In this document: positions 1 through 64,000 of the stretch, piece after piece
Layout: the number at the start of each line of letters is the position of its first letter
Position numbering within the stretch: position 1 is the first letter of the stretch
Assembly: GCA_963630675.1 (NCBI GenBank)
Contig: CAVGNR010000009.1
Span: forward strand, 886-64,885
From: Escherichia coli
GTDB lineage: Bacteria > Bacillota_I > Bacilli_A > RFN20 > CAG-826
Direction of reading: 5' to 3'
Length of the DNA: 64,000 bases
Translations under genes and position numbers: made by a program
The notes under the pieces: model-generated
The model's input: only the letters and a program-made list of their open reading frames with translations
What the model was told of the DNA's origin: nothing
The model's database searches: none

Positions 1-256
1 GGTGAAAGGTGGAAAAAATGATGTAAATAAAAATAAGGCGTCTTTCTTAAAAAGAAGGGGGACGTGTATCAATATTTGAAGAAGAAAGTCCCTATTTCAG
101 AAAGGGAACTAAGCAGAAACAAAATTGTCTTTTCAATCGTGTTTGAATCAAGCCCTTCTAGGCTGTATAATTCTTACGCTTCTTTAGAAGGAAGAAGCAA
201 CATTCTCTTATGGTCGTACTCGATACGATCCATTAGACCAAAACTAGGAGGTGCTA

Positions 257-546
257 TCATGAAAAAGTATGAGATCATGTACATCTTGAATAGCGTTCTC
301 GAAGAACAAGCTAGAAAAGATGAAATCGCCAAACTTCAAGGAATCTTGGAAGCTAACAAAGTCAAAGTTACCAATTCCCAAGAATTAGGCATGAAAGATT
401 TCGCTACGCCAATTAAAAAGCAACTCAAAGGCTACTATGTCGTTCTCAAAGTGAGCGGCGAAATTACTGGCCTTAATGAGTGGAGCCGTCAAGCGAAACT
501 TGATCAAAACGTTCTTCGTTTCTTGATTACGATTGACCAAGACTAA
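257..546 (+). CDS. rpsF: 30S ribosomal protein S6
   Basis: About 96 aa from ATG 257, with an AGGAGG RBS at 245-250. Translation MKKYEIMYIL...GEITGLNEWSRQ matches the S6 family, and the gene sits in the conserved rpsF-ssb-rpsR order. The upstream part of the ORF-track frame (64-256) is probably leader. Confidence 0.85.
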
Positions 547-585
547 TTGTCGTTTTATACGAAAAACATTGGAGGATCGTAAAAT

Positions 586-1029
586 ATGTTAAATCGTGTC
601 ATTCTAATTGGCCGTCTTACTCGTGACCCTGAGTTACGTAAGACCCCATCTAATCTCTCTGTCGTGTCCTTCTCACTTGCAGTAGATGATTCCCGCAAAA
701 ATCCGGATGGAACAAAAAACACTTTGTTCATGAATTGCACATTATTCGGTGTGCGTGCTGATACATTCGCTAAATACACCCGCAAAGGTTCGATGGTTTC
801 TATTGAAGGCAGACTTCAACAAAGAAAATATACGAACAAAGCTGGTGTTCAAGTCACAGTTGTCGAAACTATTGTTGATAATTTCGACTTCATTGATACG
901 AAAGGTTCAGCTCCAGCAGAAGCAAGCGGATACACTTCTCAACCAGAAGCCGCACCTGCTCCAGCTCCACAACCAGATAGCGGTAATTTAGATGCCATTG
1001 ATGTTGTAGACGACGATCTACCATTCTAA
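586..1029 (+). CDS. ssb: single-stranded DNA-binding protein
   Basis: OB-fold N-terminus (MLNRVILIGRLTRDPELR), a Pro/Ala/Gln-rich linker and the acidic C-terminal tail DDDLPF typical of SSB. Located between rpsF and rpsR. Confidence 0.9.
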   Translation: MLNRVILIGRLTRDPELRKTPSNLSVVSFSLAVDDSRKNPDGTKNTLFMNCTLFGVRADTFAKYTRKGSMVSIEGRLQQRKYTNKAGVQVTVVETIVDNFDFIDTKGSAPAEASGYTSQPEAAPAPAPQPDSGNLDAIDVVDDDLPF

Positions 1030-1047
1030 TAGAAAGGAAAATTTATT

Positions 1048-1278
1048 ATGGCTTTCAGAAAAATGAGATCCAGACGTAAAGTTTGCTATTTCACTAAGAA
1101 TCATATCAAACATATTGATTATAAAAACGTTGAACTTCTTCAAAGATTCATCACACCTGATGGAAAAATCATGCCAAGAAGCAGCACTGGTACTTGTGCT
1201 AAATATCAACGTCAATTAGCGAAAGCAATCAAAAACGCCCGTTATATGGGATTACTCCCAGAAGTTGGCGCTAACTAA
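1048..1278 (+). CDS. rpsR: 30S ribosomal protein S18
   Basis: 76 aa; CYFTKN...[19 protein letters not shown]...[17 protein letters not shown] matches S18 family motifs. Confidence 0.9.
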
Positions 1279-1299
1279 GCGAAACTATTACGTTATTAG

Positions 1300-1326
1300 C
1301 CTCACCTAAGCGTGGGGCTTTTTTAT
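1300..1326 (+). terminator. rho-independent terminator after rpsR; copy 1 of a duplicated hairpin
   Basis: CCTCAC-CTAAGC-GTGGGG hairpin followed by a T-run. A near-identical copy lies at 2849-2872. Confidence 0.6.
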
Positions 1327-1427
1327 TATCTACACACATGTTTTAAAAGAAATTTGAATGTAGTAAAAATGCTAACATATTATCGAAAAAATGCATAAAG
1401 AATGAAAATATGCTAAAATATTAGCAT

Positions 1428-1718
1428 ATGGAAGAACAAGCATTACAATTTGTAACATACGATGAAAAACAACTAGAAATAGCCAAACGTTTTGTTGCTA
1501 TTAGAAAAAGCAAAAAAGTGTCTCAACAAAGGTTGTCTATTCTTTCTGGTGTTTCTTACGCTTCTATTAGAAGATTTGAAAAAACTGGTAATATCTCTTT
1601 ATCTTCCTTAGTAAAACTCGCGTTAGCTTTGCAACTTTATGATGATTTAGATAATTTGTTTGTCAGCCACTCAAAATACAAAACAATCGAGGAAATAATC
1701 AATGATCAGAAAGATTGA
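1428..1718 (+). CDS. hipB: HipB-like XRE-family HTH antitoxin
   Basis: 96 aa with an HTH (QQRLSILSGVSYASIRRFEKTGNISLSSLVKLALAL). Its stop overlaps the hipA-like start by 17 nt. Confidence 0.6.
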   Translation: MEEQALQFVTYDEKQLEIAKRFVAIRKSKKVSQQRLSILSGVSYASIRRFEKTGNISLSSLVKLALALQLYDDLDNLFVSHSKYKTIEEIINDQKD

Positions 1719-2796
1719 TGTTTTTGCTAGTAAGGAAAAAGTTGGCACACTTGCATTGACAAAAGAAAATGTAGTGGCTTTTCAATACACCGATGAATGG
1801 ATTGCGAATGGTTTTTCCATCAATCCTTTCAAATTACCATTATCCAAACAATTGTTTTTTTCTACTTCACCCTATTTTAAAGGCTTGTTTGGTGTCTTTG
1901 CGGATTCTTTGCCTGATAGTTATGGTGAGCTACTTTTAGAACGTTACTTAAAAAGTAAAAACATAGATATGAATAAGCTAACTTGCTTAGATAGACTTGC
2001 TTATGTTGGTTCTTCTGGTATGGGAGCATTAGAATACGTTCCAGATTGGAGCATAGAAATTAATAAAAACAATTATGATTTCGATACAATTCAAAATGAA
2101 TGTAACGATTTATTAAGGGCAAAAGAGGTTCAAAATATTGATGAACTTTACGCTTTAGGCGGATCTAGTGGCGGTTCTAGGCCTAAATCATTAATCAAGT
2201 ATGAAGGCGAGGACTACATTGTTAAATTTTCATCTAAATATGATCCCAAAAACATTGCTGAACTTGAATATACATATATGTCTCTTGCTCAAGAGGCGGG
2301 GATCCATATACCAACGATTAAATTGGTATCATCAAAACTTGGCAACAAATATTTTCTTATTAAAAGGTTTGATAGGTGTGCTGATAAAAAAATACACATG
2401 ATAAGTGTAGCCGCATTATTGGAGGCTGATTTTCGGGCTCCTTCGCTTGATTATAATGAACTATTGAAACTCACAAGAGTGTTAACAAAAAATGATGATG
2501 ATCTTTTAGAAATGTTTAGAAGAATGGTTTTTAACGTTTTGGCCGATAATCAAGATGACCACATCAAAAATTTCTCTTTCATCTATGATGAGACAAAAAA
2601 AATGTATAGATTATCTCCAGCGTATGATATTACTCCCGGGAAAACATATTATGGCGAGCATACGACATCCGTTAATGGAAAAGGAAAGGGGATAACCGAT
2701 GAAGATATGCTTAAGGTTGCTACAAATAACAAAATAGATTTGGATACTGCAAAAAAGATTATTAGCAAGTGCAAAAAAGTCTTAAAGATTTCCTAA
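1702..2796 (+). CDS. hipA: HipA-like Ser/Thr kinase toxin, short form
   Basis: 364 aa. Carries the HipA catalytic-loop motif DNQDDHIKNFSF (D-x-H-x-K-N) and glycine-rich segments. Operonic with the upstream HTH gene. Confidence 0.75.
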   Translation: MIRKIDVFASKEKVGTLALTKENVVAFQYTDEWIANGFSINPFKLPLSKQLFFSTSPYFKGLFGVFADSLPDSYGELLLERYLKSKNIDMNKLTCLDRLAYVGSSGMGALEYVPDWSIEINKNNYDFDTIQNECNDLLRAKEVQNIDELYALGGSSGGSRPKSLIKYEGEDYIVKFSSKYDPKNIAELEYTYMSLAQEAGIHIPTIKLVSSKLGNKYFLIKRFDRCADKKIHMISVAALLEADFRAPSLDYNELLKLTRVLTKNDDDLLEMFRRMVFNVLADNQDDHIKNFSFIYDETKKMYRLSPAYDITPGKTYYGEHTTSVNGKGKGITDEDMLKVATNNKIDLDTAKKIISKCKKVLKIS

Positions 2797-2848
2797 CTAT
2801 AGCGAAAATGCCGTTAAACCTGTTTGTTCTAAGAAACGAGATTATTAG

Positions 2849-2872
2849 CCTCACCTAAGCGTGAGGTTTTTC
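2849..2872 (+). terminator. copy 2 of the duplicated hairpin terminator
   Basis: CCTCAC-CTAAGC-GTGAGG hairpin plus T-run. The shared context ttattagcctcacctaagcgtg is also found at 1293-1317. Confidence 0.6.
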
Positions 2873-2932
2873 TAATATATGTTTCGTCTCTTTCCCCTTT
2901 TAACCCATAAGGGGTTAAATTATAATTTAACT

Positions 2933-4984
2933 ATGAACGCATCCATTAAGAAATTTCGTAACATTACATTCATCTTTGCTCTAATAGAGCTAATCTTTAT
3001 TGGAACCCTCACTTTTTTCTGGGTTTATAACACTTTCGGCATCCGTGATATCAAATATATCGAAGAGTATATATTTTTAGGTTTTGTCGTTCTTTGCTTA
3101 GCTGACATCCTTTTCACTTGGTTTGCTTTAGCACGTCTTTCGAGAAAAAGACAAAGTAATGATATCGAAGTGGCTTCTCTTATTGGTAACGACATTCAAA
3201 TGGCTTATAACTTCAATCAAATTGGTTTGCTAGCCATTGATGAAAATGGTCTCGTGTTATGGACCAATACTTTGTTTAACGAAAGACAATTGGATCTTGT
3301 TGATACGGATATTTTCCAATCTTTTCCTGCCTTGAAGGAATTGGTCAAACTCAAAAGCGATAAGACCGTCCATCTTGAAATGAAAGGCAAATCATATGAA
3401 GTTCGTTTCTTAAGCGAACCAAGATTGTTTGTCTTTAAAGATGTGACCGAATATGACAACGTTGTCAATTATTCTAAGGAACAAGCCATTGCTTTAGGTG
3501 TTGTCATGATTGATAACTTTAATGATGTTGCTTCAGATACGGATGAAGTAGCGGACGCGGTTATGGATGTTCGCGCTATTGTTCGTGATTATTTCCGCCA
3601 ATATAAAGTCCTTCTTACCCAAGTGAAACAAGACCGTTATTTCGCGGTTTGTAATTTTAATGCCCTTGATCAAATGGAGAAAGATGGCTTCTCTGTGATG
3701 GATAAAGTTCGTGAAAAACAGGATAAAGAAGATACACCATTAACCTTATCTATTGGTTTTGCTCATGACTTCCCTGATGTGGGCAAGCTATACGAAATGA
3801 CGGAAGAAGCGATCGATACCGCTTTAGCCCGTGGTGGTGACCAAGCTGTTATTTCACAATATGGCAAGGAGCTTCGTTTCTTTGGTGGCAAATCAGCTGC
3901 TATTGAGAATACCTCTAAAGTGAAAGTCCGTTCCATGGTTGGAGGGCTTGCTAAATTAATTAAAGATTCCAGCGCTGTCTTCATTATGGGACATACCGAA
4001 ATGGATATGGACGCTTTAGGAAGTTGCTTGGGCATTAAGGCCATTTGTGATTGGTGTAAAAAACCAGCCAAGATTGTCTATGCACCAAAACGTACAGAAA
4101 AGAAGGCTAGACTTGCCTTCACAAGCGCCTTCTCAAAAGATGTTTTGGATCAGTTGACCTTAACTCCAGAACAAGCCGCAGCTCAAATTAAAGAAACTTC
4201 GCTTGTTGTTGTCGTAGATGTCTCTGTTCCAAAAAACGTCATGGGCCCAAAGATTCTTGATTTAGCAAGAAAAGTCGTTGTCATTGACCATCATCGTCGT
4301 GGCGATTCCTTCATCGAAAGACCATCTTTGTCCTATATTGAGCCATCCGCCTCTAGCGCTTGCGAATTGATCACGGAAATGATTCGTTATGCGGCTGCGA
4401 ACCCTCGTATAGATTTGAAGCCATCTTATGCCACAATCATGTTGTCCGGCATTTTCATGGATTCCCAATATTTCAAGAGCAAATCCGTTGGTATGAGAAC
4501 CTTCGAAGCGGCCGAAATCTTGAAAGAATACGGCGCTGAAAACACTCTTGCGGATGAATATCTCAAAGACGATTACGAAGAATTCGCTTTGACGAATAAG
4601 ATACTCGGGACAATGAAGACGCCATCTTATGGTGTTCTCTATTGTGTTTCAGATGATAGCGATATCGTTGAAAGAAGTGCGCTTGCTAAGGTGGCGAATT
4701 CCCTTCTTTCTCTTAGAGATGTGCACGCTTCCTTCGTTATCGGAAGGACGGCAGATAAGCAAATTAGCATATCCGCAAGAAGCGATGGAACCATATCTGT
4801 TCAGCTTCTTATGGAACAATTAGGGGGTGGAGGTCACCTTACGATGGCGGCAACCTTATTCCCAAATCCAAAAGTTCCAAACATCACTCATGTTGATGAG
4901 GCGGAAAAGAAACTTATAGAATGTTTGAATGATTACTTAGACGCTTCAAAAGTAAACGTCACTGCGGGAGGAAACAATGTATGA
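2933..4984 (+). CDS. gdpP: GdpP-type cyclic-di-AMP phosphodiesterase (2TM-PAS-degenerate GGDEF-DHH-DHHA1)
   Basis: Two N-terminal TM helices, a DHH motif (VIDHHRRGD) and a DHHA1 GGGGH motif. Conserved position upstream of rplI-dnaB. Start placed at ATG 2933 (MNASIKK...); the ORF-track frame opens at 2879. Confidence 0.8.
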   Translation: MNASIKKFRNITFIFALIELIFIGTLTFFWVYNTFGIRDIKYIEEYIFLGFVVLCLADILFTWFALARLSRKRQSNDIEVASLIGNDIQMAYNFNQIGLLAIDENGLVLWTNTLFNERQLDLVDTDIFQSFPALKELVKLKSDKTVHLEMKGKSYEVRFLSEPRLFVFKDVTEYDNVVNYSKEQAIALGVVMIDNFNDVASDTDEVADAVMDVRAIVRDYFRQYKVLLTQVKQDRYFAVCNFNALDQMEKDGFSVMDKVREKQDKEDTPLTLSIGFAHDFPDVGKLYEMTEEAIDTALARGGDQAVISQYGKELRFFGGKSAAIENTSKVKVRSMVGGLAKLIKDSSAVFIMGHTEMDMDALGSCLGIKAICDWCKKPAKIVYAPKRTEKKARLAFTSAFSKDVLDQLTLTPEQAAAQIKETSLVVVVDVSVPKNVMGPKILDLARKVVVIDHHRRGDSFIERPSLSYIEPSASSACELITEMIRYAAANPRIDLKPSYATIMLSGIFMDSQYFKSKSVGMRTFEAAEILKEYGAENTLADEYLKDDYEEFALTNKILGTMKTPSYGVLYCVSDDSDIVERSALAKVANSLLSLRDVHASFVIGRTADKQISISARSDGTISVQLLMEQLGGGGHLTMAATLFPNPKVPNITHVDEAEKKLIECLNDYLDASKVNVTAGGNNV

Positions 4985-5442
4985 AAATCATTTTATTAGC
5001 CGATGTTAAAGGCGTAGGTAAAAAAGGAATGACCGTTGATGCGAAAGACGGTTTTGCTAAGAATTTCCTCATTCCACGTGGTTTAGCTGTTATTTCCACG
5101 GATAGCAATCAAAAGATTTTAGCGAAGAACAATGCTGAAGAAGACGCAAGACAACAAGCTTTGAAAAAAGAAGCAGAAGAGCTTGCAAAGCGTCTTGAAC
5201 ACATTAACGTTGAATTTAAAGCCAAAGTTGGAAGCGATGGCAGAATGTTTGGCGCCATTTCTCCAAAACAAATCGAAGAAGGCTTAAAAGCCCAATGGAA
5301 TATCATTATCGATAAACGTAAATTCATCGATAAATATCCTGCTAATGCTTTAGGATACACCCGTTTGAAAATTGAACTTTATAAAGGAAGCGCTGGCGAA
5401 GTTGTTGGCACCGTTAATGTTCATATTTCTGAGGAAAAATAA
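4981..5442 (+). CDS. rplI: 50S ribosomal protein L9
   Basis: MKIILLADVKGVGKKGMTVDAKDGFAKNFLIPRGLAV matches the L9 N-domain. ATGA overlap with the gdpP stop. Confidence 0.9.
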   Translation: MKIILLADVKGVGKKGMTVDAKDGFAKNFLIPRGLAVISTDSNQKILAKNNAEEDARQQALKKEAEELAKRLEHINVEFKAKVGSDGRMFGAISPKQIEEGLKAQWNIIIDKRKFIDKYPANALGYTRLKIELYKGSAGEVVGTVNVHISEEK

Positions 5443-6911
5443 TGCCAAAAGTATCTCTTCCCTCCAACGTTGAAGCAGAGCGCTCTGTTTTGGGCGCCAT
5501 GCTTTTATCTGCCAATGCTTGCAATATTGCGATTGCTTCTTTGACGGAAGATTCTTTTTCGGACGTTGATCCTAGAAATAAGATTATCTTCCATGCGATG
5601 GAAAATCTTAGCCAGCATGAACAAATTATTGACCCTCAAACGGTAACCAACGAACTCATTAACACCAATCTTTTAAGCGCGGCAGGGGATTCCTCCTATC
5701 TTTTGGAATTGATGAATAGCGTCATTAATCCAGAGAATGTGGAACATTATGTTGCAATCGTTAAAGACCAACAAGTTTTAAGAGAGTTCCTTTTAGCACT
5801 TCAGGACATTCAAAAAGATTACGCGGAAGGAAAAATCTCCGATATTGGGGATTTCTTAGCCAATTCTCAACAAACCTTAACGGCCATTACCAATAGAAGA
5901 TCTGTTGGCGGTTTCCGTAAAGGTGGAGAAATTGCCAAAGAAGTCAAACTTAAGATCATTGCTGAAGCGAAGCGTTCTAACCGCTCTTTAACGGGTGTTG
6001 ATACGGGCTTCCGCGGATTAAATAAACTCACCCATGGTTGGCAAGCAGGCGACCTGATTGTATTAGCTGCTCGTCCTTCTGTTGGCAAAACTGCATTTGC
6101 TTTAAATTTAGCGGTAAATGCTGCTTCTTATAAAGGAGAACCAGTCGCTGTCTTCTCGGGAGAAATGGATTCTACGTTGGTTATGAAACGTATCCTTTCT
6201 TCTATTTCTCGCGTTTCTCTTTCGGGAAACGAACCTTTAACGGATAGAGATTTAGGAAAGATTGCTCTTGCTGTTACGGAAGTAGAACGCATGAATCTTT
6301 ATATTGATGATAAACCAAACCCAAAATTAGGCGACATCATCGCAAAATCCATCAAGTTAAAGAATAGCGAGCCTAATCTTTGCGCTATCTTTATTGACTA
6401 TATTAACATCATACATACGGAAAAATCTTTTGAATCCCGTTCATTGGAAGTCGCAGAAATTACTTCCTCTTTGAAAGAGCTAGCCCGTACTTTAAAAATA
6501 CCAGTTATCGCTCTTGCTCAGGTTAACCGTGATGCGGATAAAAATGAAAACGGTGTTCCAAGCATGTCTAACTTAAAGGATTCTGGCTCCATCGAACAAG
6601 ATGCGGACATCATTATGTTGATGTACCGTAAAGATTATTACGATAACCAAGGAAAACGCATTGTCAAAGGGCAATCCGCCTTTGAACAAAAGATGGATGC
6701 TCAAGTGGAGAAAGCAAAACAAGCCGGGCCAAATAAAGACTCTGGCTCTGTTACCACAATCAATGTCACTAAGAACCGTAACGGCTCTACCGGTAAAGTT
6801 TCTTTAATGTTTTCTAAAGCCATCCAGCATTTTGACAACTTCTCCTTAGAAGCAGAAGATGAAGAGAGAAGATTAAATGGTGAAGAAGGATATCCTTCGG
6901 ACGAGGAATGA
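5442..6911 (+). CDS. dnaB: replicative DNA helicase (DnaB family)
   Basis: Walker A (ARPSVGKTAFALNLA) and an N-terminal DnaB domain; about 489 aa with an acidic C-terminal extension. Conserved rplI-dnaB linkage. Confidence 0.9.
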   Translation: MPKVSLPSNVEAERSVLGAMLLSANACNIAIASLTEDSFSDVDPRNKIIFHAMENLSQHEQIIDPQTVTNELINTNLLSAAGDSSYLLELMNSVINPENVEHYVAIVKDQQVLREFLLALQDIQKDYAEGKISDIGDFLANSQQTLTAITNRRSVGGFRKGGEIAKEVKLKIIAEAKRSNRSLTGVDTGFRGLNKLTHGWQAGDLIVLAARPSVGKTAFALNLAVNAASYKGEPVAVFSGEMDSTLVMKRILSSISRVSLSGNEPLTDRDLGKIALAVTEVERMNLYIDDKPNPKLGDIIAKSIKLKNSEPNLCAIFIDYINIIHTEKSFESRSLEVAEITSSLKELARTLKIPVIALAQVNRDADKNENGVPSMSNLKDSGSIEQDADIIMLMYRKDYYDNQGKRIVKGQSAFEQKMDAQVEKAKQAGPNKDSGSVTTINVTKNRNGSTGKVSLMFSKAIQHFDNFSLEAEDEERRLNGEEGYPSDEE

Positions 6912-7666
6912 TACGTTACGTAATGGCGTCTTCCTCTTCAAAGGGAAATGCTGCTTTCATTTATTCCGAAACAACCCTCATTCAGGTGGATATGGGAGTT
7001 ACTTTAAGCGCGCTTAAGAAAGCCATATCTTTGGCTCCTTATCGATTAGAAGACATTCACGCTCTGCTTGTCACCCATGAGCATTCTGATCATATTAAGG
7101 GAATGTCTTTATCTTGTTATAAGCATCTTAATATCGACACCTATGCAGGAGAAGGAACCTTAAAAGAGCCGACCCATGTAGTAGAAGAGGAGTCTTCTTT
7201 TGATGTTGGCGATTTTACGATTATCCCTGTCCGTACTTCCCATGACGCCAACCATCCGCTGGGTTTCATCTTCATTCAAGGGAAAGAGAAACTCGTTTAT
7301 ATGACGGATACGGGCTATATTCCTGAAGAAAGCCTTCCTTATATGGAGAATGCAAACTTCTATATTATTGAATCGAATCACGACTTAAAGATGTTAAAAG
7401 AATCTTCTCGACCGATGATTCTAAAAAAGAGGATTCATTCCAAGCACGGACACCTATCCAATGAAGAATCCGCTCGTTACTTTGTGGATCTTGTTGGAGA
7501 TAAAACAAAAGAAATTACTCTTGCTCATCTCTCTTTAGAATGCAATACTCCAGAAAAAGCTATAGAAACGTGGGATAAAATATTTCAAGAAAAGGGCTTA
7601 TCTATTTCCAAATACCATTTAAGAGTTGCGCCAGCATGTGAGCCTTTGCTAGGAGGAGACAAATGA
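6908..7666 (+). CDS. MBL-fold metallo-hydrolase (YycJ/WalJ-like)
   Basis: HxHxDH motif (HEHSDHIKG). Overlaps the dnaB stop (ATGA) and precedes rlmH, as yycJ does in Firmicutes. Confidence 0.6.
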   Translation: MIRYVMASSSSKGNAAFIYSETTLIQVDMGVTLSALKKAISLAPYRLEDIHALLVTHEHSDHIKGMSLSCYKHLNIDTYAGEGTLKEPTHVVEEESSFDVGDFTIIPVRTSHDANHPLGFIFIQGKEKLVYMTDTGYIPEESLPYMENANFYIIESNHDLKMLKESSRPMILKKRIHSKHGHLSNEESARYFVDLVGDKTKEITLAHLSLECNTPEKAIETWDKIFQEKGLSISKYHLRVAPACEPLLGGDK

Positions 7667-8142
7667 AAATACGCATCATTACCATTGGAAAACTAAAAGA
7701 ACCTTATTGGAGAGCTGCTGAACAAGAATATTTAAAAAGGCTTAACCCATATAGCAAAATAGAGGTTATAGAATGTAACGACCTTCCTTCAAAAGAGAAT
7801 GCCTCTTTAAAAGAAGAAGAGGAAACTAAGCTCAAAGAAGGAAGAGAAGTCCTTGCTAAATTAAAACCAAGTGACTTCTTGGTGTTACTAGACTTAGGAA
7901 AAGAAGAAATGACTTCCCCAGAATTAGCTAAGAAATTCTCCAAATGGATGGAATTATCCGGAAGCAATCTAACCTTTGTTATTGGTGGCTCTCTTGGCTT
8001 ATCTCAGGAATTAAGAAATAGGGGAAACGTGACTTTGACATTATCCTCCTTAACTTTCACCCATCAGATGACAAGAATCATTCTTCTTGAACAGATATAC
8101 CGCTCTTTTAAAATTCTTAAGAATGAGCCTTATCATAAATAA
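7663..8142 (+). CDS. rlmH: 23S rRNA (pseudouridine1915-N3)-methyltransferase RlmH (SPOUT)
   Basis: MKIRIITIGKLKEPYWRAAEQEYLKRL is RlmH-like; 159 aa; start overlaps the preceding gene. Confidence 0.85.
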   Translation: MKIRIITIGKLKEPYWRAAEQEYLKRLNPYSKIEVIECNDLPSKENASLKEEEETKLKEGREVLAKLKPSDFLVLLDLGKEEMTSPELAKKFSKWMELSGSNLTFVIGGSLGLSQELRNRGNVTLTLSSLTFTHQMTRIILLEQIYRSFKILKNEPYHK

Positions 8143-8163
8143 TAGGAGTAATATATAGACATT

Positions 8164-8502
8164 ATGATTTATCCTGAATTTGAACAATTTGAATCCTTCG
8201 TTGATCCTCTTAATCCTTATTGCAACGCCTATAAAACAAAAGAAGGCCATATCTTCTATGTTGAGCCTGGTTTCTATTCGGGCATGCAAGGTTTTAAGGA
8301 AAAAAGGGAAGAACGTTACCAAGATCTCTTAAATGGCATCTTCGATGTTATTAAGAAAAACGAGAAGGTGATCTTTACCTGGTCTTATGATTCTCCGTTT
8401 ATGGAAAAAGATGGATTCATCTATCGTGAAATCTCTGATATCTCTGATCCATTAAAGATATATGTGGAAGATAAGAGCCGCGGTAGTGATTACGGAGATT
8501 AG
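8164..8502 (+). CDS. hypothetical protein
   Basis: 112-aa ORF with no recognisable motif. Followed by a bidirectional terminator. Confidence 0.4.
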   Translation: MIYPEFEQFESFVDPLNPYCNAYKTKEGHIFYVEPGFYSGMQGFKEKREERYQDLLNGIFDVIKKNEKVIFTWSYDSPFMEKDGFIYREISDISDPLKIYVEDKSRGSDYGD

Positions 8503-8519
8503 CAAAAAGATAAAAAGAA

Positions 8520-8554
8520 AATCCTCGTTCTTCAAATCGAAACGAGGATTTTTA
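8520..8554. terminator. bidirectional hairpin terminator
   Basis: AATCCTCGTT ... AACGAGGATT inverted repeat followed by a T-run, between convergent genes. Confidence 0.6.
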
Positions 8555-8566
8555 GTATTCATGTAA

Positions 8567-9667
8567 TTAAGCTTGTGGACGAAGGCTTCTCATCGACATC
8601 CAAGTGATTCTAAGGATATACATCATTGGGAAGAGGAACATCGTCATTCCAGCGAAGGATGGGATGAAGGCAAGAAGACCAAGAAGGGCTGGGCATAAGG
8701 ATGCGTAATAGCCAATCTTTTGGCATTGCCAGAAGGTATAGATTCTAAATGGATTGTTCTTTCCTCTTGTCATAATGAAGATAAGCAAGCCCATCAAGAA
8801 GATGATACCAACAGAGATAGCAAGCATGATTCCACTATATTCCCAAGCGAGGGTAACACGAGTTGAAGCATAGCCATTCTCTAAGAAGTTGCACCAGGCA
8901 TCAATGACTGTTTGATTTTCAGCTGGGGTGAGAATGGTGTGCAAATCTTTTCCGTCAAAGCCTTTGTAATCGTATTTGACTTGGACGTTTTTAACGACTT
9001 GGCTGCCTTTAACACCTTTGGCAAGATAGATGGCATCTTTACCAATAACGATGGTATTGGTGTTATAGCTTTCTGGAGCTTGTCCTAATTCAGCATTCGG
9101 ATCGTTTATAACATTGGAGAATTTATTTGAAGCGAACTTGTATGGACTTTCGTCCCCGCAATAATAAACAGCTAAACCACAACGCCATTGATCTTTGGCA
9201 GTGATAATACCAGCTGCTTGAGAAGAAGAGGAAGAGCTATTTTCATCCTTTGGCTTCTCTTCGGTAATGGAAACTGGAACTTTGTAGTAATAACCCCAAT
9301 AGGAAACATCTTTTCCATTTGGATTGACGCATTTTTCTTTCCAAGCCGCTTCATCTAATGTCAAAGAGCCGTTTTCAATTTTCATGCTCACGTCAGATGT
9401 TTCTTTTTGGAAAGCAACAAGAGCGTTTTCGTAATCGTAAGAATATCCACTCGTGAAGAAATCCGATGCTTTAGTGGTGAAATATCCTACCATTGTTGGA
9501 ATGGTCGCAATAAGAGCGGCGACAATTGCCACAATAACTGGTCCATACCATTTGTGTTCTCTTCCTGAGACACAAGTGTCATTAGAGAAGAGCGTTTTCA
9601 GTAAAAACTTCAATTTTTGAAGAAATTTATTTTGCTTTTTTTGTTTAATTGGTTTTGCTTTTGCCAT
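8567..9667 (-). CDS. membrane protein, function unknown
   Basis: 366 aa with a Lys-rich N-terminus, one TM helix, a large extracytoplasmic domain and C-terminal TM helices. Confidence 0.5.
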   Translation of the reverse strand: MAKAKPIKQKKQNKFLQKLKFLLKTLFSNDTCVSGREHKWYGPVIVAIVAALIATIPTMVGYFTTKASDFFTSGYSYDYENALVAFQKETSDVSMKIENGSLTLDEAAWKEKCVNPNGKDVSYWGYYYKVPVSITEEKPKDENSSSSSSQAAGIITAKDQWRCGLAVYYCGDESPYKFASNKFSNVINDPNAELGQAPESYNTNTIVIGKDAIYLAKGVKGSQVVKNVQVKYDYKGFDGKDLHTILTPAENQTVIDAWCNFLENGYASTRVTLAWEYSGIMLAISVGIIFLMGLLIFIMTRGKNNPFRIYTFWQCQKIGYYASLCPALLGLLAFIPSFAGMTMFLFPMMYILRITWMSMRSLRPQA

Positions 9668-9827
9668 AGTTCATCCTTTATTCAAGCATTGAAACTTTAC
9701 AACAAACGGGACGATTATACAAAGGAAACCGCTTCTATTGTCTCTAAGAGACAAGAAAGGAATGTATTTCTAACGTTTTTTGGCATATACTACAAAGGCT
9801 CAAATAATTGAGCATATGGGGTCGTTC

Positions 9828-10216
9828 TGGTTTTGACGGGGAACCGATCTTGCCTGGACTGCAGTAGCGTGATGAGCTTTAACATCAAAAAACAATAACT
9901 GACAACAGTTATATCTATGCGAACCGCGCTCAACGCGTTTCGTATGCTGCCGCTTAATTAGTAACCTACGGGTTTCCTAGCATCGTCTAGGAGGAGCACG
10001 TCCTCCGTTAGTTTCGCATCTTACTAACGGGCAGGGCGCTAAATAAGATGATAAGCGCCAATCCTTGGCTAGGGAAAGGCGACGAAAACCCTCTTAGCCT
10101 CGCTAATTGGATTTGGTCTTATCGTACCAGTTAGTTAAATTATGATAGGACCTAAACTGTAGAGGTCCTTGTGGGAGATTCTTCGGACAGGGGTTCAATT
10201 CCCCTCGACTCCACCA
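9828..10216 (+). ncRNA. ssrA: tmRNA (ssrA)
   Basis: 5' GGGGTCGTTCTGGTTTTGACGGGG acceptor/TLD start. 3' end GGACAGGGGTTCAATTCCCCTCGACTCCACCA (T-arm plus encoded CCA). The internal tag reading frame ends ...VSYAAA-TAA (GCG 9919 to TAA 9955-9957). Confidence 0.85.
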
Positions 10217-10244
10217 ATAAATGAAATATAATAGGAGTTAGCGT

Positions 10245-11489
10245 ATGTTCTATTGTGATTTTTCTATAACTTTGGATATTGGTACGCTAATAATTGCGAT
10301 ACTTAGTATTATTGCAATAATTGTATATTTTTGTAGCAAAAAAAGATTAAAAAAGTTGAATTTTGATATTGATGAATGCGAACTTGGATTAACAGGCGGG
10401 ACTATTCGTTTAAAATGTAATAAGATTCATCAACAAATTGCTTTTAGAATATGGGTTGATATTAATACTCGGGTTCTTGCAACTAAAATTAATTTAGATG
10501 TTGATAATATACGTGTTATAAATGATTCTTATTATAAGTGTTTTACAGACACTCGTGAATTGTTGAAAGAAATACCGGTTGATAAAATAAATAGCGATAG
10601 TGAATTAGTAAACTTGATTGTAAGGTTTTTAAATGAAGTAATGAGACCATATTTAACAAAATGGGGTGTTCGTTATAATCAATGGTACGATAATAAAATA
10701 GAAAAAGATGGTTTGAAAGGCGATAATCCAGTAGATATTCAAAAGAGTTATTCTGATTATGAAGAGTTATCGAACGATTTGTTATCAATTAATGAAAAAG
10801 TAATAAAATATAGTGATAAATTGCGCGAGATTGCATTTTCTGAAGCTAAGAAAAAAATAAAGGAAGTAAAAAACATGATAAATAGACATAAAGTTTTTAT
10901 AAGTTATTATCACGATGATGACCAGTTTTACAAAAACGAAATAGCAAAATGGAATGAGATTTATAATTTATTTGATGATTATTCTGTAAATGACGGAGAT
11001 ATTGATGATACATATTTAACGGATGAAGCAATCCGTGTAAAAATCAGAGATGAATACATTAAGGATGCCACAGTTTTAGTATTGCTTTGTGGCTGCAATA
11101 CTAAACATAGAAAATACATTGATTGGGAACTACATGCTGCAATGTATGATACTGAAAAGAATCCTAAGATGGGAATTTTAGTGGTTAATTTGCCTTCTTG
11201 TAGAAATAATATTAGAGCTGTTGAGGATAGAGAAAAAGAAATAGTAGCTCCAAACACAAACTGGACCACCTTTACTAAAAGAAGTGAGTACGAGTCTGCA
11301 TATCCAGATTTACCTTCAAGACTAATTGATTCATTGGTTAAAAAGCATTCTGATATTACTTTTGTCAATTGGAATACAATTTCTAATAATCATTTTTTAC
11401 TTCAAGAGTTAGTCGATTTTGCGTATATGAGAAGAAAAACAATAGAATATGATTTATCTGCTCCATTAAGAAGAAAAAATTCAAATTAA
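10245..11489 (+). CDS. membrane-anchored protein with a C-terminal TIR-like (ThsB/DUF1863-like) domain; candidate defense protein
   Basis: N-terminal TM helix (LIIAILSIIAIIVYFC). The C-terminal domain starts KVFISYYHDDD and contains LVLLCGCNTKHRKYIDWELHAAM...MGILVVNLP, which resembles the ThsB/DUF1863 TIR core including a candidate catalytic Glu in the WEL motif. The gene is much more AT-rich than its flanks and starts 28 bp after the tmRNA CCA. Confidence 0.6.
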   Translation: MFYCDFSITLDIGTLIIAILSIIAIIVYFCSKKRLKKLNFDIDECELGLTGGTIRLKCNKIHQQIAFRIWVDINTRVLATKINLDVDNIRVINDSYYKCFTDTRELLKEIPVDKINSDSELVNLIVRFLNEVMRPYLTKWGVRYNQWYDNKIEKDGLKGDNPVDIQKSYSDYEELSNDLLSINEKVIKYSDKLREIAFSEAKKKIKEVKNMINRHKVFISYYHDDDQFYKNEIAKWNEIYNLFDDYSVNDGDIDDTYLTDEAIRVKIRDEYIKDATVLVLLCGCNTKHRKYIDWELHAAMYDTEKNPKMGILVVNLPSCRNNIRAVEDREKEIVAPNTNWTTFTKRSEYESAYPDLPSRLIDSLVKKHSDITFVNWNTISNNHFLLQELVDFAYMRRKTIEYDLSAPLRRKNSN

Positions 11490-11807
11490 TATTAATTATA
11501 GATAAGTGGCTTATACGAATCAGGGTGTGCAGGGGTGTGCATTGTATTAAAATGGTTCATCTTTGCCAAATTTGAAATTGCGGAACGAAACGCTACTGTA
11601 TTGCTATTTGTCAAATAGTAGGGATGCCAAGGCTTTCACCGAAAAGATACATAGCGACTTATTCGGTTATCAATAGTCAAATCGAAGTCACAATTAACGC
11701 TTTCGGAAAAACAAATGATTGCTTTGACCTTTGGGAATGAACTCCTGGAGGTTTTTTGTTTTGGCTATTGCTAACGTCGTATATTTCTTTAGGAATAGCG
11801 ACCTTTC

Positions 11808-12428
11808 GTGTTAGAATGCTCGTATATGAAACACACCCGCAGAAGATCTAAAAAGACCATCTCCAAAAAGTTCGGGGGGGGGTTATTATTTTTTCTCAGT
11901 AGCATCTCTTTGATAGGAGTTGGTTTTTCGAGTTGGGTGATAGGGCCCTTAAGCAGTGCGCAAGTCGACATAAATGTGTATGCAGCCGACATAATCAACG
12001 GTGATTATTTTTCTATATCTACAAATGACATAAAGATGTTCACGCTTGGTCCAAACGGTTTGGTGAAAGACGAAACAATCGTCAACGAATCCTCTATCGA
12101 GATCTCTTTTTACATTAATAACGAAGTAGCTTATCCATCAACCGGTTCGGGACTCCTGAATTTTGAGATGATCCTTTCATGCAGCAGTCAATCTTTCCTG
12201 AATGCCTATATTTCAAATCCAACAATGAACGGAACAACAAACTTATCCTCATCAACGGCTGGTACAGAAATGGTCAGCGATGTGAGCTATACAATATCTG
12301 AAACAGGGAAAACAAAAGCCACAACAATCTATAAAGTAACTGACACAGCGAATGCTGACGGAAAATATATGGCTGATTTATATTATTCAGCCAAACCGAC
12401 TTTTAATTTCAAGGTGAGGGGCAAATAA
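11808..12428 (+). CDS. secreted/membrane-anchored hypothetical protein
   Basis: Basic N-terminus followed by a hydrophobic segment (LLFFLSSISLIGVGFSSWVIG). An alternative start is MKHTRRR at 11826. A 3-nt gap to the next gene suggests an operon. Confidence 0.45.
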   Translation: MLECSYMKHTRRRSKKTISKKFGGGLLFFLSSISLIGVGFSSWVIGPLSSAQVDINVYAADIINGDYFSISTNDIKMFTLGPNGLVKDETIVNESSIEISFYINNEVAYPSTGSGLLNFEMILSCSSQSFLNAYISNPTMNGTTNLSSSTAGTEMVSDVSYTISETGKTKATTIYKVTDTANADGKYMADLYYSAKPTFNFKVRGK

Positions 12429-12430
12429 GA

Positions 12431-14335
12431 ATGGCTAAAACTAGGCTCAACACTTTTTTACTATCTTTAGTTCTTGCAACTTCGACTTTTTTCAATGTCG
12501 GCAAAAGTAATTGGATAATACCTGGCGAAGCAAATGTCGATAACATAACGATAAACAATGGCAGTAGAGCCGTATGCTACAACGGAAGGACCAAAACGAA
12601 GTACACGACAATTGAAAAAGCCTTGGAAGTGGCGAAGAACGATACTGCGAACAATGACACGATATATGTAATCCCAGGCACCAATCCTGTAATCACTAGA
12701 AGTTGCGAGATTGCTAGCGGAGACACTCTTTGCTTGCCTTATGAGGATAATGGCAACGATGTTCATACCTTTCTTAACAGAAACGACACCACAAGCAATG
12801 CGACATTCGGAGACTTGAATTCAGATAATGTTAATAAAAATAGGAAAAATCAAATTACGATCAGAGGAAATGTATCGCTGACAAATAATGGCACTTTAAC
12901 GGTCGGGGGCAGTATTGGATATGGTGGATCAGCCGTTGGCATTACTGGTCAAACCGCAAGCAGCTATTGCGAAATCTTGATGAAGAACAACTCGAAGATT
13001 ATTAACAATGGGAGCATCAATCTATACGGATATATTAAGGAATCTTCAAAAAACAATGGCAGTTATGTTGAACACAAAAATTCATCAGTTATAAAATTGC
13101 CGTTTGTGATTTACGATTTTCGAGGTGGAAGCTATTCCTATGCTTGCTATGGGAAGGATGTGATGCCTTTTAGTAATTATGATTTTCCTAACTGTCAGTC
13201 TTTGCAGAAGTTTTATTATGGTTCCAAAATGTATGGTCTAGCAACGATATATGCAGGCAACTCATGGTCAACGCCTGAGGTTTTGGTTTTAGGAACAGAT
13301 TCAGATTCTTGTTTATTTAGGCTGTCTAATAATTATGCGACTCTTAAATACGCCCCTAGCAACGTTCTTTATACCACGAATGACGTATCAGCATCAACTA
13401 CATTAGAAACCGCTAATTTTACCGAGATTCACACTTTTGGGGATATTTCGCTTTCTAGTTTAAGGATTGAATTAAAGGTTGGTTTGACGATAATGGTTGA
13501 CACATCAAAAATGTATTGTCCTTTGTGTTTCAAATACCAAGTTATAGTTGAACGAGGGACTTTTACTGTGTCAAACAAAATGAAATTTTTGGGTGGAGCT
13601 TCTTTACTGATAAAGCCTGGTGCAACTGTAACATGCAACGCTAACGTCAGTTTTTATCAAGATTACATTCCTAACATAATTACTGGAGGAAGTGATTTAT
13701 ACCCTTCATCTTTTACAACGGCAAATCTTGTTAATAACGGAATTTTGAATCTAAATAGCGCTTTCGGGGGATTGGTAGAGACTTCTGAAATTTCTGGCAG
13801 ACTTAATACAAGCAACGGCTTTTCAGAATCGGTTACTACAATGGAAATCTTATCTTCTAAGGGCAGTAGCATTTTTGCATCGACAGACAAAACAGAAAAC
13901 AAAGTACAAGACGCTTTAGGTTATCTTGGCGCAACAGGAAGACCAAATGAATCAACTATACTTTCTAAATCTAAATCTTTTGAGTCAAAGGGAAATTATT
14001 GGTATTTACCGTTAGCGGATATATCTTCACTTGTCATTTCACCTGATAGCGGTGCTTCTGCCAAAAACTCAATCGGCACTTTCGAATTGAGTGCATTGAT
14101 CTCCCCAATAGAAAATTCCTGTAGCAATATTGTATATCAATGGTCTTGCGATAGTGGGGCAAGTTTAAGTGCAACCGTAGGTCCAAGTACAACTTTAACT
14201 ATGCCTGCTAATGATTCACGCTGGTCTGATAAGGATTATAAAGTTACTTGCGTTGTAACATTCACAAAGTCTGATGGTAAAACAGAAAGCTTAAATGCGA
14301 CTGGTATATATACCGCGACAAAACGGGGATGGTAA
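12431..14335 (+). CDS. secreted right-handed beta-helix (pectate-lyase-like) protein with a C-terminal Ig-like domain
   Basis: Signal peptide MAKTRLNTFLLSLVLATSTFFNV. Asn/Gly-rich repetitive beta-strand periodicity (NNGTLTVGG, NNGSINLYGYI) and an Ig-like tail. Confidence 0.5.
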   Translation: MAKTRLNTFLLSLVLATSTFFNVGKSNWIIPGEANVDNITINNGSRAVCYNGRTKTKYTTIEKALEVAKNDTANNDTIYVIPGTNPVITRSCEIASGDTLCLPYEDNGNDVHTFLNRNDTTSNATFGDLNSDNVNKNRKNQITIRGNVSLTNNGTLTVGGSIGYGGSAVGITGQTASSYCEILMKNNSKIINNGSINLYGYIKESSKNNGSYVEHKNSSVIKLPFVIYDFRGGSYSYACYGKDVMPFSNYDFPNCQSLQKFYYGSKMYGLATIYAGNSWSTPEVLVLGTDSDSCLFRLSNNYATLKYAPSNVLYTTNDVSASTTLETANFTEIHTFGDISLSSLRIELKVGLTIMVDTSKMYCPLCFKYQVIVERGTFTVSNKMKFLGGASLLIKPGATVTCNANVSFYQDYIPNIITGGSDLYPSSFTTANLVNNGILNLNSAFGGLVETSEISGRLNTSNGFSESVTTMEILSSKGSSIFASTDKTENKVQDALGYLGATGRPNESTILSKSKSFESKGNYWYLPLADISSLVISPDSGASAKNSIGTFELSALISPIENSCSNIVYQWSCDSGASLSATVGPSTTLTMPANDSRWSDKDYKVTCVVTFTKSDGKTESLNATGIYTATKRGW

Positions 14336-14504
14336 CTATTTATAATTTTGCTGTCAAGAACAAATTCAGTCTGCTTCTGATATAAGAAGTATTTTTCAAA
14401 AGAAAAACATAGGTTTGATACAATTTGTGTCAGACCTTTTTTCATTGCGGATAGAAATACTTTTTGTCTAATGAAGATGCCGTTAAAAAATAAGGAGGGG
14501 AAAC

Positions 14505-14813
14505 ATGGAAAAGGAATCTTATTTTGATGGTGGTCTTTTACAACAAATCGGTTGGAGCATTCTCGGAGCAATTATCACTGCTTGCACCTTAGGGATTTGC
14601 TATCCTTGGGCAAAATGCATGCTAATTAATTGGGAAGCGGAACACACAGTAATTGAAGGCAAAAGACTTCGTTTTGATGGTCATGCCGCTCAATTATTTG
14701 GAAATTGGATCAAATGGCTTTTACTTACCATTGTTACCTTAGGCATTTATGGTCTTTGGGTTCCAATCAAAATGAAGAAGTGGGTCACAAAACACACCTT
14801 CTTTGTTGAATAA
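14505..14813 (+). CDS. small DUF898 (YjgN-like) membrane protein
   Basis: Two copies of the TLGI(C/Y)xPWA(K)-like motif (TLGICYPWAKCM, TLGIYGLWVPIKMKKW) within hydrophobic helices. Confidence 0.45.
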   Translation: MEKESYFDGGLLQQIGWSILGAIITACTLGICYPWAKCMLINWEAEHTVIEGKRLRFDGHAAQLFGNWIKWLLLTIVTLGIYGLWVPIKMKKWVTKHTFFVE

Positions 14814-15094
14814 GCAAAGCCAAAAACATTACTAATCTTTAAAAAACAAATTCTTATTTTTCGTACGCTTTAGGTGCCTTACGCAATTAAGCGCAATAAG
14901 AAAACAATCGATAAATAGGCGCTTTTAATTTTTTAAGGCGCTTTTTTTGCACATGTGCGCAATAAGAAAGTCACAGCAGTTATATAGAGACGATTGGAAG
15001 GCGTTAGATTCTTGACGTTTTAGTAATTTACGTTCATGAAAGCCCTTTATTTGACAAAATGCAAGAATAAAACGCGTATTTAAGAAACAATCCT

Positions 15095-15125
15095 TGACAT
15101 TGTTTTTATATTTAGTTCAATACCA
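15095..15125 (+). promoter_or_regulatory. promoter-like element upstream of the lipoprotein operon
   Basis: TTGACA at 15095-15100 with an AT-rich spacer and a weak -10. Upstream lie the palindrome TGCACATGTGCA and the duplicated GCGCAATAAGAAA motif (14885-14968). Confidence 0.25.
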
Positions 15126-15147
15126 TTTGCGAAAGGAGCATTTAGAT

Positions 15148-16854
15148 ATGAAAAACAAAATGAAAAACATCTTTATTCCCCTTCTGGCTACTGGTTTATT
15201 GCTAACGAGTTGCAACGGTGGAGAAACCGAATCAAGCAGTTCTAGTGTTATTCCGTCTACTTCCGAAGCAAGTAAGGAACCAACCATCACTAAAAAGTTA
15301 ATTACGAAAGTGGCAGAAGGATGGAAAACTCAATATGAAGTGGGAGATGCTCTCTCCCTAACCGGGTTAACCGTTTCTCTTGAAACCTATTCGGATGACG
15401 TTCTTTCTCAAACGGATGCTGTAACGGATTTCACCTTAACGATCGGTGAAAAGATCGTTCAAGAAGGATATGTCTTTGTTAAAGAGGATATAAACGATGC
15501 CTTAACCTTGTCCGTTCATAAAGACACGTATACTTCAGATTTATCTTTATCTGTCATTGATAAAGCGTATTCCGGGGATACGGTTTATTTACAAGTGCAA
15601 GATGGCACAAGCGAAGGGACATGGAGTTGCTCTCTTGAACAAATTACCGTTAAAAAAGCAAACGGAGAAGAATTAGAAAGCCCTCTTACTCTTCAAAAAG
15701 ATGAAACTGATGGCATTTATTTCTTTGAGATGCCAGAGGCCTCTATCTTATTCACTTTCTCTCCAACGAACGAAAGCAAATACGCTGATCAAGAATTCAT
15801 TGGAAAATACAAAGGGTTTGATTTAAACGGCGCATGGAGTGGAAGTAGTATTTCCTCTTCCGGTGAAGTAAAGGCTAACGGAACGTTTAGCATTACCGTG
15901 GAAGGTGCTGTTATGGATGCTCATTTCGATGATATTGCTTATAAGTTGGATGAGAACGGGAAGATTGCTCTTGATAGCGAAACCTATACCTCAAATACAA
16001 TCTCTTATGATTCTTCCATCCTTCGTTACCACGTTGCTTATTCTAGCTCCACAAATGATACATACGACATCTATTTATTAAAAGGAGCGGAGAACGTAAA
16101 GGTTTCAACCCTTTTTGGAAGTGATGATAAGAATTATGTTCTTGCTCAATTCACTTCTGGAGAAACAACTTATTCCTTCTTATCTATTAAAGAGAAGCTT
16201 TATTGCGGTGTTGAAATTGTTGGTAACAAAGACAATTTACTCTCATCTACCTTATTAACTGTGACTTACGGACAAGAAACGGCGTACTTCAAAAAGAGCG
16301 AGGACTCTCATCAAATTGAAGTGGCTGTAAAAGGCCCTGAAGCAGGCACATATACGTCTAGCGATAATAAATCCCTTGTTCTTGATGGATTTGGTGGATG
16401 TAGCTTAGACGGAGCGAAAGGAAGCTATGTATATGATTCCAAAGAACAGGCTGTAACTGTAACAATTAGCGGAAAAGAAACTATATACACCCTTGATTTA
16501 GAGAAAAAGAGCTTCTCTCCTAAAGCCTTTGCTAACGAAGACCCATGGGCCAACGAAGCTATGACTTACAAGGGAGTTCTTAGTACAAATTTCTTTGAAG
16601 ACGTTCCAATGATTCTAACTTTCAACGCTGGAAAGGTTACTTATAAAGAATATGATAGCGGCTTAGATAATAAGCAATACGATTACACCTTCTCAAATGG
16701 TGTGGTTACCTTCTCTGCGACGAATTATTCAGCAAGCTTGTTTACCTTCAATTTTGCTGTCTCTTCAGATAATTCGACACTTACTTTGAAGGAAAGAGTG
16801 AATGTTCAAGGAAACATCTATTTCCCGAAAAACTTCAAACTTACAAAACAATAA
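15148..16854 (+). CDS. lipoprotein 1 of a tandem array
   Basis: Lipobox LLLTSC plus a Ser-rich linker. RBS AAAGGAG upstream of ATG 15148. Confidence 0.6.
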   Translation: MKNKMKNIFIPLLATGLLLTSCNGGETESSSSSVIPSTSEASKEPTITKKLITKVAEGWKTQYEVGDALSLTGLTVSLETYSDDVLSQTDAVTDFTLTIGEKIVQEGYVFVKEDINDALTLSVHKDTYTSDLSLSVIDKAYSGDTVYLQVQDGTSEGTWSCSLEQITVKKANGEELESPLTLQKDETDGIYFFEMPEASILFTFSPTNESKYADQEFIGKYKGFDLNGAWSGSSISSSGEVKANGTFSITVEGAVMDAHFDDIAYKLDENGKIALDSETYTSNTISYDSSILRYHVAYSSSTNDTYDIYLLKGAENVKVSTLFGSDDKNYVLAQFTSGETTYSFLSIKEKLYCGVEIVGNKDNLLSSTLLTVTYGQETAYFKKSEDSHQIEVAVKGPEAGTYTSSDNKSLVLDGFGGCSLDGAKGSYVYDSKEQAVTVTISGKETIYTLDLEKKSFSPKAFANEDPWANEAMTYKGVLSTNFFEDVPMILTFNAGKVTYKEYDSGLDNKQYDYTFSNGVVTFSATNYSASLFTFNFAVSSDNSTLTLKERVNVQGNIYFPKNFKLTKQ

Positions 16855-16866
16855 AAAAGGAGAAAC

Positions 16867-17644
16867 AATGAAAAATAATATTAAATTCTTAATTCTGCCA
16901 TTGGCTGCAACATTATTGGCTTCATGCCAAAGCAATTCCTCCGAGGAATCTTCTTCAGAGAATAGCGTATCTTCTGAAGTCACACAAAAGGTTGATACAA
17001 CTCTTTTAGAAGTGAAAACAACGATCAATGGTTGCAATGTCTCTGGAGTTAGCGTGGATATTTCTCAAGGCATTGGAACAGTGCTAGTCACTGGGCAAAG
17101 CTATGATATGAAAGTGAGCGTTACCGATAAAGGTGGGGACGTTACTCCAACTTATAGCCAAGAGGGAATTATTTCTTTTGAGAAAAAATCCTCGGAAACA
17201 TACACCTTAAAAGCCTTAAAAGCAGGGGGTGTTACTCTTTCTTTGAAAGATAAAGACGACATTACGGTATACCGTTGTGTAATCAATGTTCGTGATCCTC
17301 TTGCTCCGACAGAGCTCACAAACTTCATTATTGAAACGGTTGATCATTATCAAACGACCTTCCAAAACGCTTCATACAATTACAGCATCTCTTTTGTTAG
17401 CAACACTGAAGGCGTTTTAAAAGGAAAAGAGGAAGGCAATACTTACAACACCTCTTTCACCTATACCTTAGGAGAAAAACCAGTACGTCTTTCTAATTTC
17501 TATGGTTATGAATTAAACATCACCATGGATGAAGCCAACGAGAACCTTACTTTTGGTGCTTCCTATATTTCTGCCAACGGATTCAATATGTTGCCATTCG
17601 ATAAAGGAGGATCCGTGCTTGGCTTCTTTGCCGCTAAATTTTAA
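16867..17644 (+). CDS. lipoprotein 2
   Basis: MKNNIKFLILPLAATLLASCQSN lipobox plus Ser/Glu-rich linker. RBS AAAAGGAG. Confidence 0.6.
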
Positions 17645-17659
17645 TGAGGAGAACACAAT

Positions 17660-20236
17660 ATGAATAAAAAGAGACTATTACCTTTATTCCTTTTAAGTAG
17701 TGCTTTCATTCTTGTTTCATGCACATCTAATAATCCAGATGTTCCATCAAGTGGAAATGGCACCAACTCAAGTCAGAATTCGGCTTCTTCGGGTGGAACC
17801 CTTGCACCTGTGGAAGAATATTTTAAAGTCACTTCTAGAAGCGATACCCGTTACACATTATCCCCAAATAAAACCAGCGCCAAAGTAGGCGAGACGATTT
17901 CTGTTACTGCCACCGTTCAAGATGGTTATAGTGTGATTGCCGTTTATGCAAACAGCCAAAAATTAGAAAAGAGCGGGGACGTGTATACGTTTACCATGCC
18001 AGAAATCGACGTTGTTTTACGTGCGGAACTCTCTGTTGAAGGAGAAATCACCGCTCAAGGCGGAGATGTTGCAGTCGCCTTTAAAAAAGCGGAAGGCTCT
18101 GACACGTTATGGGTTGCAAAAGGAGTGAAAATCAATAACACTTCCAGCTTCTCCGTCAAAGTAGGGAAAACCACTCTTAGCATTGTTAATGTTGATCGTT
18201 TCCGTTGCTTTGCTCCAATTGAAGCAAGTTATTCTTCTTCTGGTGGCAATCTTTCCTTGCCAGGAGGAGCAACCTATGACTTCTATTATGACTCTAGTTT
18301 AGATCGCCCTCTTTATTTCAAACGTACTAGCGTGGATGTTTTGCCTTCTAACGCTTCCACGTTGGAAAATATGTTCCATAGTTCTGTTCAATCGGAATAT
18401 GCGTTATATCCTTCCAATGTGAAGAAAGTTACTTATTCTAATTCTTCAAGCGCTGAAAAATACGTTTGGCAAGCTTATGAAAATAATGCTTCCTTAGCCA
18501 CCGTTACGAACACAAAAACAAATACTGAAAAAGCTTTTGTTTATAAGAGTTTTGACAAAAGTAGCAACATCTACACAGTCGTTGATAGTTATTTGGAAGC
18601 AGCTAATGACAGCACAAAATTGGACGATACCGATGAATTCTCTGGAAAATATTTAGCTGTAGATAATCCATATGATGACAATGCCGTGGACTATAGCAGA
18701 CAAGAGGTAGGGAAAGAGGCTGCTTTATTCGACAGCACTCATTATTCCCATGATATGAATTCCATCGATTTCGATATCATGTATGCCTATCGTGTAAATA
18801 TGACACAAGGTGATGAATTTGTTTTAGCAGAATGTAATGTCACCTCAGCAAAAACAGATAATGGTTTCCAAACCAGGATTGATTCCAGACTCACCTATGA
18901 TTCTTCTAAGAACGCACAATTAACCGAAGAATTAAAGTATCATGATGAATTTGCCGTTACCTTGAATTTCAATGCGGATGGCTCTCTTTTAAGCGGAAGC
19001 TATCTTAATACAAGATATGACGCTTTGGGATACGATTTTACAAACGAAAAGATTACCAACGAGAAGAATGGAAAGGCTGTTAAAGAACTCTCTTTCTCTT
19101 ATGAATATGGAAATCCAGAAAGTAAGCCAGCAGAAGGCATCCGTGATGTTTCTCAGTATTTCCTTTCTTCTTCCACTTTGACGAAAGATACGGTTACTTT
19201 AGCGGATAGCAGTGTCGTTTCCGAAACAGATACGAATAAAAACAAACTCCATCAAGGAGACAAGATCGATAATTCTAATATTGATGATTATTTAACCATC
19301 AACGCTCCTAAAACCGTTTGGGACACCTGGCAATATACACTTACTGCATCAAGTGATCAAAACGTACTTGGATATAATGCCAGCACAAATACCTGGAGAG
19401 CTAAAACCACAGGAAGCACGGTTGTAACCATTTCTAATAAAACGGATAGGACCGTGAGCTTGGATTTGAATGTAGACGTGGTCTATATGGCAACCATTGG
19501 ATCTTTCTATTTCGACCATAACTATGATGCAGGCGATTATGGTGCAGACGATCACGCTCAAAAAGCGGTTGCCTTCGTTGGCTCACAAGCGACTTATCGT
19601 TTGATTGCCTCTGGTGAAAAAGGAACACCATGGGCTAAGAAAGATATCCCTCTTCCTTCTGATTTGAAGTTAAAAGCAAACGGAAATGACTATGGTTTGA
19701 CCTATTCTATCGATTGGGCAACTGGTGATATTACTTTTGATGGCAGCAAAGTCACAGGAGTGGAGAAGAACCAATCCGTTACCATTGTCTATACCCCAGA
19801 AACAAGCCACGCCCAAGAAGGTGGATTATCTTCTAGTTCTACTTTAACCATTACTTTGAAAAATCTTGCTTATACGGCAGAAGATATTAAAGGAACTTAT
19901 ACCAATACAGAGAACTCTGCCACTTTGAAATTAACAGGTGAAGAAGCAGGCAGCCTTGCTACGAATAATACTCCTTATAAAGGCAGTGTTGCCGTAGGAA
20001 CAAAGACCTATGATTTCTCCTATGGCTTTAACGCTTACAGTTTAGCTCTCCCTCTCCATTTTGCTGATTCCAACATTGATGGAAAGATGACTTTCAAAGA
20101 AGATGGAACCGTTGCTGTCATTATGGAAAGCGTATCCTATTCCGGAGAAGATACAGGCGCTACATCCACAAGCATTCTTGGATCCTTTGCAACCGATGAG
20201 ACCGCTGAAAGCGAAGCCATCTTTACGAGGGCTTAA
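17660..20236 (+). CDS. large lipoprotein 3 (858 aa)
   Basis: LLSSAFILVSCTSN lipobox and a Ser/Gly/Asn-rich linker; no catalytic motif recognised. Confidence 0.6.
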   Translation: MNKKRLLPLFLLSSAFILVSCTSNNPDVPSSGNGTNSSQNSASSGGTLAPVEEYFKVTSRSDTRYTLSPNKTSAKVGETISVTATVQDGYSVIAVYANSQKLEKSGDVYTFTMPEIDVVLRAELSVEGEITAQGGDVAVAFKKAEGSDTLWVAKGVKINNTSSFSVKVGKTTLSIVNVDRFRCFAPIEASYSSSGGNLSLPGGATYDFYYDSSLDRPLYFKRTSVDVLPSNASTLENMFHSSVQSEYALYPSNVKKVTYSNSSSAEKYVWQAYENNASLATVTNTKTNTEKAFVYKSFDKSSNIYTVVDSYLEAANDSTKLDDTDEFSGKYLAVDNPYDDNAVDYSRQEVGKEAALFDSTHYSHDMNSIDFDIMYAYRVNMTQGDEFVLAECNVTSAKTDNGFQTRIDSRLTYDSSKNAQLTEELKYHDEFAVTLNFNADGSLLSGSYLNTRYDALGYDFTNEKITNEKNGKAVKELSFSYEYGNPESKPAEGIRDVSQYFLSSSTLTKDTVTLADSSVVSETDTNKNKLHQGDKIDNSNIDDYLTINAPKTVWDTWQYTLTASSDQNVLGYNASTNTWRAKTTGSTVVTISNKTDRTVSLDLNVDVVYMATIGSFYFDHNYDAGDYGADDHAQKAVAFVGSQATYRLIASGEKGTPWAKKDIPLPSDLKLKANGNDYGLTYSIDWATGDITFDGSKVTGVEKNQSVTIVYTPETSHAQEGGLSSSSTLTITLKNLAYTAEDIKGTYTNTENSATLKLTGEEAGSLATNNTPYKGSVAVGTKTYDFSYGFNAYSLALPLHFADSNIDGKMTFKEDGTVAVIMESVSYSGEDTGATSTSILGSFATDETAESEAIFTRA

Positions 20237-20238
20237 AA

Positions 20239-21546
20239 ATGAGAAAAAATTTAGCACTCTTCCTTCTCTCTCCTTTGTTTCTTGTTTCTTGCTCTGCTCC
20301 TGAAGCTTCCTCTTCAGAAGATACGGCTCCAAAAACTTGTTTAGGAGCGTTGAAACAATTAGAGGGTCTAACGAATTACACCTTGGTTTCCGCTAAAAAT
20401 TCCTCTCCCATCAAGGAAGAACATATCACGGAGAAATACTACGAAAACAACTACACGGGGTACTTATCTGTAAAAGGTGGAGTTTGTTCTTTCGAATACG
20501 ATGGAACAACCCTTACGAAGTCTGCTTTGCTTAAAAAAGAAGGTGTAGCACTTACCTTAAAGGATTTTGTTCCTTCCTTTGAAGGGGTTAATTATTCTTC
20601 TTTGGAAGGAAAAACGGATATGACATTAGATTTAAAAACCAAATCCATTGCCACTCGTTTGCTACCAAAGATTGGTTTTTCCGCGACCGATTACACTTCG
20701 CTTGTTTCGCTTAACGCAACTCTTGAAGATGAGACAACGTTAAATGGTTTCCATTTTGATCTTTCTTTTGATAATAAGACCAACTACACCATTACCTTTA
20801 AAGATGTTGGAAAGACTTCTGTTTCTTTCTTAGAGAACGCTTTAAAAGAAAATGATGAAGCGTTTACTCCAACCGAAACAGAGCAAGCCATCACTGACTT
20901 ATTTGCTCTTGATAATTTCACTCAGTATCGTGATTTAACTGGAAACAATGTCATGGATACGATGGATTATTTCACTGAGCAGTATTTCTTAACGGATTTC
21001 ACTTCCGAATATGCTGCAGAAAATCCTGAAACAGCAGCTGCGTATACCAAAGGATTCCTTGGCATTGAAAATAAAAAGATGACCTATGGCGGAAAAGAAT
21101 TAACCTTCCAGGGCACTTATATGTTTTATAAAGATACAAGCGCCCTTGTGCCTTCTTTGTATCTTGTGACAAGAGAGAATCCTTCAAAACCGGGATATGC
21201 AGAACCTTCATTTAAAGACAATGATTCCTCTGATGTCGTAAGCATCATGAATTATCCAAAGAATCTTATGGCCTTGAACCATTGGGAACTCTTTACGGAT
21301 AATAAAGATGATTCCTTCACGACAGATAATATGTCGATCCTTGTTGATTTCTCTAAAAGCTTTGCTCTTGAGGAAACAGGAAATAGCTTGTCCCATCTCG
21401 ATATCATTTACGATAAAGATGAGGGAAAGGTTACAATGAATCTCTACCGCAAGGAAGGAAATTATTACGAATATGTCTTTGCTGACTTTGGTAAAACCTC
21501 TGTCAGTTGGGTTGACAGCTTCATTCGTAAAAACAAACTTGCTTAA
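20239..21546 (+). CDS. lipoprotein 4
   Basis: LSPLFLVSCSAPEASSSED lipobox; 2-nt gap to the preceding gene. Confidence 0.6.
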   Translation: MRKNLALFLLSPLFLVSCSAPEASSSEDTAPKTCLGALKQLEGLTNYTLVSAKNSSPIKEEHITEKYYENNYTGYLSVKGGVCSFEYDGTTLTKSALLKKEGVALTLKDFVPSFEGVNYSSLEGKTDMTLDLKTKSIATRLLPKIGFSATDYTSLVSLNATLEDETTLNGFHFDLSFDNKTNYTITFKDVGKTSVSFLENALKENDEAFTPTETEQAITDLFALDNFTQYRDLTGNNVMDTMDYFTEQYFLTDFTSEYAAENPETAAAYTKGFLGIENKKMTYGGKELTFQGTYMFYKDTSALVPSLYLVTRENPSKPGYAEPSFKDNDSSDVVSIMNYPKNLMALNHWELFTDNKDDSFTTDNMSILVDFSKSFALEETGNSLSHLDIIYDKDEGKVTMNLYRKEGNYYEYVFADFGKTSVSWVDSFIRKNKLA

Positions 21547-21550
21547 TGAA

Positions 21551-21604
21551 ACAAGATGGGCTCCGGCCCATCTTGTTTTAAAAAGCCATAGGGGTTTCCT
21601 ATGG
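21551..21604. terminator. bidirectional terminator region (two hairpins)
   Basis: ACAAGATGGGC-TCCG-GCCCATCTTGT forms a perfect 11-bp stem followed by a T-run. A second hairpin is CCATAGG-GGTTTC-CCTATGG. Lies between convergent genes. Confidence 0.6.
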
Positions 21605-21621
21605 CTGGAGGACATGAATTA

Positions 21622-24045
21622 TTATTTCATTAATACATGTATGACCTCTTTTTGAGGTTTATATGGAATTAAATGGCCTTCTATCTTTTCTCCATTCACA
21701 TATAAAGAAGCGTTTGGAACGTTATGAATTTCAATATCATAGGTGTTTCCACGAAATTTTCTTTGAATATGAAGATACGGATATTCCTTATTCGGTAAGC
21801 ATGGCTCTACAATCAAGCCATCATAATCAGCACGAATGCCTAGAAGATATTCTTGTAAGGCAACTAAAGACCAAGAAGCAGAGCCTGTTAACCAGCTATT
21901 TTTTGCTTGGCCGTAATTGGCTGCTTCATGACCGGCGATCATTTGAGAGTAGACATACGGCTCCGTGTAATGGACATCGCTTTCTTCTTCAATGAAAGCA
22001 GGGCAGTTTTTGATATAAAGGGCATATGCTTTTTCGGCTTCTTTTTCCACACAATGAGCAATTGTTACCCATGGATTGTTATGATTGAATACCGCTCCAT
22101 TTTCTTTATATCCTGGTGGATAAGAAGATATCTCTCCCAATTCGACGTGATAAGCATGATATGCAGGGGAAAGTAACTCTAAGCCATATTTGCAACCAAG
22201 GTACTTCTCAGCGCTTGCTAAGGCCTTTTTACCATATCCTAAGCTATGACCGATTCCTGCCATGACACAGAAACCTTGCGGTTCGATAAAGATCTTCCCT
22301 TCTTCATTTTCATGAGAGCCAACCTTCTTTCCAGAAGCGTCATAGGCACGAAGGAAATATTCGCCATCATAACCATATTGGATGGTTGCCTCTTCCATTT
22401 TCTTTTTTGCTTCAAGAACCTCTTTTTCCTCCTCTTTTAAGCCTAAATGAGAAAGGATTCTTGCATATTCATTGGAATATAAGACAAACATACCGGCAAT
22501 AAAGACGGATTCAGCAACTTTTCCTGAGCCTTTATTCTCAGTTGTTTGGAAAGATTCCCCTGGAGTGGTGCTAAAACAATTTAAATTCAAACAATCGTTC
22601 CAATCCGCTCTTCCAATGAGTGGAAGTTGATGTGGACCTAGATTATTCATTGTGAAATGAATGGAACGTCTAAGATGTTCCAATAAAGGTTTCTCGCTCC
22701 CTGCTTCATTATCAAAAGGAACCTCTTCCTTTAGAATGGAATAATCGCCTGTTTCTTTGATATAAGCGCTTGTTGCTCCAACTAGCCAAAGAGGGTCGTC
22801 ATTAAAGCCCCCTCCGATAGCGGAGTTCCCTTTTTTGGTTAATGGCTGATATTGATGATAAGTGGAACCATCTTCTTTTTGAATGGCTGCAATATCAAGG
22901 ATTCTTTGTCTTGCTTTCAAAGGAATCATATGAACGAAACCGAGCAAGTCTTGGCAAGAATCACGGAAACCCATTCCTCTTCCGATTCCAGATTCGTAAT
23001 AAGATGCGCTTCTGGACATGCAATAAGTAATGATGCTTTGGTATGGATTCCATATATTTGCCATACGATCAAGTTTTTCGTTTCCGGTTTTTGCTTGATA
23101 GATATCTAAGAAAGAATTCATTTTCCTCTTCAAAAGAGCAAGGGCGTGTAGTACTTTTTCATCAGAATTGAATTGTTCGATGATTTCTTCAGCAGGTTTT
23201 TTGTTAATGATATTAGGGGCAATGAATTTCTCTTCGCCTTCTTTTATTTCGCAATAACCAAGAATGAAAATTAAGCTCTTTTCCTCGTTCGCTTCAAGTT
23301 CTAAATCAATTTGATGAGCGGCAATTGGATGCCAACCTGATGCAACATGATCCCCTAGTTTGTTTTTGAATATCTCTTCAGGATGATCATAGCCATTATG
23401 CATGCCTAAGAAGGAATCACGGTCTGACTCAAAATGAGAGGTTTCATGATTAACATAATAGAAGGCGTAGTGATCTCTTCTCTCTCTAAATTCTGTTTTG
23501 TGATAAATGATGCCGTTATAGCATTCCACTTCGCCAGTAGAGAGATTTCTTTGAAAGTTTTCTGCGTCATCGCTAGCGTTCCATAAACACCATTCCTCTT
23601 GAGCGAAGAAAGAGAAGACTTTCTTTTCGTTACTTTCGTTTTTTAATTGAATGTATTGAATTTCACAATGAGCATCATTTGGAACAAAGAAAGTGCAACG
23701 GACTTTAAGAGCGTTTTTCTTTCCCGTGATAACACTATAGCCAAGGCCGTGTCTACATTCATAGAAATCCAATTCCGTTTTGCTAGGAAGATATGTTGGC
23801 GACCAAATCAACCCTTTTTCATTGACGTAAAAATGGCGACCATCAAAATCCGCTGGAACATCATTATATCGATAACGCGTAATGCGTCTTAATTTAGCAT
23901 CTGTATCGAAACTATAACCTCCAGCAGTATTGGAAATGAGCGAGAAGAAATGATCTTGACCTAAATAGTTTATCCAAGGAGAAGGGGTAAAAGGCGTTTG
24001 AATAACATACTCCTTGTTTTCATCGTCAAAGTAGCCGAATTTCAT
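21622..24045 (-). CDS. GH94 glycoside phosphorylase (cellobiose/chitobiose phosphorylase-like)
   Basis: N-terminus MKFGYFDDENKEYVIQTPFTPSPWINYLG is characteristic of cellobiose phosphorylases, and RADWNDCLN is a GH94 catalytic-region motif. About 807 aa from the inferred start. Confidence 0.75.
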   Translation of the reverse strand: MKFGYFDDENKEYVIQTPFTPSPWINYLGQDHFFSLISNTAGGYSFDTDAKLRRITRYRYNDVPADFDGRHFYVNEKGLIWSPTYLPSKTELDFYECRHGLGYSVITGKKNALKVRCTFFVPNDAHCEIQYIQLKNESNEKKVFSFFAQEEWCLWNASDDAENFQRNLSTGEVECYNGIIYHKTEFRERRDHYAFYYVNHETSHFESDRDSFLGMHNGYDHPEEIFKNKLGDHVASGWHPIAAHQIDLELEANEEKSLIFILGYCEIKEGEEKFIAPNIINKKPAEEIIEQFNSDEKVLHALALLKRKMNSFLDIYQAKTGNEKLDRMANIWNPYQSIITYCMSRSASYYESGIGRGMGFRDSCQDLLGFVHMIPLKARQRILDIAAIQKEDGSTYHQYQPLTKKGNSAIGGGFNDDPLWLVGATSAYIKETGDYSILKEEVPFDNEAGSEKPLLEHLRRSIHFTMNNLGPHQLPLIGRADWNDCLNLNCFSTTPGESFQTTENKGSGKVAESVFIAGMFVLYSNEYARILSHLGLKEEEKEVLEAKKKMEEATIQYGYDGEYFLRAYDASGKKVGSHENEEGKIFIEPQGFCVMAGIGHSLGYGKKALASAEKYLGCKYGLELLSPAYHAYHVELGEISSYPPGYKENGAVFNHNNPWVTIAHCVEKEAEKAYALYIKNCPAFIEEESDVHYTEPYVYSQMIAGHEAANYGQAKNSWLTGSASWSLVALQEYLLGIRADYDGLIVEPCLPNKEYPYLHIQRKFRGNTYDIEIHNVPNASLYVNGEKIEGHLIPYKPQKEVIHVLMK

Positions 24046-24256
24046 AAATTTTTCCTCATTTTTGCTGATTAAAAATATAAATATTAACGTAAACGTATTC
24101 ACACGAGTGATAACGCACTCTTTATCGACGCTTAAACGTTTTCGTTATATTCTCATTCTAAAGCAAAAAGTATCGATTACAAGCCGAAAAAAATTTTACG
24201 TTACGAAAAAAGAACGAAATAATTACACACCGCCTTAAGTATAGGAAAATTCAAAA

Positions 24257-24270
24257 TGTAAACGCTTACA
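24257..24270. promoter_or_regulatory. cre/LacI-family operator-like palindrome
   Basis: TGTAAACGCTTACA is a 12/14 palindrome fitting the cre consensus TGWAANCGNTNWCA. TTGACA lies at 24280-24285. Confidence 0.45.
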
Positions 24271-24347
24271 AAATTCACCTTGACAAGCATTTTTCCCAAA
24301 CTTAGCATTGAGATAACGAAAACGATTTCGTACCTAGAGGAAAGGCA

Positions 24348-25376
24348 ATGGCAAAGATTTCTGATATTGCAAAAAAACTGAATCTTAGCAACGCAACCGT
24401 ATCTAAAGCTTTAAATGGTAGTAAGGAAATTTCTCAAACCACCCAGAAGCTTGTCAAAGATGCGGCACGCGAGATGGGTTATGTTCCATCTAGTTTTGCT
24501 AGAACGTTAAAAATGCATCGTTCTTTTACTATTGGAGTTCTTTTCGTTGACAAAACTGAAAGTGGTCTTAGACACGAATATTTCTCTTCTATTCTTAACT
24601 CTGTTAAAGTGGCTGCTGAAGCAAAAGGCTACGATTTAACCTTTATTAATAGTGGAAATTTTTCTGGATTGACGCCCTCTTATCTTCAACACGTGAAATC
24701 AAGAGGAATTGATGGAGTGGTTATTGCCTCTGTTGATTTCTTTGACCCAAATGTTTCGGAACTTGCTTATAGCGGTCTTCCTGTTGTCACCATCGATCAT
24801 ATGTTTGAAGGATGCTCTTCTATTATGTCTGATAACGAGGATGGAACCTATGAGCTTACAAAATACGCTTATCAGCAAGGACATAGAAAAATCGCTTTCA
24901 TCCACGGTGAAGATACGGGCGTTACTCATAAGAGAATTGCTGGTTATTTAAGAGCTATTCGCGAATTAGGCATGGAGCCGAATGAAAAATATCTTCTTCC
25001 GGCTCGTTATCACGATCCTGATTCCGTGCGTCTTGCCTTCAAAGAACTCGTTTCTCTGAAAGAAAAACCAACTTGCGTTCTTTGCCCAGATGATATCAGC
25101 GCTCTCGCTCTTCTTAGTTCTAAAAACGATGCCGCCTACGCAAAAGGAATTTCTATTGCGGGATATGACGGAATTTCTCTTTCGAGGATGATTGAACCAT
25201 CCTTAACGACTTATTGCCAAGATAGCGATAAGATCGGCCGTCTTGCAGTGGAGGAACTTATCTCTCGCATCGAGGAACCAAAACTCTTTGTTCCAAAAAC
25301 AAACAAAGTAAAAGGTTTCCTTCAAAAAGGCGGAACCATTCAGGTTTCAACCGGTGATACAACATCGGAAAAATAA
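24348..25376 (+). CDS. LacI-family transcriptional regulator
   Basis: N-terminal HTH MAKISDIAKKLNLSNATVSKALNG plus a periplasmic-binding-protein-like sugar-binding core. Confidence 0.8.
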   Translation: MAKISDIAKKLNLSNATVSKALNGSKEISQTTQKLVKDAAREMGYVPSSFARTLKMHRSFTIGVLFVDKTESGLRHEYFSSILNSVKVAAEAKGYDLTFINSGNFSGLTPSYLQHVKSRGIDGVVIASVDFFDPNVSELAYSGLPVVTIDHMFEGCSSIMSDNEDGTYELTKYAYQQGHRKIAFIHGEDTGVTHKRIAGYLRAIRELGMEPNEKYLLPARYHDPDSVRLAFKELVSLKEKPTCVLCPDDISALALLSSKNDAAYAKGISIAGYDGISLSRMIEPSLTTYCQDSDKIGRLAVEELISRIEEPKLFVPKTNKVKGFLQKGGTIQVSTGDTTSEK

Positions 25377-25411
25377 ATAAATAGCGACATTGAAAGGAGG
25401 AATGAAATTTC

Positions 25412-26890
25412 ATGAAAAAATCAATGCTTGCGGCACTCGCCATCTCTGCAACCGGGCTCTTAGCGTTAGCCGGCTGTTCGGAAACAAAAACCGAGGAAAA
25501 CGGAAAAGTCCTCAATGTTATGTGTTGGAATACGGAATTCCAAGAACGCTTTGAAGATTACTATCCCGATGTGACCATTACCGGAGAAGGAACAAACAAG
25601 ACCTATACCTTAAAGAATGGTGTAAAAGTCAAATTCACCGTCGAACCAAATGATAACAACAACTACCAAAACAAATTGGATGCAAAACTAAAAGGTCAAG
25701 ACAAAGCGGCAGCTGATGATAAAGTCGACATGTTCCTTATCGAAGCGGACTATGCGACAAAATACACTAAAACCGCCTATACTCTCGATTTAAAGACTGA
25801 CATTGGCTTAACCACTGAAGATCTTGCTGATCAATACAAATACACGCAAGACATTGTCACTTATGATGGCCACTTAAAAGCCACAAGCTGGCAAGCTACT
25901 CCAGGGCTTTTCGCTTATCGTCGTGATATTGCTAAATCTGTTTTAGGAACAGATGATCCAGCACAAGTTCAGGAAAAGATTTCTGATTGGACGAAATTTA
26001 ATACCGTTGCCGCTCAAATGAAGACCGCTAACGTCAAGATGCTTTCCGGTTTTGCGGATAACTATCGTCCATATTCCAACAACATGACTGATAAATGGGT
26101 TACAGAAGATAATACCATCCGTCTCGATCCAGAAATCAAGAAATGGATTGTTAACACCAAAGATTATGCCGATAAGAAATATATTGATGATGCTCCTCTT
26201 TGGAGTGCTCAATGGCAAGCTGACCAAGGACCAGATGGCCACGTCTTGAAAAACGATAAAGGTGAAGTCACCGCAACCGGAAAGAAGACCTTCGGCTTCT
26301 TCTATAGCACATGGGGCATTAACTTCACTCTTGCTGGCAACGCCGATCCGGATGGATATGCCAAAAAGATGAATGAAGCAAAGAATCCAGATGGTTCTAT
26401 TGACACTAGCAAGACCCTTTATGGTGACTATGCAGTTTGCAAAGGACCTGCATCTTGGTATTGGGGTGGCAGCTGGCTTTGCGCAGCCAAAGGCACCGAT
26501 AACAAAGAAGAAGTCAAAGATATCATGAAGAAGTTAACCTGTGATGCAACAATTGCAGAAAAGATTACTCGTGGTACTCAAGACTACACCAACAACAAGA
26601 CAGCTATGAACAAACTCGCTAGCGATACAAGCTATGGCTCTGAGTTCCTTGGTGGACAAAACCATATCGCTCTCTTCAAAGAAAGTGCTGAAAAGATTGA
26701 TATGAGCAATGCTGGCCCACATGACCAAACATTGAATGAAGGTATTCAAAACTCCTTCGAAGCGTATTTCTTCAATGAAAGCACAACATATGCTAACGCA
26801 CTTGCCGCTTTCAAGAAGACCGTTTCGGAAAAAGCTAACAATCTCAAATTCTCTTCTGAATGGGATTCATGGGATGGCAAAACGCTTTAA
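25412..26890 (+). CDS. ABC sugar transporter substrate-binding lipoprotein
   Basis: Lipobox LALAGCSE. 492 aa SBP-like protein preceding two permease genes. Confidence 0.7.
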   Translation: MKKSMLAALAISATGLLALAGCSETKTEENGKVLNVMCWNTEFQERFEDYYPDVTITGEGTNKTYTLKNGVKVKFTVEPNDNNNYQNKLDAKLKGQDKAAADDKVDMFLIEADYATKYTKTAYTLDLKTDIGLTTEDLADQYKYTQDIVTYDGHLKATSWQATPGLFAYRRDIAKSVLGTDDPAQVQEKISDWTKFNTVAAQMKTANVKMLSGFADNYRPYSNNMTDKWVTEDNTIRLDPEIKKWIVNTKDYADKKYIDDAPLWSAQWQADQGPDGHVLKNDKGEVTATGKKTFGFFYSTWGINFTLAGNADPDGYAKKMNEAKNPDGSIDTSKTLYGDYAVCKGPASWYWGGSWLCAAKGTDNKEEVKDIMKKLTCDATIAEKITRGTQDYTNNKTAMNKLASDTSYGSEFLGGQNHIALFKESAEKIDMSNAGPHDQTLNEGIQNSFEAYFFNESTTYANALAAFKKTVSEKANNLKFSSEWDSWDGKTL

Positions 26891-26958
26891 TTCCTAATTG
26901 CTAAAAATTGTGGGGGTGGCGCTTCGGCGCTGCCCCTTCATTAGAAAGGGAGAAAAAA

Positions 26959-28047
26959 ATGGATAAGGTAAAACGAAAGAGAAAGAGTGTTCGTTATGAT
27001 AAGTGGGGCTATTTGTTCCTTGTTCCTTTTTTTGTCGCTTTCATTTTGTTTCAATTAGTTCCTTTAGGAAAAACATTCATCTATGCATTTCAAGAATACT
27101 ATGATGATTTATTAGATACTGTCGGGCCTAATTGGTGTGGGTTTGATAATTTCAAATACATCTTCCAATCAGGGGTTGAGGATGCAACATCGATCACTTT
27201 CTTCAACCATACATTCACGACAAATGCCCATATTCCAACCTTCCTTTATTATTTGATGAATACGATGGTCATCTGGATTATTGGTTTCATTCCTCAAATT
27301 ATTATTTCTTTAGCTTTAGCGGTTTGGTTTACGGATGCTCGTTTGAAGATCCGTGGTCAACGTTTCTGGAAGACGGTTATGTATATGCCTAACCTTATTA
27401 TGGCTTCCGCGTTTGGCATGTTGTTCTTAATGATTTTTGCTACTAACGGTCCTGTCTTTCAGCTTTTGATTTCTTGGGGATGGGTCGATGCTAATAATTT
27501 GATCAACGTTGCTAATAACGAGATGTGGACACATATCATTATTGCTGGTTTAAATTGCTTAATGTGGTTTGGTAACACAACGTTATTGCTTATGTCAGGC
27601 ATCATGGGTATTGATGAATCTATCTTTGAGTCTGCTCGTATTGATGGAGCTGGTGCTCAAAAAACCTTCTGGAGCATCACGATGCCTCTTTTGAAACCAA
27701 TCTTTTTATATGTCTTTATCACATCCATGATTGGCGGGGTTCAGCTCTTCGATGTTGCTCAGATTTTCACTCAAACAACAGGTGGCTATTTAAAGAGTTC
27801 TGAAACGGTCATGATGTACCTTTATAATCTCGTGACTGTAAAACATAACTATGGGCAAGCTGGCGCGCTTAGCATTGTTCTCTTCGTGATTACTTTGATT
27901 TTATCCTGTGGTGTTTATCTTTCTAATTACCACACAAAGAACATGGAAAAAGAAATCCGTCATAACCGTAATAAACGTTTTAGAACTTATGCCGGTTGTA
28001 TAGAAACGGAGAAAGAAATAGCCCGTCAGAGAGGAGAAAGCTTATGA
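26959..28047 (+). CDS. ABC sugar transporter permease (MalF/UgpA-like)
   Basis: Multi-TM protein with the EAA-like motif ESARIDGAGAQKTFWSITMP. Start taken at MDKVKRK. Confidence 0.75.
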   Translation: MDKVKRKRKSVRYDKWGYLFLVPFFVAFILFQLVPLGKTFIYAFQEYYDDLLDTVGPNWCGFDNFKYIFQSGVEDATSITFFNHTFTTNAHIPTFLYYLMNTMVIWIIGFIPQIIISLALAVWFTDARLKIRGQRFWKTVMYMPNLIMASAFGMLFLMIFATNGPVFQLLISWGWVDANNLINVANNEMWTHIIIAGLNCLMWFGNTTLLLMSGIMGIDESIFESARIDGAGAQKTFWSITMPLLKPIFLYVFITSMIGGVQLFDVAQIFTQTTGGYLKSSETVMMYLYNLVTVKHNYGQAGALSIVLFVITLILSCGVYLSNYHTKNMEKEIRHNRNKRFRTYAGCIETEKEIARQRGESL

Positions 28048-28928
28048 GAGAAAATAAAGACATGAGCAAGAAAAAGAACCTCTTAGGGATGTCTTCCATC
28101 TTAAGAGCCCGCCGTATTTGCGTTTACTTTATCTTGATCATTTTAACCTTCCTTTGTCTCTTCCCAATTTGGACATTAGTTGTCAATATGACGCGTAGCA
28201 ATGGACAAATTGCAACAAGTTTCTCTTTCTGGTTTGGCACCAATTTCTTTGAGAACATGAAGAATGTTTTCTCCGATGATCACTTGCCTGTTCTTTCCGC
28301 TTTAGGAAACAGCGTTATTGTCTCCGTAGTCGGGTCGTTGCTTTGCGTCTATTTTTCTGCATTAACCGCTTACGCCATTGAGGTTTATCAATTCAAAGGA
28401 CGTGAAATCATCTTCAAGTTCATTTTGGTTATCATGATGATTCCAACAACCATTTCTGGTGTTGGTCTTGCTAGAATGCTTACTAGCATTGGCCAATCGG
28501 ATATGCTTTGGCCGCTGATTATTCCTTCTATTGCTTCGCCTATCACCTTCTTCTACATGAAACAATACATGGAGTCTGTCCTTCCGTTAGAGATGATTGA
28601 AGCAGCCCGTATTGATGGAGCAGGGGAGTTCCGTATCTTTAATCAAATGGCCTTGCCTATTATTAAGCCTGCTTTAGCTGTTCAACTTATCTTTGCCTTT
28701 GTTAGCAATTGGAATAACTTCTTTATCCCCGCTCTCTTAATTAGCGATAATAAAAAGAAAACGTTGCCGCTTATTATTGCTGCTGTTAAGGCTTCCGACC
28801 CATCTTCATTTGATATGGGTAAGGTATATGCTTTGATTGGCTTTGCTATCATACCGCTTGTTATTGTTTATCTTTTCCTCTCTAAATTCATCGTTGGCGG
28901 AACGACTGAAGGCAGCGTGAAAGGCTAA
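28044..28928 (+). CDS. ABC sugar transporter permease (MalG/UgpE-like)
   Basis: EAARIDGAGEFRIFNQMALPIIKP motif. Start overlaps the upstream stop (ATGA). Confidence 0.75.
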   Translation: MRENKDMSKKKNLLGMSSILRARRICVYFILIILTFLCLFPIWTLVVNMTRSNGQIATSFSFWFGTNFFENMKNVFSDDHLPVLSALGNSVIVSVVGSLLCVYFSALTAYAIEVYQFKGREIIFKFILVIMMIPTTISGVGLARMLTSIGQSDMLWPLIIPSIASPITFFYMKQYMESVLPLEMIEAARIDGAGEFRIFNQMALPIIKPALAVQLIFAFVSNWNNFFIPALLISDNKKKTLPLIIAAVKASDPSSFDMGKVYALIGFAIIPLVIVYLFLSKFIVGGTTEGSVKG

Positions 28929-28933
28929 AGAGC

Positions 28934-31789
28934 ATGTCTTTAAAACTTACCAATGCCAGAGAACTTCAATCGCCATTTCAAGGCATTCCTTCTTTGAAAG
29001 AGGAAGGATATCTATTTCCTTTTCGTAAATATATTGGCTTTGCGGGTTCTTTTCGTTCTGTTCCGTTGCTTTCTTTTCTAAGAAATGAACCCCTGTTTGT
29101 TCATTACATTTCAAATTTGGACGGAGACATACACTTGTTTCAAATTAAAAACGATGTCGTTTCTTTGGAAGGGAAAAGAATTCCAAAGGAAATAGAAGAC
29201 GTTATTTTATCTGCTTTGAAAAGCTTAGATTCTTATGGTGGTTATCTTGATGATGACGGTTCCCTTCATTTAGATTTAAAAAGCGGTGAAGTTGGGCCGC
29301 ATTATGGCGTGAATCTTCTTTTGGGCGATAGGAGCAACGTTGCTGATTGCTTATTAAGCACTCCTAAAAGCGTGCTTGATCCTTTTGCTAGAGGTTCTTT
29401 TCGTGGGCCTGCTGGTTATCAAATATTAGCATCCAGATGGGATGTTCTTCCTGAGGAAAACGGTAATCCTTTTAATAGGCAGTTTTATCTCATTGAGAAC
29501 GGAGAAATAATTTTCTATAGCGCTAGCATATCTAAGAATGTTGAAAAAGCAGAATGTGTCCATTCTGCTAACAAGACAACTATTCTTTATCTTTTAAAAG
29601 ACGGTCTTCAAATTAAGAGAACCTTCTTCTTGCCTTCTTATAAAGAAGGGGAACCTGAAGCGATCGAAATACAAACAGTAAGTCTTCTTTCTCCGACGGA
29701 TAGGAATATAGAGATATGTTTCACAGGCATGTTTGGTTTTTCGAATCCATCTTGCATGGAAAACGACGTGATTTATCAAACGGTCATTCAAGAAAGTTCG
29801 ATCATTCGAAACGAGAGAAACGAAATAGTCGCGTATTCCCCACATTACTACCCACATTATTTTTCAAACAAGAGAAGATTCTTTGGCTTTCGAGATGAAG
29901 ACTCTTTTCCCACCTCTTTTAGTAATGACGCCGCCTCTTTTTTAGGAAACGGGAATATAGAAAATCCTCAAGGTATATATCATTTAGACAATACATTACG
30001 GAAAAAAGGTGCTTCGTTTTTTGCTTTAAAGAAAGCAATATCTTTGAAGAAAAATAAAGAAAAATATTTATATAGCTACACAGGTCTCGTGGATTTAGAA
30101 AATGAGGAAGATTTTTTATCCAAATTAGAGAAATTTCTAGAAGATAAAAAAGATGTTTCTTCAATCAAAAAAGCTTTGCTAGAAAGAGAAGATTCTTTCC
30201 GAAGGTATGCTTCCTCCTTTGTTATCTCTTCCCAAGATAAAAAGTATGATTCTTTAGTCTCTAAGAATCTTCCGTTTCAAAATCTTTATCAAAGCTTTGT
30301 TAGTAGGAGTTTTGCACAGACTCAAAAAGGATATCGTGAAATCGGCTTTAGAGAAATCCAAGACCTATATGGGTCTATCCCTTATTTTGTTGCAAACGGG
30401 CAAAAAGATTTAGCGAAAAGCCTTTTATCTAATTGGATAAAAAACGTCTATTCCTTTGGTTACGCCAATCACAATTTCTACTATGAAGGAAAAGAACCAG
30501 GACAATGTAGTGATGACTCTTTGTGGCTTTTATTAGCGGTAAGTGAGTATATACACGCCAGTAACGATTTTGACATCTTGAACGAAGAATTCCCTATGGC
30601 TGAAGGGAATAAAACAAGAAAACTTAGAGATACATTAAAAGCGATTGTCATGTATTCTGGATGCATTTCGATTGGAAGACATGGTCTTCCTTTGCTTGAT
30701 AGCGCTGATTGGAATGATTGCTTAAAGATTGACGCCTCTGTTTTAAGAGGCCCAGAAAAGGAAAAAGAATATCAAAAACAACTTGAAGAAGGGATTATTC
30801 ATCATGGGGAAGCTTTAGTGAGCGATTATTCTGAATCCGTTATGAACGCTTTTCTTCTATTAACTGGTATACGTTCTCTCTTGAGCATAAATGCGTTTGA
30901 GGAAAATGAAACGTGTTTCTACCAAAGAATAAAAACTAGATTAGAAAGAAATATTCGCAAACATGCTTGGATCAATGATTTCTATGCTAGAGTGTTATTA
31001 AATTCAAATAGGGGCATCTCTTCTTTTGTGGGATCGCTTGGAGATGGATTGTCAAAAAACCCTGAGCTAAATAACGGAACCCTATATTTAAATTCCTTCT
31101 CTTGGAGCATTCTTTCCGGAATTGCTAGTGAGGAAGAAATTGCTAAAATGCTACCTCTTGTAGATCGCTATCTAAGAACGGATGTCGGGTATCGTTTAAC
31201 AACGGAAGGGGATCTTACTCTTCTAGGAAGCAAAGATTCTGCAACAAGCCATTACTTCCCGGGCGATAGAGAAAATGGTGGCGTTTTTAAACATGCGGCC
31301 ATGATGTTTGTGGAATCTCTTTTTGTTGGAGCGAAACGCGTCTCTTCTGAATCTTTAAAAGAAAGAATGTTAGATGACGCATTCTTCATGATGAGGAAAA
31401 CATACCCATACGAAGATATAGAGGATCCCTATATTAAAAAAGGAAATCCACGATTCTGTTGTCAATATGCAAATCCATTTACCAAAGAGGATATGGGCCC
31501 AATTCTTTCCGGAACGGCAACATGGCTTTTATTAGCAATCAAAGAAAGTATGGGCATCCCTTTCCTTAGCGATAAGAAAAAGATGCTGCCTTTGCTTGAA
31601 AAAGAGATAGGAGAACTATCCTATATTTATTCAACCTATCAAGCTAAATATTCCGTTCATTTACATAAAGAAATTGGAAAATACGCGACCCATGTATATA
31701 AATTCAGAATAGATGGAAAAGAAACATCAAATTTTAATTTTGATGAAAGTCTTCAAGGAGAGCATGTGCTAGACGTCTATTTGAAATAA
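28934..31789 (+). CDS. second GH94-like glycoside phosphorylase (951 aa)
   Basis: LLDSADWNDCLK motif shared with GH94 catalytic domains; size fits the family. The N-terminus is divergent from the first GH94 gene. Confidence 0.5.
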   Translation: MSLKLTNARELQSPFQGIPSLKEEGYLFPFRKYIGFAGSFRSVPLLSFLRNEPLFVHYISNLDGDIHLFQIKNDVVSLEGKRIPKEIEDVILSALKSLDSYGGYLDDDGSLHLDLKSGEVGPHYGVNLLLGDRSNVADCLLSTPKSVLDPFARGSFRGPAGYQILASRWDVLPEENGNPFNRQFYLIENGEIIFYSASISKNVEKAECVHSANKTTILYLLKDGLQIKRTFFLPSYKEGEPEAIEIQTVSLLSPTDRNIEICFTGMFGFSNPSCMENDVIYQTVIQESSIIRNERNEIVAYSPHYYPHYFSNKRRFFGFRDEDSFPTSFSNDAASFLGNGNIENPQGIYHLDNTLRKKGASFFALKKAISLKKNKEKYLYSYTGLVDLENEEDFLSKLEKFLEDKKDVSSIKKALLEREDSFRRYASSFVISSQDKKYDSLVSKNLPFQNLYQSFVSRSFAQTQKGYREIGFREIQDLYGSIPYFVANGQKDLAKSLLSNWIKNVYSFGYANHNFYYEGKEPGQCSDDSLWLLLAVSEYIHASNDFDILNEEFPMAEGNKTRKLRDTLKAIVMYSGCISIGRHGLPLLDSADWNDCLKIDASVLRGPEKEKEYQKQLEEGIIHHGEALVSDYSESVMNAFLLLTGIRSLLSINAFEENETCFYQRIKTRLERNIRKHAWINDFYARVLLNSNRGISSFVGSLGDGLSKNPELNNGTLYLNSFSWSILSGIASEEEIAKMLPLVDRYLRTDVGYRLTTEGDLTLLGSKDSATSHYFPGDRENGGVFKHAAMMFVESLFVGAKRVSSESLKERMLDDAFFMMRKTYPYEDIEDPYIKKGNPRFCCQYANPFTKEDMGPILSGTATWLLLAIKESMGIPFLSDKKKMLPLLEKEIGELSYIYSTYQAKYSVHLHKEIGKYATHVYKFRIDGKETSNFNFDESLQGEHVLDVYLK

Positions 31790-32455
31790 TTAGCGGAGAA
31801 TGTATCCGACCCCTCTAAGGGTTTCGATATGAACATTGGAAGAAGATATCTTCTTCCTTACACGAGAAATAAACATATCAACGGTTCGCGTTTCAATTCG
31901 ACAGTTTATTCCCCATATCTTGGATAAGAGTTCTTCCTTAGTGACCATTTTTTCGGCATTCTTAAGAAGATATTCCAAAAGGCCATATTCCTTTAAAGAT
32001 AAAGAGAGTGGGACGTCTTTTAAGTAAAAGGCGTGCATCTGCTTGTTAAGGGTCAATTCTTTATAAGTGATGGTATTGTTAAAGCCGTTTTTACGAAGAT
32101 TGGCTTTAACTCTCGCTAATAATTCCATTACACCAAAAGGTTTGGCGATATAATCTGACGCGCCAAGGTTCAACCCTTTGACCATGTCGCTTTCCCCACC
32201 TTTAGCGGAAATCATAATAACGGGTATGGCGGAATATTGCCCATGTGAGAGCTTCTCTAGAATTTCCATTCCATTCATTCCTGGTAGCATCACATCCAAA
32301 ATGATTAAATCAGGTTGTGTTCTTTTTAATTCATCAAAGAAAGACGCGCCATCTTGAAAAGCGACGCATTGGAAGCCGCCAACGCTCAAGGCATCTTCAT
32401 ATAAGGAACGAATATTTTCCTCATCATCTACACAATAAATTAATGGTTGGTTCAT
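31790..32455 (-). CDS. orphan OmpR-family response regulator
   Basis: Receiver domain (DDEENIR...DLIILDVMLPGMNG) plus a winged-helix C-terminus (RGVGYILR). No adjacent kinase. Confidence 0.7.
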   Translation of the reverse strand: MNQPLIYCVDDEENIRSLYEDALSVGGFQCVAFQDGASFFDELKRTQPDLIILDVMLPGMNGMEILEKLSHGQYSAIPVIMISAKGGESDMVKGLNLGASDYIAKPFGVMELLARVKANLRKNGFNNTITYKELTLNKQMHAFYLKDVPLSLSLKEYGLLEYLLKNAEKMVTKEELLSKIWGINCRIETRTVDMFISRVRKKISSSNVHIETLRGVGYILR

Positions 32456-32623
32456 AGACTAACAATTTTGTAACATTTGCATTATATCCCTTTGTTATCG
32501 CTCTTTTGCCGTTTTTGGCATCTTTTCAAAAAGCCTTACAATTCCTTTACATTCTTTTACAAGTCTATGATATAAGGATTTTTTCGGCTTTTTTAGAATG
32601 TTGGTGTTTGAAAGGCAAAAAGA

Positions 32624-33610
32624 ATGAAAAAAACATTAAAAACAATGATTCTTGCTCTTGCTGGCTTATCTTTATTCAGCTGCGGACAAGAACCAACCGA
32701 ATCCTCCTCAAAAAGTGTCGAAAGCACGGAGCCTACCCCAGCATTTACCCCTGTTGAATTAAAATCTTGCGGTTCTACATCCGTTGACAAAGTGATTACC
32801 GCTCTTGGTGCAAAATTTGCGGATTTAACCGGCAACAAAATCACATTAAAGAAAGACCAACATGGTAGTGGCGACGCTACAACTGGTGTTACTGCCGGAA
32901 AGAACAATACCAAATACGATATTGGTTTCTTATCCAGAGAAATCAAAGATTCTGAAAAAACGGTTCTTACTGAAGCAAACAAAACCGGAAAAATGTGCAA
33001 AGACGCCGTTGTTCCAATCGTGAATTCAGCAAACGCTTATTCCGCTACCGATAAAGCAACCTTAGTTGCCATGTATAAAGGCGAGAAGAAAACCTGGAAA
33101 GAAGTTGATTCTAGTTTATCTGGCAACATCCAACTTTATTCTAGAGAAGCAGGATCTGGAACAAGAGAATGTTTCTTTGAAGGTATCGGCTATGGCGATG
33201 TCAAAGCAGAAGACAAATGGCTTGATGGTGTTGTCGTTTCTAGCCAAGCTTCTAATGGCGACATGATGAACGCCATTAAAGCGGCCCCTCTTGGAATTGG
33301 CTATTGTTCATTAGATTCTCTTGCTACTGCAACCGGAATCAAAGGGCTTACTTTTGAAGGCGTTTCCGCTTCTGAAGACACTGTTAACGATGGAACTTAC
33401 AAATTAAGCCGTAATTTCAACTATGTTATCCGTGGCGATTATGATGCAACCTCTGAAAGAAAGATTGCTGTGAATGCCTTCGTTGACTTTATGAGCACCA
33501 AAGAAGGACTTGCAACCATTAAGACTGCTGGCGGCATCGTTTCCAATCTCGCTACCGCTCCAAGCTGGTCTAGCGTTCAACAAAGCAAGTATCCTGCTTT
33601 AGCGAAATAA
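32624..33610 (+). CDS. pstS: phosphate ABC transporter substrate-binding lipoprotein
   Basis: Lipobox LSLFSCGQ. PstS-like (SGSG, GSGTRE motifs). First gene of the pst operon. Confidence 0.8.
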   Translation: MKKTLKTMILALAGLSLFSCGQEPTESSSKSVESTEPTPAFTPVELKSCGSTSVDKVITALGAKFADLTGNKITLKKDQHGSGDATTGVTAGKNNTKYDIGFLSREIKDSEKTVLTEANKTGKMCKDAVVPIVNSANAYSATDKATLVAMYKGEKKTWKEVDSSLSGNIQLYSREAGSGTRECFFEGIGYGDVKAEDKWLDGVVVSSQASNGDMMNAIKAAPLGIGYCSLDSLATATGIKGLTFEGVSASEDTVNDGTYKLSRNFNYVIRGDYDATSERKIAVNAFVDFMSTKEGLATIKTAGGIVSNLATAPSWSSVQQSKYPALAK

Positions 33611-33612
33611 GA

Positions 33613-34620
33613 ATGAGTTCGTTAGAAAAAAAGAACAACATCTACGAAAGAAAAAGGCTTCTCGACAAAGTCGTGAAGTACTTTTTCTTATTTCTAGCAT
33701 TGTTATGTGCTTCCTTTGTAATCTTTATAGCAGTCTTTATTACGTACAAAGGGATTTATCCGTTTTTTCACAATTATTCGTTGATTGAAGGAAATTATAT
33801 TCATCAAGACATTGGTCAGTTTTTCACCAATCCTAGATGGTTATATGATGGGATGGGCGGCATGCCTTTCTTGTTACTCACTACTCTCTATACGACATTA
33901 TTGAGTTTGGTTATTTCCGTTCCAACATCGATTTTCACCGCTTTGCTTTTGGTGAGAATCGTTCCTAAATTTTTAAAAAGCATCCTCCAAAGTGCCGTGG
34001 ATTTATTAGCTTCCATTCCTTCTGTTATTTATGGTTTATTTGGAGCTGGCGTAATTTGCCCGATTGTCGCCTCGTTAGGGATAGAGACTTTCGGTGGAAG
34101 ATCCATTCTATCTGGCGTGATTGTTTTGGCGATGATGTCGATTCCAACAATGACAACCCTTTCTACGAATGCAATGGAAGCGGTGGATAAAAAATTGATC
34201 CAGTCTTCTATTGCCTTGGGAGCAAGCAAAGCCCAAACCAATTTTAAAATTGTTATCGGAACAGCTACATCCGGTATCTTTGCGGGAATTATCTTAGGCA
34301 TTGGAAGAGCGCTAGGCGAAGCAACCGCTATTCAAATGGTTATTGGAAACAATTCTCTAGGAACCTCTTTCTATAACGTTTTTGCTCCAGGAAACACTTT
34401 AACGAGTGCTATGTTGGCTGGTATTGGTGAAGCAGCTGGCATTGGTTATGACGTTCGTTTCTCTTTAGGCCTCGTTTTAATTATTGTAATTCTTATCGTT
34501 TCTTCATTGCTATCCGCAATAAAGCAAAGAATGAATCCAAATTACAAAAAAGAAGATTCTTTCTTCTACAAAATGAAATCACTTTTTAGAAAAAAGGAGG
34601 TAACTTCAAATGGAAAGTAA
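33613..34620 (+). CDS. pstC: phosphate ABC transporter permease
   Basis: Multi-TM protein with the EAA-like motif (IALGASKAQTNFKIV). Confidence 0.8.
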   Translation: MSSLEKKNNIYERKRLLDKVVKYFFLFLALLCASFVIFIAVFITYKGIYPFFHNYSLIEGNYIHQDIGQFFTNPRWLYDGMGGMPFLLLTTLYTTLLSLVISVPTSIFTALLLVRIVPKFLKSILQSAVDLLASIPSVIYGLFGAGVICPIVASLGIETFGGRSILSGVIVLAMMSIPTMTTLSTNAMEAVDKKLIQSSIALGASKAQTNFKIVIGTATSGIFAGIILGIGRALGEATAIQMVIGNNSLGTSFYNVFAPGNTLTSAMLAGIGEAAGIGYDVRFSLGLVLIIVILIVSSLLSAIKQRMNPNYKKEDSFFYKMKSLFRKKEVTSNGK

Positions 34621-35857
34621 AGAAATCGGGACCCCCTCTTTAAAGAAGAGAATTCATATGAGAAGAATCAAGGATTTAACTTCTTACTTCACGACAGTAT
34701 TATTCTCTCTTTTCACTTTCGCCATTTTGGTTTGGATGGTTGTATACGTTGTGCAAAATGGTGCGCAATATTTAACCTGGGATTTTATAACAGGGGATTA
34801 TAACCAACACTCTTACACAATTCGAAGCAAGGAGGGAAATGATGTTCCTCTCTCCTCCTATTTTGATAATTCTGATAACGTTGAGGCGTATTCCCATCGT
34901 TGGGGAATTGGTTTCGAAGATGGTAAAAACGGAGAAGAAGACGTCATTTATATCGTTTCGATTCAAGAAGAGTCACCATTTAACAATTTGGTAGATTCTA
35001 CTGGCGCGAAAATGTCCATTAACACCAATTATTTCCTTTCTTCGTTGGTTACTTTTGATGATGATGGGGATATGAGCGTATATGGCGCAAAAGAAGGGGC
35101 TAAAGCGTTAGCGGATGGTTTAGAAAAAGCCTTTTCTGTTTATGATGGAACTTTAACAAGCCAAGGAAAGGGTATTCGTGGATCTTTATTGACTACTCTT
35201 TGTTTGATTGGCTTTTCTTTATTGTTTGCCTTGCCATTAGGTATTGGTGGAGCTATTTATTTAGCTATCTATGCTAAAGACAACACACTTACAAGGGGCA
35301 TACGAACGCTTATTGATGTTACAAGCGGCATACCTTCCATCATCTTTGGCTTAGTTGGAGCGTTGATATTTATTCCTTTTGTGAATGGTATTACGGGGCA
35401 TACAGGTGGCTCTATTTTCTCTGGATCCTTTACTTTGGCGATTATGTTATTGCCTACAATCGTCAAAACGGTGGAAGAGTCTATCAAAGCGGTGCCTCCT
35501 TCTCTTTCACAAGCCTCTTTGGCATTGGGCGCAAGCAAAGTTCAAACCATCTTTAAGGTAACTCTCCCTAATTCGTTGCCAGGCATCTTAAGTGCGACTC
35601 TTCTTTCTATTGGAAGAATTATTGGAGAATCCGCAGCCCTTGTTTTCTCTATGGGCGCTGTGATTGGAGATAACGTTTCTTTATTAGATGGTCAAGCTTC
35701 TTTGGCCGTTCATATTTGGACTTGTTTACAAGGGGAATCCCCTCAATATGGATCAGCATGTGCCATTTCCATCATTATTTTGATTGTGGTCTTGTTGCTC
35801 TCCTTGTTTATTAAACTGCTCTCTTATCAATTAGAGAAAAAGAAAGGAAAACAATAA
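34610..35857 (+). CDS. pstA: phosphate ABC transporter permease with an inserted extracytoplasmic domain
   Basis: EAA-like motif ([17 protein letters not shown]). 415 aa, longer than a typical PstA. Confidence 0.75.
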
Positions 35858-35859
35858 TT

Positions 35860-36621
35860 ATGGAAAACGAAACAATTTTTTCCTGCAAAAACGTAAATCT
35901 CTATTACGAGAATGGGAAAAAACACGCGTTAAAAAACATCAATATCGATATTTATAAAAACAAAGTCACTGCGTTTATTGGGCCATCTGGATGTGGCAAA
36001 TCCACTTTGTTACGTTGTTTTGATCGAATGAATGATTTGGTTGATGGTTGCAAAATTGAAGGTGAAATTCAATTTTCCGGACAAGATATCAATACCATAA
36101 ACACAATCTATCTAAGAACGAAAGTGGGGATGGTTTTCCAACAGCCAAACCCTTTCCCAATGTCGATTAAAAACAATGTTATATACGGCCCAAAATGCCA
36201 AGGAGAAAGACGTAAAGATTATTTGAATCAGCTTGTTCAGGAATCTCTAACGGAAGCAAGCCTTTATGATGAAGTAAAAGATGAGCTTAACAAAAATGCG
36301 ACAGCTCTATCTGGTGGACAACAACAAAGACTTTGCATCGCTAGAACCTTGGCAATGAAACCAGATGTGATTTTAATGGACGAACCTACAAGCGCTCTTG
36401 ATCCTATTGCCACAGCAAAAATTGAAGAATTGATTAAGGAATTAAAAAAGAAATACACCATTGTGATTGTTACACACAACATGCAACAAGCGGCACGTAT
36501 TTCAGATTACACCGCATTCTTTATGCTTGGTGAACTTGTCGAATATAGCAAAACAGACGATTTCTTTGCTCATCCAAAAGATAAAAGAAGCAACGATTAC
36601 ATTACAGGGAGGTTTGGATAA
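35860..36621 (+). CDS. pstB: phosphate ABC transporter ATP-binding protein
   Basis: Walker [10 protein letters not shown], signature [16 protein letters not shown], Walker [12 protein letters not shown]. Confidence 0.9.
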
Positions 36622-37265
36622 TGGAAATAGATGAAAGAATGAATGCGATTTGCATCAATATGATGTCGATGTTCGATATCACGATTCAGTATTTAGATGA
36701 AGCGATTGATGTGTATTTGAATTCAAGCGTGATGAGAACGCCTAAAATTGACGACAACAAAGTTGATCATTTGGAACGTTCAATCGAGGAAGAATGTCTC
36801 ACCCTTATCTTAAAGGAAAGACCTTTCTCTAAAGATCTTCGAAAAGTGACTGGCATTTTTAAAATGGTGGAAGATATTGAACGTTTGGGAGATCATGCGG
36901 AAGATTTGTTTTGGAGCATCAGCAATCTTTTGAAATATTCCCAAGGAATTCGTATTGATTCTTTGATTGAAGAAGCGAAAGTGGCTATGAGCATGGTGAA
37001 AGACTCCTATGTCGCCTTCGTGAAAGGTGACGTTAAACTTGCTGAAGAAATCTGTAAGCGTGATGATGTGGTGGATGCGCTTTATTTGCAATCATTAAAA
37101 GAAATTCCTCATGTTAAAGACCAATATCATTTGAAAGATGATTTCATTTTATACTCCACATTATTAAGCAAATATCTTGAGAGAGTAGCCGATCACGCTT
37201 CAAATATTGCCGAGTGGGTAAATTACATTGAGACGGGTTATTATAAAGACGAAATCATTATTTAA
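36621..37265 (+). CDS. phoU: phosphate signalling complex protein PhoU
   Basis: 214 aa two-repeat helical protein immediately after pstB; E(D)xxxD-type metal-binding repeats. Confidence 0.8.
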   Translation: MEIDERMNAICINMMSMFDITIQYLDEAIDVYLNSSVMRTPKIDDNKVDHLERSIEEECLTLILKERPFSKDLRKVTGIFKMVEDIERLGDHAEDLFWSISNLLKYSQGIRIDSLIEEAKVAMSMVKDSYVAFVKGDVKLAEEICKRDDVVDALYLQSLKEIPHVKDQYHLKDDFILYSTLLSKYLERVADHASNIAEWVNYIETGYYKDEIII

Positions 37266-37282
37266 CGTATAATGTTATTATT

Positions 37283-37963
37283 ATGGCTAACAAAGATTAT
37301 TTAATTTATTCGTTAGAGGACGATCCTAATATTTCCCACTTGCTAGATTTGGCTTTAAGCGGGCAAGGGTACCGTTTTAAGCCGTTTTTAGAATATGCGG
37401 ATTTCAAACAGTCTTTCGAAAAAGAAAAACCAAACATGATTCTTTTAGATTTAATGCTTTCGGTGAAATCCGGTGAAGAGATTCTAAAAGAAATCCGTAT
37501 GGATTCTTCTAACGATGATATTCAAGTCATTATTATTTCTGCTAAAAATCTCACTATTAACAAAATCGATGGTTTGGATTTAGGCGCAGACGATTATATT
37601 TGTAAGCCTTTTGATGTTATGGAACTTATCTCTAGGGTAAATGCTAGAGCGCGTCGTTATTTAAAGAAAGAGAGCTTACGAATTCGTTCGCTTTCTTTTG
37701 ATTTGAATAATCGTGTGGTGAAAAAAGACGGAGTTGAAATTCATTTTACCCAAGGCGAAAGCACAGTTCTCTTTGAATTAGCTAAGAATGTTGGAAAGCC
37801 TGTTACTCGTGATGATCTTTATAAAGCCCTTTGGGGTGATGTAAGTGGCTTTGAAACGAGAACACTAGACGTTCATATCAAAGAAATTCGTAGAAAATTA
37901 TCACCCGACAACGACATTATCGAAACCGTTTATGGTTTGGGGTATAAATTGAAAAATGAATAA
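37283..37963 (+). CDS. phoP: OmpR/PhoB-family response regulator (PhoP-like)
   Basis: Receiver plus winged-helix (TVYGLGYKLK). Overlaps the downstream kinase gene. Confidence 0.75.
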   Translation: MANKDYLIYSLEDDPNISHLLDLALSGQGYRFKPFLEYADFKQSFEKEKPNMILLDLMLSVKSGEEILKEIRMDSSNDDIQVIIISAKNLTINKIDGLDLGADDYICKPFDVMELISRVNARARRYLKKESLRIRSLSFDLNNRVVKKDGVEIHFTQGESTVLFELAKNVGKPVTRDDLYKALWGDVSGFETRTLDVHIKEIRRKLSPDNDIIETVYGLGYKLKNE

Positions 37964-39629
37964 AAAGTCCCTCATTTTAGATTACATTGTTACGTTTCTT
38001 CTCTCGTTTGCTTTATTGTTGGCTTCCTTTCTAACCACAAAAGGCATTTCTTCGAACAATGCACATAAAGAGCTTTCTTATTACGGAGAGGAAATAAGCA
38101 AAACATATCGAAGTGAAACGGATAAGGATATAACCATTTCTTATTTCTCTAAAATTCAGGACATACGTGTCTCTATTTTTGACTTAGATGCCAACATTCT
38201 TCTTGAAATCAACCAATTAGATAAGAACCCCGCAAAAGAAGACCGTAAAAAAGAATTGGAAAACAATGCGAACTCCTACTATTACAAAGATTCTTTAACC
38301 ATGGGGTACCCTATTCTTTATTTCGTGAAGAAGACGTCTACCTATTACATTCGTGTTGGCCTTCCTCGTTCCGATATAGAAGAAGCGGCAAACCTTGTTC
38401 TGCTATATGGGTCGCTTGCTTTAGTGGTTTTGGATAGTCTTTATTTCGTTTATCGTTATTTCTCTTACAAGAAAGCTTTGAACCAATTACGTAATGAAGT
38501 AAATAAACTCAAAAAGCTCTCCTCTCATCCGGATGAATTAATAGAAGGGGATGGCATTGAAGCAATCGACAAAGGAATTGTAGATGTTTCTCTTAATTTA
38601 AAAGACAAGATGGAATCCCTACGAAGAGAAAACCTCAAAGTGGATTACATCCTCGATTCTATGGAAGAGGGCCTTCTTGTTTTAAACGAAAAAGATCAAG
38701 TTATCCTTATCAATAAGTACGTTTTAAATATCCTTTCATTAGAAAGAGAGAACATCCTCAATAAAGAATTCCATTATTTGATGCTGGGTGAGGAATTTAA
38801 AAATAAAGTTCAAGAGACCAAGCAGAAAGATTCCATATCTTATGATATTGAACGTAAAGGAAGAACGTACGAGCTTCTATTATCTTTGGTTCCCTTAGAT
38901 TGGTTAGGAAAAGAGAAGATCAAAGGGATTGCTGTTATTTTCTTGGATGTAACAGAACAACGGATGAATGAAAAACTAAAGAGAGAATTCTTCCAGAACG
39001 CCTCTCATGAACTAAAAACTCCTCTTACGACAGTTGTTGGTTATAGTGAGCTTTTATCTAATTCCTTAATTAGCGATAAGAAAGAACAGGAAAAAGCCCT
39101 AGCCGTGATTACTTCAGAATCTAAGAGAATGCGTATGGTTATTGACGATATGCTTTCTCTTGCCATCTTAGAAAACGATGAGAAACCAACGTTTTTAACC
39201 CCTTTAAACGCAAAACGAGCAGTAGAGGATGTTGTTTCCTCTTTATCTTTGATTGCCGAAGAAAAGAAAGTTACCATCCAAACCCATTTAGAAGAAGTGA
39301 CGTTGAATATTCTCCCGACGGATTTTGATCGTCTGGTCCGTAACCTGGTTTCAAATGCCATTTTCTATAACCATGAAGGAGGGCATGTTATTTTAAGATT
39401 GGATTCCTCTTCCTTCTCTTGTGAAGATGATGGCATTGGTATTGATGAAAAATATCAGCAAAGAATCTTTGAACGTTTCTTCCGTGTGAATAAAAGCCGT
39501 AGCAGAAAAGATGGTGGAACAGGCCTAGGCTTAGCCATCGTAAAACACATTTGTTTAAATTATCATTACCGAATTCAACTAGAAAGCCATATCCAAGAAG
39601 GAAGCAAGTTCACCATCTATCTTAAATAA
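37956..39629 (+). CDS. phoR: sensor histidine kinase (PhoR-like)
   Basis: Two TM helices, a PAS-like region, an H-box (NASHELKTPLTTVVGYSELL) and an HATPase G-box (GGTGLGLAI). Confidence 0.75.
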   Translation: MNKKSLILDYIVTFLLSFALLLASFLTTKGISSNNAHKELSYYGEEISKTYRSETDKDITISYFSKIQDIRVSIFDLDANILLEINQLDKNPAKEDRKKELENNANSYYYKDSLTMGYPILYFVKKTSTYYIRVGLPRSDIEEAANLVLLYGSLALVVLDSLYFVYRYFSYKKALNQLRNEVNKLKKLSSHPDELIEGDGIEAIDKGIVDVSLNLKDKMESLRRENLKVDYILDSMEEGLLVLNEKDQVILINKYVLNILSLERENILNKEFHYLMLGEEFKNKVQETKQKDSISYDIERKGRTYELLLSLVPLDWLGKEKIKGIAVIFLDVTEQRMNEKLKREFFQNASHELKTPLTTVVGYSELLSNSLISDKKEQEKALAVITSESKRMRMVIDDMLSLAILENDEKPTFLTPLNAKRAVEDVVSSLSLIAEEKKVTIQTHLEEVTLNILPTDFDRLVRNLVSNAIFYNHEGGHVILRLDSSSFSCEDDGIGIDEKYQQRIFERFFRVNKSRSRKDGGTGLGLAIVKHICLNYHYRIQLESHIQEGSKFTIYLK

Positions 39630-39650
39630 AATAACGGAGACATGTATGCG

Positions 39651-40448
39651 TTAACGATCTTTTCTAAGCGCTGCAACAGCTTCGCCCACCAAAGCATCAG
39701 AGAAGAATGAAACGTCTTTTCCTTTCGCGCTTATTTCAAAAAGGAACTCTATATTGCCTTCTTTATTTCCTAGAATAGGAGAGTAAGAAACGCCTAAGAT
39801 ATGTAACGATTTTGTTCTTAAATATTCTTTGAAAAGATTTAAGGCGTCTATGAGGAATTCCTTTTTCCGAACGACCCCGTTTTTATTTAAACGATCAGGA
39901 CCCACTTCAAATTGAGGCTTAAACAATAAAAGAATGGTGAAATCCTCTTTGAAGGAAAGCAAGGTTTCTAAGATGACTCGAACTGAAATAAAAGAAACAT
40001 CGCAGACGTAGTAGTCTATTTTTTCTTCGAAAATAGATGGGGTTACATATCGGAAATTCGTGTTTTCTAGAACAACGACTTTTGGATTATTTCTTAAAGA
40101 TGGATGTAATTGGCTTGTTCCGACATCAATCGCATAGACTTTTTTTGCTCCGTTTTTTAAAGAGCAATCGGTGAACCCTCCAGTAGAAGAGCCGATGTCA
40201 CAAATAACTTTATCTTGGAAATCTACAGCAAAAACCTGAAGGGCTTTTTCAAGTTTATGCCCACCTCTTGAAACGTATTCTAAAACATCATTTTCAAGAA
40301 TTTTTACTTGGTCCGTGTCTTTGATTTCGAATCCGTTTTTGCTGACTGGGCGAGAATTGACCAATACTTTGCCGTTTTTAATAAGCTGCGAAGCTTTGCT
40401 TCTCGTTTCAGCATATTTATTCTCTACGAGAAAAAGATCAAGACGCAT
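39651..40448 (-). CDS. tlyA: TlyA-family rRNA 2'-O-methyltransferase (hemolysin A-like)
   Basis: N-terminal S4 domain (MRLDLFLVENKYAETRSKASQLIKNGKV) plus an FtsJ-type MTase (ICDIGSSTGGFTD). Confidence 0.75.
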   Translation of the reverse strand: MRLDLFLVENKYAETRSKASQLIKNGKVLVNSRPVSKNGFEIKDTDQVKILENDVLEYVSRGGHKLEKALQVFAVDFQDKVICDIGSSTGGFTDCSLKNGAKKVYAIDVGTSQLHPSLRNNPKVVVLENTNFRYVTPSIFEEKIDYYVCDVSFISVRVILETLLSFKEDFTILLLFKPQFEVGPDRLNKNGVVRKKEFLIDALNLFKEYLRTKSLHILGVSYSPILGNKEGNIEFLFEISAKGKDVSFFSDALVGEAVAALRKDR

Positions 40449-40450
40449 GG

Positions 40451-40834
40451 CTATTTCTTTTCTTCTGTATCGGTAGGGGTATTCGCTTTGATTTCTTCTT
40501 TTAAAGCTTCGGATAAAGGTGTCTTATTCCCTAAACCGACGGTATCATCAACCGGCAAAGAGAAAGCGATTCCTTGAGCTGGGGAATTTAAGCCAACGCT
40601 CTTATAAATGGCATGCAAAATAGCATCACGGATATCTTCGTTTACAAGAATAAGAACGATTTCTTTTTCTGGGTGGATGGAAATGCCAAAAGTTGCTTCC
40701 GCTTCTTGGCGGGCAGTGCCACGAGCATTAATTTTCGTTCCTCCTCTTGCACCGGCTTCTCGAGCTGCTTCCATTACAGTATCCGAGAATCCCGAATTGA
40801 CGATGCAAACTACTAATTGAAACTTATCACTCAT
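40451..40834 (-). CDS. P-II-like (GlnB superfamily) protein, DUF1538-associated
   Basis: About 128 aa from MSDKFQLVVCIVNSG with a ferredoxin-like pattern. Overlaps the upstream P-II-like gene by about 8 nt. The ORF-track frame extends to 40924. Confidence 0.55.
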   Translation of the reverse strand: MSDKFQLVVCIVNSGFSDTVMEAAREAGARGGTKINARGTARQEAEATFGISIHPEKEIVLILVNEDIRDAILHAIYKSVGLNSPAQGIAFSLPVDDTVGLGNKTPLSEALKEEIKANTPTDTEEKK

Positions 40835-41294
40835 TTCCTTTGCCCTCCATATTTGCCAAGAATTGATACGAAGCCTTTCCGATGATGCTCGAAAAAGGAA
40901 CGGTAAACGCAATTCCTTGCCCATTTCTTAATTTAAAATATTTGTCTTCGTAAGCGTTGAGTATAGGCTTAACGAATTCTTCTTTTATGACGCTTAAAAT
41001 AACAGCCTTGTCAGTATTACTGTGCAATGCTGCAGCTAATTCTTGAGGAATTGTTCCAGTACCAAAAAGTACCATCTGCATATTTACTTCATATCCTTCA
41101 AGGATGTCTAAGTAGAATTCACATTTGTTTCTCGGAACAATGGTGAAAAGCACCTTCAATTTCTTTGGGGCGGTAAGGGGAGAAGCGTTTTGCTTTGAAG
41201 GAAGACGTTCTTTTAATTCCGCCTTCTTTTCCGCCACTTCGAGTTTCTTCTCTTTGATGGCTTCCTTTAATTTAGTTTTTCTTGTGTTATTCAT
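40827..41294 (-). CDS. P-II-like protein with a Lys/Glu-rich N-terminal extension
   Basis: KLKVLFTIVPRNKCEFYLDILEGYEVN...GQGIAFTVPFSSI core. The paralogous second copy is directly downstream. Confidence 0.55.
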   Translation of the reverse strand: MNNTRKTKLKEAIKEKKLEVAEKKAELKERLPSKQNASPLTAPKKLKVLFTIVPRNKCEFYLDILEGYEVNMQMVLFGTGTIPQELAAALHSNTDKAVILSVIKEEFVKPILNAYEDKYFKLRNGQGIAFTVPFSSIIGKASYQFLANMEGKGNE

Positions 41295-41305
41295 AAAGCT
41301 GCCCT

Positions 41306-42856
41306 CTATTTGAAGATGATAATCTCTTCATCATCTGCACTAAGAACACGTTTGGCTCTTTTACGTTCACGAATCTTATCTTGAATAACAGCTTTAAAGC
41401 CTAGTGCTTGAATGGTGATTAAAGGAGTCATGGCGACCATGGCGACAACTCCGAAAGCATCTTGAAGAATTCTATCAGGTGTTCCGCCTGCCATAGAAAC
41501 GCATGCACCAATTGCCATTGGTAAGATAAAAGAAGAAGTGAGAGGACCGCTAGCAACTCCGCCTGAGTCAAATGCGATAGCGGTATAAACCTTAGGAACG
41601 AAGAAAGATAAAGCCAAAGAAATGAGATAACCAGGCACTAAGTAATAAAGGACAGAGAAATTAAAGACGATACGGATCATGGACAAACCGATGGAGAGGC
41701 CAACACCAAGGCAAAGGGCCAATAACATAGAGCGTTTAGAAACCCCACCCATCGTGACCTCTTCAACCTGCTTTGTTAAAACTTGAATAGCAGGCTCGGC
41801 CAAAACGACAATGAATCCTAATAAGAATCCGATTCCGATTAACCATGGAGCGCCAGCCTTTGCGACCATTTCACCAATCTTATAACCAATTGGCATAAAA
41901 CCGATTGTAGCGGCTGTTAAGAAAACGACTAAGCCCAAAAGGGTGAATGCTAATCCACCGATAATGTGGAAGATTTGTTTCTTTGGAAGTTTGATGAATA
42001 TTGCTTCGATAATAAAGAAACAAACGGTGATAAGGGCTAAGGCTAATCCGACTTCTTTTAAGCTAGCAAGGATCGTCTGACCTAAATAGAGCCACATATT
42101 TTCTGGCATATCATAATTAGGGAGCGGATAAACAAATTCTCCGTTGATTGAAAGACTCATTAGCAAGATAACGAGAATTGGCCCAATCGAACAAAGCGCA
42201 ACCAAACCGAAGGAGTTTTCTTTTGCTTGTCTTCCGCCAACCGTTTGAGCGACGCCTAAGCCTAAAGCCATAATGAAAGGAACGGTAATTGGTCCAGTGG
42301 TCACACCTCCGGAATCAAATGCCAAGCCCATAAACTTCAAACCTTCTGGAGTGGTCATTGCTAAGCAAGCTAAGGCAAAAAGAAGCATATAGAAAAACAT
42401 CAAGATGTAAGAAAGATCGATTTTAAAAATAATTTTTAAGATGGCTAAAACCAAAAAGATGCCAACCCCTAGTCCAACGAGGACAATTAAGACGGTTCCG
42501 TTTAAGACCTCTTTCACCTGATTTGCCAGCACGGAAAGATCAGGTTCAGCGATGGTAATTAAAACACCCATGGCGAAAATAATGATTAATGCTAAGAAAA
42601 TTCTTTTTGAACGAATCAAAGAAGAACCGATTTGTTCACCCATTGGGGACATTGCCATTTCGGCACCCACATTAAATAAAGCGATTCCGATGATTAAAAA
42701 GACAGCCGCAATAGAGAAAACAACAATTTCTTTTGTAGACAAATCTAACAAAGGAGTGAAAAAAAGGATAATGACAATCGCGGTAACTGGGAGTACGGAG
42801 AAACAAGATTCTCTTAATTTATCAAGCAGGTTTTTAAGCATGCAATTATTATACAA
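41306..42856 (-). CDS. DUF1538-family polytopic membrane protein (putative transporter)
   Basis: About 510 aa comprising two homologous roughly 6-TM repeats. Directly upstream of two P-II-like genes. Confidence 0.6.
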   Translation of the reverse strand: MYNNCMLKNLLDKLRESCFSVLPVTAIVIILFFTPLLDLSTKEIVVFSIAAVFLIIGIALFNVGAEMAMSPMGEQIGSSLIRSKRIFLALIIIFAMGVLITIAEPDLSVLANQVKEVLNGTVLIVLVGLGVGIFLVLAILKIIFKIDLSYILMFFYMLLFALACLAMTTPEGLKFMGLAFDSGGVTTGPITVPFIMALGLGVAQTVGGRQAKENSFGLVALCSIGPILVILLMSLSINGEFVYPLPNYDMPENMWLYLGQTILASLKEVGLALALITVCFFIIEAIFIKLPKKQIFHIIGGLAFTLLGLVVFLTAATIGFMPIGYKIGEMVAKAGAPWLIGIGFLLGFIVVLAEPAIQVLTKQVEEVTMGGVSKRSMLLALCLGVGLSIGLSMIRIVFNFSVLYYLVPGYLISLALSFFVPKVYTAIAFDSGGVASGPLTSSFILPMAIGACVSMAGGTPDRILQDAFGVVAMVAMTPLITIQALGFKAVIQDKIRERKRAKRVLSADDEEIIIFK

Positions 42857-43109
42857 AAAATGTTTGTTTTTTTCTTTGAGAATTTTTAAATACTTGTTTT
42901 TATAAACAAAAATTCTGGGTCAACCATATGCTATTTACTTCGCTTAATTTCTAGGAATAGCTCGGATGAGGGAACTCTTCTTAAAAATCGAATTCTTCGT
43001 CAATGGCTTTCTAAATTTTTCTTGTGAACCGCGAGAAATTCAAATGAAAAACACTATCAATTGTAAGCGCTTACTATATATAATATTATTTGTTTTTAGG
43101 AGGCTTATT

Positions 43110-44735
43110 ATGGCCAAATTCATCCAAAGGATGATTGATCGTGGAACTTATGAAGGGGATAAAGTTCCAAGACTCACTAGAATCCTTTTCCCATGGTCCG
43201 GCATTTTCCGTGACGCCTGTTATCAATTGGTTGGCACCTTTTTGACACAGTATGCTCTTGCTTCTGGCGTGCTTGATCAGGGCGAGGCTTTTAACGCTCA
43301 ATATGGCGTTATTACAATCGCTTTGATGCTTGCTCTTATTTGGGATGGCATCAATGATCCAATTATGGGATTTATCATTGAAAAATTCCGTTTCAAATTA
43401 GGAAAGTTTCGTCCTTGGATAGAAATTGGTGCAATTGGTAATACCATTACGGTTTTATTGATGTTCATCATACCATCTCTGGGCTTGGTTCATGGATGGG
43501 GGTATGTCGCCTTCATGATTGTCATGTATTTCCTTTGGGATTTGATGTTTACCATGAATGACATTGGCTATTGGTCCATGTTACCGGCATTAACGAATGA
43601 TCAAAAACAAAGAGCAAAGATTTCCACTTCGGTGACAATTGCTGCTTCAGTTGGAACGTTTTTAGCCTTTGCCGTGCTTACTCTTTCTCCAGGAAACCTT
43701 GGTTCTTATAAAGAAGTTTTCTTATGGGCTTCTATTGGAATGTCGTTGACTTTCTTACTTACTCAAAGCTTGGTTTTCTTCCTTTGTAAGGAAAAGAAGA
43801 GGGATCCTAAACAAGAAGAAGTCTCTGAGAAATCTCATTTCTTAGATTTATTTCGAGTTGTTATTAAGAATAAGGAACTTCGTTCAGCGGCAATTGCAAT
43901 GTTCCTTTATTACGCTGCTTCTGGCCTTTTAACGGGAGTGGGAACAAATTATTACTATTTTGTTTATGGCTATCCAAAAGGTGCGACCATTGCCACGATT
44001 ATTTCTATTTTCTATATAATTGGCACAATTGCGGCACAGGCTTTTTATCCATTATTAGCAAAAAAGATTTCCAAGAAAAACATTTTGTTATTTTCGGTTA
44101 TCATCATTGCCATTTTCTATGGCGCCTTCTTTTTCCTTGGCTTCCCGATGCAAGGTAGATATCCGCTTCTTTCTAACGAAAACGCTTTCGGCTGGCAAAA
44201 TATCTTGCTATATTTCTTTTCTTTCATGTTCTTTGCGGCATCAGGTCTCTTCTATCTCGCTTTGATCGTTATGTTCCAAGACGCTATCGACTATAACGAA
44301 TATGCCTATGGCGAAAGAAAAGAATCCATTTGCTTTGCTTGGAGACCATTAGATGTCAAATTGAGCTCAGGGCTTAATTTAGGTATTCGTTATTTTGCTT
44401 ATTTTGCTGGTGGGTTCTATGGTGTATTCCAATTAATTGGAAATGCAGAGGCAAAAATCAACTCCAATCCAGGAGGAGCAACTCCAGAGATTCGTCAGCA
44501 AGTAAATGAGGAAATTAATGCGTCAATCGATGCTCTTTACGCTGATGGGAAAGCCAATCTCTTGGCATTTGGCATCATCATTATTGGTATAACGGTTGCC
44601 TTGTATTTGGCTTCTTATCTTATTATGAGATATGGCTACCATATCACTGAGGAGGACGAGAAAAAGATGGTGGAAGAGCTTGCTAAACGAAATGAAGCAA
44701 ACATTGCTAAAGAAGAACAAGCAATACTTGCATAA
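43110..44735 (+). CDS. GPH/MFS-family glycoside:cation symporter-like transporter
   Basis: 12-TM architecture with MelB/GPH-like motifs (GINDPIMGFIIEKFR...GKFRPW). Start at ATG 43110 with an AGGAGG RBS. Confidence 0.65.
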   Translation: MAKFIQRMIDRGTYEGDKVPRLTRILFPWSGIFRDACYQLVGTFLTQYALASGVLDQGEAFNAQYGVITIALMLALIWDGINDPIMGFIIEKFRFKLGKFRPWIEIGAIGNTITVLLMFIIPSLGLVHGWGYVAFMIVMYFLWDLMFTMNDIGYWSMLPALTNDQKQRAKISTSVTIAASVGTFLAFAVLTLSPGNLGSYKEVFLWASIGMSLTFLLTQSLVFFLCKEKKRDPKQEEVSEKSHFLDLFRVVIKNKELRSAAIAMFLYYAASGLLTGVGTNYYYFVYGYPKGATIATIISIFYIIGTIAAQAFYPLLAKKISKKNILLFSVIIIAIFYGAFFFLGFPMQGRYPLLSNENAFGWQNILLYFFSFMFFAASGLFYLALIVMFQDAIDYNEYAYGERKESICFAWRPLDVKLSSGLNLGIRYFAYFAGGFYGVFQLIGNAEAKINSNPGGATPEIRQQVNEEINASIDALYADGKANLLAFGIIIIGITVALYLASYLIMRYGYHITEEDEKKMVEELAKRNEANIAKEEQAILA

Positions 44736-44815
44736 AAAATATTTGGGCCGTTTTATCTGTCCTTTTTGAATGCCATCTTTTTTCTGATTGTTTCGTCCGT
44801 TAAAATAAGTGTGCT

Positions 44816-45712
44816 ATGAGATACTTAATGACAAACATTTTTCCAACTTCAGGTCAGAGTTTCCGTTTCGATTGGATCTCTATTATATTCCTTGTAATCG
44901 TTTTGCTTTGTGTAATAAGAGGCATCCGCCAAGGCTTTATGTCCTCTCTTCTTCAATTTGTTGGCCTTGCCATTGTTTTCTTTCTCGCCTATTTATTGGC
45001 CAAACCGATAGGACAATGGCTTCAAGGAATAAACGGGGCGGGCGAAACCGTTCATGAGAAATTTCTTTCCTTTTTAATAGAAAAAGGTTCCCAAAATCCT
45101 GTTACGACGGGAAATGATATCTATGATGCGTTAATTAAAACTCAATACGGATCAGACAACGTGATGGAGTGGGTTGTTAGTGGAAAAGACTTGAATTCTA
45201 CAATTCCCGGAAGCGAATCAACCGTTCTTGAATTGGCCATAGGTGCAGCAGGGGTCCCTTCCTTTTTAGCGGATTTTGTTAAAAACTTTGTGATGAGTGC
45301 TGTTCCTGAGACAGGAGCAACTCAGAACTTGGCTTACTATCTTTCCGCTCCATTAGCTTCCCTTGTTTTTGTCGCGATTGGTTTTATTTTTGTTTTTGTC
45401 ATTGGCTATATCCTTTTGATTATCGTGAAGATTTTTGCCAAGAAATTGAACCATGTGAAAGTGGTTGGCCCGATTAATCGTATACTGGGTGGTGTATTTG
45501 GATTATTTGTTGCCTTCGTTGACCTTTCTTTGATCTCTGGAGGATTGGTCGCTTTAAGCGCAAACGCGAACGTCTATGCGTATTTAGATACTCTCTTGGG
45601 ATTATCTGACGACACAATTTATAGCATAGGAAAAGTCTTCTATAACAACAATTTCATAGAAGTATTAATGGGATATTACAATTCCATCGTTTCTTGGATA
45701 AGTGCTCAATAA
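44816..45712 (+). CDS. CvpA-family membrane protein
   Basis: Four to five TM helices with a CvpA-like N-terminus (ISIIFLVIVLLCVIRGIRQGF). Confidence 0.5.
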   Translation: MRYLMTNIFPTSGQSFRFDWISIIFLVIVLLCVIRGIRQGFMSSLLQFVGLAIVFFLAYLLAKPIGQWLQGINGAGETVHEKFLSFLIEKGSQNPVTTGNDIYDALIKTQYGSDNVMEWVVSGKDLNSTIPGSESTVLELAIGAAGVPSFLADFVKNFVMSAVPETGATQNLAYYLSAPLASLVFVAIGFIFVFVIGYILLIIVKIFAKKLNHVKVVGPINRILGGVFGLFVAFVDLSLISGGLVALSANANVYAYLDTLLGLSDDTIYSIGKVFYNNNFIEVLMGYYNSIVSWISAQ

Positions 45713-45715
45713 TCC

Positions 45716-46657
45716 TTATTGTTTGTATTTAATAAGTTCTTTTTCGATTGCCTTTTGAGCGGCTTTTTCGTTTAATTGGTCGCTTAATTGTCCTAAGAAG
45801 AAACGATATTTTCCAGGCTTCATAGAACAAATATAGGCGACACCGTATGTGTTTGGCCCAGAATGGACGGCGTTTGTGGAATTGGTTTTCGTTTCAACTA
45901 CTTTTTTGAAACCTTTGGCTTTTAATTCGTTAACGATGTCATCAACAGTGCTATCTCTTTCGGAGGTGTATCCAACCAAAGCAAGGGAATAGTCAATTTC
46001 ATCATATCCTTCTAAGATAGAATCAACGTATTTCACACCAAGTTTTTGAATTTTCCCCATTAACTTTTTCAAAACAGAGAAGGTTCCGTCTTTTACCGTT
46101 AAGATTGGGTGAAACTTTAAAAGACCTGCACCAATGGCGGCAGCTTTGGAGATTCTTCCTCCTCTGGCCATAAAGGTGAGATCATCAACAATAAGACTAA
46201 CGTTTGTGCTGTGGCGGTATTGTTCCATGACTTCAATAATTTCTTTCATGGATTTACCTTCTTGAGCCATTTCTTTTGCTTTCAAAGCTTGGAGGGCAAT
46301 ACCCAAAGAAGCGGATTGAGAGTCGAAGGTCGAAACGTTTTTGAATTCTTCTGCTGCAATTGATGCATTTTGGAAACCAGAAGAAAGCTTAGAAGAAATG
46401 GAGAAGTATAGAAGTTCGTCTCCATCCTTACCTTCCTCTTCAAAAAATTTAAGCGCTTCGCCAACATTTACCGCGCTAGAACGGCAGATATCTTTATGTG
46501 TTGCGTTATATTGATACATTTCTTCATTTGGAAATGAACCATCTTTCTTTACATCATTGCCAAATTCAATGCTAAAAGGGACACAATGAATGCCGAGTTC
46601 ATCTTGAACTTTTTTTGATAAGTCCATGGTGCTATCACCAATGATTTTAATACTCAT
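45716..46657 (-). CDS. DegV-family fatty-acid-binding protein (FakB-like)
   Basis: KIIGDSTMDL N-terminal motif and typical length (313 aa). Confidence 0.75.
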   Translation of the reverse strand: MSIKIIGDSTMDLSKKVQDELGIHCVPFSIEFGNDVKKDGSFPNEEMYQYNATHKDICRSSAVNVGEALKFFEEEGKDGDELLYFSISSKLSSGFQNASIAAEEFKNVSTFDSQSASLGIALQALKAKEMAQEGKSMKEIIEVMEQYRHSTNVSLIVDDLTFMARGGRISKAAAIGAGLLKFHPILTVKDGTFSVLKKLMGKIQKLGVKYVDSILEGYDEIDYSLALVGYTSERDSTVDDIVNELKAKGFKKVVETKTNSTNAVHSGPNTYGVAYICSMKPGKYRFFLGQLSDQLNEKAAQKAIEKELIKYKQ

Positions 46658-46758
46658 TCGTTTTCCTCCTTGTTATCGAACTAGTTCATAATACTAGGTA
46701 TTTTTAAAATAGAAAGCAAATTAAATAAAAGTAGAGCTTTCTTTGGTAACAATTTACA

Positions 46759-47664
46759 ATGAGAAATATGGAAGAAAAAGAACTATACATCCCATTTAGA
46801 AACTATCAAACATACGTTAAAATCGTTAATCCGGAAGGAAAAAACCATCCCCTTGTTACTTTGCATGGCGGTCCTGGTTCTACTCATAATTCTTTAGAAT
46901 TGCTTTCTCCTTTAGCAGAGATAGGGGATAGACCCATTATTTTCTATGACCAAATCGGCTGTGGGTTATCGAGTAAGCCTGATAGCCACACAGAACTCTA
47001 CAATAAAGATTTTTGGATAGAGGAACTAGAAAACCTTTTATCTTATTTAGACATTCATGATTTTCATCTTCTTGGACATTCTTGGGGTGGGATGTTAGAA
47101 CAACTATACCTGATTCAAACAAAAAGAAAGGATGTTCTTTCTTTAACTCTCTCTTCTACCTTATCTAGCGCAAAGCTTTGGAGAGAGGAAACCCATATCC
47201 TCATAAAGAAAATGAGCAAAGAGGACCAAGAGATTATTTCTATTGCTGAAAAGGAAAACAACTACACGTCCCCCTCCTTTTTAGCAGCCTTAGATCGTTA
47301 TTTAAAAATGACCGTATCTGATTTTTCTCCTAATGATCCTGCCTTACCAGAATGCCTTAGACGAAAAAAGATAAGGGGAGATGTCGCTTATCTTACTGCT
47401 TGGGGACCTAGTGAATTTACTCCTTTGGGGAACCTAAAAGACTATGAAACGACCTCTTTTTTAAAAAACATTAAAACGCCTGCTTTAGTTTGTTATGGTT
47501 CATTAGATGAATCAACTAAGAAACAAAATCAATTGATGTATCTTTCTTTGGGTTCAAGTAAAAAGAAAATCCTCGAATTTTCAAATGCAAGACATATGAC
47601 TTACTTCGAAAGAAACGAGGAATATCTTAAAGAAATAGAGGAATGGCTATCTTCTAACGATTAG
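46759..47664 (+). CDS. alpha/beta-hydrolase, proline iminopeptidase-like
   Basis: HGGPGS oxyanion region and GHSWGG nucleophile elbow. Confidence 0.6.
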   Translation: MRNMEEKELYIPFRNYQTYVKIVNPEGKNHPLVTLHGGPGSTHNSLELLSPLAEIGDRPIIFYDQIGCGLSSKPDSHTELYNKDFWIEELENLLSYLDIHDFHLLGHSWGGMLEQLYLIQTKRKDVLSLTLSSTLSSAKLWREETHILIKKMSKEDQEIISIAEKENNYTSPSFLAALDRYLKMTVSDFSPNDPALPECLRRKKIRGDVAYLTAWGPSEFTPLGNLKDYETTSFLKNIKTPALVCYGSLDESTKKQNQLMYLSLGSSKKKILEFSNARHMTYFERNEEYLKEIEEWLSSND

Positions 47665-48194
47665 TTGTTAGGGAATTTTTCGTTATAACGTTCAATTGCT
47701 TCTTTAATAACTTGTTTTGCACATTCTTTGTCTTTTAAACCAGGCACACGAGTTTGCTTTCCTTCGAGCACTTTATAGGTTTCAAAGAAATAGGCGATTT
47801 CTTGGACAATGTGGTCAGGTAGAGCGTTGATGTCATCATAATCCTTATAGAAAGGATCGTCAGGGCAGATAGCAAGAATCTTTGCGTCACGCAATCCCTG
47901 ATCGACCATATCAATCATTCCGATTGGCTTTCCTCTTACCAAAGTGCTTGGGACGATTGACTCAGATGTAATAAGCAAGACATCCAAAGGGTCATTATCT
48001 TCCGCATAAGTATGTGGAATAAAACCATAGTTATGTGGATATTGAGTTGACGTATAAAGAATACGATCAAGTTTTAATAAACCTGTTTCTTTATCCAATT
48101 CGTATTTGTTCTTGCTGCCTTTAGAAATTTCGATGTAGGCAATGAATTCATCTGGGGTGACTCTTTTTGGGTCAATATCTTTCCATGGGTTCAT
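47661..48194 (-). CDS. ppa: family I inorganic pyrophosphatase
   Basis: 177 aa. Carries the DPLDVL and DxDD-like signature motifs of family I PPases (GKPIGMIDMVDQG). Confidence 0.85.
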   Translation of the reverse strand: MNPWKDIDPKRVTPDEFIAYIEISKGSKNKYELDKETGLLKLDRILYTSTQYPHNYGFIPHTYAEDNDPLDVLLITSESIVPSTLVRGKPIGMIDMVDQGLRDAKILAICPDDPFYKDYDDINALPDHIVQEIAYFFETYKVLEGKQTRVPGLKDKECAKQVIKEAIERYNEKFPNN

Positions 48195-48462
48195 AAAAAT
48201 ACTCCTTAAAAATTACTGGTTGGATATGTCTATATCTTTTAATAAAAATAAGAAAATAGCAACACTCCAGCGGTTGTTTATCTTATGCGTTTTATAAGTT
48301 GTCATAAATAAAATTTAGAATGTAACCGGTTATATGTAATAAAAGAAAGTTAGTTAATGGCTACTAAAAGATAAAAATGCAAGAATAAAAAATTTTTTTG
48401 CAAACCACTTGTCAGTAGTTTTTTAAATAACTAAAATCGGGGCGTAAAGGAGGAAGGATCGT

Positions 48463-49737
48463 ATGATGCTTCTTAATGCTGTTATTGCCGAAGCCAGCAT
48501 CGGTGGTAACCTTGCGACCGCCTTGACCTCAGAAAAATTATGGGTCAATATCGCGCAAACGGTTATCTTCATTCTTCTTGGTTTTTTCTTTACGAAGAAA
48601 AAACTTTTGCCAGATAAGACAGGCAAAATCTTAACGAAATTCGTTATGAGTGTTTGCTTACCTTGCCTTGCATTCTGCTCTTTTATGTCTGATTTCACGG
48701 TTTCCGGTGGAATCGATGCCCTTGTGAATTTCATTTTGGGCTTTGTCTTTTATATCGGATTCATTTTCTTGGCCAAATTGATTTTCATTTGGGTCAAAGA
48801 TAAAAAGAAGAGAACTGTTCTCTCTGTCCTTTTTGCTTTTGGCTCTACGACCTTCTTTGGCTATCCTCTTGTCGTTGCCATCTATGGAGGAACGGCTGGC
48901 AATAACTTCAATATCATGAACGTTGCTTATCGTGTCTTCCTCTATTCTTATGCTTACCTTGCTGTAGCTAACCTCGAAGATGAAACTTCACCTGAAGCGG
49001 ATGCTTCTAGCTTGGGACATGAAAACAAACCAGTCGTTGATAAATCCGTTAAGAGCATTCTTAAAAAAGTGTTCCTTAACCCAATTGTCATTGCAACCTT
49101 TGCCGGTTTGCTTCTTTGGATTTTGCAAGCCATCCCAGGAACGGCTATAGTGAACAAAAACGTTTTTGGCGCTTATCCTTCCGCCTCTCCAGATGCGAAA
49201 GTTGCTTTCTGGAGATTTGATGCAACCTTACCTTGGTTCTATCAAGCTGCAAATAAACTTGGTGGATTATCTAGTACCATTATCTTGTTTGCTATTGGTT
49301 GCACTTTGGGTGGAACCAATATTAAAGATGCCGCAACCGACAAATACGCTTGGATTTGGACGGCTATCAAAGTCGTTGTTGCCCCAGCTATTGTTTTAGG
49401 TGTTTTACTCGCCATGCAATCCATTGCGAATGCTACTGGTTTCTTAACCAATGCTACTGGTGCCTTAAAAGATGGCGCTCCAGAATACGCAAAGAACGTT
49501 TCTCAATTAGTTTCTGTAAATACTTTAAGCTCTGTCGTTATCACTTGGATGGTTCCACCAGCAACCGTTGCTGTTGGATATTGCATCAACTTTGATAAAG
49601 AAAAAGAAATGGCTTCCCATATTTCTTTAATCGGCACTTTTGGTTCGGTTATTGGAATTGTCATTTGGGTTATTGTTCTTACCGTTTTGACCAGCAGTGG
49701 GCTCTTCTATGATCCAAGCTGGTTTGTGGCCGCTTAA
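48463..49737 (+). CDS. AEC-family (auxin efflux carrier/malate permease-like) transporter
   Basis: About 10 TM helices organised as two repeats, with a central hydrophilic loop. Confidence 0.6.
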   Translation: MMLLNAVIAEASIGGNLATALTSEKLWVNIAQTVIFILLGFFFTKKKLLPDKTGKILTKFVMSVCLPCLAFCSFMSDFTVSGGIDALVNFILGFVFYIGFIFLAKLIFIWVKDKKKRTVLSVLFAFGSTTFFGYPLVVAIYGGTAGNNFNIMNVAYRVFLYSYAYLAVANLEDETSPEADASSLGHENKPVVDKSVKSILKKVFLNPIVIATFAGLLLWILQAIPGTAIVNKNVFGAYPSASPDAKVAFWRFDATLPWFYQAANKLGGLSSTIILFAIGCTLGGTNIKDAATDKYAWIWTAIKVVVAPAIVLGVLLAMQSIANATGFLTNATGALKDGAPEYAKNVSQLVSVNTLSSVVITWMVPPATVAVGYCINFDKEKEMASHISLIGTFGSVIGIVIWVIVLTVLTSSGLFYDPSWFVAA

Positions 49738-49748
49738 GGAGATTCATT

Positions 49749-50756
49749 ATGGAAAAGAAAATGATTTGTTTTGGCTGCCGTGACTATGAACTTCCTTATT
49801 TCAAACAATTAGGTGAGAAATACGGATATGAATTAGTTACCAGACCTGAATATTTAAACAACGACAACTATGAACTTGCTCTTGGCTATGAGAATGTGAT
49901 GGTTCGTGGCAATTGCGTGGTTGATAGAGAGCACCTTGCTAAGCTTAAGGAAGCAGGTCTCAAATATTACTTAACCCGTACGGCTGGTTATAACCACGTT
50001 GATGTTCAAGCTTGTAAAGACTTAGGCATTGAAACCGCCTTTGTTCCTGGCTATTCTCCAAACGCTATCAGTGAGCTTGCTCTTACCTTATCTATGATGC
50101 TTCTTCGTCATACAGCTTATGCAACCTCTCTTTCTCATGAAGGGCATTTCAAGGTTACCGATACAATGTTCTCCAAGGAAATCCGTGATTGCACGGTCGG
50201 TATTTTAGGATGTGGAAGAATCGGTCGTGTTACCGCCTCCCTTTTCAAAGACTTAGGTGCTAAGGTCATCGGTTATGATGTCTTTGTTTCTCCAGCTTGC
50301 GAAGGCTTGATTGAAATGAAGAAGACTCCAGATGAGGTCATGAAAGAAGCAGATGTGGTAGTTTGCCATATGGCTTATGTCAAAGGAAAGAACGATAAAT
50401 TCATTTCCAAAGAACTTATTGGAAAGATGAAAGAGGGTGCAATCCTTGTAAATGTTGCTCGTGGTGAAGTAATGGACAATTTGGCTGCTTTGGAAGCTGT
50501 CAAAGAGGGAAAACTTGGTGGATTAGGACTTGACGTTATCGACAACGAAAAAGTTCTTTTCAACAAAGATCATGATCCAAAAGCAATGCCAAACGAAGAA
50601 GATCAATTAATCGTTGATCTCTACCCAAGAGTTCTTATCACCCCACATCTTGGTTCTGCAACGGAACACGCTTTGATTGATATGATTGAAATCACTCTTC
50701 AAAACATGGAAGAATATCGCCTTACAGGCAAGTGCAAGAATTCCTTGATTAAATAG
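49749..50756 (+). CDS. D-isomer-specific 2-hydroxyacid dehydrogenase (D-lactate dehydrogenase-like)
   Basis: NAD-binding GCGRIGRVTA motif and a catalytic-domain signature. Confidence 0.75.
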   Translation: MEKKMICFGCRDYELPYFKQLGEKYGYELVTRPEYLNNDNYELALGYENVMVRGNCVVDREHLAKLKEAGLKYYLTRTAGYNHVDVQACKDLGIETAFVPGYSPNAISELALTLSMMLLRHTAYATSLSHEGHFKVTDTMFSKEIRDCTVGILGCGRIGRVTASLFKDLGAKVIGYDVFVSPACEGLIEMKKTPDEVMKEADVVVCHMAYVKGKNDKFISKELIGKMKEGAILVNVARGEVMDNLAALEAVKEGKLGGLGLDVIDNEKVLFNKDHDPKAMPNEEDQLIVDLYPRVLITPHLGSATEHALIDMIEITLQNMEEYRLTGKCKNSLIK

Positions 50757-50846
50757 TCTTAGACAAAAGAAAAATCGCTTGGTTTTGCCAGGCGATTTTT
50801 TAGTTCTAAGTAATTACAAAACAGGTATACGCCCCGCTTCGTTTTA

Positions 50847-51548
50847 CTAATATCCAAGTTGAAGTTGGAAAGCGTGATTTACGAAATAGTAGGAATTATT
50901 TTCAAAACCGTATTGGATTGGTAAAGATTCGCCCAATTTGATTTCGTGAACGTATTTAATATCAATTAACTTCAGTTCGTGTTCTTTTAAGAATTCAATC
51001 GGAATCATATTTTCGGCAATATCTAAATAAGACGTGTTGTTAATATGCCCATTTAAATCACAGAAGGAAAATTGAGCGAGGATTTCGCCATTTTGCGTTA
51101 AATCGAAAGGAATCCTATTGCTTAATGGAATATTAAATGGCCTACCATTTGAAAGATCTTCCACAACAATCCCGTGTTCATTAGGATTGATCATTTTTCT
51201 AGTTTTGATGTCGATAAGAGCCCAAATTGAAGCTCCTTCAATAATGACGTTGCCGTCTTTGTCTTTAACCTCGTAGGAACGTGGGAAAAGAACGTGCATT
51301 GTTTTGCTAGGCCAGGTGGATATAGTGATGGTTTCATCATATTTTGGCATTCTTTTGATTTCAATGTGTTGCTTTGCTACAACCCAAAGTAGACCTTTAT
51401 CTAAGGTGTATTGTCTTGGCATGCCTAACTCTTCTGTATGCTCAATAGAAAGCTCTTGAAGGTAACGTAAAAGAGAAGACGGTCTAAGGTATTGAAAAGG
51501 GGTCACTTGATCAGCAGTGATCTTAAACGTTTTTGAAAAATCGCCCAT
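50847..51548 (-). CDS. acyl-ACP thioesterase-family protein
   Basis: 233 aa double hot-dog thioesterase-like protein (LLWVVAKQHIEI..., IWALIDIKTRK). Confidence 0.6.
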   Translation of the reverse strand: MGDFSKTFKITADQVTPFQYLRPSSLLRYLQELSIEHTEELGMPRQYTLDKGLLWVVAKQHIEIKRMPKYDETITISTWPSKTMHVLFPRSYEVKDKDGNVIIEGASIWALIDIKTRKMINPNEHGIVVEDLSNGRPFNIPLSNRIPFDLTQNGEILAQFSFCDLNGHINNTSYLDIAENMIPIEFLKEHELKLIDIKYVHEIKLGESLPIQYGFENNSYYFVNHAFQLQLGY

Positions 51549-51553
51549 AAAGC

Positions 51554-51808
51554 TTATTTCTTTTTTGCTAATTCTTCTTCAACAGCATTAATGGCATCGC
51601 CTAAAGTTTGAAGTTTTACCCATTTCTTTTCTGGAACGCTAATGCCAAATAAGGTTTCGATTTTTGTCATCACATAAATAAAACGCATGGAGTCTAATGC
51701 GGCATCCGTATTGATAACAGTATCTTCTTGGATGTCCATATTTTGGAATTCATCCAGGTTCTCTTTTAAAATAGCAACGATGTTTTGCTTAATTTCTTCA
51801 CGATTCAT
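51554..51808 (-). CDS. acyl/D-alanyl carrier protein (DltC-like)
   Basis: 84 aa with the phosphopantetheine-attachment motif ALDSMRFIYVM (DSM/F is more DltC-like than the AcpP DSL). Confidence 0.6.
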   Translation of the reverse strand: MNREEIKQNIVAILKENLDEFQNMDIQEDTVINTDAALDSMRFIYVMTKIETLFGISVPEKKWVKLQTLGDAINAVEEELAKKK

Positions 51809-51812
51809 TTTT

Positions 51813-53159
51813 TTACCTCGTTAATTCTTTTAAAGCCCAACGTTTAATCTTCCCTGTTTGAGTTCTAGGAAGCGCGCTCATAACAAAGTTAATTTTACTA
51901 ATTCTTTGGCCTCTCGGCTTACTTAAGTTGAAATTCTGAATCTTTTCATCAACTTCTTTTTGCCCTATCTCTGTTTTAATGAATAATTGAACCTGATTTT
52001 CAATAAGGGCGATGGCAAAATCACTTTTTGGAAGAAGTGGAAGAAGTTCGCCTTCATATTGAGGACAGAAGATTTTTGTGCCATCAGAGAGTAGAAGAAT
52101 GTCTTTCTTTCTACCTGTGATATGAAGAAGGCCGTTTTCATCGATTTTTCCTAAATCCCCAGTGTGGAGATATCCATCAATAATCGTTTTATTGGTTTCT
52201 TCAGGATTTTTATAATAGCCTTGCATCATACAGGTTGGAGAAGAGATTAAGATCTCACCGTCTGAAGCAATTTGAATCTTATCGTCTGGACAAATTGTCA
52301 TTGCTTCAGGATCATCACCAATAGATAAGGCAACGCCTGAGCTCGTTTCGGTTAAGCCATAGCCAAAACTCACGCGAATATGACTGGCTTTAACTAAATC
52401 TAAAATGGTTTTAGGACATGGACCCGCACCAATTAATATCATGCGAAGTTCCTTGTTAAATGTTTTGTTAACAGCCATAAAAGCAGCCATTTGAGGAACA
52501 AGGGAGATAACGGTGGCTTGGAAATAAGCTCCATCGACTAATAAATGTCTATATCCTCTTCCTAAGGCGACTTTGACGCCAAAAGAGAGACCCCATAATA
52601 AAGAACAAACAAAGCCAAAAACATGGCTTAAAGGCAAAATGGATAAGAGAGTATCGCTTTTCTCTAATGGAAGACAAACTCCTCCGTTATAAGCGGACGC
52701 ACATAAAGATTTTTCTGTTAAAACGACAGCTTTGTTATTCATTGTCGTTCCAGATGTGAAGAATAGAATGTTTCCTTTTCCCTTCACGTTGGGATTATTA
52801 ACTAAAGAAGGAGATAATTCGGCAAGGATATCCTTCCTCCCAACCAAATAATCAACATCTGCAGCTTGGACTTGTGCCCTTAATAAATCAATGTGGTCCA
52901 TAGAATTTAGGAGGACCACCTGCTTCTTTGCATTCACGTAAGCAAAAATATTGAGGACGGTTTCTAAGTTATTTTCACAAACAATTCCAACCGAATTGGC
53001 GTTTTTGTTAATCGGAGTAGACAAAATCTTTTTAACAAATTCACCATACGTAAGACTTTTGATTTCATTACCTTCATCAAAAACAAGAGCAGGGCTGTCT
53101 TTGTCCTGACTTTTAAGCATCTCAAGGAAGGTTTTATAACGTTTATTTTGATTGCTCAT
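51813..53159 (-). CDS. adenylate-forming (AMP-binding) carrier-protein ligase (DltA/AasS-like)
   Basis: AMP-binding motifs (FFTSGTTMNNKAV; YGLTETSSG; C-terminal GKIKR). 4-nt gap to the carrier-protein gene. Confidence 0.7.
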   Translation of the reverse strand: MSNQNKRYKTFLEMLKSQDKDSPALVFDEGNEIKSLTYGEFVKKILSTPINKNANSVGIVCENNLETVLNIFAYVNAKKQVVLLNSMDHIDLLRAQVQAADVDYLVGRKDILAELSPSLVNNPNVKGKGNILFFTSGTTMNNKAVVLTEKSLCASAYNGGVCLPLEKSDTLLSILPLSHVFGFVCSLLWGLSFGVKVALGRGYRHLLVDGAYFQATVISLVPQMAAFMAVNKTFNKELRMILIGAGPCPKTILDLVKASHIRVSFGYGLTETSSGVALSIGDDPEAMTICPDDKIQIASDGEILISSPTCMMQGYYKNPEETNKTIIDGYLHTGDLGKIDENGLLHITGRKKDILLLSDGTKIFCPQYEGELLPLLPKSDFAIALIENQVQLFIKTEIGQKEVDEKIQNFNLSKPRGQRISKINFVMSALPRTQTGKIKRWALKELTR

Positions 53160-53298
53160 AAAACCATTATATGTCAATGATAGTTGCTTTACTTTAAAAA
53201 AGATTCGGTAAATCGCTGCAAGTGACATATATACCTAGAATTTTACCGATATTGGTTCTAAAATAATGAAAATCCATTAACAAAGGAGATTGAATACT

Positions 53299-54759
53299 AT
53301 GGACAAAAATATTCGCATTGCGATTATTGGCGGAGGACCAGCCGGTTTAGGCGCAGCCATGTATCTTGAGAAAAAAGGATACACAAACTACGTCATTTAC
53401 GAAAAAACGGACCATGTAGGAGGCAAATGCCACTCCCCATATCACAACGGTAAACGTTATGAAATGGGTGCGATTATGGGCGCACCAACCTATTTTGCCG
53501 TTAAGGACATTGAAGAATTCACTGGCGTAAAACCAGATGGACCAGCACTTGTCCGTGGTTATAAATATCCAGATGGAAGAATCGATCATCGTTGGGATAC
53601 TTCCGATGCAATGAAGCATCCTCTTAACTATTTCCTCCATCACCCAGTTTCCGCAATTCACTTAAAGAAATTAGCCAAACAATTAAAGAAATTCGGCAAG
53701 ATCTTGGAAACGGAATATAAAGGCTATGATGTAACAGGCCATATTGGGGTCGCTCAAGGAAGATATGAAGGCTTTGCCGTTACTCCTGAACGTGAACCAG
53801 TTAAGGGAGTGAATCCAAAATTAAAGGATCTCTCCATGCCATTTAAGGATTTCTGTGAAAAAGTGGGATGCCCACTTGTTCAAGAAGTGTGGGTTCAACC
53901 ATACACTTCCTTCGGCTATGGCTATTTTGATGAAATTCCAGCCGCTTATGTTTTGAAATATCTTGATTTCAAAACAATGATGGATTTCGTTGCTCTTCAT
54001 CTTTATACCTGGAAAGATGGAACACAATCCATCTATGAAGCTTTAAATGCAAAATTAATGCATCAAGCTACATTAAATTCAAATATTACCAAAGTCGTTC
54101 GTGGAGATAAAGTCACTATTACGGTGAATGGCAAGGATGAAGTCTTTGATAAGATGATTATCACCGCCCCTCTCCAAGTTGCAACCGAGAAGAATCCATT
54201 AGATAACCCAATCGCAAAATCCTTGGATACATGGTTAGATGTAAACGAAGAGGAAAGAGCTCTCTTCTCCAAGATCGATTATGAGCGTTATGACACCATG
54301 GCTCTTTTGATCGAAAAAGGAAAATATCCAGACATCTCTCACTATATCGTTGACAACATGGCGCCAGATAGAATGGGTCACTTGATGATTTATTATCATC
54401 GTTGGAAGAATGAACCTGATCAACCAATTACCACCTATGTTTTACGTCATCATAAGACTCGTAATGGTGGTAAAGAACTTCCTTATAAACCTACGCAAGA
54501 ACAAGTCCTTAAGGATATGGAAACGGTTGGAGTTCCAGCTGATAAGAGCTTACCAAACGGTGGCGTTATCAATGAATTCCAAACCTATTATTTCCCACAT
54601 GTCTATTCTGAGGATTATGCTGCTGGCTGGTATGATAAAGTCGAAGCTATGCAAGGTAAGAATAACACTTACTACGCTGGTGAAATCATGTCTTTCGGAG
54701 ATATGGACGAAACCGTTGAATATTCTCACGATTTAGTGGAAAGATTCTTTAACGATTAA
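53299..54759 (+). CDS. FAD/NAD(P)-binding oxidoreductase (amine-oxidase/desaturase-like fold)
   Basis: N-terminal Rossmann motif IRIAIIGGGPAGLGAAMYLEKKG...YEKTDHVGGK. Divergent from the ligase operon. Confidence 0.55.
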   Translation: MDKNIRIAIIGGGPAGLGAAMYLEKKGYTNYVIYEKTDHVGGKCHSPYHNGKRYEMGAIMGAPTYFAVKDIEEFTGVKPDGPALVRGYKYPDGRIDHRWDTSDAMKHPLNYFLHHPVSAIHLKKLAKQLKKFGKILETEYKGYDVTGHIGVAQGRYEGFAVTPEREPVKGVNPKLKDLSMPFKDFCEKVGCPLVQEVWVQPYTSFGYGYFDEIPAAYVLKYLDFKTMMDFVALHLYTWKDGTQSIYEALNAKLMHQATLNSNITKVVRGDKVTITVNGKDEVFDKMIITAPLQVATEKNPLDNPIAKSLDTWLDVNEEERALFSKIDYERYDTMALLIEKGKYPDISHYIVDNMAPDRMGHLMIYYHRWKNEPDQPITTYVLRHHKTRNGGKELPYKPTQEQVLKDMETVGVPADKSLPNGGVINEFQTYYFPHVYSEDYAAGWYDKVEAMQGKNNTYYAGEIMSFGDMDETVEYSHDLVERFFND

Positions 54760-54910
54760 TCATTTTTAAAAAAGGGAACGGCAAAGGAAAAAACCTTTGC
54801 CGTTTTTTCTTTCTACGAATTGTGTAGGATAAATTTCTTGCCCTTTGAAAAAGATTGGGATTAAATGTATTTCGCATCGTTTTTCTTTAGAAAAAGGAAG
54901 GGGGAATAAT

Positions 54911-57688
54911 ATGTTAAAACTGGATAAAATTATTAAAATCTACCAAACAAAGCAAATGAAAGTAGAAGCCCTCAAAGGGATATCTTTGGCTTTTCGTAAA
55001 AACGAATTCGTTTCTATTCTTGGCCCTTCAGGATGCGGAAAAACAACAACCTTAAACATTATCGGAGGATTAGATCACTACACAAACGGAGATTTGGTTA
55101 TCGACGGTCGTTCAACGAAAGAATTCAAAGACCATGATTGGGATGTTTATCGTAATCATAAAATCGGTTTCGTTTTTCAAGCCTACAATTTAATTCCTCA
55201 CGAAAATATTTTAGAGAACGTAGAACTCGCTTTAACCATTAGCGGAGTCTCTAAAGAAGAAAGAGTGAAACTTGCTAAAGACGCTTTAGACAGAGTTGGC
55301 TTGAAAGATATGTATAGCAAGAAGCCAAGTGAACTTTCAGGCGGGCAGTGCCAAAGAGTCGCTATCGCTAGAGCTTTAGTAAATAAACCAGACATCTTAT
55401 TAGCCGATGAACCTACTGGTGCTCTTGATTCTAAAACTTCCGTTCAAATCATGGATTTGATTAAAGAAATTTCCAAAGAGAAACTGGTTATTATGGTTAC
55501 TCATAATCCGGATCTTGCGGAGAAATATTCTACAAGAATCATCAATCTTTTAGATGGAAAAGTGGTGGGAGATACCAACCCGTATTCTTTCGAAGAAGAG
55601 GAAAAAGAGCGGGGACAGGTAGCTAACGAAGAAGAAAAAGAGAAGGCAAAGATGTCTTGGTGGACAGCCTTCAAACTTTCAGCGAAGAACCTTCTTTCGA
55701 AAGCGAAAAGAACCTCTTTAATCGTTGTTGCTTCCTCGATTGGCATTGTTGGGGTTTCTGCTGTTTTAGCTGTCTCTCAAGGTGTTACAGGTTATATCAC
55801 AAACATGCAAGATGACATGCTTTCTGGATATCCGATAGAAGTCTCTGAGAACGCCTTAGATCTTTCCTCTTTGCTTTCCTCTACTACAAGTGCACAACAA
55901 GGAGAAATCGTTCGTCATTCTTGGAAAGATGGAAAAATCGACGTCCAATTTATCACGGAAAGCTTAATTAAAACTTCATCCACGATGAACAATGCGACAT
56001 TAAAAAACGATATCAATGAAGATTACGTCCAATTCATCAAAGATATGCCAGAAGACTATTATGCTGCATTAGGGATGGAATATGGTTTTGATTTGAAAAA
56101 CAATCTATATGTTCATTCTAATATTCATTTGAATGGTTATACCGAGGAAGAATTGGCTAAGCAACGTTATTCCATTTCAGGGATTACTGCTGTTTGCTCA
56201 ACCATTCTTGAAAACATCAATGGAGGGGAATACGCCTCTTATTCCTCTATGGTAGACAACTATACAAATGCTGTAAATCAGGCGCTTCCAAATGAAGATT
56301 ATGTTCTTTCGCAATACGATGTTGTCAAAGGAAAATATGCCACAGGCGAAGACGAAATGATGATTGTTTTGAATCACCGAAACCAATTAACGGAATTCGT
56401 TTTAACTTTGCTTGGGTATTATGGGCAAGATGAATTTGCCAACGCTATCTATCATTTCTCTAAGCAAGAAGACAAAATGGATAAAGAATTATGGGAGAAA
56501 CAACAGTCTTTTACGATTGATGATCTCTTGAATCAAGAATATTACTATTACCCAAATGATTCTATTTATCAGAAAAACAGCTCTTATGATCCAAGTAAGG
56601 CGAATGACCCTCTAGCCCTTCAAGCCTATAACTATTCCTTCATCGATAAGGGCAATTTAGCGAATGGCACAAAGATGAAAGTAGTGGGTATCTTAGCTCC
56701 AAAAGAGAACATGCAATATGGCTCTATGGGATCGGGATTGTATTACACTCAAGCTTTTGCAAATAAATATCTTAAGGATAATTTAAATTCTTCCGTTGCT
56801 TCTTTCGTGAAAGATTATGTTACGAAAAACAAAAATGCTTCCGGTTTCACCTCAGCAGTTATTGACTATAATGGCGTTGAATTGGTATCGGGAATTGGCT
56901 TTATGTATGATGTGAATTTCCCAGACGGTCTTCATTCTCAAGATATCGAAACCTACCAGGGAACGGGTTTGGTTGGCTCTACAAGCTCTCTTGCAAATTT
57001 ATTAGGAATGATCGGCGGAGGTTCTTCGGGTGGAGCAAAATTAGCTAAGAGCGCTCTTCTTTCTGTTCGTGAAGTTGGTGGAAATGACATTCCAGGCGTG
57101 ATTAAAATCTATCCAAATAACTTCAAAGACAAATACAAAGTCACAAACTATCTTGACCAATGGGTCAAAGATGGGGATATTACTTTGTCTACTGGCAAAA
57201 CGCTTGTAAAAGCTGACCGAACAGAAATCAAATACACCGACGATATTTCTCTTATTATTTCTATGATCAATGGAGTGGTAAACATTGTCACTATTGCTTT
57301 GATTTGTTTCACTTCCTTATCACTTGTTGTCTCTACCGTTATGATTGGAATCATCACTTATGTTTCCGTCATGGAAAGGATTAAAGAGATAGGCGTTATT
57401 CGTTCTTTGGGTGGAAGAAAGAAAGACGTCTCTCATTTGTTCAATGCCGAAACGCTTATCATTGGTGCTTTCTCTGGTGCATTCGGTCTTCTTGTAACTT
57501 ACTTCATTGAAATCATTTTGAATTTGACGGTAGGGGTAAAGTATTCTTTAGGAATGATTGCCAACTTAAATTGGTATTCCGCTTTGATAATTCTCCTTAT
57601 CAGCATCCTTTTGACGATGATTGCAGGCATTATTCCAGCTCAGGCTGCTGCAAGACAAGATCCGGTTGAAGCTTTGCGTAGTGAATAA
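54911..57688 (+). CDS. fused ABC transporter (MacB/FtsX-like ATPase plus permease)
   Basis: Walker A GPSGCGKTT, signature LSGGQCQRVAIARAL, Walker B LLADEPTGALD. Followed by a TM helix, a large extracytoplasmic domain and a C-terminal FtsX-like 3-TM bundle. Confidence 0.75.
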   Translation: MLKLDKIIKIYQTKQMKVEALKGISLAFRKNEFVSILGPSGCGKTTTLNIIGGLDHYTNGDLVIDGRSTKEFKDHDWDVYRNHKIGFVFQAYNLIPHENILENVELALTISGVSKEERVKLAKDALDRVGLKDMYSKKPSELSGGQCQRVAIARALVNKPDILLADEPTGALDSKTSVQIMDLIKEISKEKLVIMVTHNPDLAEKYSTRIINLLDGKVVGDTNPYSFEEEEKERGQVANEEEKEKAKMSWWTAFKLSAKNLLSKAKRTSLIVVASSIGIVGVSAVLAVSQGVTGYITNMQDDMLSGYPIEVSENALDLSSLLSSTTSAQQGEIVRHSWKDGKIDVQFITESLIKTSSTMNNATLKNDINEDYVQFIKDMPEDYYAALGMEYGFDLKNNLYVHSNIHLNGYTEEELAKQRYSISGITAVCSTILENINGGEYASYSSMVDNYTNAVNQALPNEDYVLSQYDVVKGKYATGEDEMMIVLNHRNQLTEFVLTLLGYYGQDEFANAIYHFSKQEDKMDKELWEKQQSFTIDDLLNQEYYYYPNDSIYQKNSSYDPSKANDPLALQAYNYSFIDKGNLANGTKMKVVGILAPKENMQYGSMGSGLYYTQAFANKYLKDNLNSSVASFVKDYVTKNKNASGFTSAVIDYNGVELVSGIGFMYDVNFPDGLHSQDIETYQGTGLVGSTSSLANLLGMIGGGSSGGAKLAKSALLSVREVGGNDIPGVIKIYPNNFKDKYKVTNYLDQWVKDGDITLSTGKTLVKADRTEIKYTDDISLIISMINGVVNIVTIALICFTSLSLVVSTVMIGIITYVSVMERIKEIGVIRSLGGRKKDVSHLFNAETLIIGAFSGAFGLLVTYFIEIILNLTVGVKYSLGMIANLNWYSALIILLISILLTMIAGIIPAQAAARQDPVEALRSE

Positions 57689-57691
57689 AAA

Positions 57692-60595
57692 CTACCTGGT
57701 TTTTAAAGAAATTCTAAATTTGAGAGAATATTCTTTCTCTCCATCAAGTTCATATTGAGGGTGGACTTTTGCTCCCCAGGAATCATCTCCTCCGATACCA
57801 CGCATTGCCGCGTAAATCGTGAGATGATTTTTTCGTGAAAGAGGAAGCTCATCCATATGCATCGCATTATCTATTTCAAATTCATCGTTTGGAAGATATT
57901 TGAAAGAGAAAGGACGATCGATTGCTTCGAAAACTAATACATGGGTCTCGTCAATTGGCACTTCAACAAACCTCGCCTCCTCACGGTTACCACATTCTTG
58001 AGGAATGGAATAAGGAAGAAGCTCTTTTGAAACCTTAGAAGAATAGAAGCCTAAATTCTCTCCAGCTAAGCGGTCGGGATAAGAATCAAGTGGACCCAAG
58101 GCATAATAATCAAAGGATGAGTATTCTTTTTTAAGTGGGAAATCGAGACCGAAAGCAGGTAAAGAAGGCATTCCTTTAACACCATGATAACGAATCTCCA
58201 CATCAAGATAGCGGCCTTTTTTTAATTCGTAGATGACTTCTGCTGTTGCACCAAATCCTCCAACCATGTAGGTGAAGATTACCTTTTGACCCTCTTGTTT
58301 AACTTGGAAAGGAGCGTTCCATTTAGAGATGCCCATATAGATAGAAGAATAAAGCGCAAAAAGATTTCCACGATCATTATCGCTAATAGGACGATAGAAG
58401 GTTGGACGGACTTGTGAAGCAAGAATTTCCTTGCCATTTATTTCTATTCCTACAAGGCCACTAATTAAACCAGATTTTGAAAAAACGAATGCAAAACCCT
58501 CGTCTTTTAATGAGAAATAACGACAAGAATCAACGAATTCCATAGGCTTTCTCTCTTCACTTGGTTGATAAGAGAAAGCTCTCTTCTCATCAAAAATAAT
58601 CTCAGATTGATTTAATTTGTTCTTAACTCTGATTCTTCTTGTGTGTTCATTTCCTAACTCTTCATAAGGTAAGGTAAGTCTTTCTTCACCTTTCCAAGAA
58701 ATCTTTGTTTCTTTGACCTTTTTGCCGTTTACTAAATCTTCTAAGAACAAAGAAAAATCTTTATAAGAGTGGTTGGGATCTAAAGCAAAAGTTGCTTCTG
58801 CGTTTTCAAAATGAATTTGTAATGGAGAATACATTACATTTACGGTTCTTAGTTTGGAGGAACGTTTTGCTTCTTTTCTATCGGAGAATAAAATGCCATT
58901 GCAATTGAAGTTCAAATCATTTGGAACGTCATTTGAATCTCCTCCATAGCGAAGCTTCCCCTCTACATCTATTCCTTGGTCGATATAATCCCAAATGAAA
59001 CCGCCTAACGCATTCGGATATTGTCTAAATAGGTACATGTATTCATCGAAATTCCCCAAAGAATTCCCCATCGCATGTTCATATTCGCATTCTAAAACAG
59101 GTTTATCTGGGTGCTCTTTAAGGTAAGCTTCTAACTTTTCAGGTGGCAAATACATGAATGATTTCATGCTTACATAATCGCTTAATTCGGAATCAGCTTG
59201 TTCGGGTTCGTAATGAATCCAACGTTTCTTGTCTTTGCTTTGGAAATAGTTGGAAAGCTTTTTGATGTTTTCTCCGCCTCCGGATTCATTTCCTAAACTC
59301 CAAGAGAAAATGCAAACGTTATTTTTGTCTCTTTCATACATAGAAGAGGCGCGATCTAGTGCAATCTTTTCCCATTTAGGATTAGAACCAGGAAGATACT
59401 GGCTCTTATCTCCGTTTGCTCCTTGAACTCTAGAATGGGATTCAATGCAGCATTCATCCATAACATAGAAACCCATCCTGTTTGCTAGTTCATAGAACTT
59501 CTTATCGTTAGGATAATGGGATGTTCTTATGGCATTAACGTTGTTTTTCTTTAATAATTCAAGATCAAAAATGAGATCTTCATAAGGAACATGATGACCA
59601 TGTTTATGACTGATTTCATGACGGTTTACTCCTTTGATTAATAAAGGCTTTCCGTTCCACATAGCGGACCCGTGTATGATTTCTTGATGAGAAAAACCAA
59701 TTTCTGTAGATGAAGTTTCCTCTTGATCACCATTTTTTAAAGTAATGGTTAACCAATATAAATTTGGATGTTCTGCGGACCAAGGGAGGATGTTTTTAAT
59801 TTCTTTATAGAAGGAGAAGGACGGACTCTTTACAAGAATCTCTTCGTTGAAATACGTTTTATCACCCTTACAAAGTGAAATTTGAGCTAAACAATCTTGC
59901 GATACTCTTCCTTGAATAGAGATTTTGCCGTCTTTAAAACCATGGATAAGGTCGGTTTTAACATCCACATCTTCAAGATGAGTTTCAGGAATGGCTACGA
60001 TAGAAACGTCACGGAATATTCCGGATAACTTCCAGAAGTCTTGATCTAAAATCCATGAAGAAGAGGAAAAACGGAAATTGTAGATTACCAATTCATTATT
60101 TTCTTCCAAATAAGGTGTTAAATCGAACTCTGAATCCACATACAGTCTTGTGGAATAGCCAATGAAATGACCATTTAAAAATACATATATTGCCGTTTCA
60201 AAACCATCTAGGCGTAATCGATATTCTTTCCCTTTGAATTCTTTTGGAAGGGTGAATCTCTTTCGATAAATATTCACAGGATCGTGTAGGAGATTTATCT
60301 CACCGGGATTTAGCTTTTCTTTCCCTTCCCAAGGATAATCGACGTTTGTATAAATAAGATCTTCAGGAACCTCAATTTCAGCGGAATTTGGAACGTTCAC
60401 TTTTCTAAATGCAAGCGTTTTGTAATCTAAAAGTTCATCGACCCAACCTTCTGAACGATAAAAATCCCATTCCCCATTTAAAGAAAGAATCGGTTCTTTC
60501 CCCTCAATAAAAAAATGGTGGGAGGAATGCTCTTCTAAAAGATTTACTCCAACCACCTCAGGATTACTTAAATAAGATAAATTCAATGGATCCAT
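57692..60595 (-). CDS. lacZ: GH2 beta-galactosidase
   Basis: 967 aa. Carries the WSLGNESG acid/base motif and a GH2 TIM-barrel followed by a Bgal small-N domain. Confidence 0.8.
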   Translation of the reverse strand: MDPLNLSYLSNPEVVGVNLLEEHSSHHFFIEGKEPILSLNGEWDFYRSEGWVDELLDYKTLAFRKVNVPNSAEIEVPEDLIYTNVDYPWEGKEKLNPGEINLLHDPVNIYRKRFTLPKEFKGKEYRLRLDGFETAIYVFLNGHFIGYSTRLYVDSEFDLTPYLEENNELVIYNFRFSSSSWILDQDFWKLSGIFRDVSIVAIPETHLEDVDVKTDLIHGFKDGKISIQGRVSQDCLAQISLCKGDKTYFNEEILVKSPSFSFYKEIKNILPWSAEHPNLYWLTITLKNGDQEETSSTEIGFSHQEIIHGSAMWNGKPLLIKGVNRHEISHKHGHHVPYEDLIFDLELLKKNNVNAIRTSHYPNDKKFYELANRMGFYVMDECCIESHSRVQGANGDKSQYLPGSNPKWEKIALDRASSMYERDKNNVCIFSWSLGNESGGGENIKKLSNYFQSKDKKRWIHYEPEQADSELSDYVSMKSFMYLPPEKLEAYLKEHPDKPVLECEYEHAMGNSLGNFDEYMYLFRQYPNALGGFIWDYIDQGIDVEGKLRYGGDSNDVPNDLNFNCNGILFSDRKEAKRSSKLRTVNVMYSPLQIHFENAEATFALDPNHSYKDFSLFLEDLVNGKKVKETKISWKGEERLTLPYEELGNEHTRRIRVKNKLNQSEIIFDEKRAFSYQPSEERKPMEFVDSCRYFSLKDEGFAFVFSKSGLISGLVGIEINGKEILASQVRPTFYRPISDNDRGNLFALYSSIYMGISKWNAPFQVKQEGQKVIFTYMVGGFGATAEVIYELKKGRYLDVEIRYHGVKGMPSLPAFGLDFPLKKEYSSFDYYALGPLDSYPDRLAGENLGFYSSKVSKELLPYSIPQECGNREEARFVEVPIDETHVLVFEAIDRPFSFKYLPNDEFEIDNAMHMDELPLSRKNHLTIYAAMRGIGGDDSWGAKVHPQYELDGEKEYSLKFRISLKTR

Positions 60596-61053
60596 ATGTA
60601 TTTCCTCTAGTTAATTCTCTTAGAAATGGAAAGGGAATGCAAAGAAGAAAGAAAAAAGATGTCAACGAGGACATCTTGTTAAGTGCTTGTTTCGTCTTGC
60701 CCCGTTAAACTTTCGCGACGAGGCATTGACTGTAGGCATATGACGGACCCCAAACTAGCCCAACTATCTTTACGGTAGGGAGGTCCATTTCTGTTCCTGT
60801 GACTTTATTATAGGGACGGTTTTAACATTTGCAAGTCCTTTTTATAAAAAATTAGGTAAGGAAAATGTAAATAATTAAGTAGGCTTTTTAGGGTTTTGAA
60901 TTCAAAATTCGTATTTGCTTAGGAATTATCTATATTTTTATGTTTTAAACAAAACAATCGCGTTTGTTCTTCTTTGTTTAAAATAGTCCGATTTTGTTCA
61001 TTCATTGTTTTGGCAATGCTTTCTAACATTAAGTTGATTTTGAGGAGGAAAAT

Positions 61054-61662
61054 ATGAATAACAAAATCAAAATAATGGCCGGTCTAGCTTGTGCGTTTGC
61101 TTTGACTTCGTGCGGTGGAAAAGGAAATAATAGAGAAGAAACTATTCAAAGAACAAAGGAGATTATTTCCACGAATTCTTCTTACGATAAGAATGAAGGG
61201 AAACTTCTTATTTATGAGAAGAGCGAGAACAACTTTGGGCTTGCAGAAATTTATCTCGAACCAGGCGACACGGAGGCGATGAATATAACAATACGGACTG
61301 AGATAACATTTAACAGCAAATATAATAGCTATGTAAACGACGCCCAAATGCCAATAGATTTATACGCCAAAACCGATTATAGATATAATTTGACTTTTGC
61401 TATAAGAGGCAATTATGACTATGAAAACTCTACTTTTCCGTTTATGTATACTGCATCCGCAAAAGTTGGTTTAGATTATGTAAAGGGCTCAAATAACTAT
61501 CAGCTGCTTGATGAGAATTATAAGAATAAGAATAATTGTCCTATTACGAAAGAAGATAGCAGGGATCTATTAAATCTTATTCTTATTCTTAGTTTCGAAG
61601 GTACAAAAGATTTCTTTGCCAAAAACAATTTAGACTTTTCCGTTCCGTATCCAAATTATTGA
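61054..61662 (+). CDS. lipoprotein, function unknown
   Basis: Lipobox FALTSCGG. 202 aa. Confidence 0.5.
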   Translation: MNNKIKIMAGLACAFALTSCGGKGNNREETIQRTKEIISTNSSYDKNEGKLLIYEKSENNFGLAEIYLEPGDTEAMNITIRTEITFNSKYNSYVNDAQMPIDLYAKTDYRYNLTFAIRGNYDYENSTFPFMYTASAKVGLDYVKGSNNYQLLDENYKNKNNCPITKEDSRDLLNLILILSFEGTKDFFAKNNLDFSVPYPNY

Positions 61663-61687
61663 AAAAGTAATAGGGGGAAAGAAAAAA

Positions 61688-61716
61688 GGTCACGACGTAG
61701 CGCCGTGACCTTTTTA
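61688..61716. terminator. bidirectional hairpin terminator
   Basis: GGTCACG-ACGTAGCGC-CGTGACC flanked by an A-run and a T-run, between convergent genes. Confidence 0.65.
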
Positions 61717-61726
61717 GTTAAAAAAT

Positions 61727-63076
<1,350 letters not shown>

Positions 63077-63297
63077 TTATTCGATTTTTAAACATGCTTA
63101 CATAGTAAGCGACTAGATTATAGAGCAAAAAAGTTCTCTCTAGCATGAGAATTAATAAATTAACGATTTATCGATAGATATTTTTCCTGAGTAAAAACAG
63201 AAAATGGTTTTGATAATGTCAGAAAATATCTGGTTTTTGCTAAGGATTTATTAGAAATTTTGTTTTTCAATGACGCTTTAGCCTTACAAAATGTGCA

Positions 63298-63996
63298 GTG
63301 AAAGAATCTTCTTTCGCTTATAATGATTTCATGATTCAAGACTGGAAAGAACTCTTCGAGAGGATTCATTCGGAAGAATATGCAAAAAGCTTAAAAAGAT
63401 TTCTTGATGCTGAATATCAGCAAAATGTGATTTATCCACCAAGGGATATGGTTTTTCAAGCCTTTAAACTGACTTCCCCAAAAGATTTAAAAGTCGTTAT
63501 TATTGGGCAGGATCCTTATCATAATCCAGGACAAGCCATGGGTATGTCCTTCTCTGTCCCTAGAGGGATGCCTTTACCACCCTCTCTTATCAATATTTAT
63601 AAAGAGATTGAAAAAGACGTTCACGTTCCTATGAACTTTGAAAACGGAGATCTCACTCCTTGGGCGAAACAAGGCGTCTTGTTATTAAACGCCTATTTGA
63701 CCGTAAGGGCAGGGGTTCCTTTATCTCATAAGAGACCTGAATACGATCGCTTTATTAGTGATGTTCTTAATTACATTGAAAGCCTTGATCAGCCGATTGT
63801 TTATATGCTTTGGGGTGGCTTTGCTAAAAAGTACGAAAGCAAAGTAAAAAATCCTAAGCATCTTGTTTTGAAAGCGGCTCACCCATCTCCTTTAAGTGCA
63901 AACCAAGGTGGATGGTTCGGAAAACATCTTTTTAGCCAATGTAATCAATACTTGTCAGAAAACGAATTAAAAGAGATTGATTGGCAAATAAAATAG
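63298..63996 (+). CDS. ung: uracil-DNA glycosylase
   Basis: GQDPYH water-activating motif and HPSPLS leucine-intercalation loop. Confidence 0.85.
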   Translation: MKESSFAYNDFMIQDWKELFERIHSEEYAKSLKRFLDAEYQQNVIYPPRDMVFQAFKLTSPKDLKVVIIGQDPYHNPGQAMGMSFSVPRGMPLPPSLINIYKEIEKDVHVPMNFENGDLTPWAKQGVLLLNAYLTVRAGVPLSHKRPEYDRFISDVLNYIESLDQPIVYMLWGGFAKKYESKVKNPKHLVLKAAHPSPLSANQGGWFGKHLFSQCNQYLSENELKEIDWQIK

Positions 63997-64000
63997 CAAG

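What the first reader, a model, noticed from the sequence alone, without database searches (positions are those of the whole stretch)
1281..2880. hipBA module inserted into the conserved rpsR-gdpP junction, bracketed by a duplicated terminator hairpin
In Firmicutes rpsR is normally followed directly by gdpP-rplI-dnaB. Here a 1.5-kb HTH-HipA pair sits between them, and both of its borders carry the same sequence ttattagcctcacctaagcgtg(g/a)gg (1293-1317 and 2843-2866). Further similarity exists just upstream of each copy (cgaaactattacg versus cgaaaatgccgtt). That looks like a target-site or terminator duplication generated when the toxin-antitoxin cassette was inserted into an essential operon.
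Basis: seen in the sequence. Interest (0 to 1): 0.6.

Follow-up and report, generated by a model that had tools for sequence, protein, structure and literature searches.

The report
hipBA cassette flanked by duplicated terminator
A 1.5-kb toxin-antitoxin gene pair was inserted just behind the transcription stop signal of ribosomal gene rpsR, copying that signal to both sides, and related cassettes in distant gut bacteria still carry a fragment of rpsR, a rare clue to how such cassettes move.

Summary
A 37-nt direct repeat (1293-1329 and 2842-2878, 33/37 identical) brackets a 1,512-nt insert that holds only an Xre-type HTH gene and a HipA-family kinase gene. It is the longest direct repeat in the 64-kb window, and each copy is an intrinsic-terminator hairpin.

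The sister species (88% nucleotide identity in gdpP; L011, L037, L038) and six more distant relatives have an empty site. There rpsR is followed by a single hairpin and then gdpP. All 11 alleles sampled from the window's own species carry the insert.

First, the cassette lies between two transcription units, the rpsR terminator and gdpP's own conserved promoter, not inside an operon. Second, the weak similarity upstream of the repeats is probably the vestige of a longer duplication.

In at least four other cassette lineages, hipA is followed by a pseudo-copy of about the last 20 codons of rpsR. Their hosts are too distant for vertical descent (RpsR 67% identical, HipA about 80%).

The closest known pattern is "insertion with long target duplication", described for restriction-modification genes. 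The integration mechanism is inferred, not shown. Three of the 11 alleles have lost hipA but keep the antitoxin gene.

The parts
1048..1278 (+). rpsR (ribosomal protein S18), last gene of rpsF-ssb-rpsR. Its last 8 nt plus the next 6 nt (1271-1284) recur at the hipA stop codon.
   Evidence: Pfam Ribosomal_S18, E = 8.6e-28; ORF list; local alignment statistics.
1293..1329 (+). Left copy of the 37-nt direct repeat, which is the native intrinsic terminator of rpsR (stem-loop 1298-1319, then a T-run).
   Evidence: Collinear with the single hairpin of the empty site in L011/L037/L038.
1330..2841 (+). Inserted segment (1,512 nt) that is absent from the sister species. G+C is 29-34% against 38-44% in the flanks.
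   Evidence: Empty-site alignments; composition profile.
1363..1430 (+). Conserved hipBA control region. Box 1 (about 1365-1382) and box 2 (near-palindrome TATGCTAAAATATTAGCATA, 1409-1428) are probable HipB operators. An extended -10 TGCTAAAAT lies at 1411-1419, 8 nt before the hipB ATG, so the mRNA may be leaderless.
   Evidence: Repeat D9 and inverted repeat I22. Both boxes are conserved in 10 cassettes from unrelated contexts, while sequence further upstream is not. Function is inferred.
1428..1718 (+). hipB-like antitoxin and repressor gene (96 aa, Xre-type HTH).
   Evidence: Pfam HTH_3, 24.3 bits against a cut-off of 23; weak couple_hipB and MqsA matches; dN/dS 0.04 among 11 alleles.
1702..2796 (+). 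hipA-like kinase toxin gene (364 aa). It overlaps hipB by 17 nt.
   Evidence: Pfam Couple_hipA 5e-18 and HipA_C 8.9e-50. Aligned with E. coli HipA, D285/H287/K289/N290 and D309 match D309/H311/K313/N314 and D332. Intact in 8 of 8 full-length alleles, dN/dS 0.10.
2793..2807 (+). Probable vestige of a duplicated rpsR tail (CTAACTATAGCGAAA against rpsR-stop CTAACTAAGCGAAA). It contains the hipA stop codon.
   Evidence: 4 of 2000 shuffles. At the same position, homologous cassettes L030, L047, L050 and L059 carry a pseudo-copy of roughly the last 20 codons of rpsR that overlaps the hipA stop codon.
2808..2841 (+). 34-nt spacer of unknown origin between the rpsR-tail vestige and the right repeat copy.
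   Evidence: No counterpart in the empty sites or in other cassettes.
2842..2878 (+). Right copy of the 37-nt repeat (stem-loop 2847-2868, then a T-run). It now serves as the hipBA terminator, and its 3' side continues into native sequence.
   Evidence: alignments with the empty site.
2899..2935 (+). gdpP's own promoter region. It has the conserved palindrome TTTAACCCATAAGGGGTTAAA (2899-2919), TATAAT at 2921-2926 and the ATG at 2933, so the mRNA is probably leaderless.
   Evidence: Conserved in L001-L011 and L024 whether or not hipBA is present; flagged as a hairpin. Promoter function is inferred.

Best explanation
A horizontally acquired hipBA-type type II toxin-antitoxin cassette (own promoter and operators, an Xre antitoxin gene and a HipA kinase toxin gene; 1,512 nt) integrated immediately after the T-run of the rpsR terminator and upstream of gdpP's own promoter. 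The integration left the target duplicated: one terminator copy still ends the rpsF-ssb-rpsR transcript and the other ends hipBA, so neither neighbouring transcription unit is disturbed. The 37-nt repeat is probably what remains of a longer duplication that began inside the rpsR tail. In this cassette lineage hipA is directly followed by a pseudo-3' end of rpsR, and the window keeps only its last few bases, which supply the hipA stop codon. The most likely route is recombination between a target copy carried by the incoming cassette and the resident rpsR tail or terminator. This could be a Campbell-type single crossover of a circular form, or the still unexplained process called 'insertion with long target duplication'. 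It needs no recombinase encoded in the cassette. Shown: the insertion, the empty site, the duplication, intact genes under purifying selection, and the rpsR fragment linked to the cassette in other hosts. Inferred: the recombination route, kinase toxicity (by analogy with HipA family members that phosphorylate aminoacyl-tRNA synthetases), and HipB autoregulation at the two palindromic boxes.
For: Empty site with a single hairpin in the sister species and in six further relatives. Left copy collinear with the target on its 5' side and right copy on its 3' side. Left-right identity of 33/37 exceeds left-target 28/37 and right-target 30/37 (counted). The repeat is unique in 64 kb and is the longest direct repeat there. 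The insert has lower G+C than its flanks. The insert holds only the two genes, and no inverted repeats sit at its ends. HipA homologs of 77-82% identity occur in hosts whose RpsR, SSB, GdpP, RplI and DnaB are only 36-67% identical, so the cassette was transferred horizontally. In L050 the cassette again sits behind rpsR, flanked by a 220-nt direct repeat (86.6% identical). That repeat runs from about 60 nt inside rpsR to the T-run of the terminator, exactly where the cassette promoter begins. The rpsR pseudo-tail overlaps the hipA stop codon at the same junction in L030, L047, L050 and L059, and L059 is not at an rpsR locus. The window shows a 14/15 match to its own rpsR stop region at that position. 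The published class has matching criteria: repeat longer than 30 bp, insert shorter than 20 kb, no mobility genes, an empty site, and repeats that often span the neighbouring gene's stop codon (PMC2853133).
Against: No integration intermediate or circular form was observed. The rpsR fragments are only 77-81% identical to the resident rpsR tails. They are therefore old fossils and are now too diverged to drive RecA recombination. In the window the left 3' UTR is of native type and the right copy has an unexplained 34-nt spacer, which a simple single-crossover model does not predict. Many family members sit at unrelated sites without an rpsR tail or flanking repeats (L032, L054, L056, L058, L060, L061), so the site preference is not absolute. 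The same A/G polymorphism segregates in both copies, so part of their similarity may come from gene conversion or from selection on the hairpin. Only 64 kb of this genome could be checked for further copies.
Confidence: 0.7

Rival explanations
1. Site-specific integration. The two copies are attL and attR of an element that uses the rpsR tail or terminator as its attachment site. The 1.5-kb cassette would then be either a decayed remnant of a larger integrative element or a non-autonomous element moved by an integrase acting in trans.
For: The direct repeats align with a single-copy site in the empty genome. The cassette recurs behind rpsR in a distant host and carries a displaced gene 3' end, as with elements that integrate into the 3' ends of tRNA or ribosomal-protein genes. 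The junction accumulates accessory genes such as Fic, GNAT and DUF4177.
Against: There is no integrase in the insert, and none is called in the genes flanking it in any of the loci examined. The hairpin sequence is absent from viral contigs. Repeat length varies widely between hosts, 37 nt against 220 nt, with mismatches spread throughout rather than a sharply bounded identical core. The rest of the window's genes were not screened for recombinases.
Confidence: 0.12
2. hipBA behind rpsR is ancestral, and the 'empty sites' are precise deletions produced by recombination between the two repeat copies.
For: Direct repeats allow such deletions. The cassette also sits behind rpsR in distant hosts. 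Part of the cassette has been lost within the species, through the hipA deletion alleles.
Against: At least nine sampled relatives at 70-96% GdpP identity lack it, and only the window's species has it. The empty-site hairpin has loop TTAACT and 5' flank TCTTT, unlike both window copies (CTAAGC and TTATT), so it is not a recent recombinant of them. HipA at about 80% identity against RpsR at 67% excludes vertical descent across the hosts. The extra DNA in L002 and L024 is unrelated to the cassette.
Confidence: 0.05
3. The terminator was duplicated after the insertion, or the cassette brought a terminator of its own that became similar by gene conversion. In that case the repeat would not record the integration event.
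For: Both copies are under the same structural constraint, and the same A/G polymorphism segregates in both, which shows exchange or parallel change.
Against: This needs an extra event. The right copy runs seamlessly into native downstream sequence and the left copy into native upstream sequence. L050 shows the same architecture with a different, much longer sequence.
Confidence: 0.06
4. The cassette is a transposon or a miniature inverted-repeat element, and the repeat is its target-site duplication. An example would be an IS30-type element such as IS1630 of Mycoplasma, which makes duplications of 19-26 bp.
For: Long target duplications by a Mollicute insertion sequence are on record (cited in PMC2853133). 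My own recollection, not checked here, is that IS1630 targets inverted repeats.
Against: There is no transposase and no terminal inverted repeats at 1330 or 2841. The duplication of 37 nt, and about 220 nt in L050, is longer than reported for IS1630.
Confidence: 0.03

Closest known systems
Insertion with long target duplication (Nobusato et al. 2000; Furuta, Abe & Kobayashi 2010, PMC2853133)
   Same: A small gene unit with no mobility gene. It is flanked by unique direct repeats longer than 30 bp that align with a single-copy sequence in a related genome's empty site. Repeat length varies, the repeats start at or near the stop codon of the upstream gene, and the insert's G+C differs from the flanks.
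   Different: The class was described for restriction-modification genes, and its authors suggested that it depends on DNA breakage by the cargo. Here the cargo is a protein kinase toxin-antitoxin pair. The duplicated target is an intrinsic terminator, and the cassette lineage keeps a fossil of the target gene when it is found in other hosts.
E. coli hipBA and related HipA-family toxin-antitoxin systems (HipBA, HipBST, YjjJ)
   Same: An Xre-HTH gene lies upstream of, and overlaps, a gene with HipA N-terminal and C-terminal kinase domains. The catalytic D-x-H-x-K-N and Mg-binding D motifs are conserved, and the promoter holds palindromes.
   Different: The protein is shorter (364 against 440 aa) and only distantly related (E = 2e-8 to E. 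coli HipA, 1e-13 to Legionella HipT). It falls below the NCBIfam cut-offs. The operator sequence differs (TGCTAA-N4-TTAGCA rather than the TATCC-N8-GGATA I recall for E. coli). Target and toxicity are untested.
[quoted passage not shown] 2009, as summarised in PMC7167474 and PMC3184786)
   Same: A small toxin-antitoxin pair sits in a variable intergenic site between conserved genes. It is present or absent among relatives, and the toxin decays in part of the population.
   Different: A different toxin family. Here the junctions show a clear target duplication, whereas the review states that the way toxin-antitoxin systems integrate is 'unelucidated'. I could not read Mine et al. itself.
Integrative elements that target the 3' end of tRNA or ribosomal-protein genes and carry a replacement 3' end
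   Same: Direct repeats that include the 3' end of a conserved gene flank the insert, and a displaced pseudo-3' end lies distal to the cargo.
   Different: There is no integrase. The insert is only 1.5 kb. The repeat has no sharply defined identical core and its length differs sixfold between hosts.

Membership tests
HipBA type II toxin-antitoxin system | Toxin with a HipA C-terminal kinase domain and intact catalytic residues | tested here: met
   Pfam HipA_C, 169.7 bits against a cut-off of 30.5. D285, H287, K289, N290 and D309 align with E. coli HipA D309, H311, K313, N314 and D332.
HipBA type II toxin-antitoxin system | HipA N-terminal (Couple_hipA) domain in the same protein, as in HipA rather than the split HipS/HipT form | tested here: met
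   Pfam Couple_hipA, 65.9 bits against a cut-off of 22.5, residues 6-112.
HipBA type II toxin-antitoxin system | Xre-type HTH antitoxin gene immediately upstream, in one operon | tested here: met
   HTH_3, 24.3 bits against a cut-off of 23. There is a 17-nt overlap with hipA. The pair is conserved together in all 13 contexts sampled.
HipBA type II toxin-antitoxin system | Palindromic operators in the promoter that are bound by HipB | tested here: inconclusive
   Two conserved near-palindromic boxes overlap the putative -10 and lie upstream of the -35. Binding was not tested.
HipBA type II toxin-antitoxin system | Toxin arrests growth and the antitoxin neutralises it | not testable with these tools
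   Indirect evidence only. There is purifying selection on both genes (dN/dS 0.10 and 0.04), and the alleles that lost a gene lost hipA while keeping hipB.
Insertion with long target duplication (criteria of PMC2853133) | A related genome has an empty site whose single sequence aligns with both repeats | tested here: met
   L011, L037 and L038; left-target 28/37 and right-target 30/37.
Insertion with long target duplication (criteria of PMC2853133) | Direct repeat longer than 30 bp | tested here: met
   37 nt, 33/37 identical. The corresponding repeat in L050 is 220 nt and 86.6% identical.
Insertion with long target duplication (criteria of PMC2853133) | Insert shorter than 20 kb with no other mobility gene | tested here: met
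   A 1,512-nt insert with two genes only.
Insertion with long target duplication (criteria of PMC2853133) | Repeat not multi-copy in the genome | tested here: inconclusive
   Two copies in 64 kb, and none elsewhere in the 46 loci held. The whole genome is not available.
Site-specific integrative element (attL/attR) | A cognate integrase in or next to the element | tested here: not met
   No such gene in the insert or in the genes called within 4 kb of it. A recombinase elsewhere in the genome that acts in trans cannot be excluded.
Insertion sequence or miniature inverted-repeat element | Terminal inverted repeats at the insert ends, and a short target-site duplication | tested here: not met
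   No inverted repeat pairs the two ends. The duplication is 37 nt.

The most novel reading that the evidence does not exclude
The hipBA cassette is a minimal self-homing element with no recombinase of its own. It carries a captured copy of the rpsR tail and terminator as a built-in homology arm. After transfer, host recombination re-inserts it behind rpsR. Each integration regenerates flanking direct repeats, and these in turn allow precise excision as a circle. This would be a general answer to how small toxin-antitoxin cassettes move, and it would show that 'insertion with long target duplication' does not need a DNA-cutting cargo.
Probability: 0.3. Interest if true: 0.7.

Novelty: new variant of a known kind. 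Interest (0 to 1): 0.5.

Why it matters
Small chromosomal toxin-antitoxin pairs are everywhere, yet a 2020 review states that how they move between hosts and integrate remains unelucidated (PMC7167474). This locus offers unusually legible junctions. It has a clean empty site, a unique 37-nt duplication of an intrinsic terminator, and relatives in which the same cassette drags along a fragment of the target gene rpsR.

If the pattern holds, it extends "insertion with long target duplication" from restriction-modification genes to a kinase toxin. That argues the process is driven by the host or by homology rather than by cargo-made DNA breaks.

The locus also shows how an insertion next to essential genes can be harmless, because the duplicated terminator insulates both neighbours. 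Finally, it captures a population in which the toxin gene is being lost while the antitoxin gene is kept.

Tried and rejected
- **Genome-wide terminator or repeat family:** rejected. There are two copies in 64 kb and none elsewhere in the loci held.
- **Phage attachment site:** the hairpin is absent from viral contigs.
- **Transposon or miniature inverted-repeat element:** no terminal inverted repeats and no transposase.
- **Hairpin-ended IS200/IS605-type or integron attC-type cassette:** rejected. The left hairpin is the native rpsR terminator, which keeps its position and structure with different sequences in relatives that lack the insert.
- **Extension of the repeat downstream of 1329/2878:** not above chance.
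- **Flanking repeats around homologous cassettes at other sites:** none in L032, L054, L056, L058, L060 or L061.
- **Extra 190-215 nt in L002 and L024 as cassette remnants:** no similarity.
- **RmuC-like insert in L009:** no duplicated terminator.
- **Plasmid and phage collections:** only distant HipA relatives, at most 50% identical.
- **Rfam search of the multi-copy element next to the cassette in L047 and L050:** no family matched.
- **Mine et al. 2009:** could not be read.
- **IS1630 paper:** a full-text search with that term listed no paper containing it among the eight shown.
- **Not attempted:** structure prediction, because the sequence evidence for the kinase fold was already sufficient.
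Full report
**1. What is in the sequence**

The window starts with rpsF (260-546), ssb (586-1029) and rpsR (1048-1278). Next come a 96-aa Xre-type HTH gene (1428-1718) and a 364-aa gene (1702-2796) that overlaps it by 17 nt. The 364-aa product carries the HipA N-terminal and C-terminal domains (E = 5e-18 and 9e-50). After these come gdpP (2933-4984), rplI and dnaB.

TTATTAGCCTCACCTAAGCGTG(G/A)GG lies at 1293-1317 and 2842-2866, and without gaps it extends to 37 nt (1293-1329 and 2842-2878, 33/37 identical).
- With three mismatches allowed it occurs only twice in 64 kb, against 0.00 expected.
- It is the longest direct repeat in the window.
- It was found nowhere else in the loci fetched up to that point.

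Each copy is an 8-bp stem with a 6-nt loop followed by a T-run. Both pass the terminator scan and fold at -12.4 and -11.9 kcal/mol.

**2. The empty-site test**

A scan of one genome per species with GdpP returned 29 loci, and I placed the neighbouring genes on them.
- L001 (GdpP 99% identical) has the same insert and both repeats.
- L011 (RpsR 100% and GdpP 96% identical in protein; 88% in gdpP, rplI and dnaB DNA, so another species) has rpsR, one hairpin and gdpP within about 105 nt.
- L003-L007 and L010 (70-85% GdpP identity) have the same layout. Their hairpins have different sequences at the same position, which marks the hairpin as the native rpsR terminator.

A look-up of contigs that encode exactly this RpsR protein gave two more empty sites of the L011 type (L037, L038) and eight more occupied sites.

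On its 5' side the left copy continues the empty-site sequence (GCGAAAyTATTACGT...). On its 3' side the right copy does so (...TTTTCTwATATAyGTTTCGTyTCTTTCCCC). The two copies are closer to each other (33/37) than to the target (28/37 and 30/37, my count).

The empty-site hairpin has loop TTAACT, whereas both window copies have CTAAGC. The empty site is therefore not a recent excision product of this allele.

The insert (1330-2841, 1,512 nt) has 29-34% G+C against 38-44% in the flanks.

**3. Not in an operon**

All close relatives, occupied or empty, keep a terminator after rpsR. They also keep a conserved block before gdpP: the palindrome TTTAACCCATAAGGGGTTAAA, then TATAAT, then 6 nt, then the ATG (window 2899-2935).

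The cassette therefore sits between two transcription units. The duplication gives each unit a terminator, and gdpP keeps its own promoter.

The junction is not inviolate. L009 has an RmuC-like gene there, L018 and L026 have other genes, and L002 and L024 have about 190-215 nt of unrelated DNA.

**4. The genes**

HipA aligns with E. coli HipA and with Legionella HipT (E = 2e-8 and 1e-13). The catalytic motif and the Mg-binding aspartate are conserved: D285, H287, K289 and N290 match D309, H311, K313 and N314, and D309 matches D332.

The HTH protein is a generic Xre type. It has only weak matches to HipB and MqsA models, below their cut-offs.

Ten cassettes from unrelated contexts share the roughly 65 nt before the hipB ATG and nothing further upstream. 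The shared elements, in order, are:
- a near-palindromic box (TTGCTAATATATTATCAAT);
- TTGAAA;
- a second near-palindrome that holds TGCTAAAAT, 8 nt before the ATG.

I read these as two HipB operators around an extended -10 promoter, possibly producing a leaderless mRNA. That reading is an inference.

Among 11 alleles of the window's species, hipB has dN/dS 0.04. Among the eight full-length hipA alleles, all are intact and dN/dS is 0.10. Silent-site divergence is similar to that of gdpP. The pair has therefore been resident and under selection for as long as the species has diversified.

**5. Decay in the population**

Three of the 11 alleles (L041, L043, L045) share one 976-nt deletion, equivalent to window 1758-2733. 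It leaves 19 codons of hipA followed by a stop codon, while hipB stays intact. L045 also has a 340-nt G+C-rich insertion in the hipBA promoter region.

**6. The weak upstream similarity and what explains it**

CTAACTAAGCGAAA spans the rpsR stop codon (1271-1284). CTAACTATAGCGAAA spans the hipA stop codon (2793-2807). This 14/15 match is reached by 4 of 2000 shuffles and by 1 of 1719 other windows.

HipA homologs of 75-83% identity are very numerous in gut metagenomes, and I looked up the contexts of eight of them.

In L050 the host is distant (RpsR 67% and SSB 51% identical to the window's), yet HipA is 80% and HipB 85% identical. The cassette must therefore have been transferred horizontally.
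- There it again follows rpsF-ssb-rpsR.
- It is flanked by a 220-nt direct repeat (86.6% identical).
- That repeat runs from AGAATTAGC, about 60 nt inside rpsR, through the 3' region to the T-run.
- It ends exactly where the cassette promoter begins, 91 nt before the hipB ATG; the corresponding distance in the window is 98 nt.

The copy behind hipA encodes ELADAIKNARLMALLPFVAD*, which is a pseudo-tail of RpsR. The hipA stop codon TAG is the TTAGC of that tail.

The same junction occurs in three other lineages:
- L047/48/49, where the cassette lies about 2 kb downstream of rpsR;
- L030;
- L059, in decayed form (VVTFKNARLMVLLL*VAD*), at a site unrelated to rpsR.

The tails are only 77-81% identical to the resident rpsR ends. 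They are old fossils that travel with the cassette.

On a HipA tree the window groups with these lineages. I therefore read the window's 15-nt match as the last remnant of such a tail, with most of it deleted. Alternatively it is a fresh duplication that again began at the rpsR stop codon. The 34-nt spacer at 2808-2841 is unexplained either way.

Other family members sit at unrelated sites without a tail or flanking repeats (L032, L054, L056, L058, L060, L061). L052 sits directly before gdpP but with Fic upstream.

**7. Mechanism**

The following is shown:
- an insertion, with duplication of the target, directly after a terminator;
- no mobility gene in the insert and no inverted repeats at its ends;
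- the same architecture with a different and much longer repeat in a distant host;
- a fragment of the target gene physically linked to the cassette.

This matches the published class "insertion with long target duplication". Its criteria are a repeat longer than 30 bp, an insert shorter than 20 kb, no mobility gene, an empty site, and repeats that often span a neighbouring stop codon (PMC2853133).

A Campbell-type crossover between a target copy on a circular cassette and the chromosome would give exactly this topology. It would also explain why the tail travels with the cassette. That step is inferred.

Several points count against a simple version of the model:
- the native-type left 3' UTR;
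- the 34-nt spacer in the right copy;
- the present divergence of the rpsR tails;
- the many cassettes found at other sites.

A trans-acting site-specific recombinase remains the main rival. No integrase is called in the flanking genes of the loci examined, and repeat length varies sixfold between hosts without a sharply bounded core.

**8. Novelty**

HipBA systems, toxin-antitoxin pairs in variable intergenic sites, and toxin decay are all known (PMC7167474, PMC3184786). Long target duplications are known for restriction-modification genes.

What I did not find described is a toxin-antitoxin cassette with this signature. Nor did I find one that keeps a fossil of its target gene across hosts. 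The authors of the restriction-modification work suggested that the process relies on DNA breakage by the cargo, and a kinase toxin does not fit that idea.

I rate this a new variant of a known kind, of moderate interest.

Noticed in passing
window 2899-2935 (also L001-L011, L024): gdpP is preceded by a conserved palindrome (TTTAACCCATAAGGGGTTAAA) and a TATAAT box only 6 nt before the ATG, with no Shine-Dalgarno sequence. This suggests a leaderless gdpP-rplI-dnaB mRNA with an operator-like element over the -35 region. Gene callers disagree on the start codon (701 aa against 683 aa).
   Followed up: partly
L041, L043, L045 (equivalent to window 1758-2733): Three of the 11 alleles of the species share the same 976-nt internal deletion of hipA and keep hipB intact. 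The toxin has been lost and the antitoxin retained. No microhomology is evident at the junction.
   Followed up: partly
L045 4318-4655: A 340-nt G+C-rich insertion lies in the hipBA promoter region. It has imperfect inverted ends (TGTGTCAGGACGA ... TCGTCATGGGACA), a possible AAGT duplication and an internal terminator-like hairpin. It found no match in the window or in any other locus held.
   Followed up: partly
L047 1146-1735 and 5250-5680; L050 2991-3135 and 4670-4868; L052/L053, L056, L059: A multi-copy element of about 150-200 nt (GTAGCAGGACAGTCGCGATTTGCCTCAGTTGGC ... AATGTAAATTAAGTCGTCC..GGCGGCTTTTTTT) ends in a terminator. It often continues into a G+C-rich stretch of about 250 nt. It is repeated several times around rpsR and hipBA in one group of hosts and has no Rfam match.
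   Followed up: partly
L041 4381-4671: The hipB allele of L041 is only 89.7% identical in DNA to the window's, whereas the other alleles are 98-100% identical. Most of the changes are silent, which suggests import of a diverged allele by recombination.
   Followed up: no
L039-L046 about 1650-2830; L047 5837-6808; L052 805-1776; L056 1342-2313: A Fic-domain gene recurs near the cassette or near the rpsF operon in several hosts, together with GNAT acetyltransferases. The rpsR-gdpP neighbourhood appears to collect accessory and toxin-like genes.
   Followed up: no
L002 5731-6001, L024 5709-6001: These two relatives have about 190-215 nt of extra non-coding DNA between the rpsR terminator and the gdpP promoter. 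The two extras are alike only at their ends and are unrelated to the hipBA cassette.
   Followed up: partly
L058 4154-7101: In one host the cassette sits between glnA and a WYL-domain gene that is followed by cas9.
   Followed up: no

What the first reader, a model, noticed from the sequence alone, without database searches (positions are those of the whole stretch)
10217..11520. AT-rich single-gene islet directly 3' of tmRNA encoding a membrane-anchored ThsB-like TIR protein
The ORF starts only 28 bp after the encoded CCA end of ssrA, a classic integration hotspot. It is visibly far more AT-rich than either flank, which suggests horizontal acquisition. Its C-terminal 200 aa begins KVFISYYHDDD and contains LVLLCGCNTKHRKYIDWELHAAMYDTEKNPKMGILVVNLP. 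From memory this lines up with the catalytic core of Thoeris ThsB / DUF1863 TIR-like domains (...CVLIGSQTFNRRWVRYEI...GIHIN), including a Glu in the W-x-E position. No ThsA partner (SIR2/SLOG/macro), integrase or other defense gene is nearby. This could therefore be a stand-alone TIR-based abortive-infection gene of a type not yet described.
Basis: partly seen in the sequence, partly recalled or inferred. Interest (0 to 1): 0.8.

Follow-up and report, generated by a model that had tools for sequence, protein, structure and literature searches.

The report
Fused type VI Thoeris defence gene
The gene next to the tmRNA is a two-gene "type VI Thoeris" anti-phage module (membrane effector ThsG plus TIR sensor ThsB) that a 4-base deletion has welded into one reading frame in this strain; this defence type was described in 2025, so this is a new member rather than a new kind.

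Summary
tmRNA lies at 9818-10216. A 414-aa ORF lies at 10245-11489. GC is 27-31% against 37-41% in the flanks. The C-terminal half matches Pfam ThsB_TIR (E 8.6e-17) and has an invariant catalytic Glu (E295).

- **Fusion:** The "membrane anchor" (residues 1-204) is a ThsG effector. It matches the validated type VI Thoeris effector by hhalign (98.6%, E 1.4e-15).
- **Normal state:** Strains of the same species carry two overlapping genes at the same tmRNA (ssrA) site, ThsG (214 aa) and ThsB (204 aa). The window lacks 4 nt (CAAA) in an A-rich tract, which fuses the frames.
- **Family context:** In 71 of 78 informative ThsG loci from many phyla, a TIR gene sits beside ThsG.
- **Island:** Two conspecific contigs have an empty site. 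This defines a 4.2-kb accessory island (10217-14398).

The locus is therefore a member of a known kind (Yirmiya et al., bioRxiv, Dec 2025). Three features are unusual. The canonical upstream ThsB is lost, the remaining ThsB is a long form, and effector and sensor are fused. Whether the fused allele works is untested.

The parts
9818..10216 (+). tmRNA (ssrA). Its CCA end is the left border of the island.
   Evidence: ARAGORN; Rfam RF00023, 135.5 bits.
10217..14398 (+). Accessory island, absent from conspecific contigs L103 and L107. It contains the Thoeris cassette plus two ORFs for putative surface proteins. The junctions share only a CA microhomology and there is no long att repeat.
   Evidence: L103 and L107 are 95.3-95.5% identical to window 4000-10217. 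They then continue directly at window 14397 onward. No tmRNA 3' duplicate was found in 9700-13000.
10219..11568 (+). AT-rich Thoeris cassette. It is 89.7% identical to a cassette located after tRNA-Ala in another genome (L007, L008, L010). Its first ~25 nt are the 3' end, including the TGA stop, of a lost upstream thsB (TIR172).
   Evidence: blastn; alignments; GC 0.27-0.31.
10245..11489 (+). Fused ThsG::ThsB ORF of 414 aa.
   Evidence: ORF list. The exact protein is on record in an NCBI 96.6-kb contig and a Logan contig.
10245..10856 (+). ThsG effector part (residues 1-204). It has one N-terminal TM helix (about residues 8-31, nt 10266-10337), a beta-hairpin and a helical bundle.
   Evidence: BLASTP 2e-30 to the separate 209-aa gene in L005. 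449 cluster representatives, median length 212 aa. hhalign 98.6% to validated ThsG. AF2 pLDDT 83-96 for most of residues 61-200, with dips to 61 (res 111-120) and 75 (res 151-160). Hydropathy.
10851..10858 (+). Site of the 4-nt deletion. Conspecifics read A7-CAAA-T and the window reads A7-T. The deletion puts thsG in frame with thsB. Strain L100 has A8 here instead.
   Evidence: Alignments.
10860..10877 (+). Retained Shine-Dalgarno-like AAGGAAG (10860-10866) and the original thsB start codon ATG (10875-10877, M211). Free ThsB could still be made.
   Evidence: Sequence. The thsB gene starts here in L099-L102 and L007.
10875..11489 (+). ThsB part. It consists of the TIR domain (residues 216-318) and a conserved ~95-aa C-terminal extension.
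   Evidence: Pfam PF08937 E 8.6e-17. AF2 pLDDT 80-96 for residues 211-400. Top Foldseek PDB hits are TIR domains: MyD88 (rank 1), EcThsB (rank 2), RUN1 (rank 4), with EcThsB2 at rank 14 and BcThsB at rank 15. 25 homologues.
11127..11129 (+). Codon of Glu295 (in DWE), the predicted catalytic glutamate.
   Evidence: Invariant in 26 sequences. It aligns with the Glu of BcThsB (VRYE) and of all Thoeris TIRs taken from Table S1 of the preprint.
11726..11763 (+). Terminator-like hairpin plus T-run, about 240 nt after the stop codon.
   Evidence: Consensus scan only.
11808..14335 (+). Two ORFs carried on the island (206 aa and 634 aa). They have hydrophobic N-termini, no Pfam or PADLOC hit, and normal GC. 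They are probably variable surface proteins and not part of the Thoeris system.
   Evidence: The right part of the island differs between strains.
14412..14442 (+). Original ssrA terminator (GGTTTGATACAATTTGTGTCAGACC plus T6). In empty-site strains it follows the tmRNA CCA after 12 nt.

Best explanation
The locus is a type VI Thoeris-like anti-phage cassette inside a 4.2-kb accessory island at the 3' end of ssrA. The cassette normally encodes two translationally overlapping genes. The first is ThsG, a 214-aa effector with one TM helix and a cytoplasmic helical domain. The second is a 204-aa long-form ThsB TIR protein. In this strain, loss of CAAA in an A-rich tract puts both genes in one frame and gives a 414-aa ThsG::ThsB protein. 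The original thsB ribosome-binding site and ATG are retained. The proposed mechanism is inferred by homology to the validated type VI systems. Phage infection would activate the TIR domain, with E295 as the catalytic residue, to convert NAD+ into a cyclic ADP-ribose isomer, most likely 2'cADPR. The signal would bind pockets between ThsG protomers in a ring-shaped oligomer. The membrane-inserted ThsG would then compromise the membrane or arrest growth, aborting infection. Shown here: domain identities, the fusion event, the ThsG-TIR gene linkage, presence/absence of the island, and purifying selection. Inferred only: the signal chemistry, ThsG oligomerisation and membrane action, and whether the fused allele still works.
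For: TIR: Pfam ThsB_TIR E 8.6e-17, PADLOC ThsB models, TIR fold hits, and invariant R289/D293/W294/E295 aligned to the catalytic Glu. ThsG: the N-terminal domain matches a separate 209-aa gene just upstream of a TIR gene. The family has 449 clusters, almost all about 200-230 aa. Its profile matches the 170-aa effector lying directly downstream of the experimentally validated Bacillus-scaffold type VI TIR (P0211, 100% identical to the published TIR domain) at 98.6% probability and E 1.4e-15. The validated Gammaproteobacteria type VI TIR ('DUF6650 and TM' effector) is 85% identical to the TIR next to a family member in L061, and 56-69% identical to the next eleven best hits listed (paper Tables S1/S2). 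Linkage: 71 of 78 non-edge loci have a same-strand TIR gene within 1.5 kb. Fusion: L011, L099, L101 and L102 carry A7-CAAA-T with two genes, whereas the window and L098 lack CAAA. Selection: dN/dS between the window and L007 is 0.32 for ThsG and 0.125 for ThsB. Mobility: empty site in L103 and L107, a 90%-identical cassette near tRNA-Ala elsewhere, and 98.5-99.7% cassette identity among strains against 93.7-97.9% for the housekeeping flanks.
Against: This Pfam copy gives no DUF6650 hit for any family member. It also gives none for the validated ThsG, so this silence is uninformative. The window's ThsB is only 31% identical to the validated TM-type type VI TIR. Its closest relatives (45-54% identity) sit with SLOG proteins (STALD, LD_cluster2) or Fic, so its product need not be 2'cADPR. 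The canonical upstream ThsB present in L007 (58% identical to the validated TIR) is missing here. The fused allele was seen in one strain only and could be non-functional. No experiment exists on this locus.
Confidence: 0.82

Rival explanations
1. The allele in this window is a decaying remnant. The cassette has lost its canonical upstream ThsB. The frame fusion blocks ThsG oligomerisation or TIR assembly, so the strain carries a dead Thoeris system.
For: Only about 25 nt of the upstream TIR172 gene remain. The fusion is on record for a single strain, while about 20 contigs carry the 204-aa ThsB alone. No other ThsG::TIR fusion was found among 150 representatives and 83 loci. The junction A-tract is indel-prone, with A7, A8 and the 4-nt deletion all seen.
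Against: The fused ORF is intact over 414 codons. Only the non-conserved Lys-rich tail of ThsG is replaced. The thsB SD and ATG are kept. ThsG-then-TIR operons without an upstream TIR occur naturally in 5 of 83 loci. A natural SLOG::ThsB fusion (P0019) exists in the same TIR clade. Both genes show purifying selection between lineages.
Confidence: 0.25
2. One reading: a stand-alone, membrane-anchored TIR abortive-infection protein of an undescribed type that works without a partner.
For: In this strain it is literally one ORF, with no ThsA, SIR2, SLOG or macro gene nearby.
Against: The N-terminal half is homologous to ThsG effectors, which are separate genes in almost all other cases. Conspecific strains carry two genes. 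The system type is published.
Confidence: 0.04
3. The TIR is an NAD+-depleting effector rather than a signal producer. The ThsG-like domain would act as sensor or anchor, as with TIR effectors in CBASS and Pycsar.
For: Bacterial TIRs can act as NADase effectors (stated in the preprint). Nothing here measures the product.
Against: ThsG-family partners respond to exogenous 2'cADPR in the validated systems. Operons often hold 2-3 TIR genes per ThsG, which is typical of multiple sensors feeding one effector. The Pfam match is to the ThsB family.
Confidence: 0.07
4. The fusion is a sequencing or assembly artefact, and the strain really has two genes.
For: The difference lies in a low-complexity A-rich tract. 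Both assemblies carrying it may derive from the same read set.
Against: A clean 4-nt loss is not a typical homopolymer miscall. Two assemblies made by different pipelines agree at 100% over 7245 nt.
Confidence: 0.08

Closest known systems
Type VI Thoeris (ThsB TIR + ThsG/DUF6650 effector, with or without N-terminal TM; signal 2'cADPR). Source: Yirmiya et al., bioRxiv 10.64898/2025.12.03.692087.
   Same: It has a ThsB-type TIR with the catalytic Glu. The effector is homologous to validated ThsG (hhalign 98.6%) and carries an N-terminal TM helix like the validated 'DUF6650 and TM' systems. TIR and ThsG are tightly linked in operons. It sits in a mobile, accessory context.
   Different: The gene order is ThsG then ThsB, the minority order (5 of 83 loci). 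The only ThsB left is a long form (204 aa with a ~95-aa C-terminal extension) that is 31% identical to the validated TIR. The canonical upstream ThsB is lost. The two genes are fused into one ORF. The signal and the defence phenotype are untested.
Type I Thoeris (ThsA SIR2-SLOG + ThsB)
   Same: It belongs to the ThsB_TIR family, has the catalytic Glu, and presumably signals through a cADPR isomer.
   Different: There is no SIR2 or SLOG protein in the ORF or within about 10 kb. The effector is a helical TM protein, not an NADase.
Type II Thoeris (TM + Macro effector; His-ADPR) and type VII Thoeris (SLATT effector; cADPR)
   Same: A membrane-spanning effector is paired with a TIR sensor.
   Different: The N-terminal domain is an all-helical bundle with no Macro or SLATT match in Pfam. 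It has one TM helix rather than two or more.
SLOG-associated ThsB operons (STALD or LD_cluster2 neighbours; type III/IX-like), including the natural LD_cluster2::ThsB fusion P0019
   Same: These hold the closest sequence relatives of the window's TIR half (42-54% identity), with the same C-terminal extension. P0019 shows that this TIR clade tolerates fusion to a signalling partner.
   Different: The partner here is ThsG, not a SLOG protein.

Membership tests
Type VI Thoeris | ThsB: a TIR-domain protein with a catalytic glutamate | tested here: met
   PF08937 E 8.6e-17. E295 is invariant and aligns to the Glu of BcThsB and of the type VI TIRs. TIR fold hits.
Type VI Thoeris | ThsG effector homologous to the validated DUF6650-type effectors | tested here: met
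   Family profile against the effector next to the validated Bacillus-scaffold TIR gives hhalign 98.6%, E 1.4e-15 over 152 columns. A TIR 85% identical to the validated 'DUF6650 and TM' system neighbours a family member.
Type VI Thoeris | Direct Pfam PF20355 (DUF6650) match | tested here: inconclusive
   No hit in 58 + 10 family members, nor in the validated ThsG itself. The library copy or model sensitivity is limiting.
Type VI Thoeris | TIR and effector encoded as adjacent genes of one operon | tested here: met
   They are separate overlapping genes in conspecifics and relatives and adjacent in 71 of 78 loci. In the window itself the two are fused by a 4-nt deletion.
Type VI Thoeris | TIR belongs to the clade of validated type VI TIRs | tested here: inconclusive
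   The window TIR is 31% identical (E 2e-24) to the validated Gammaproteobacteria TIR and 40-41% identical to the E. coli type VI TIRs. Its nearest relatives pair with SLOG or Fic genes. The lost upstream TIR172 of L007 is 58% identical to the validated TIR.
Type VI Thoeris | Phage-induced 2'cADPR production and 2'cADPR-dependent ThsG toxicity | not testable with these tools
   This needs LC-MS and growth assays. It is known only for the published systems.
Type VI Thoeris | Protection against phage | not testable with these tools
Type I Thoeris | ThsA with SIR2 and SLOG domains next to ThsB | tested here: not met
   There is no SIR2 or SLOG hit in the ORF or in neighbours within about 10 kb.
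Type II Thoeris | Effector with TM helices plus a Macro domain | tested here: not met
Type VII Thoeris | SLATT-domain TM effector | tested here: not met
   There is no Pfam SLATT hit in 58 members. A single weak PADLOC RTasSLATT hit (E 0.025) appears in one member.
tmRNA-targeting integrative island | Integrase gene and a direct repeat of the ssrA 3' end at the far border | tested here: not met
   No integrase. No repeat of the tmRNA end. The junctions share only CA. A related genome (L106) does have a 107-nt ssrA 3' duplicate flanking another islet.

The most novel reading that the evidence does not exclude
The 414-aa ThsG::ThsB protein is a functional single-chain Thoeris system. Sensor/synthase and membrane effector would be covalently linked, so the cADPR-type signal acts in cis or within one oligomer. 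It arose in one step through a 4-nt deletion in an indel-prone A-tract. That would be a natural example of how multigene signalling defences collapse into single-gene ones. It would also suggest that 'stand-alone' TIR proteins discarded in systematic Thoeris screens can hide complete systems.
Probability: 0.25. Interest if true: 0.55.

Novelty: new member of a known kind. Interest (0 to 1): 0.32.

Why it matters
The finding turns an apparent orphan, a 'membrane-anchored TIR', into a recognisable two-component immune system. It also shows that the TM-type ThsG family is not caught by the Pfam, NCBIfam or PADLOC libraries used here. Only the window protein was scanned against NCBIfam. The family is nevertheless widespread: 449 clusters at 50% identity, 330 species genomes matched by two peptide motifs alone, many phyla, and about 91% TIR-linked. 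These systems are therefore easy to miss in annotation. The strain-level series at one ssrA site offers a compact natural experiment on how defence cassettes are gained, trimmed and fused. The series comprises an empty site, an unfused cassette, an A8 variant and the fused allele. The system type itself is already described, so the locus does not open a new category.

Tried and rejected
- **PDB sequence search:** The full-length protein gave only designed helical repeats.
- **NCBIfam:** No hits.
- **First word-indexed homologue search:** It returned only C-terminal-half matches. It missed both the 99%-identical ThsG and the 90%-identical ThsB relatives, so its silence on full-length homologues was not informative.
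- **att repeat:** I looked for a duplicate of the tmRNA 3' end within 9700-13000 and found none.
- **Mixed alignment A7:** It combined N- and C-terminal homologues, misaligned them, and was dropped.
- **Genome-contig scan with the broad alignment:** It failed for lack of a conserved stretch and was redone with a narrower set.
- **afdb50 fold search:** Not available.
- **Pfam DUF6650:** Never detected, even for the validated effector.
- **Alternative effector types:** I considered a SLATT or Macro (type II/VII) effector and rejected both on fold and profile evidence.
- **Promoter:** A promoter-like site spans the tmRNA/cassette junction (10205-10232). It is consensus-only evidence. Transcription may instead read through from ssrA.

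Full report
**1. Observation.**
ARAGORN and Rfam both place a tmRNA gene at 9818-10216 on the + strand. A 414-aa ORF runs from 10245 to 11489 and starts 28 nt after the CCA end. GC in 400-nt windows falls to 0.27-0.32 across the ORF, against 0.36-0.42 on both sides. The C-terminal half hits Pfam ThsB_TIR (PF08937) at residues 218-318, with E 8.6e-17 and 61.8 bits against a cut-off of 21.2. PADLOC returns ThsB models and the candidate PDC-M50B. An AlphaFold2 model gives block-mean pLDDT 80-96 for residues 211-400. Its best PDB matches are TIR domains: MyD88, EcThsB and RUN1 at the top, EcThsB2 and BcThsB further down the list. Residues R289, D293, W294 and E295 are invariant in 26 homologues. 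E295 aligns with the catalytic Glu of BcThsB and of every Thoeris TIR taken from the literature table. There is a single hydrophobic segment at about residues 8-31.

**2. The N-terminal half is a separate protein family.**

**3. The family is tightly linked to TIR genes.**
A scan of one genome per species with two peptide motifs confirmed 330 loci. They span Proteobacteria, Firmicutes, Bacteroidota, Planctomycetota, Acidobacteriota, Patescibacteria and a few archaeal MAGs. I analysed 80 of these plus 3 viral contigs. Of the 83, 71 have a TIR gene on the same strand within 1.5 kb, and 5 of the remaining 12 are cut by a contig end. That gives 71 of 78, or 91%. The common layouts are:
- TIR-G: 26 loci
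- TIRb-TIRa-G: 17 loci
- TIRa-G-TIRb: 6 loci
- G-TIR: 5 loci
- G-TIRb-TIRa: 5 loci

**4. Identity with type VI Thoeris.**
A December 2025 preprint (Yirmiya et al., doi 10.64898/2025.12.03.692087) defines Thoeris types V-XI. Type VI pairs a TIR with ThsG, annotated DUF6650, 'in some cases with N-terminal transmembrane helices'. It uses 2'cADPR as the signal, and AF3 models ThsG as a ring-shaped hexamer.
- The validated TIR from the Gammaproteobacteria scaffold (effector labelled 'DUF6650 and TM') is 85% identical to the TIR beside a family member in L061. It is 56-69% identical to the next eleven best hits listed.
- The validated Bacillus-scaffold TIR is present verbatim as P0211. The 170-aa gene directly downstream of it matches my family profile at 98.6% probability and E 1.4e-15 over 152 columns. 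The motifs WVEL-TR, SWY-FF-R and LN-LRP-L-KW are shared.
- This Pfam copy does not hit DUF6650 even for that validated protein. Pfam silence therefore carries no weight.

I conclude that residues 1-204 of the window ORF are a TM-type ThsG.

**5. The single ORF is a frame fusion.**
Close relatives of the N-terminal domain (72-99% identity) are all proteins of 206-214 aa. Contigs L099, L101 and L102 align at 96-99% identity and share the gdpP-rplI-dnaB-MBL-rlmH-tmRNA synteny where they extend that far. The shorter L011 (99.1% identical) covers the tmRNA 3' end and the start of the cassette. All four carry thsG (214 aa) and thsB (204 aa in L099, L101 and L102; cut by the contig end in L011), overlapping by 11 nt (ATGATAAATAG). 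At the junction they read AAGAAAAAAACAAATAAAGG. The window reads AAGAAAAAAATAAAGG, so CAAA is lost, which joins the frames. Strain L100 has an extra A (A8), which shortens ThsG to 206 aa. The exact 414-aa protein is on record only in an NCBI 96.6-kb contig and a Logan assembly of SRR13434651. The Logan contig is 100% identical to the window over 7245 nt. Of the seven other members of its 90% cluster, six are 204-aa ThsB proteins, seen on about 20 contigs, and one is a 101-aa fragment. No other ThsG::TIR fusion appears among 150 representatives or 83 loci. The fusion replaces only the non-conserved Lys-rich tail of ThsG. It keeps the thsB Shine-Dalgarno sequence and ATG.

**6. Origin and mobility.**
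Contigs L007, L008 and L010 carry a cassette 89.7% identical to window 10219-11568, but in another place. It lies about 1 kb after tRNA-Ala, among HTH and DUF4314 genes. There it is preceded by an extra thsB of 172 aa that is 58% identical to the validated type VI TIR. The window keeps only the last ~25 nt of that gene, including its TGA, abutting the tmRNA CCA.

Two conspecific contigs, L103 and L107 (95.4% identical flanks), run from the CCA straight into the ssrA terminator, which in the window lies at 14412-14442. This defines a 4.18-kb island at 10217-14398. The island also carries two unannotated ORFs with hydrophobic N-termini. Its right-hand part differs between strains. There is no integrase and no att repeat, and the junctions share only CA. 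A related genome (L106) does have a 107-nt ssrA 3' duplicate flanking another islet.

Among strains the cassette is 98.5-99.7% identical, against 93.7-97.9% for the housekeeping flanks. This fits recent spread within the species. Between the window and L007, dN/dS is 0.32 for ThsG and 0.125 for ThsB, which indicates purifying selection.

**7. Mechanism.**
By homology, phage infection should activate the TIR to make a cADPR isomer. 2'cADPR is the best guess, because that is the ThsG ligand in the validated systems. The signal would trigger oligomeric, membrane-inserted ThsG to arrest growth.

There are four caveats:
- The remaining ThsB is a long form whose nearest relatives sit with STALD or LD_cluster2 SLOG proteins or with Fic.
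- The canonical ThsB is lost.
- The fused allele may or may not work.
- A natural LD_cluster2::ThsB fusion (P0019) shows that this TIR clade tolerates fusion to a partner.

**8. Verdict.**
It is a ThsB-type TIR in an acquired AT-rich islet at ssrA, but it is not a partner-less, undescribed system. It is a new member of type VI Thoeris, with an unusual strain-specific effector-sensor fusion. No other defence gene lies within about 10 kb, apart from a HipA-like kinase 8 kb upstream.

Noticed in passing
window 1702-2796 (+): A HipA-like toxin kinase (HipA_C E 9e-50, plus Couple_hipA) lies between the rpsF-ssb block and gdpP-rplI-dnaB, in an otherwise housekeeping region. It gives a weak PADLOC PDC-M03A hit. 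I did not look for a HipB partner.
   Followed up: no
window 10851-10858; L099-L102, L100, L007: The A-rich tract at the thsG/thsB junction is polymorphic among near-identical strains. A7-CAAA gives overlapping genes. A8-CAAA gives a 206-aa ThsG with no overlap. A7 with CAAA deleted gives the fusion. It may be an indel hotspot that alters translational coupling.
   Followed up: partly
L106 10026-11466 (metagenome contig ERZ808240 NODE-119): A related genome (88% identical flanks) has a 107-nt duplicate of the tmRNA 3' end 1.3 kb downstream of ssrA. The duplicate brackets a different islet with 172-aa and 72-aa ORFs, in a classic att-type arrangement. ssrA is therefore an active integration site in this lineage.
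   Followed up: partly
window 21259-21330 (-): ARAGORN calls a tRNA-Asp with the odd anticodon ATC inside the 435-aa ORF 20239-21546. Rfam at the gathering threshold reports no tRNA there. It is probably a false positive.
   Followed up: no
window 6908-7666 (+): An MBL-fold gene lies between dnaB and rlmH. It gives weak hits to Anti-Pycsar Apyc1 (precomputed Pfam in L098-L100) and to PADLOC RTasMBL and LmuA. Its conserved position suggests a housekeeping YycJ-like hydrolase rather than a counter-defence gene.
   Followed up: no
L095/L096 (contig carrying the published Bacillus-scaffold type VI system): The validated TIR+ThsG pair sits next to a phage-type integrase. It also faces an opposite-strand cluster with two more TIR_2 genes and two unannotated genes, making a dense TIR island.
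   Followed up: no
P0005, P0012, P0013 (L001, L006); P0019: Relatives of the window's TIR half have their own N-terminal extensions with predicted TM segments (340 aa). P0019 is fused to a SLOG LD_cluster2 domain (457 aa). In L002 and L006 the neighbours are a TIR_2 protein plus an LD_cluster2 protein. One TIR clade thus serves several effector types.
   Followed up: partly
L012-L014 (IMG/VR viral contigs): TM-type ThsG genes with adjacent TIR genes occur on three viral or prophage contigs, so phages also carry this system.
   Followed up: no
window 11808-14335 and 15094-21546: A run of large ORFs has hydrophobic N-termini and no Pfam or PADLOC match, apart from one weak InlB B-repeat hit. The two ORFs inside the ssrA island are replaced by different genes in strains L099 and L100 (130 aa and 775 aa, the latter with a weak Hom_end_hint hit). 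This suggests a variable surface-protein region.
   Followed up: no
Pfam library used here, against L095:4091-4603: The experimentally validated ThsG, described in the preprint as DUF6650 (PF20355), gets no DUF6650 hit with hmmscan in this Pfam copy. The precomputed Pfam annotations also show '-' for it. Annotation pipelines will miss both soluble and TM-type ThsG.
   Followed up: partly

Follow-up and report, generated by a model that had tools for sequence, protein, structure and literature searches.

A probable frame fusion of thsG and thsB in a divergent type VI-like Thoeris cassette

The DNA analysed here (the window, 64,000 nt) comes from an uncultured lineage of Bacilli. An ATG-start open reading frame (ORF) of 414 amino acids occupies positions 10245–11489 of its forward strand, in agreement with a preliminary description of this DNA. 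The predicted product of 47 kDa is a chimera: it begins with a transmembrane (TM) helix at residues 12–30, continues with a helical domain at residues ∼60–197, and ends with a C-terminal TIR domain of the ThsB type. Kyte-Doolittle values calculated over 19-residue windows exceeded 1.6 solely for those starting at residues 1–17, with a maximum of 2.82 at residues 12–30, and AlphaFold2 (AF2) placed the TM helix at residues 12–31. The helix is followed by the sequence KKRLKK. According to the positive-inside rule, this basic stretch predicts that the C terminus, and with it the bulk of the protein, is cytoplasmic. Residues 218–318 match the Pfam family ThsB_TIR (PF08937) with an E value of 8.6e-17 and a score of 61.8 bits (cutoff 21.2). 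The same region in the TIR half is matched by the PADLOC ThsB models and by the candidate model PDC-M50B. No match was obtained in an NCBIfam scan of the fused ORF, and residues 1–210 had no match in Pfam, NCBIfam, or PADLOC. The succession of TM anchor, middle domain, and TIR domain that had been proposed earlier is borne out by the ORF call, the hydropathy profile, the AF2 models, and the PF08937 match; the proposed position of the helix, at residues ∼12–30, coincides with both the hydropathy peak and the modelled helix.

The ORF belongs to a compact cassette whose features are collected in Table 1. The cassette starts 3 nt past the 3′ end of the tmRNA gene. In three relatives (L001, L004, and L063), which are 89.7% identical to it over 1358 nt in blastn, it stands after tRNA-Ala and an extra TIR gene. 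The GC content is 0.31 at 10–11 kb, compared with ∼0.38 around it. The best reading of this arrangement is that the thsG-thsB cassette was inserted behind the tmRNA gene. A search downstream for att-like direct repeats of at least 12 nt matching the tmRNA 3′ end, such as would point to an island carried by an integrase, found none, and no integrase gene lies next to the cassette. Overlapping the 3′ end of the tmRNA gene is a promoter-like site, located 13 nt ahead of the thsG start codon, and an AGGAG Shine-Dalgarno sequence comes next. The flanking genes on one side are housekeeping genes (GdpP, L9, DnaB, an MBL-fold hydrolase, and an RlmH-like protein), and those on the other side encode unannotated surface-like proteins; no defence component was detected among the eight flanking ORFs scanned. 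A tRNA-Asp(atc) call made by ARAGORN was not supported by Rfam.

Table 1. Features of the thsG-thsB cassette and its immediate surroundings (positions within the window)
Feature	Position	Strand	Basis
tmRNA (ssrA)	9818..10216	+	ARAGORN, tag peptide DNSYIYANRAQRVSYAAA; Rfam RF00023, 135.5 bits, E 2.7e-54
Promoter-like site TCGACT-16-TATAAT	10205..10232	+	Consensus scan, weak evidence
thsG-thsB cassette, ∼1.35 kb	10219..11568	+	blastn stretch common to relatives with another chromosomal site
thsG-equivalent part of fused ORF (residues 1–210)	10245..10874	+	Stand-alone homologues, hhalign, BLASTP, alignment to ThsG
Single transmembrane helix (residues 12–30)	10278..10334	+	Hydropathy peak, AF2
Helical bundle of ThsG-like domain (residues ∼61–197)	10425..10835	+	AF2 pLDDT, conserved columns
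Frame-fusing 4-nt deletion site	10851..10858	+	Alignment to L005
thsB Shine-Dalgarno AAGGAAG (10860–10866) and ATG (10875–10877), inside fused ORF	10860..10877	+	Sequence
thsB (residues 211–414 of fusion, 204 aa)	10875..11489	+	PF08937, identity to P0214, AF2 fold
Terminator-like hairpin then T-run, downstream of cassette	11726..11753	+	Consensus scan

The two halves of the chimera were folded separately with AF2, as monomers. The model of residues 211–414 has a pLDDT of 91.8, and its best fold matches in the PDB are EcThsB (8wcf), the plant RPS4/RRS1 TIR domains, 3hyn, and ThsB-Tad3. The triad D83-W84-E85 of ThsB is invariant in alignment A8, and E85 is also invariant in alignment A6. This catalytic-type glutamate corresponds to E295 of the fusion (nt 11127–11129). 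The identity of the window ThsB to validated type VI ThsB proteins is 30%–34%. Other N-terminal fusions occur in the same TIR clade, namely multi-TM-TIR proteins (P0005, P0012, and P0013) and a SLOG-TIR protein (P0019).

For the N-terminal half, AF2 run with a 34-sequence alignment predicted helices at residues 61–75, 89–108, 119–153, 162–167, and 172–197, in a block with pLDDT mostly of 84–96, and a weakly predicted hairpin at residues 40–58 between the TM helix and the bundle. Residues T75, R76, R104, L129, N130, R134, L137, T138, W147, and Q166 are conserved in the family alignments. As modelled, the middle region is a real folded domain and not a low-complexity linker. The structure prediction that had been suggested for it returned a set of confidently predicted helices, and the region is conserved across the 449 clusters described below. 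When the model was compared with the PDB in Foldseek, the matches were confined to generic helical bundles (designed proteins and FAT domains among them), all with E ≥ 0.2, and these were set aside as evidence for the identity of the N-terminal half.

The homologues of this half are stand-alone proteins. A search with residues 1–215 retrieved proteins of 200–225 aa with identities from 99% down to 36%; overall, the stand-alone homologues span 200–230 aa and identities from 99% down to 25%. An exhaustive HMMER scan with the N-terminal family returned 449 clusters at E ≤ 1e-3, nearly all of ∼200–230 aa; at 50% identity, the clusters of the family number at least 449. In the species-genome collection, scanned with a 34-sequence alignment, relatives were found in at least 201 species. 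The family ranges over Bacilli, Clostridia, Alpha- and Gammaproteobacteria, Bacteroidota, Saccharibacteria/Patescibacteria, and Melainabacteria, together with one Altiarchaeales MAG. Among the best 80 loci, a TIR ORF lies within 4 kb of the family gene in 77 and within 150 nt in 61. On metagenomic contigs of different lineages and on an Aureispira plasmid, the family gene adjoins one to four ThsB-type TIR genes. Pfam, NCBIfam, and PADLOC gave no meaningful family for the N-terminal half or for 94 family members; weak matches to DUF5036, DUF5703, and Occludin were dismissed as noise.

Type VI Thoeris consists of ThsB and ThsG, the latter a DUF6650 protein with or without N-terminal TM helices (bioRxiv 10.64898/2025.12.03.692087, Yirmiya et al.), and a 2026 preprint calls ThsG "membrane-spanning" (bioRxiv 10.64898/2026.06.15.732069). 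To compare the family with validated ThsG proteins, two references were used. The Bacillus ThsG (scaffold Ga0102589, L020:2718–3239) adjoins the tested ThsB. The E. coli ThsG (L019:1770–2501) is chromosomal, from strain A14, and its neighbouring ThsB is 98.3% identical to the tested ACN001 ThsB. The type VI copy on the E. coli plasmid p13TMH22-1 is degraded, with a frameshifted TIR gene and the effector absent. In hhalign, the family profile matched the Bacillus ThsG, which comes from a validated system, with a probability of 98.6% (E 9.5e-16, 153 columns), and the E. coli effector beside ThsB with one of 98.1% (E 1.3e-13, 142 columns). The window protein alone matched the Bacillus ThsG in BLASTP with an E value of 8e-11. 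In a multiple alignment, the window family and ThsG are collinear from an ELxTR motif through LRPxL(T/A)KW to the C terminus, and the TR, R104, and LRPxL(T/A)KW motifs are common to both. The identity to validated ThsG is ∼21%–22%. PF20355 (DUF6650) in Pfam matched neither the window protein nor the 94 family members. The same copy of Pfam also misses the validated ThsG proteins, and the absence of a match is therefore uninformative.

These profile and pairwise comparisons identify the middle domain as a homologue of ThsG, the DUF6650 effector found in type VI Thoeris. The earlier statement that it lacks recognisable motifs holds for Pfam, NCBIfam, and PADLOC, but profile comparison shows it to be ThsG-like. 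ThsG has been modelled in the literature as a closed homo-hexameric tube with positively charged pockets between protomers. Candidate residues for such a pocket are R76, R104, and R134; their conservation is compatible with this role and proves nothing. The locus shows a ThsB-type TIR domain beside an effector, an effector homologous to ThsG, and an N-terminal TM helix as in the "DUF6650 and TM" variant, and the window allele lacks one feature of type VI, the encoding of ThsB and ThsG as separate polypeptides.

The layout had been said to fit a self-contained sensor-effector, and this view was not supported by comparison with the DNA of close relatives. In L001–L005, thsG and thsB are called as separate genes. 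The gene order in L001, L002, and L004 is TIR (172 aa), TM protein (214 aa), TIR (205 aa), and in the relatives the gene for the TM protein overlaps the following TIR gene by 11 nt (ATGATAA[A/G]TAG / ATGATAAATAG). L005 has the same tmRNA-thsG junction as the window, followed by a 214-aa gene and then a TIR gene, called separately. In blastn, L005 and the window are 99.1% identical over 1026 nt and differ by five substitutions and one 4-nt gap, the sole indel across this length. Where L005 reads G-A7-CAAA-T, the window reads G-A7-T. With these 4 nt missing from its A-rich 3′ tail, thsG continues in the frame of thsB. The thsG tail is also prone to indels among natural alleles, the endings KKKTNKGSKKHDK and KKKRIKEVKKHDK, each before a stop, representing two frames with compensating indels.

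The thsB gene itself appears undamaged by the fusion. Its ribosome-binding site and ATG in the window are identical to those of relatives having thsB as a separate gene, and residues 211–414 of the window protein, from M211 onward, are identical to a stand-alone 204-aa protein (P0214) present on six contigs. Free ThsB can probably still be made from this intact internal ribosome-binding site and start codon.

The fused form of 414 aa has been recorded in a single sample, as the NCBI record and as the Logan assembly of SRR13434651; a contig of that assembly matches the window with 100% identity over 4245 nt. None of the best 80 loci in the species-genome collection, with one genome per species, carries a fused thsG-thsB ORF; the two genes are separate in all 80. 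A search with the full-length protein returned TIR proteins matching about half of the query and no match covering more than 50% of it, no ThsG-ThsB fusion is present among the 449 family clusters, and the fused junction had no exact match in viral contigs. The architecture is not a conserved one: the two genes were joined either by a recent mutation in a single strain or population or by a sequencing error. The separateness of ThsB and ThsG is lost in this allele and not in the family. The ORF is, with high probability, a type VI-like Thoeris cassette, thsG-thsB, whose genes were joined into one frame by the 4-nt deletion.

In type VI systems, ThsB responds to infection by making 2′cADPR, and growth arrest is brought about via ThsG (bioRxiv 10.64898/2025.12.03.692087). 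By analogy, the cytoplasmic ThsB of the window locus would detect phage infection and convert NAD+ into a cyclic ADP-ribose signal, most likely 2′cADPR. The signal would bind the cytoplasmic DUF6650-like helical domain of the TM-anchored ThsG, which is predicted to oligomerise. Activated ThsG oligomers would then arrest growth, probably by compromising the membrane, and phage replication would be stopped. The identity of the signal, the oligomerisation, and the membrane damage are inferred here from homology to the validated systems, and at identities to the validated proteins of only ∼21%–22% for ThsG and 30%–34% for ThsB, the signal could differ from 2′cADPR. In the window allele, ThsG would carry ThsB as a C-terminal appendage, while translation from the thsB start codon may still supply free ThsB. 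This scheme retains part of the preliminary description and replaces the rest. A relation to Thoeris, a ThsB-type TIR domain, and an effector acting at the membrane are upheld. The middle domain had also been put forward as a possible phage sensor, a role that is not supported: the domain is homologous to a signal-activated effector, and in type VI it is the TIR protein alone that responds to infection. Depletion of NAD in cis, likewise proposed, is not the expected mode of action; by analogy, growth arrest would proceed through the membrane protein ThsG.

That thsG and thsB are separate in the organism, and that the gap is a sequencing or assembly error in an A-rich low-complexity tract, is rather unlikely. 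In favour of an error, the indel lies inside the G-A7-(CAAA)-T tract, and the fused protein comes from a single sample, its closest relative L005 being unfused and otherwise 99.1% identical. However, a deletion of 4 nt would be atypical compared with a single-base homopolymer error, and natural alleles of the thsG tail have real indels. The complete agreement of the NCBI record and the SRR13434651 Logan assembly over 4245 nt also speaks against an error, though both probably derive from the same reads. A different matter is whether the allele encodes a functional single-chain Thoeris, in which the TIR domain is tethered to its own membrane effector and production and sensing of the signal take place in cis. 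The ORF remains open across both halves and shows no secondary damage, the variable, Lys-rich thsG tail (pLDDT <50 at residues 200–208) could act as a linker, and the TIR clade contains other N-terminal fusions (P0005, P0012, P0013, and P0019). Nevertheless, this has only a slim chance of being correct: no other ThsG-ThsB fusion occurs in the 80 genomes, the 449 clusters, or the full-length search, the five substitutions that separate the window from the unfused allele leave no time for selection, and a 24-kDa C-terminal appendage on each protomer of a hexameric ThsG tube may not be tolerated. It is equally improbable that the deletion is real and the TM-ThsG-ThsB chimera functional, which would make it a natural single-polypeptide Thoeris whose TIR domain, tethered to the oligomeric membrane effector, would produce the signal at the very complex that senses it. 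On this reading, slippage of RNA polymerase or of the ribosome in the A7 tract might in addition yield a mix of fused and split products.

The ThsG-like family might constitute a distinct Thoeris type answering to a signal other than 2′cADPR, such as 3′cADPR, canonical cADPR, or a new molecule. The identity to validated ThsG and ThsB proteins is just 21%–34%, and the subfamily differs from the TM-less Bacillus ThsG by its single TM helix and by conserved Trp and Gln residues. In addition, TIR cluster 2741407742 is paired with both DUF6650 (type VI) and DUF2270 (type V, 3′cADPR) effectors in Table S1 of bioRxiv 10.64898/2025.12.03.692087. This reading is possible but doubtful, given that the entire cytoplasmic domain aligns collinearly with ThsG and shares its TR, R104, and LRPxL(T/A)KW motifs, and that on the Aureispira plasmid the family gene sits after a TIR gene whose product has 45% identity to the type VI ThsB of Bacillus. 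It is very improbable that the TIR half is itself an NAD+-depleting effector, with the N-terminal half as its anchor or regulator, in the manner of a TM-TIR abortive-infection protein. All relatives have a separate small ThsB-type TIR protein, often in two to four copies around one ThsG-like gene, which is the pattern of Thoeris signalling, and both the Pfam match (ThsB_TIR) and the closest folds point to ThsB proteins. The catalytic-type glutamate is present, and some bacterial TIR proteins are NADase effectors (bioRxiv 10.64898/2025.12.03.692087), as this reading would have it.

With the locus taken as a type VI-like cassette, its closest counterpart is type VI Thoeris itself. As there, a ThsB-type TIR gene adjoins and overlaps a small effector gene in a compact, mobile cassette, and the effector joins a ThsG-homologous cytoplasmic domain to a TM anchor at its N terminus, the layout of the "DUF6650 and TM" variants. 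The window protein differs in having one TM helix; the hydrophobic N terminus is longer in the proteins from E. coli and Listeria. Its host belongs to an uncultured Bacilli lineage, and its two genes form one ORF. Type II Thoeris (ThsB with TM-Macro, His-ADPR) likewise combines a TIR-made, ADPR-derived signal with a TM-anchored effector that has a ligand-binding domain in the cytoplasm and either kills the cell or arrests its growth. In contrast, the window domain is an all-helical bundle, and neither the protein nor the 94 family members had a Macro match in Pfam or PADLOC, which indicates that the window effector and the type II effector families are unrelated. The type V effector ThsF (DUF2270), the type VII effector ThsH (SLATT), and the TM effectors of CBASS resemble the window effector as small membrane proteins for which oligomerisation and a breach of the membrane are predicted once a nucleotide signal is bound. 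The TIR proteins of cluster 2741407742, listed with a DUF2270 partner, also share the HKVFISYYH start with the window ThsB. However, the window protein has no match to DUF2270 (PF10028) or SLATT, and its effector has one TM helix compared with three in ThsF and several spans in SLATT proteins. Type I Thoeris (ThsB with ThsA, a SIR2-SLOG protein) has the same ThsB_TIR (PF08937) signal generator. Unlike in type I, neither the window ORF nor the eight flanking ORFs contain a SIR2 or SLOG domain, and NAD+ depletion is not the expected mode of the effector.

Judged by homology and gene order, the window locus is a divergent type VI-like Thoeris with a one-off frame fusion, a mutated copy of a known system and not a new architecture. 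A striking "novel domain architecture" can thus turn out to be a single occurrence in which two overlapping defence genes have been joined in frame. A comparison with the DNA of close relatives settles such cases, and caution is warranted for architecture calls made from single assemblies. Should the fused allele prove functional, it would offer a natural test of whether a Thoeris TIR protein can act when tethered to its effector. Beyond the fusion, a large family that is invisible to Pfam, with at least 449 clusters and present in the genomes of at least 201 species, can be assigned to the ThsG effector family. A December 2025 preprint counted 255 type VI operons among the genomes that it surveyed (bioRxiv 10.64898/2025.12.03.692087). 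Set beside this number, and bearing in mind that the counts come from different datasets, the size of the family suggests that 2′cADPR-type signalling may be wider than reported. The close relatives of the window protein come from MAGs labelled as uncultured Bacilli, one of them from yak rumen.

The thsG-thsB cassette occupies more than one genomic location. In the window and in L005, a relative's locus with unfused genes, it begins 3 nt past the tmRNA gene. In two other relatives' loci, L001 and L063, the same cassette follows a tRNA-Ala gene and is accompanied by an extra TIR gene of 172 aa. Copies at the two sites are 89.7% identical. The occurrence of the cassette at a tmRNA site on the one hand and a tRNA-Ala site on the other implies that it is mobile between sites adjacent to RNA genes. 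Neither an integrase nor an att repeat was detected for the cassette.

At its 3′ end, thsG has a tail that is rich in A and prone to indels. Among natural alleles, two distinct Lys-rich tails of ThsG (TNKGSKKHDK and RIKEVKKHDK) are found, which differ through compensating indels, and the stop codon of both types is always the TAG within ATGATAAATAG, where thsG and thsB overlap. A +1 slip in the A7 run of the window would restore a normal, stand-alone ThsG.

Coordinates of the features discussed
Feature	Sequence	Positions	Strand	Source
tmRNA gene	Window	9818-10216		
thsG-thsB cassette	Window	10219-11568		
Cassette after tRNA-Ala	L001	4415-7322		
A-rich thsG 3′ tail	Window	10840-10885		
A-rich thsG 3′ tail	L001	6600-6650		
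A-rich thsG 3′ tail	L005	790-835		
Nucleotide-modification genes and P0052	L009	1892-5615		
Nucleotide-modification genes and P0052	L010	1400-5124		
TIR genes and ThsG homologue	L015, Aureispira sp. CCB-E plasmid NZ_CP133672.1	45594-54190		
Bacillus-scaffold ThsG	L020	2718-3239		
Bacillus-scaffold ThsG	L023	3526-4041		
E. coli ThsG	L019	1770-2501		
Five large ORFs in a run	Window	11808-20236	+	
tRNA-Asp call, unusual anticodon ATC	Window	21259-21330	-	ARAGORN

Homologues of ThsG were also found in other settings. Distant relatives (26-36% identity) are present on five viral contigs from IMG/VR (L143-L147), consistent with occasional carriage by phages or prophages; similarly, the E. coli type VI system adjoins phage portal and terminase genes. 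On a contig resembling a conjugative element (L009, L010), the homologue P0052 directly follows genes for Nmad2, HMUDK_hel (5-hmU kinase-like) and thymidylate synthase, with the sole TIR gene 3 kb upstream. The placement of Thoeris parts beside nucleotide-modification genes is an unusual pairing. On the Aureispira plasmid, four successive TIR genes, one encoding 686 aa, precede a ThsG homologue, after which comes an IS4 transposase; Cas6 is encoded close by. One of these TIRs shares 45% identity with ThsB of the Bacillus type VI system.

The TIR clade of the window's ThsB (HKVFISYYH...DWEI) has other partners. An N-terminal multi-TM module is joined to it in the proteins P0005, P0012 and P0013 (340 aa) and, separately, a SLOG domain (PF18163) in P0019 (457 aa). 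These are genuine alternative fusions.

The ThsG proteins of the type VI study were annotated as DUF6650 by its authors. In the Pfam copy used, DUF6650 matched neither Bacillus-scaffold protein (E ≤ 0.01) nor the E. coli protein (E ≤ 1). Therefore, the ThsG family would escape Pfam-based screens.

Elsewhere in the window, the tRNA-Asp is probably a false positive, because Rfam shows no tRNA there at E ≤ 1. The five large ORFs (206, 634, 586, 280 and 858 aa), none of which was matched by Pfam or PADLOC, include several with N termini like a signal peptide or lipoprotein and with Ser/Thr-rich stretches, and probably encode lineage-specific surface proteins.
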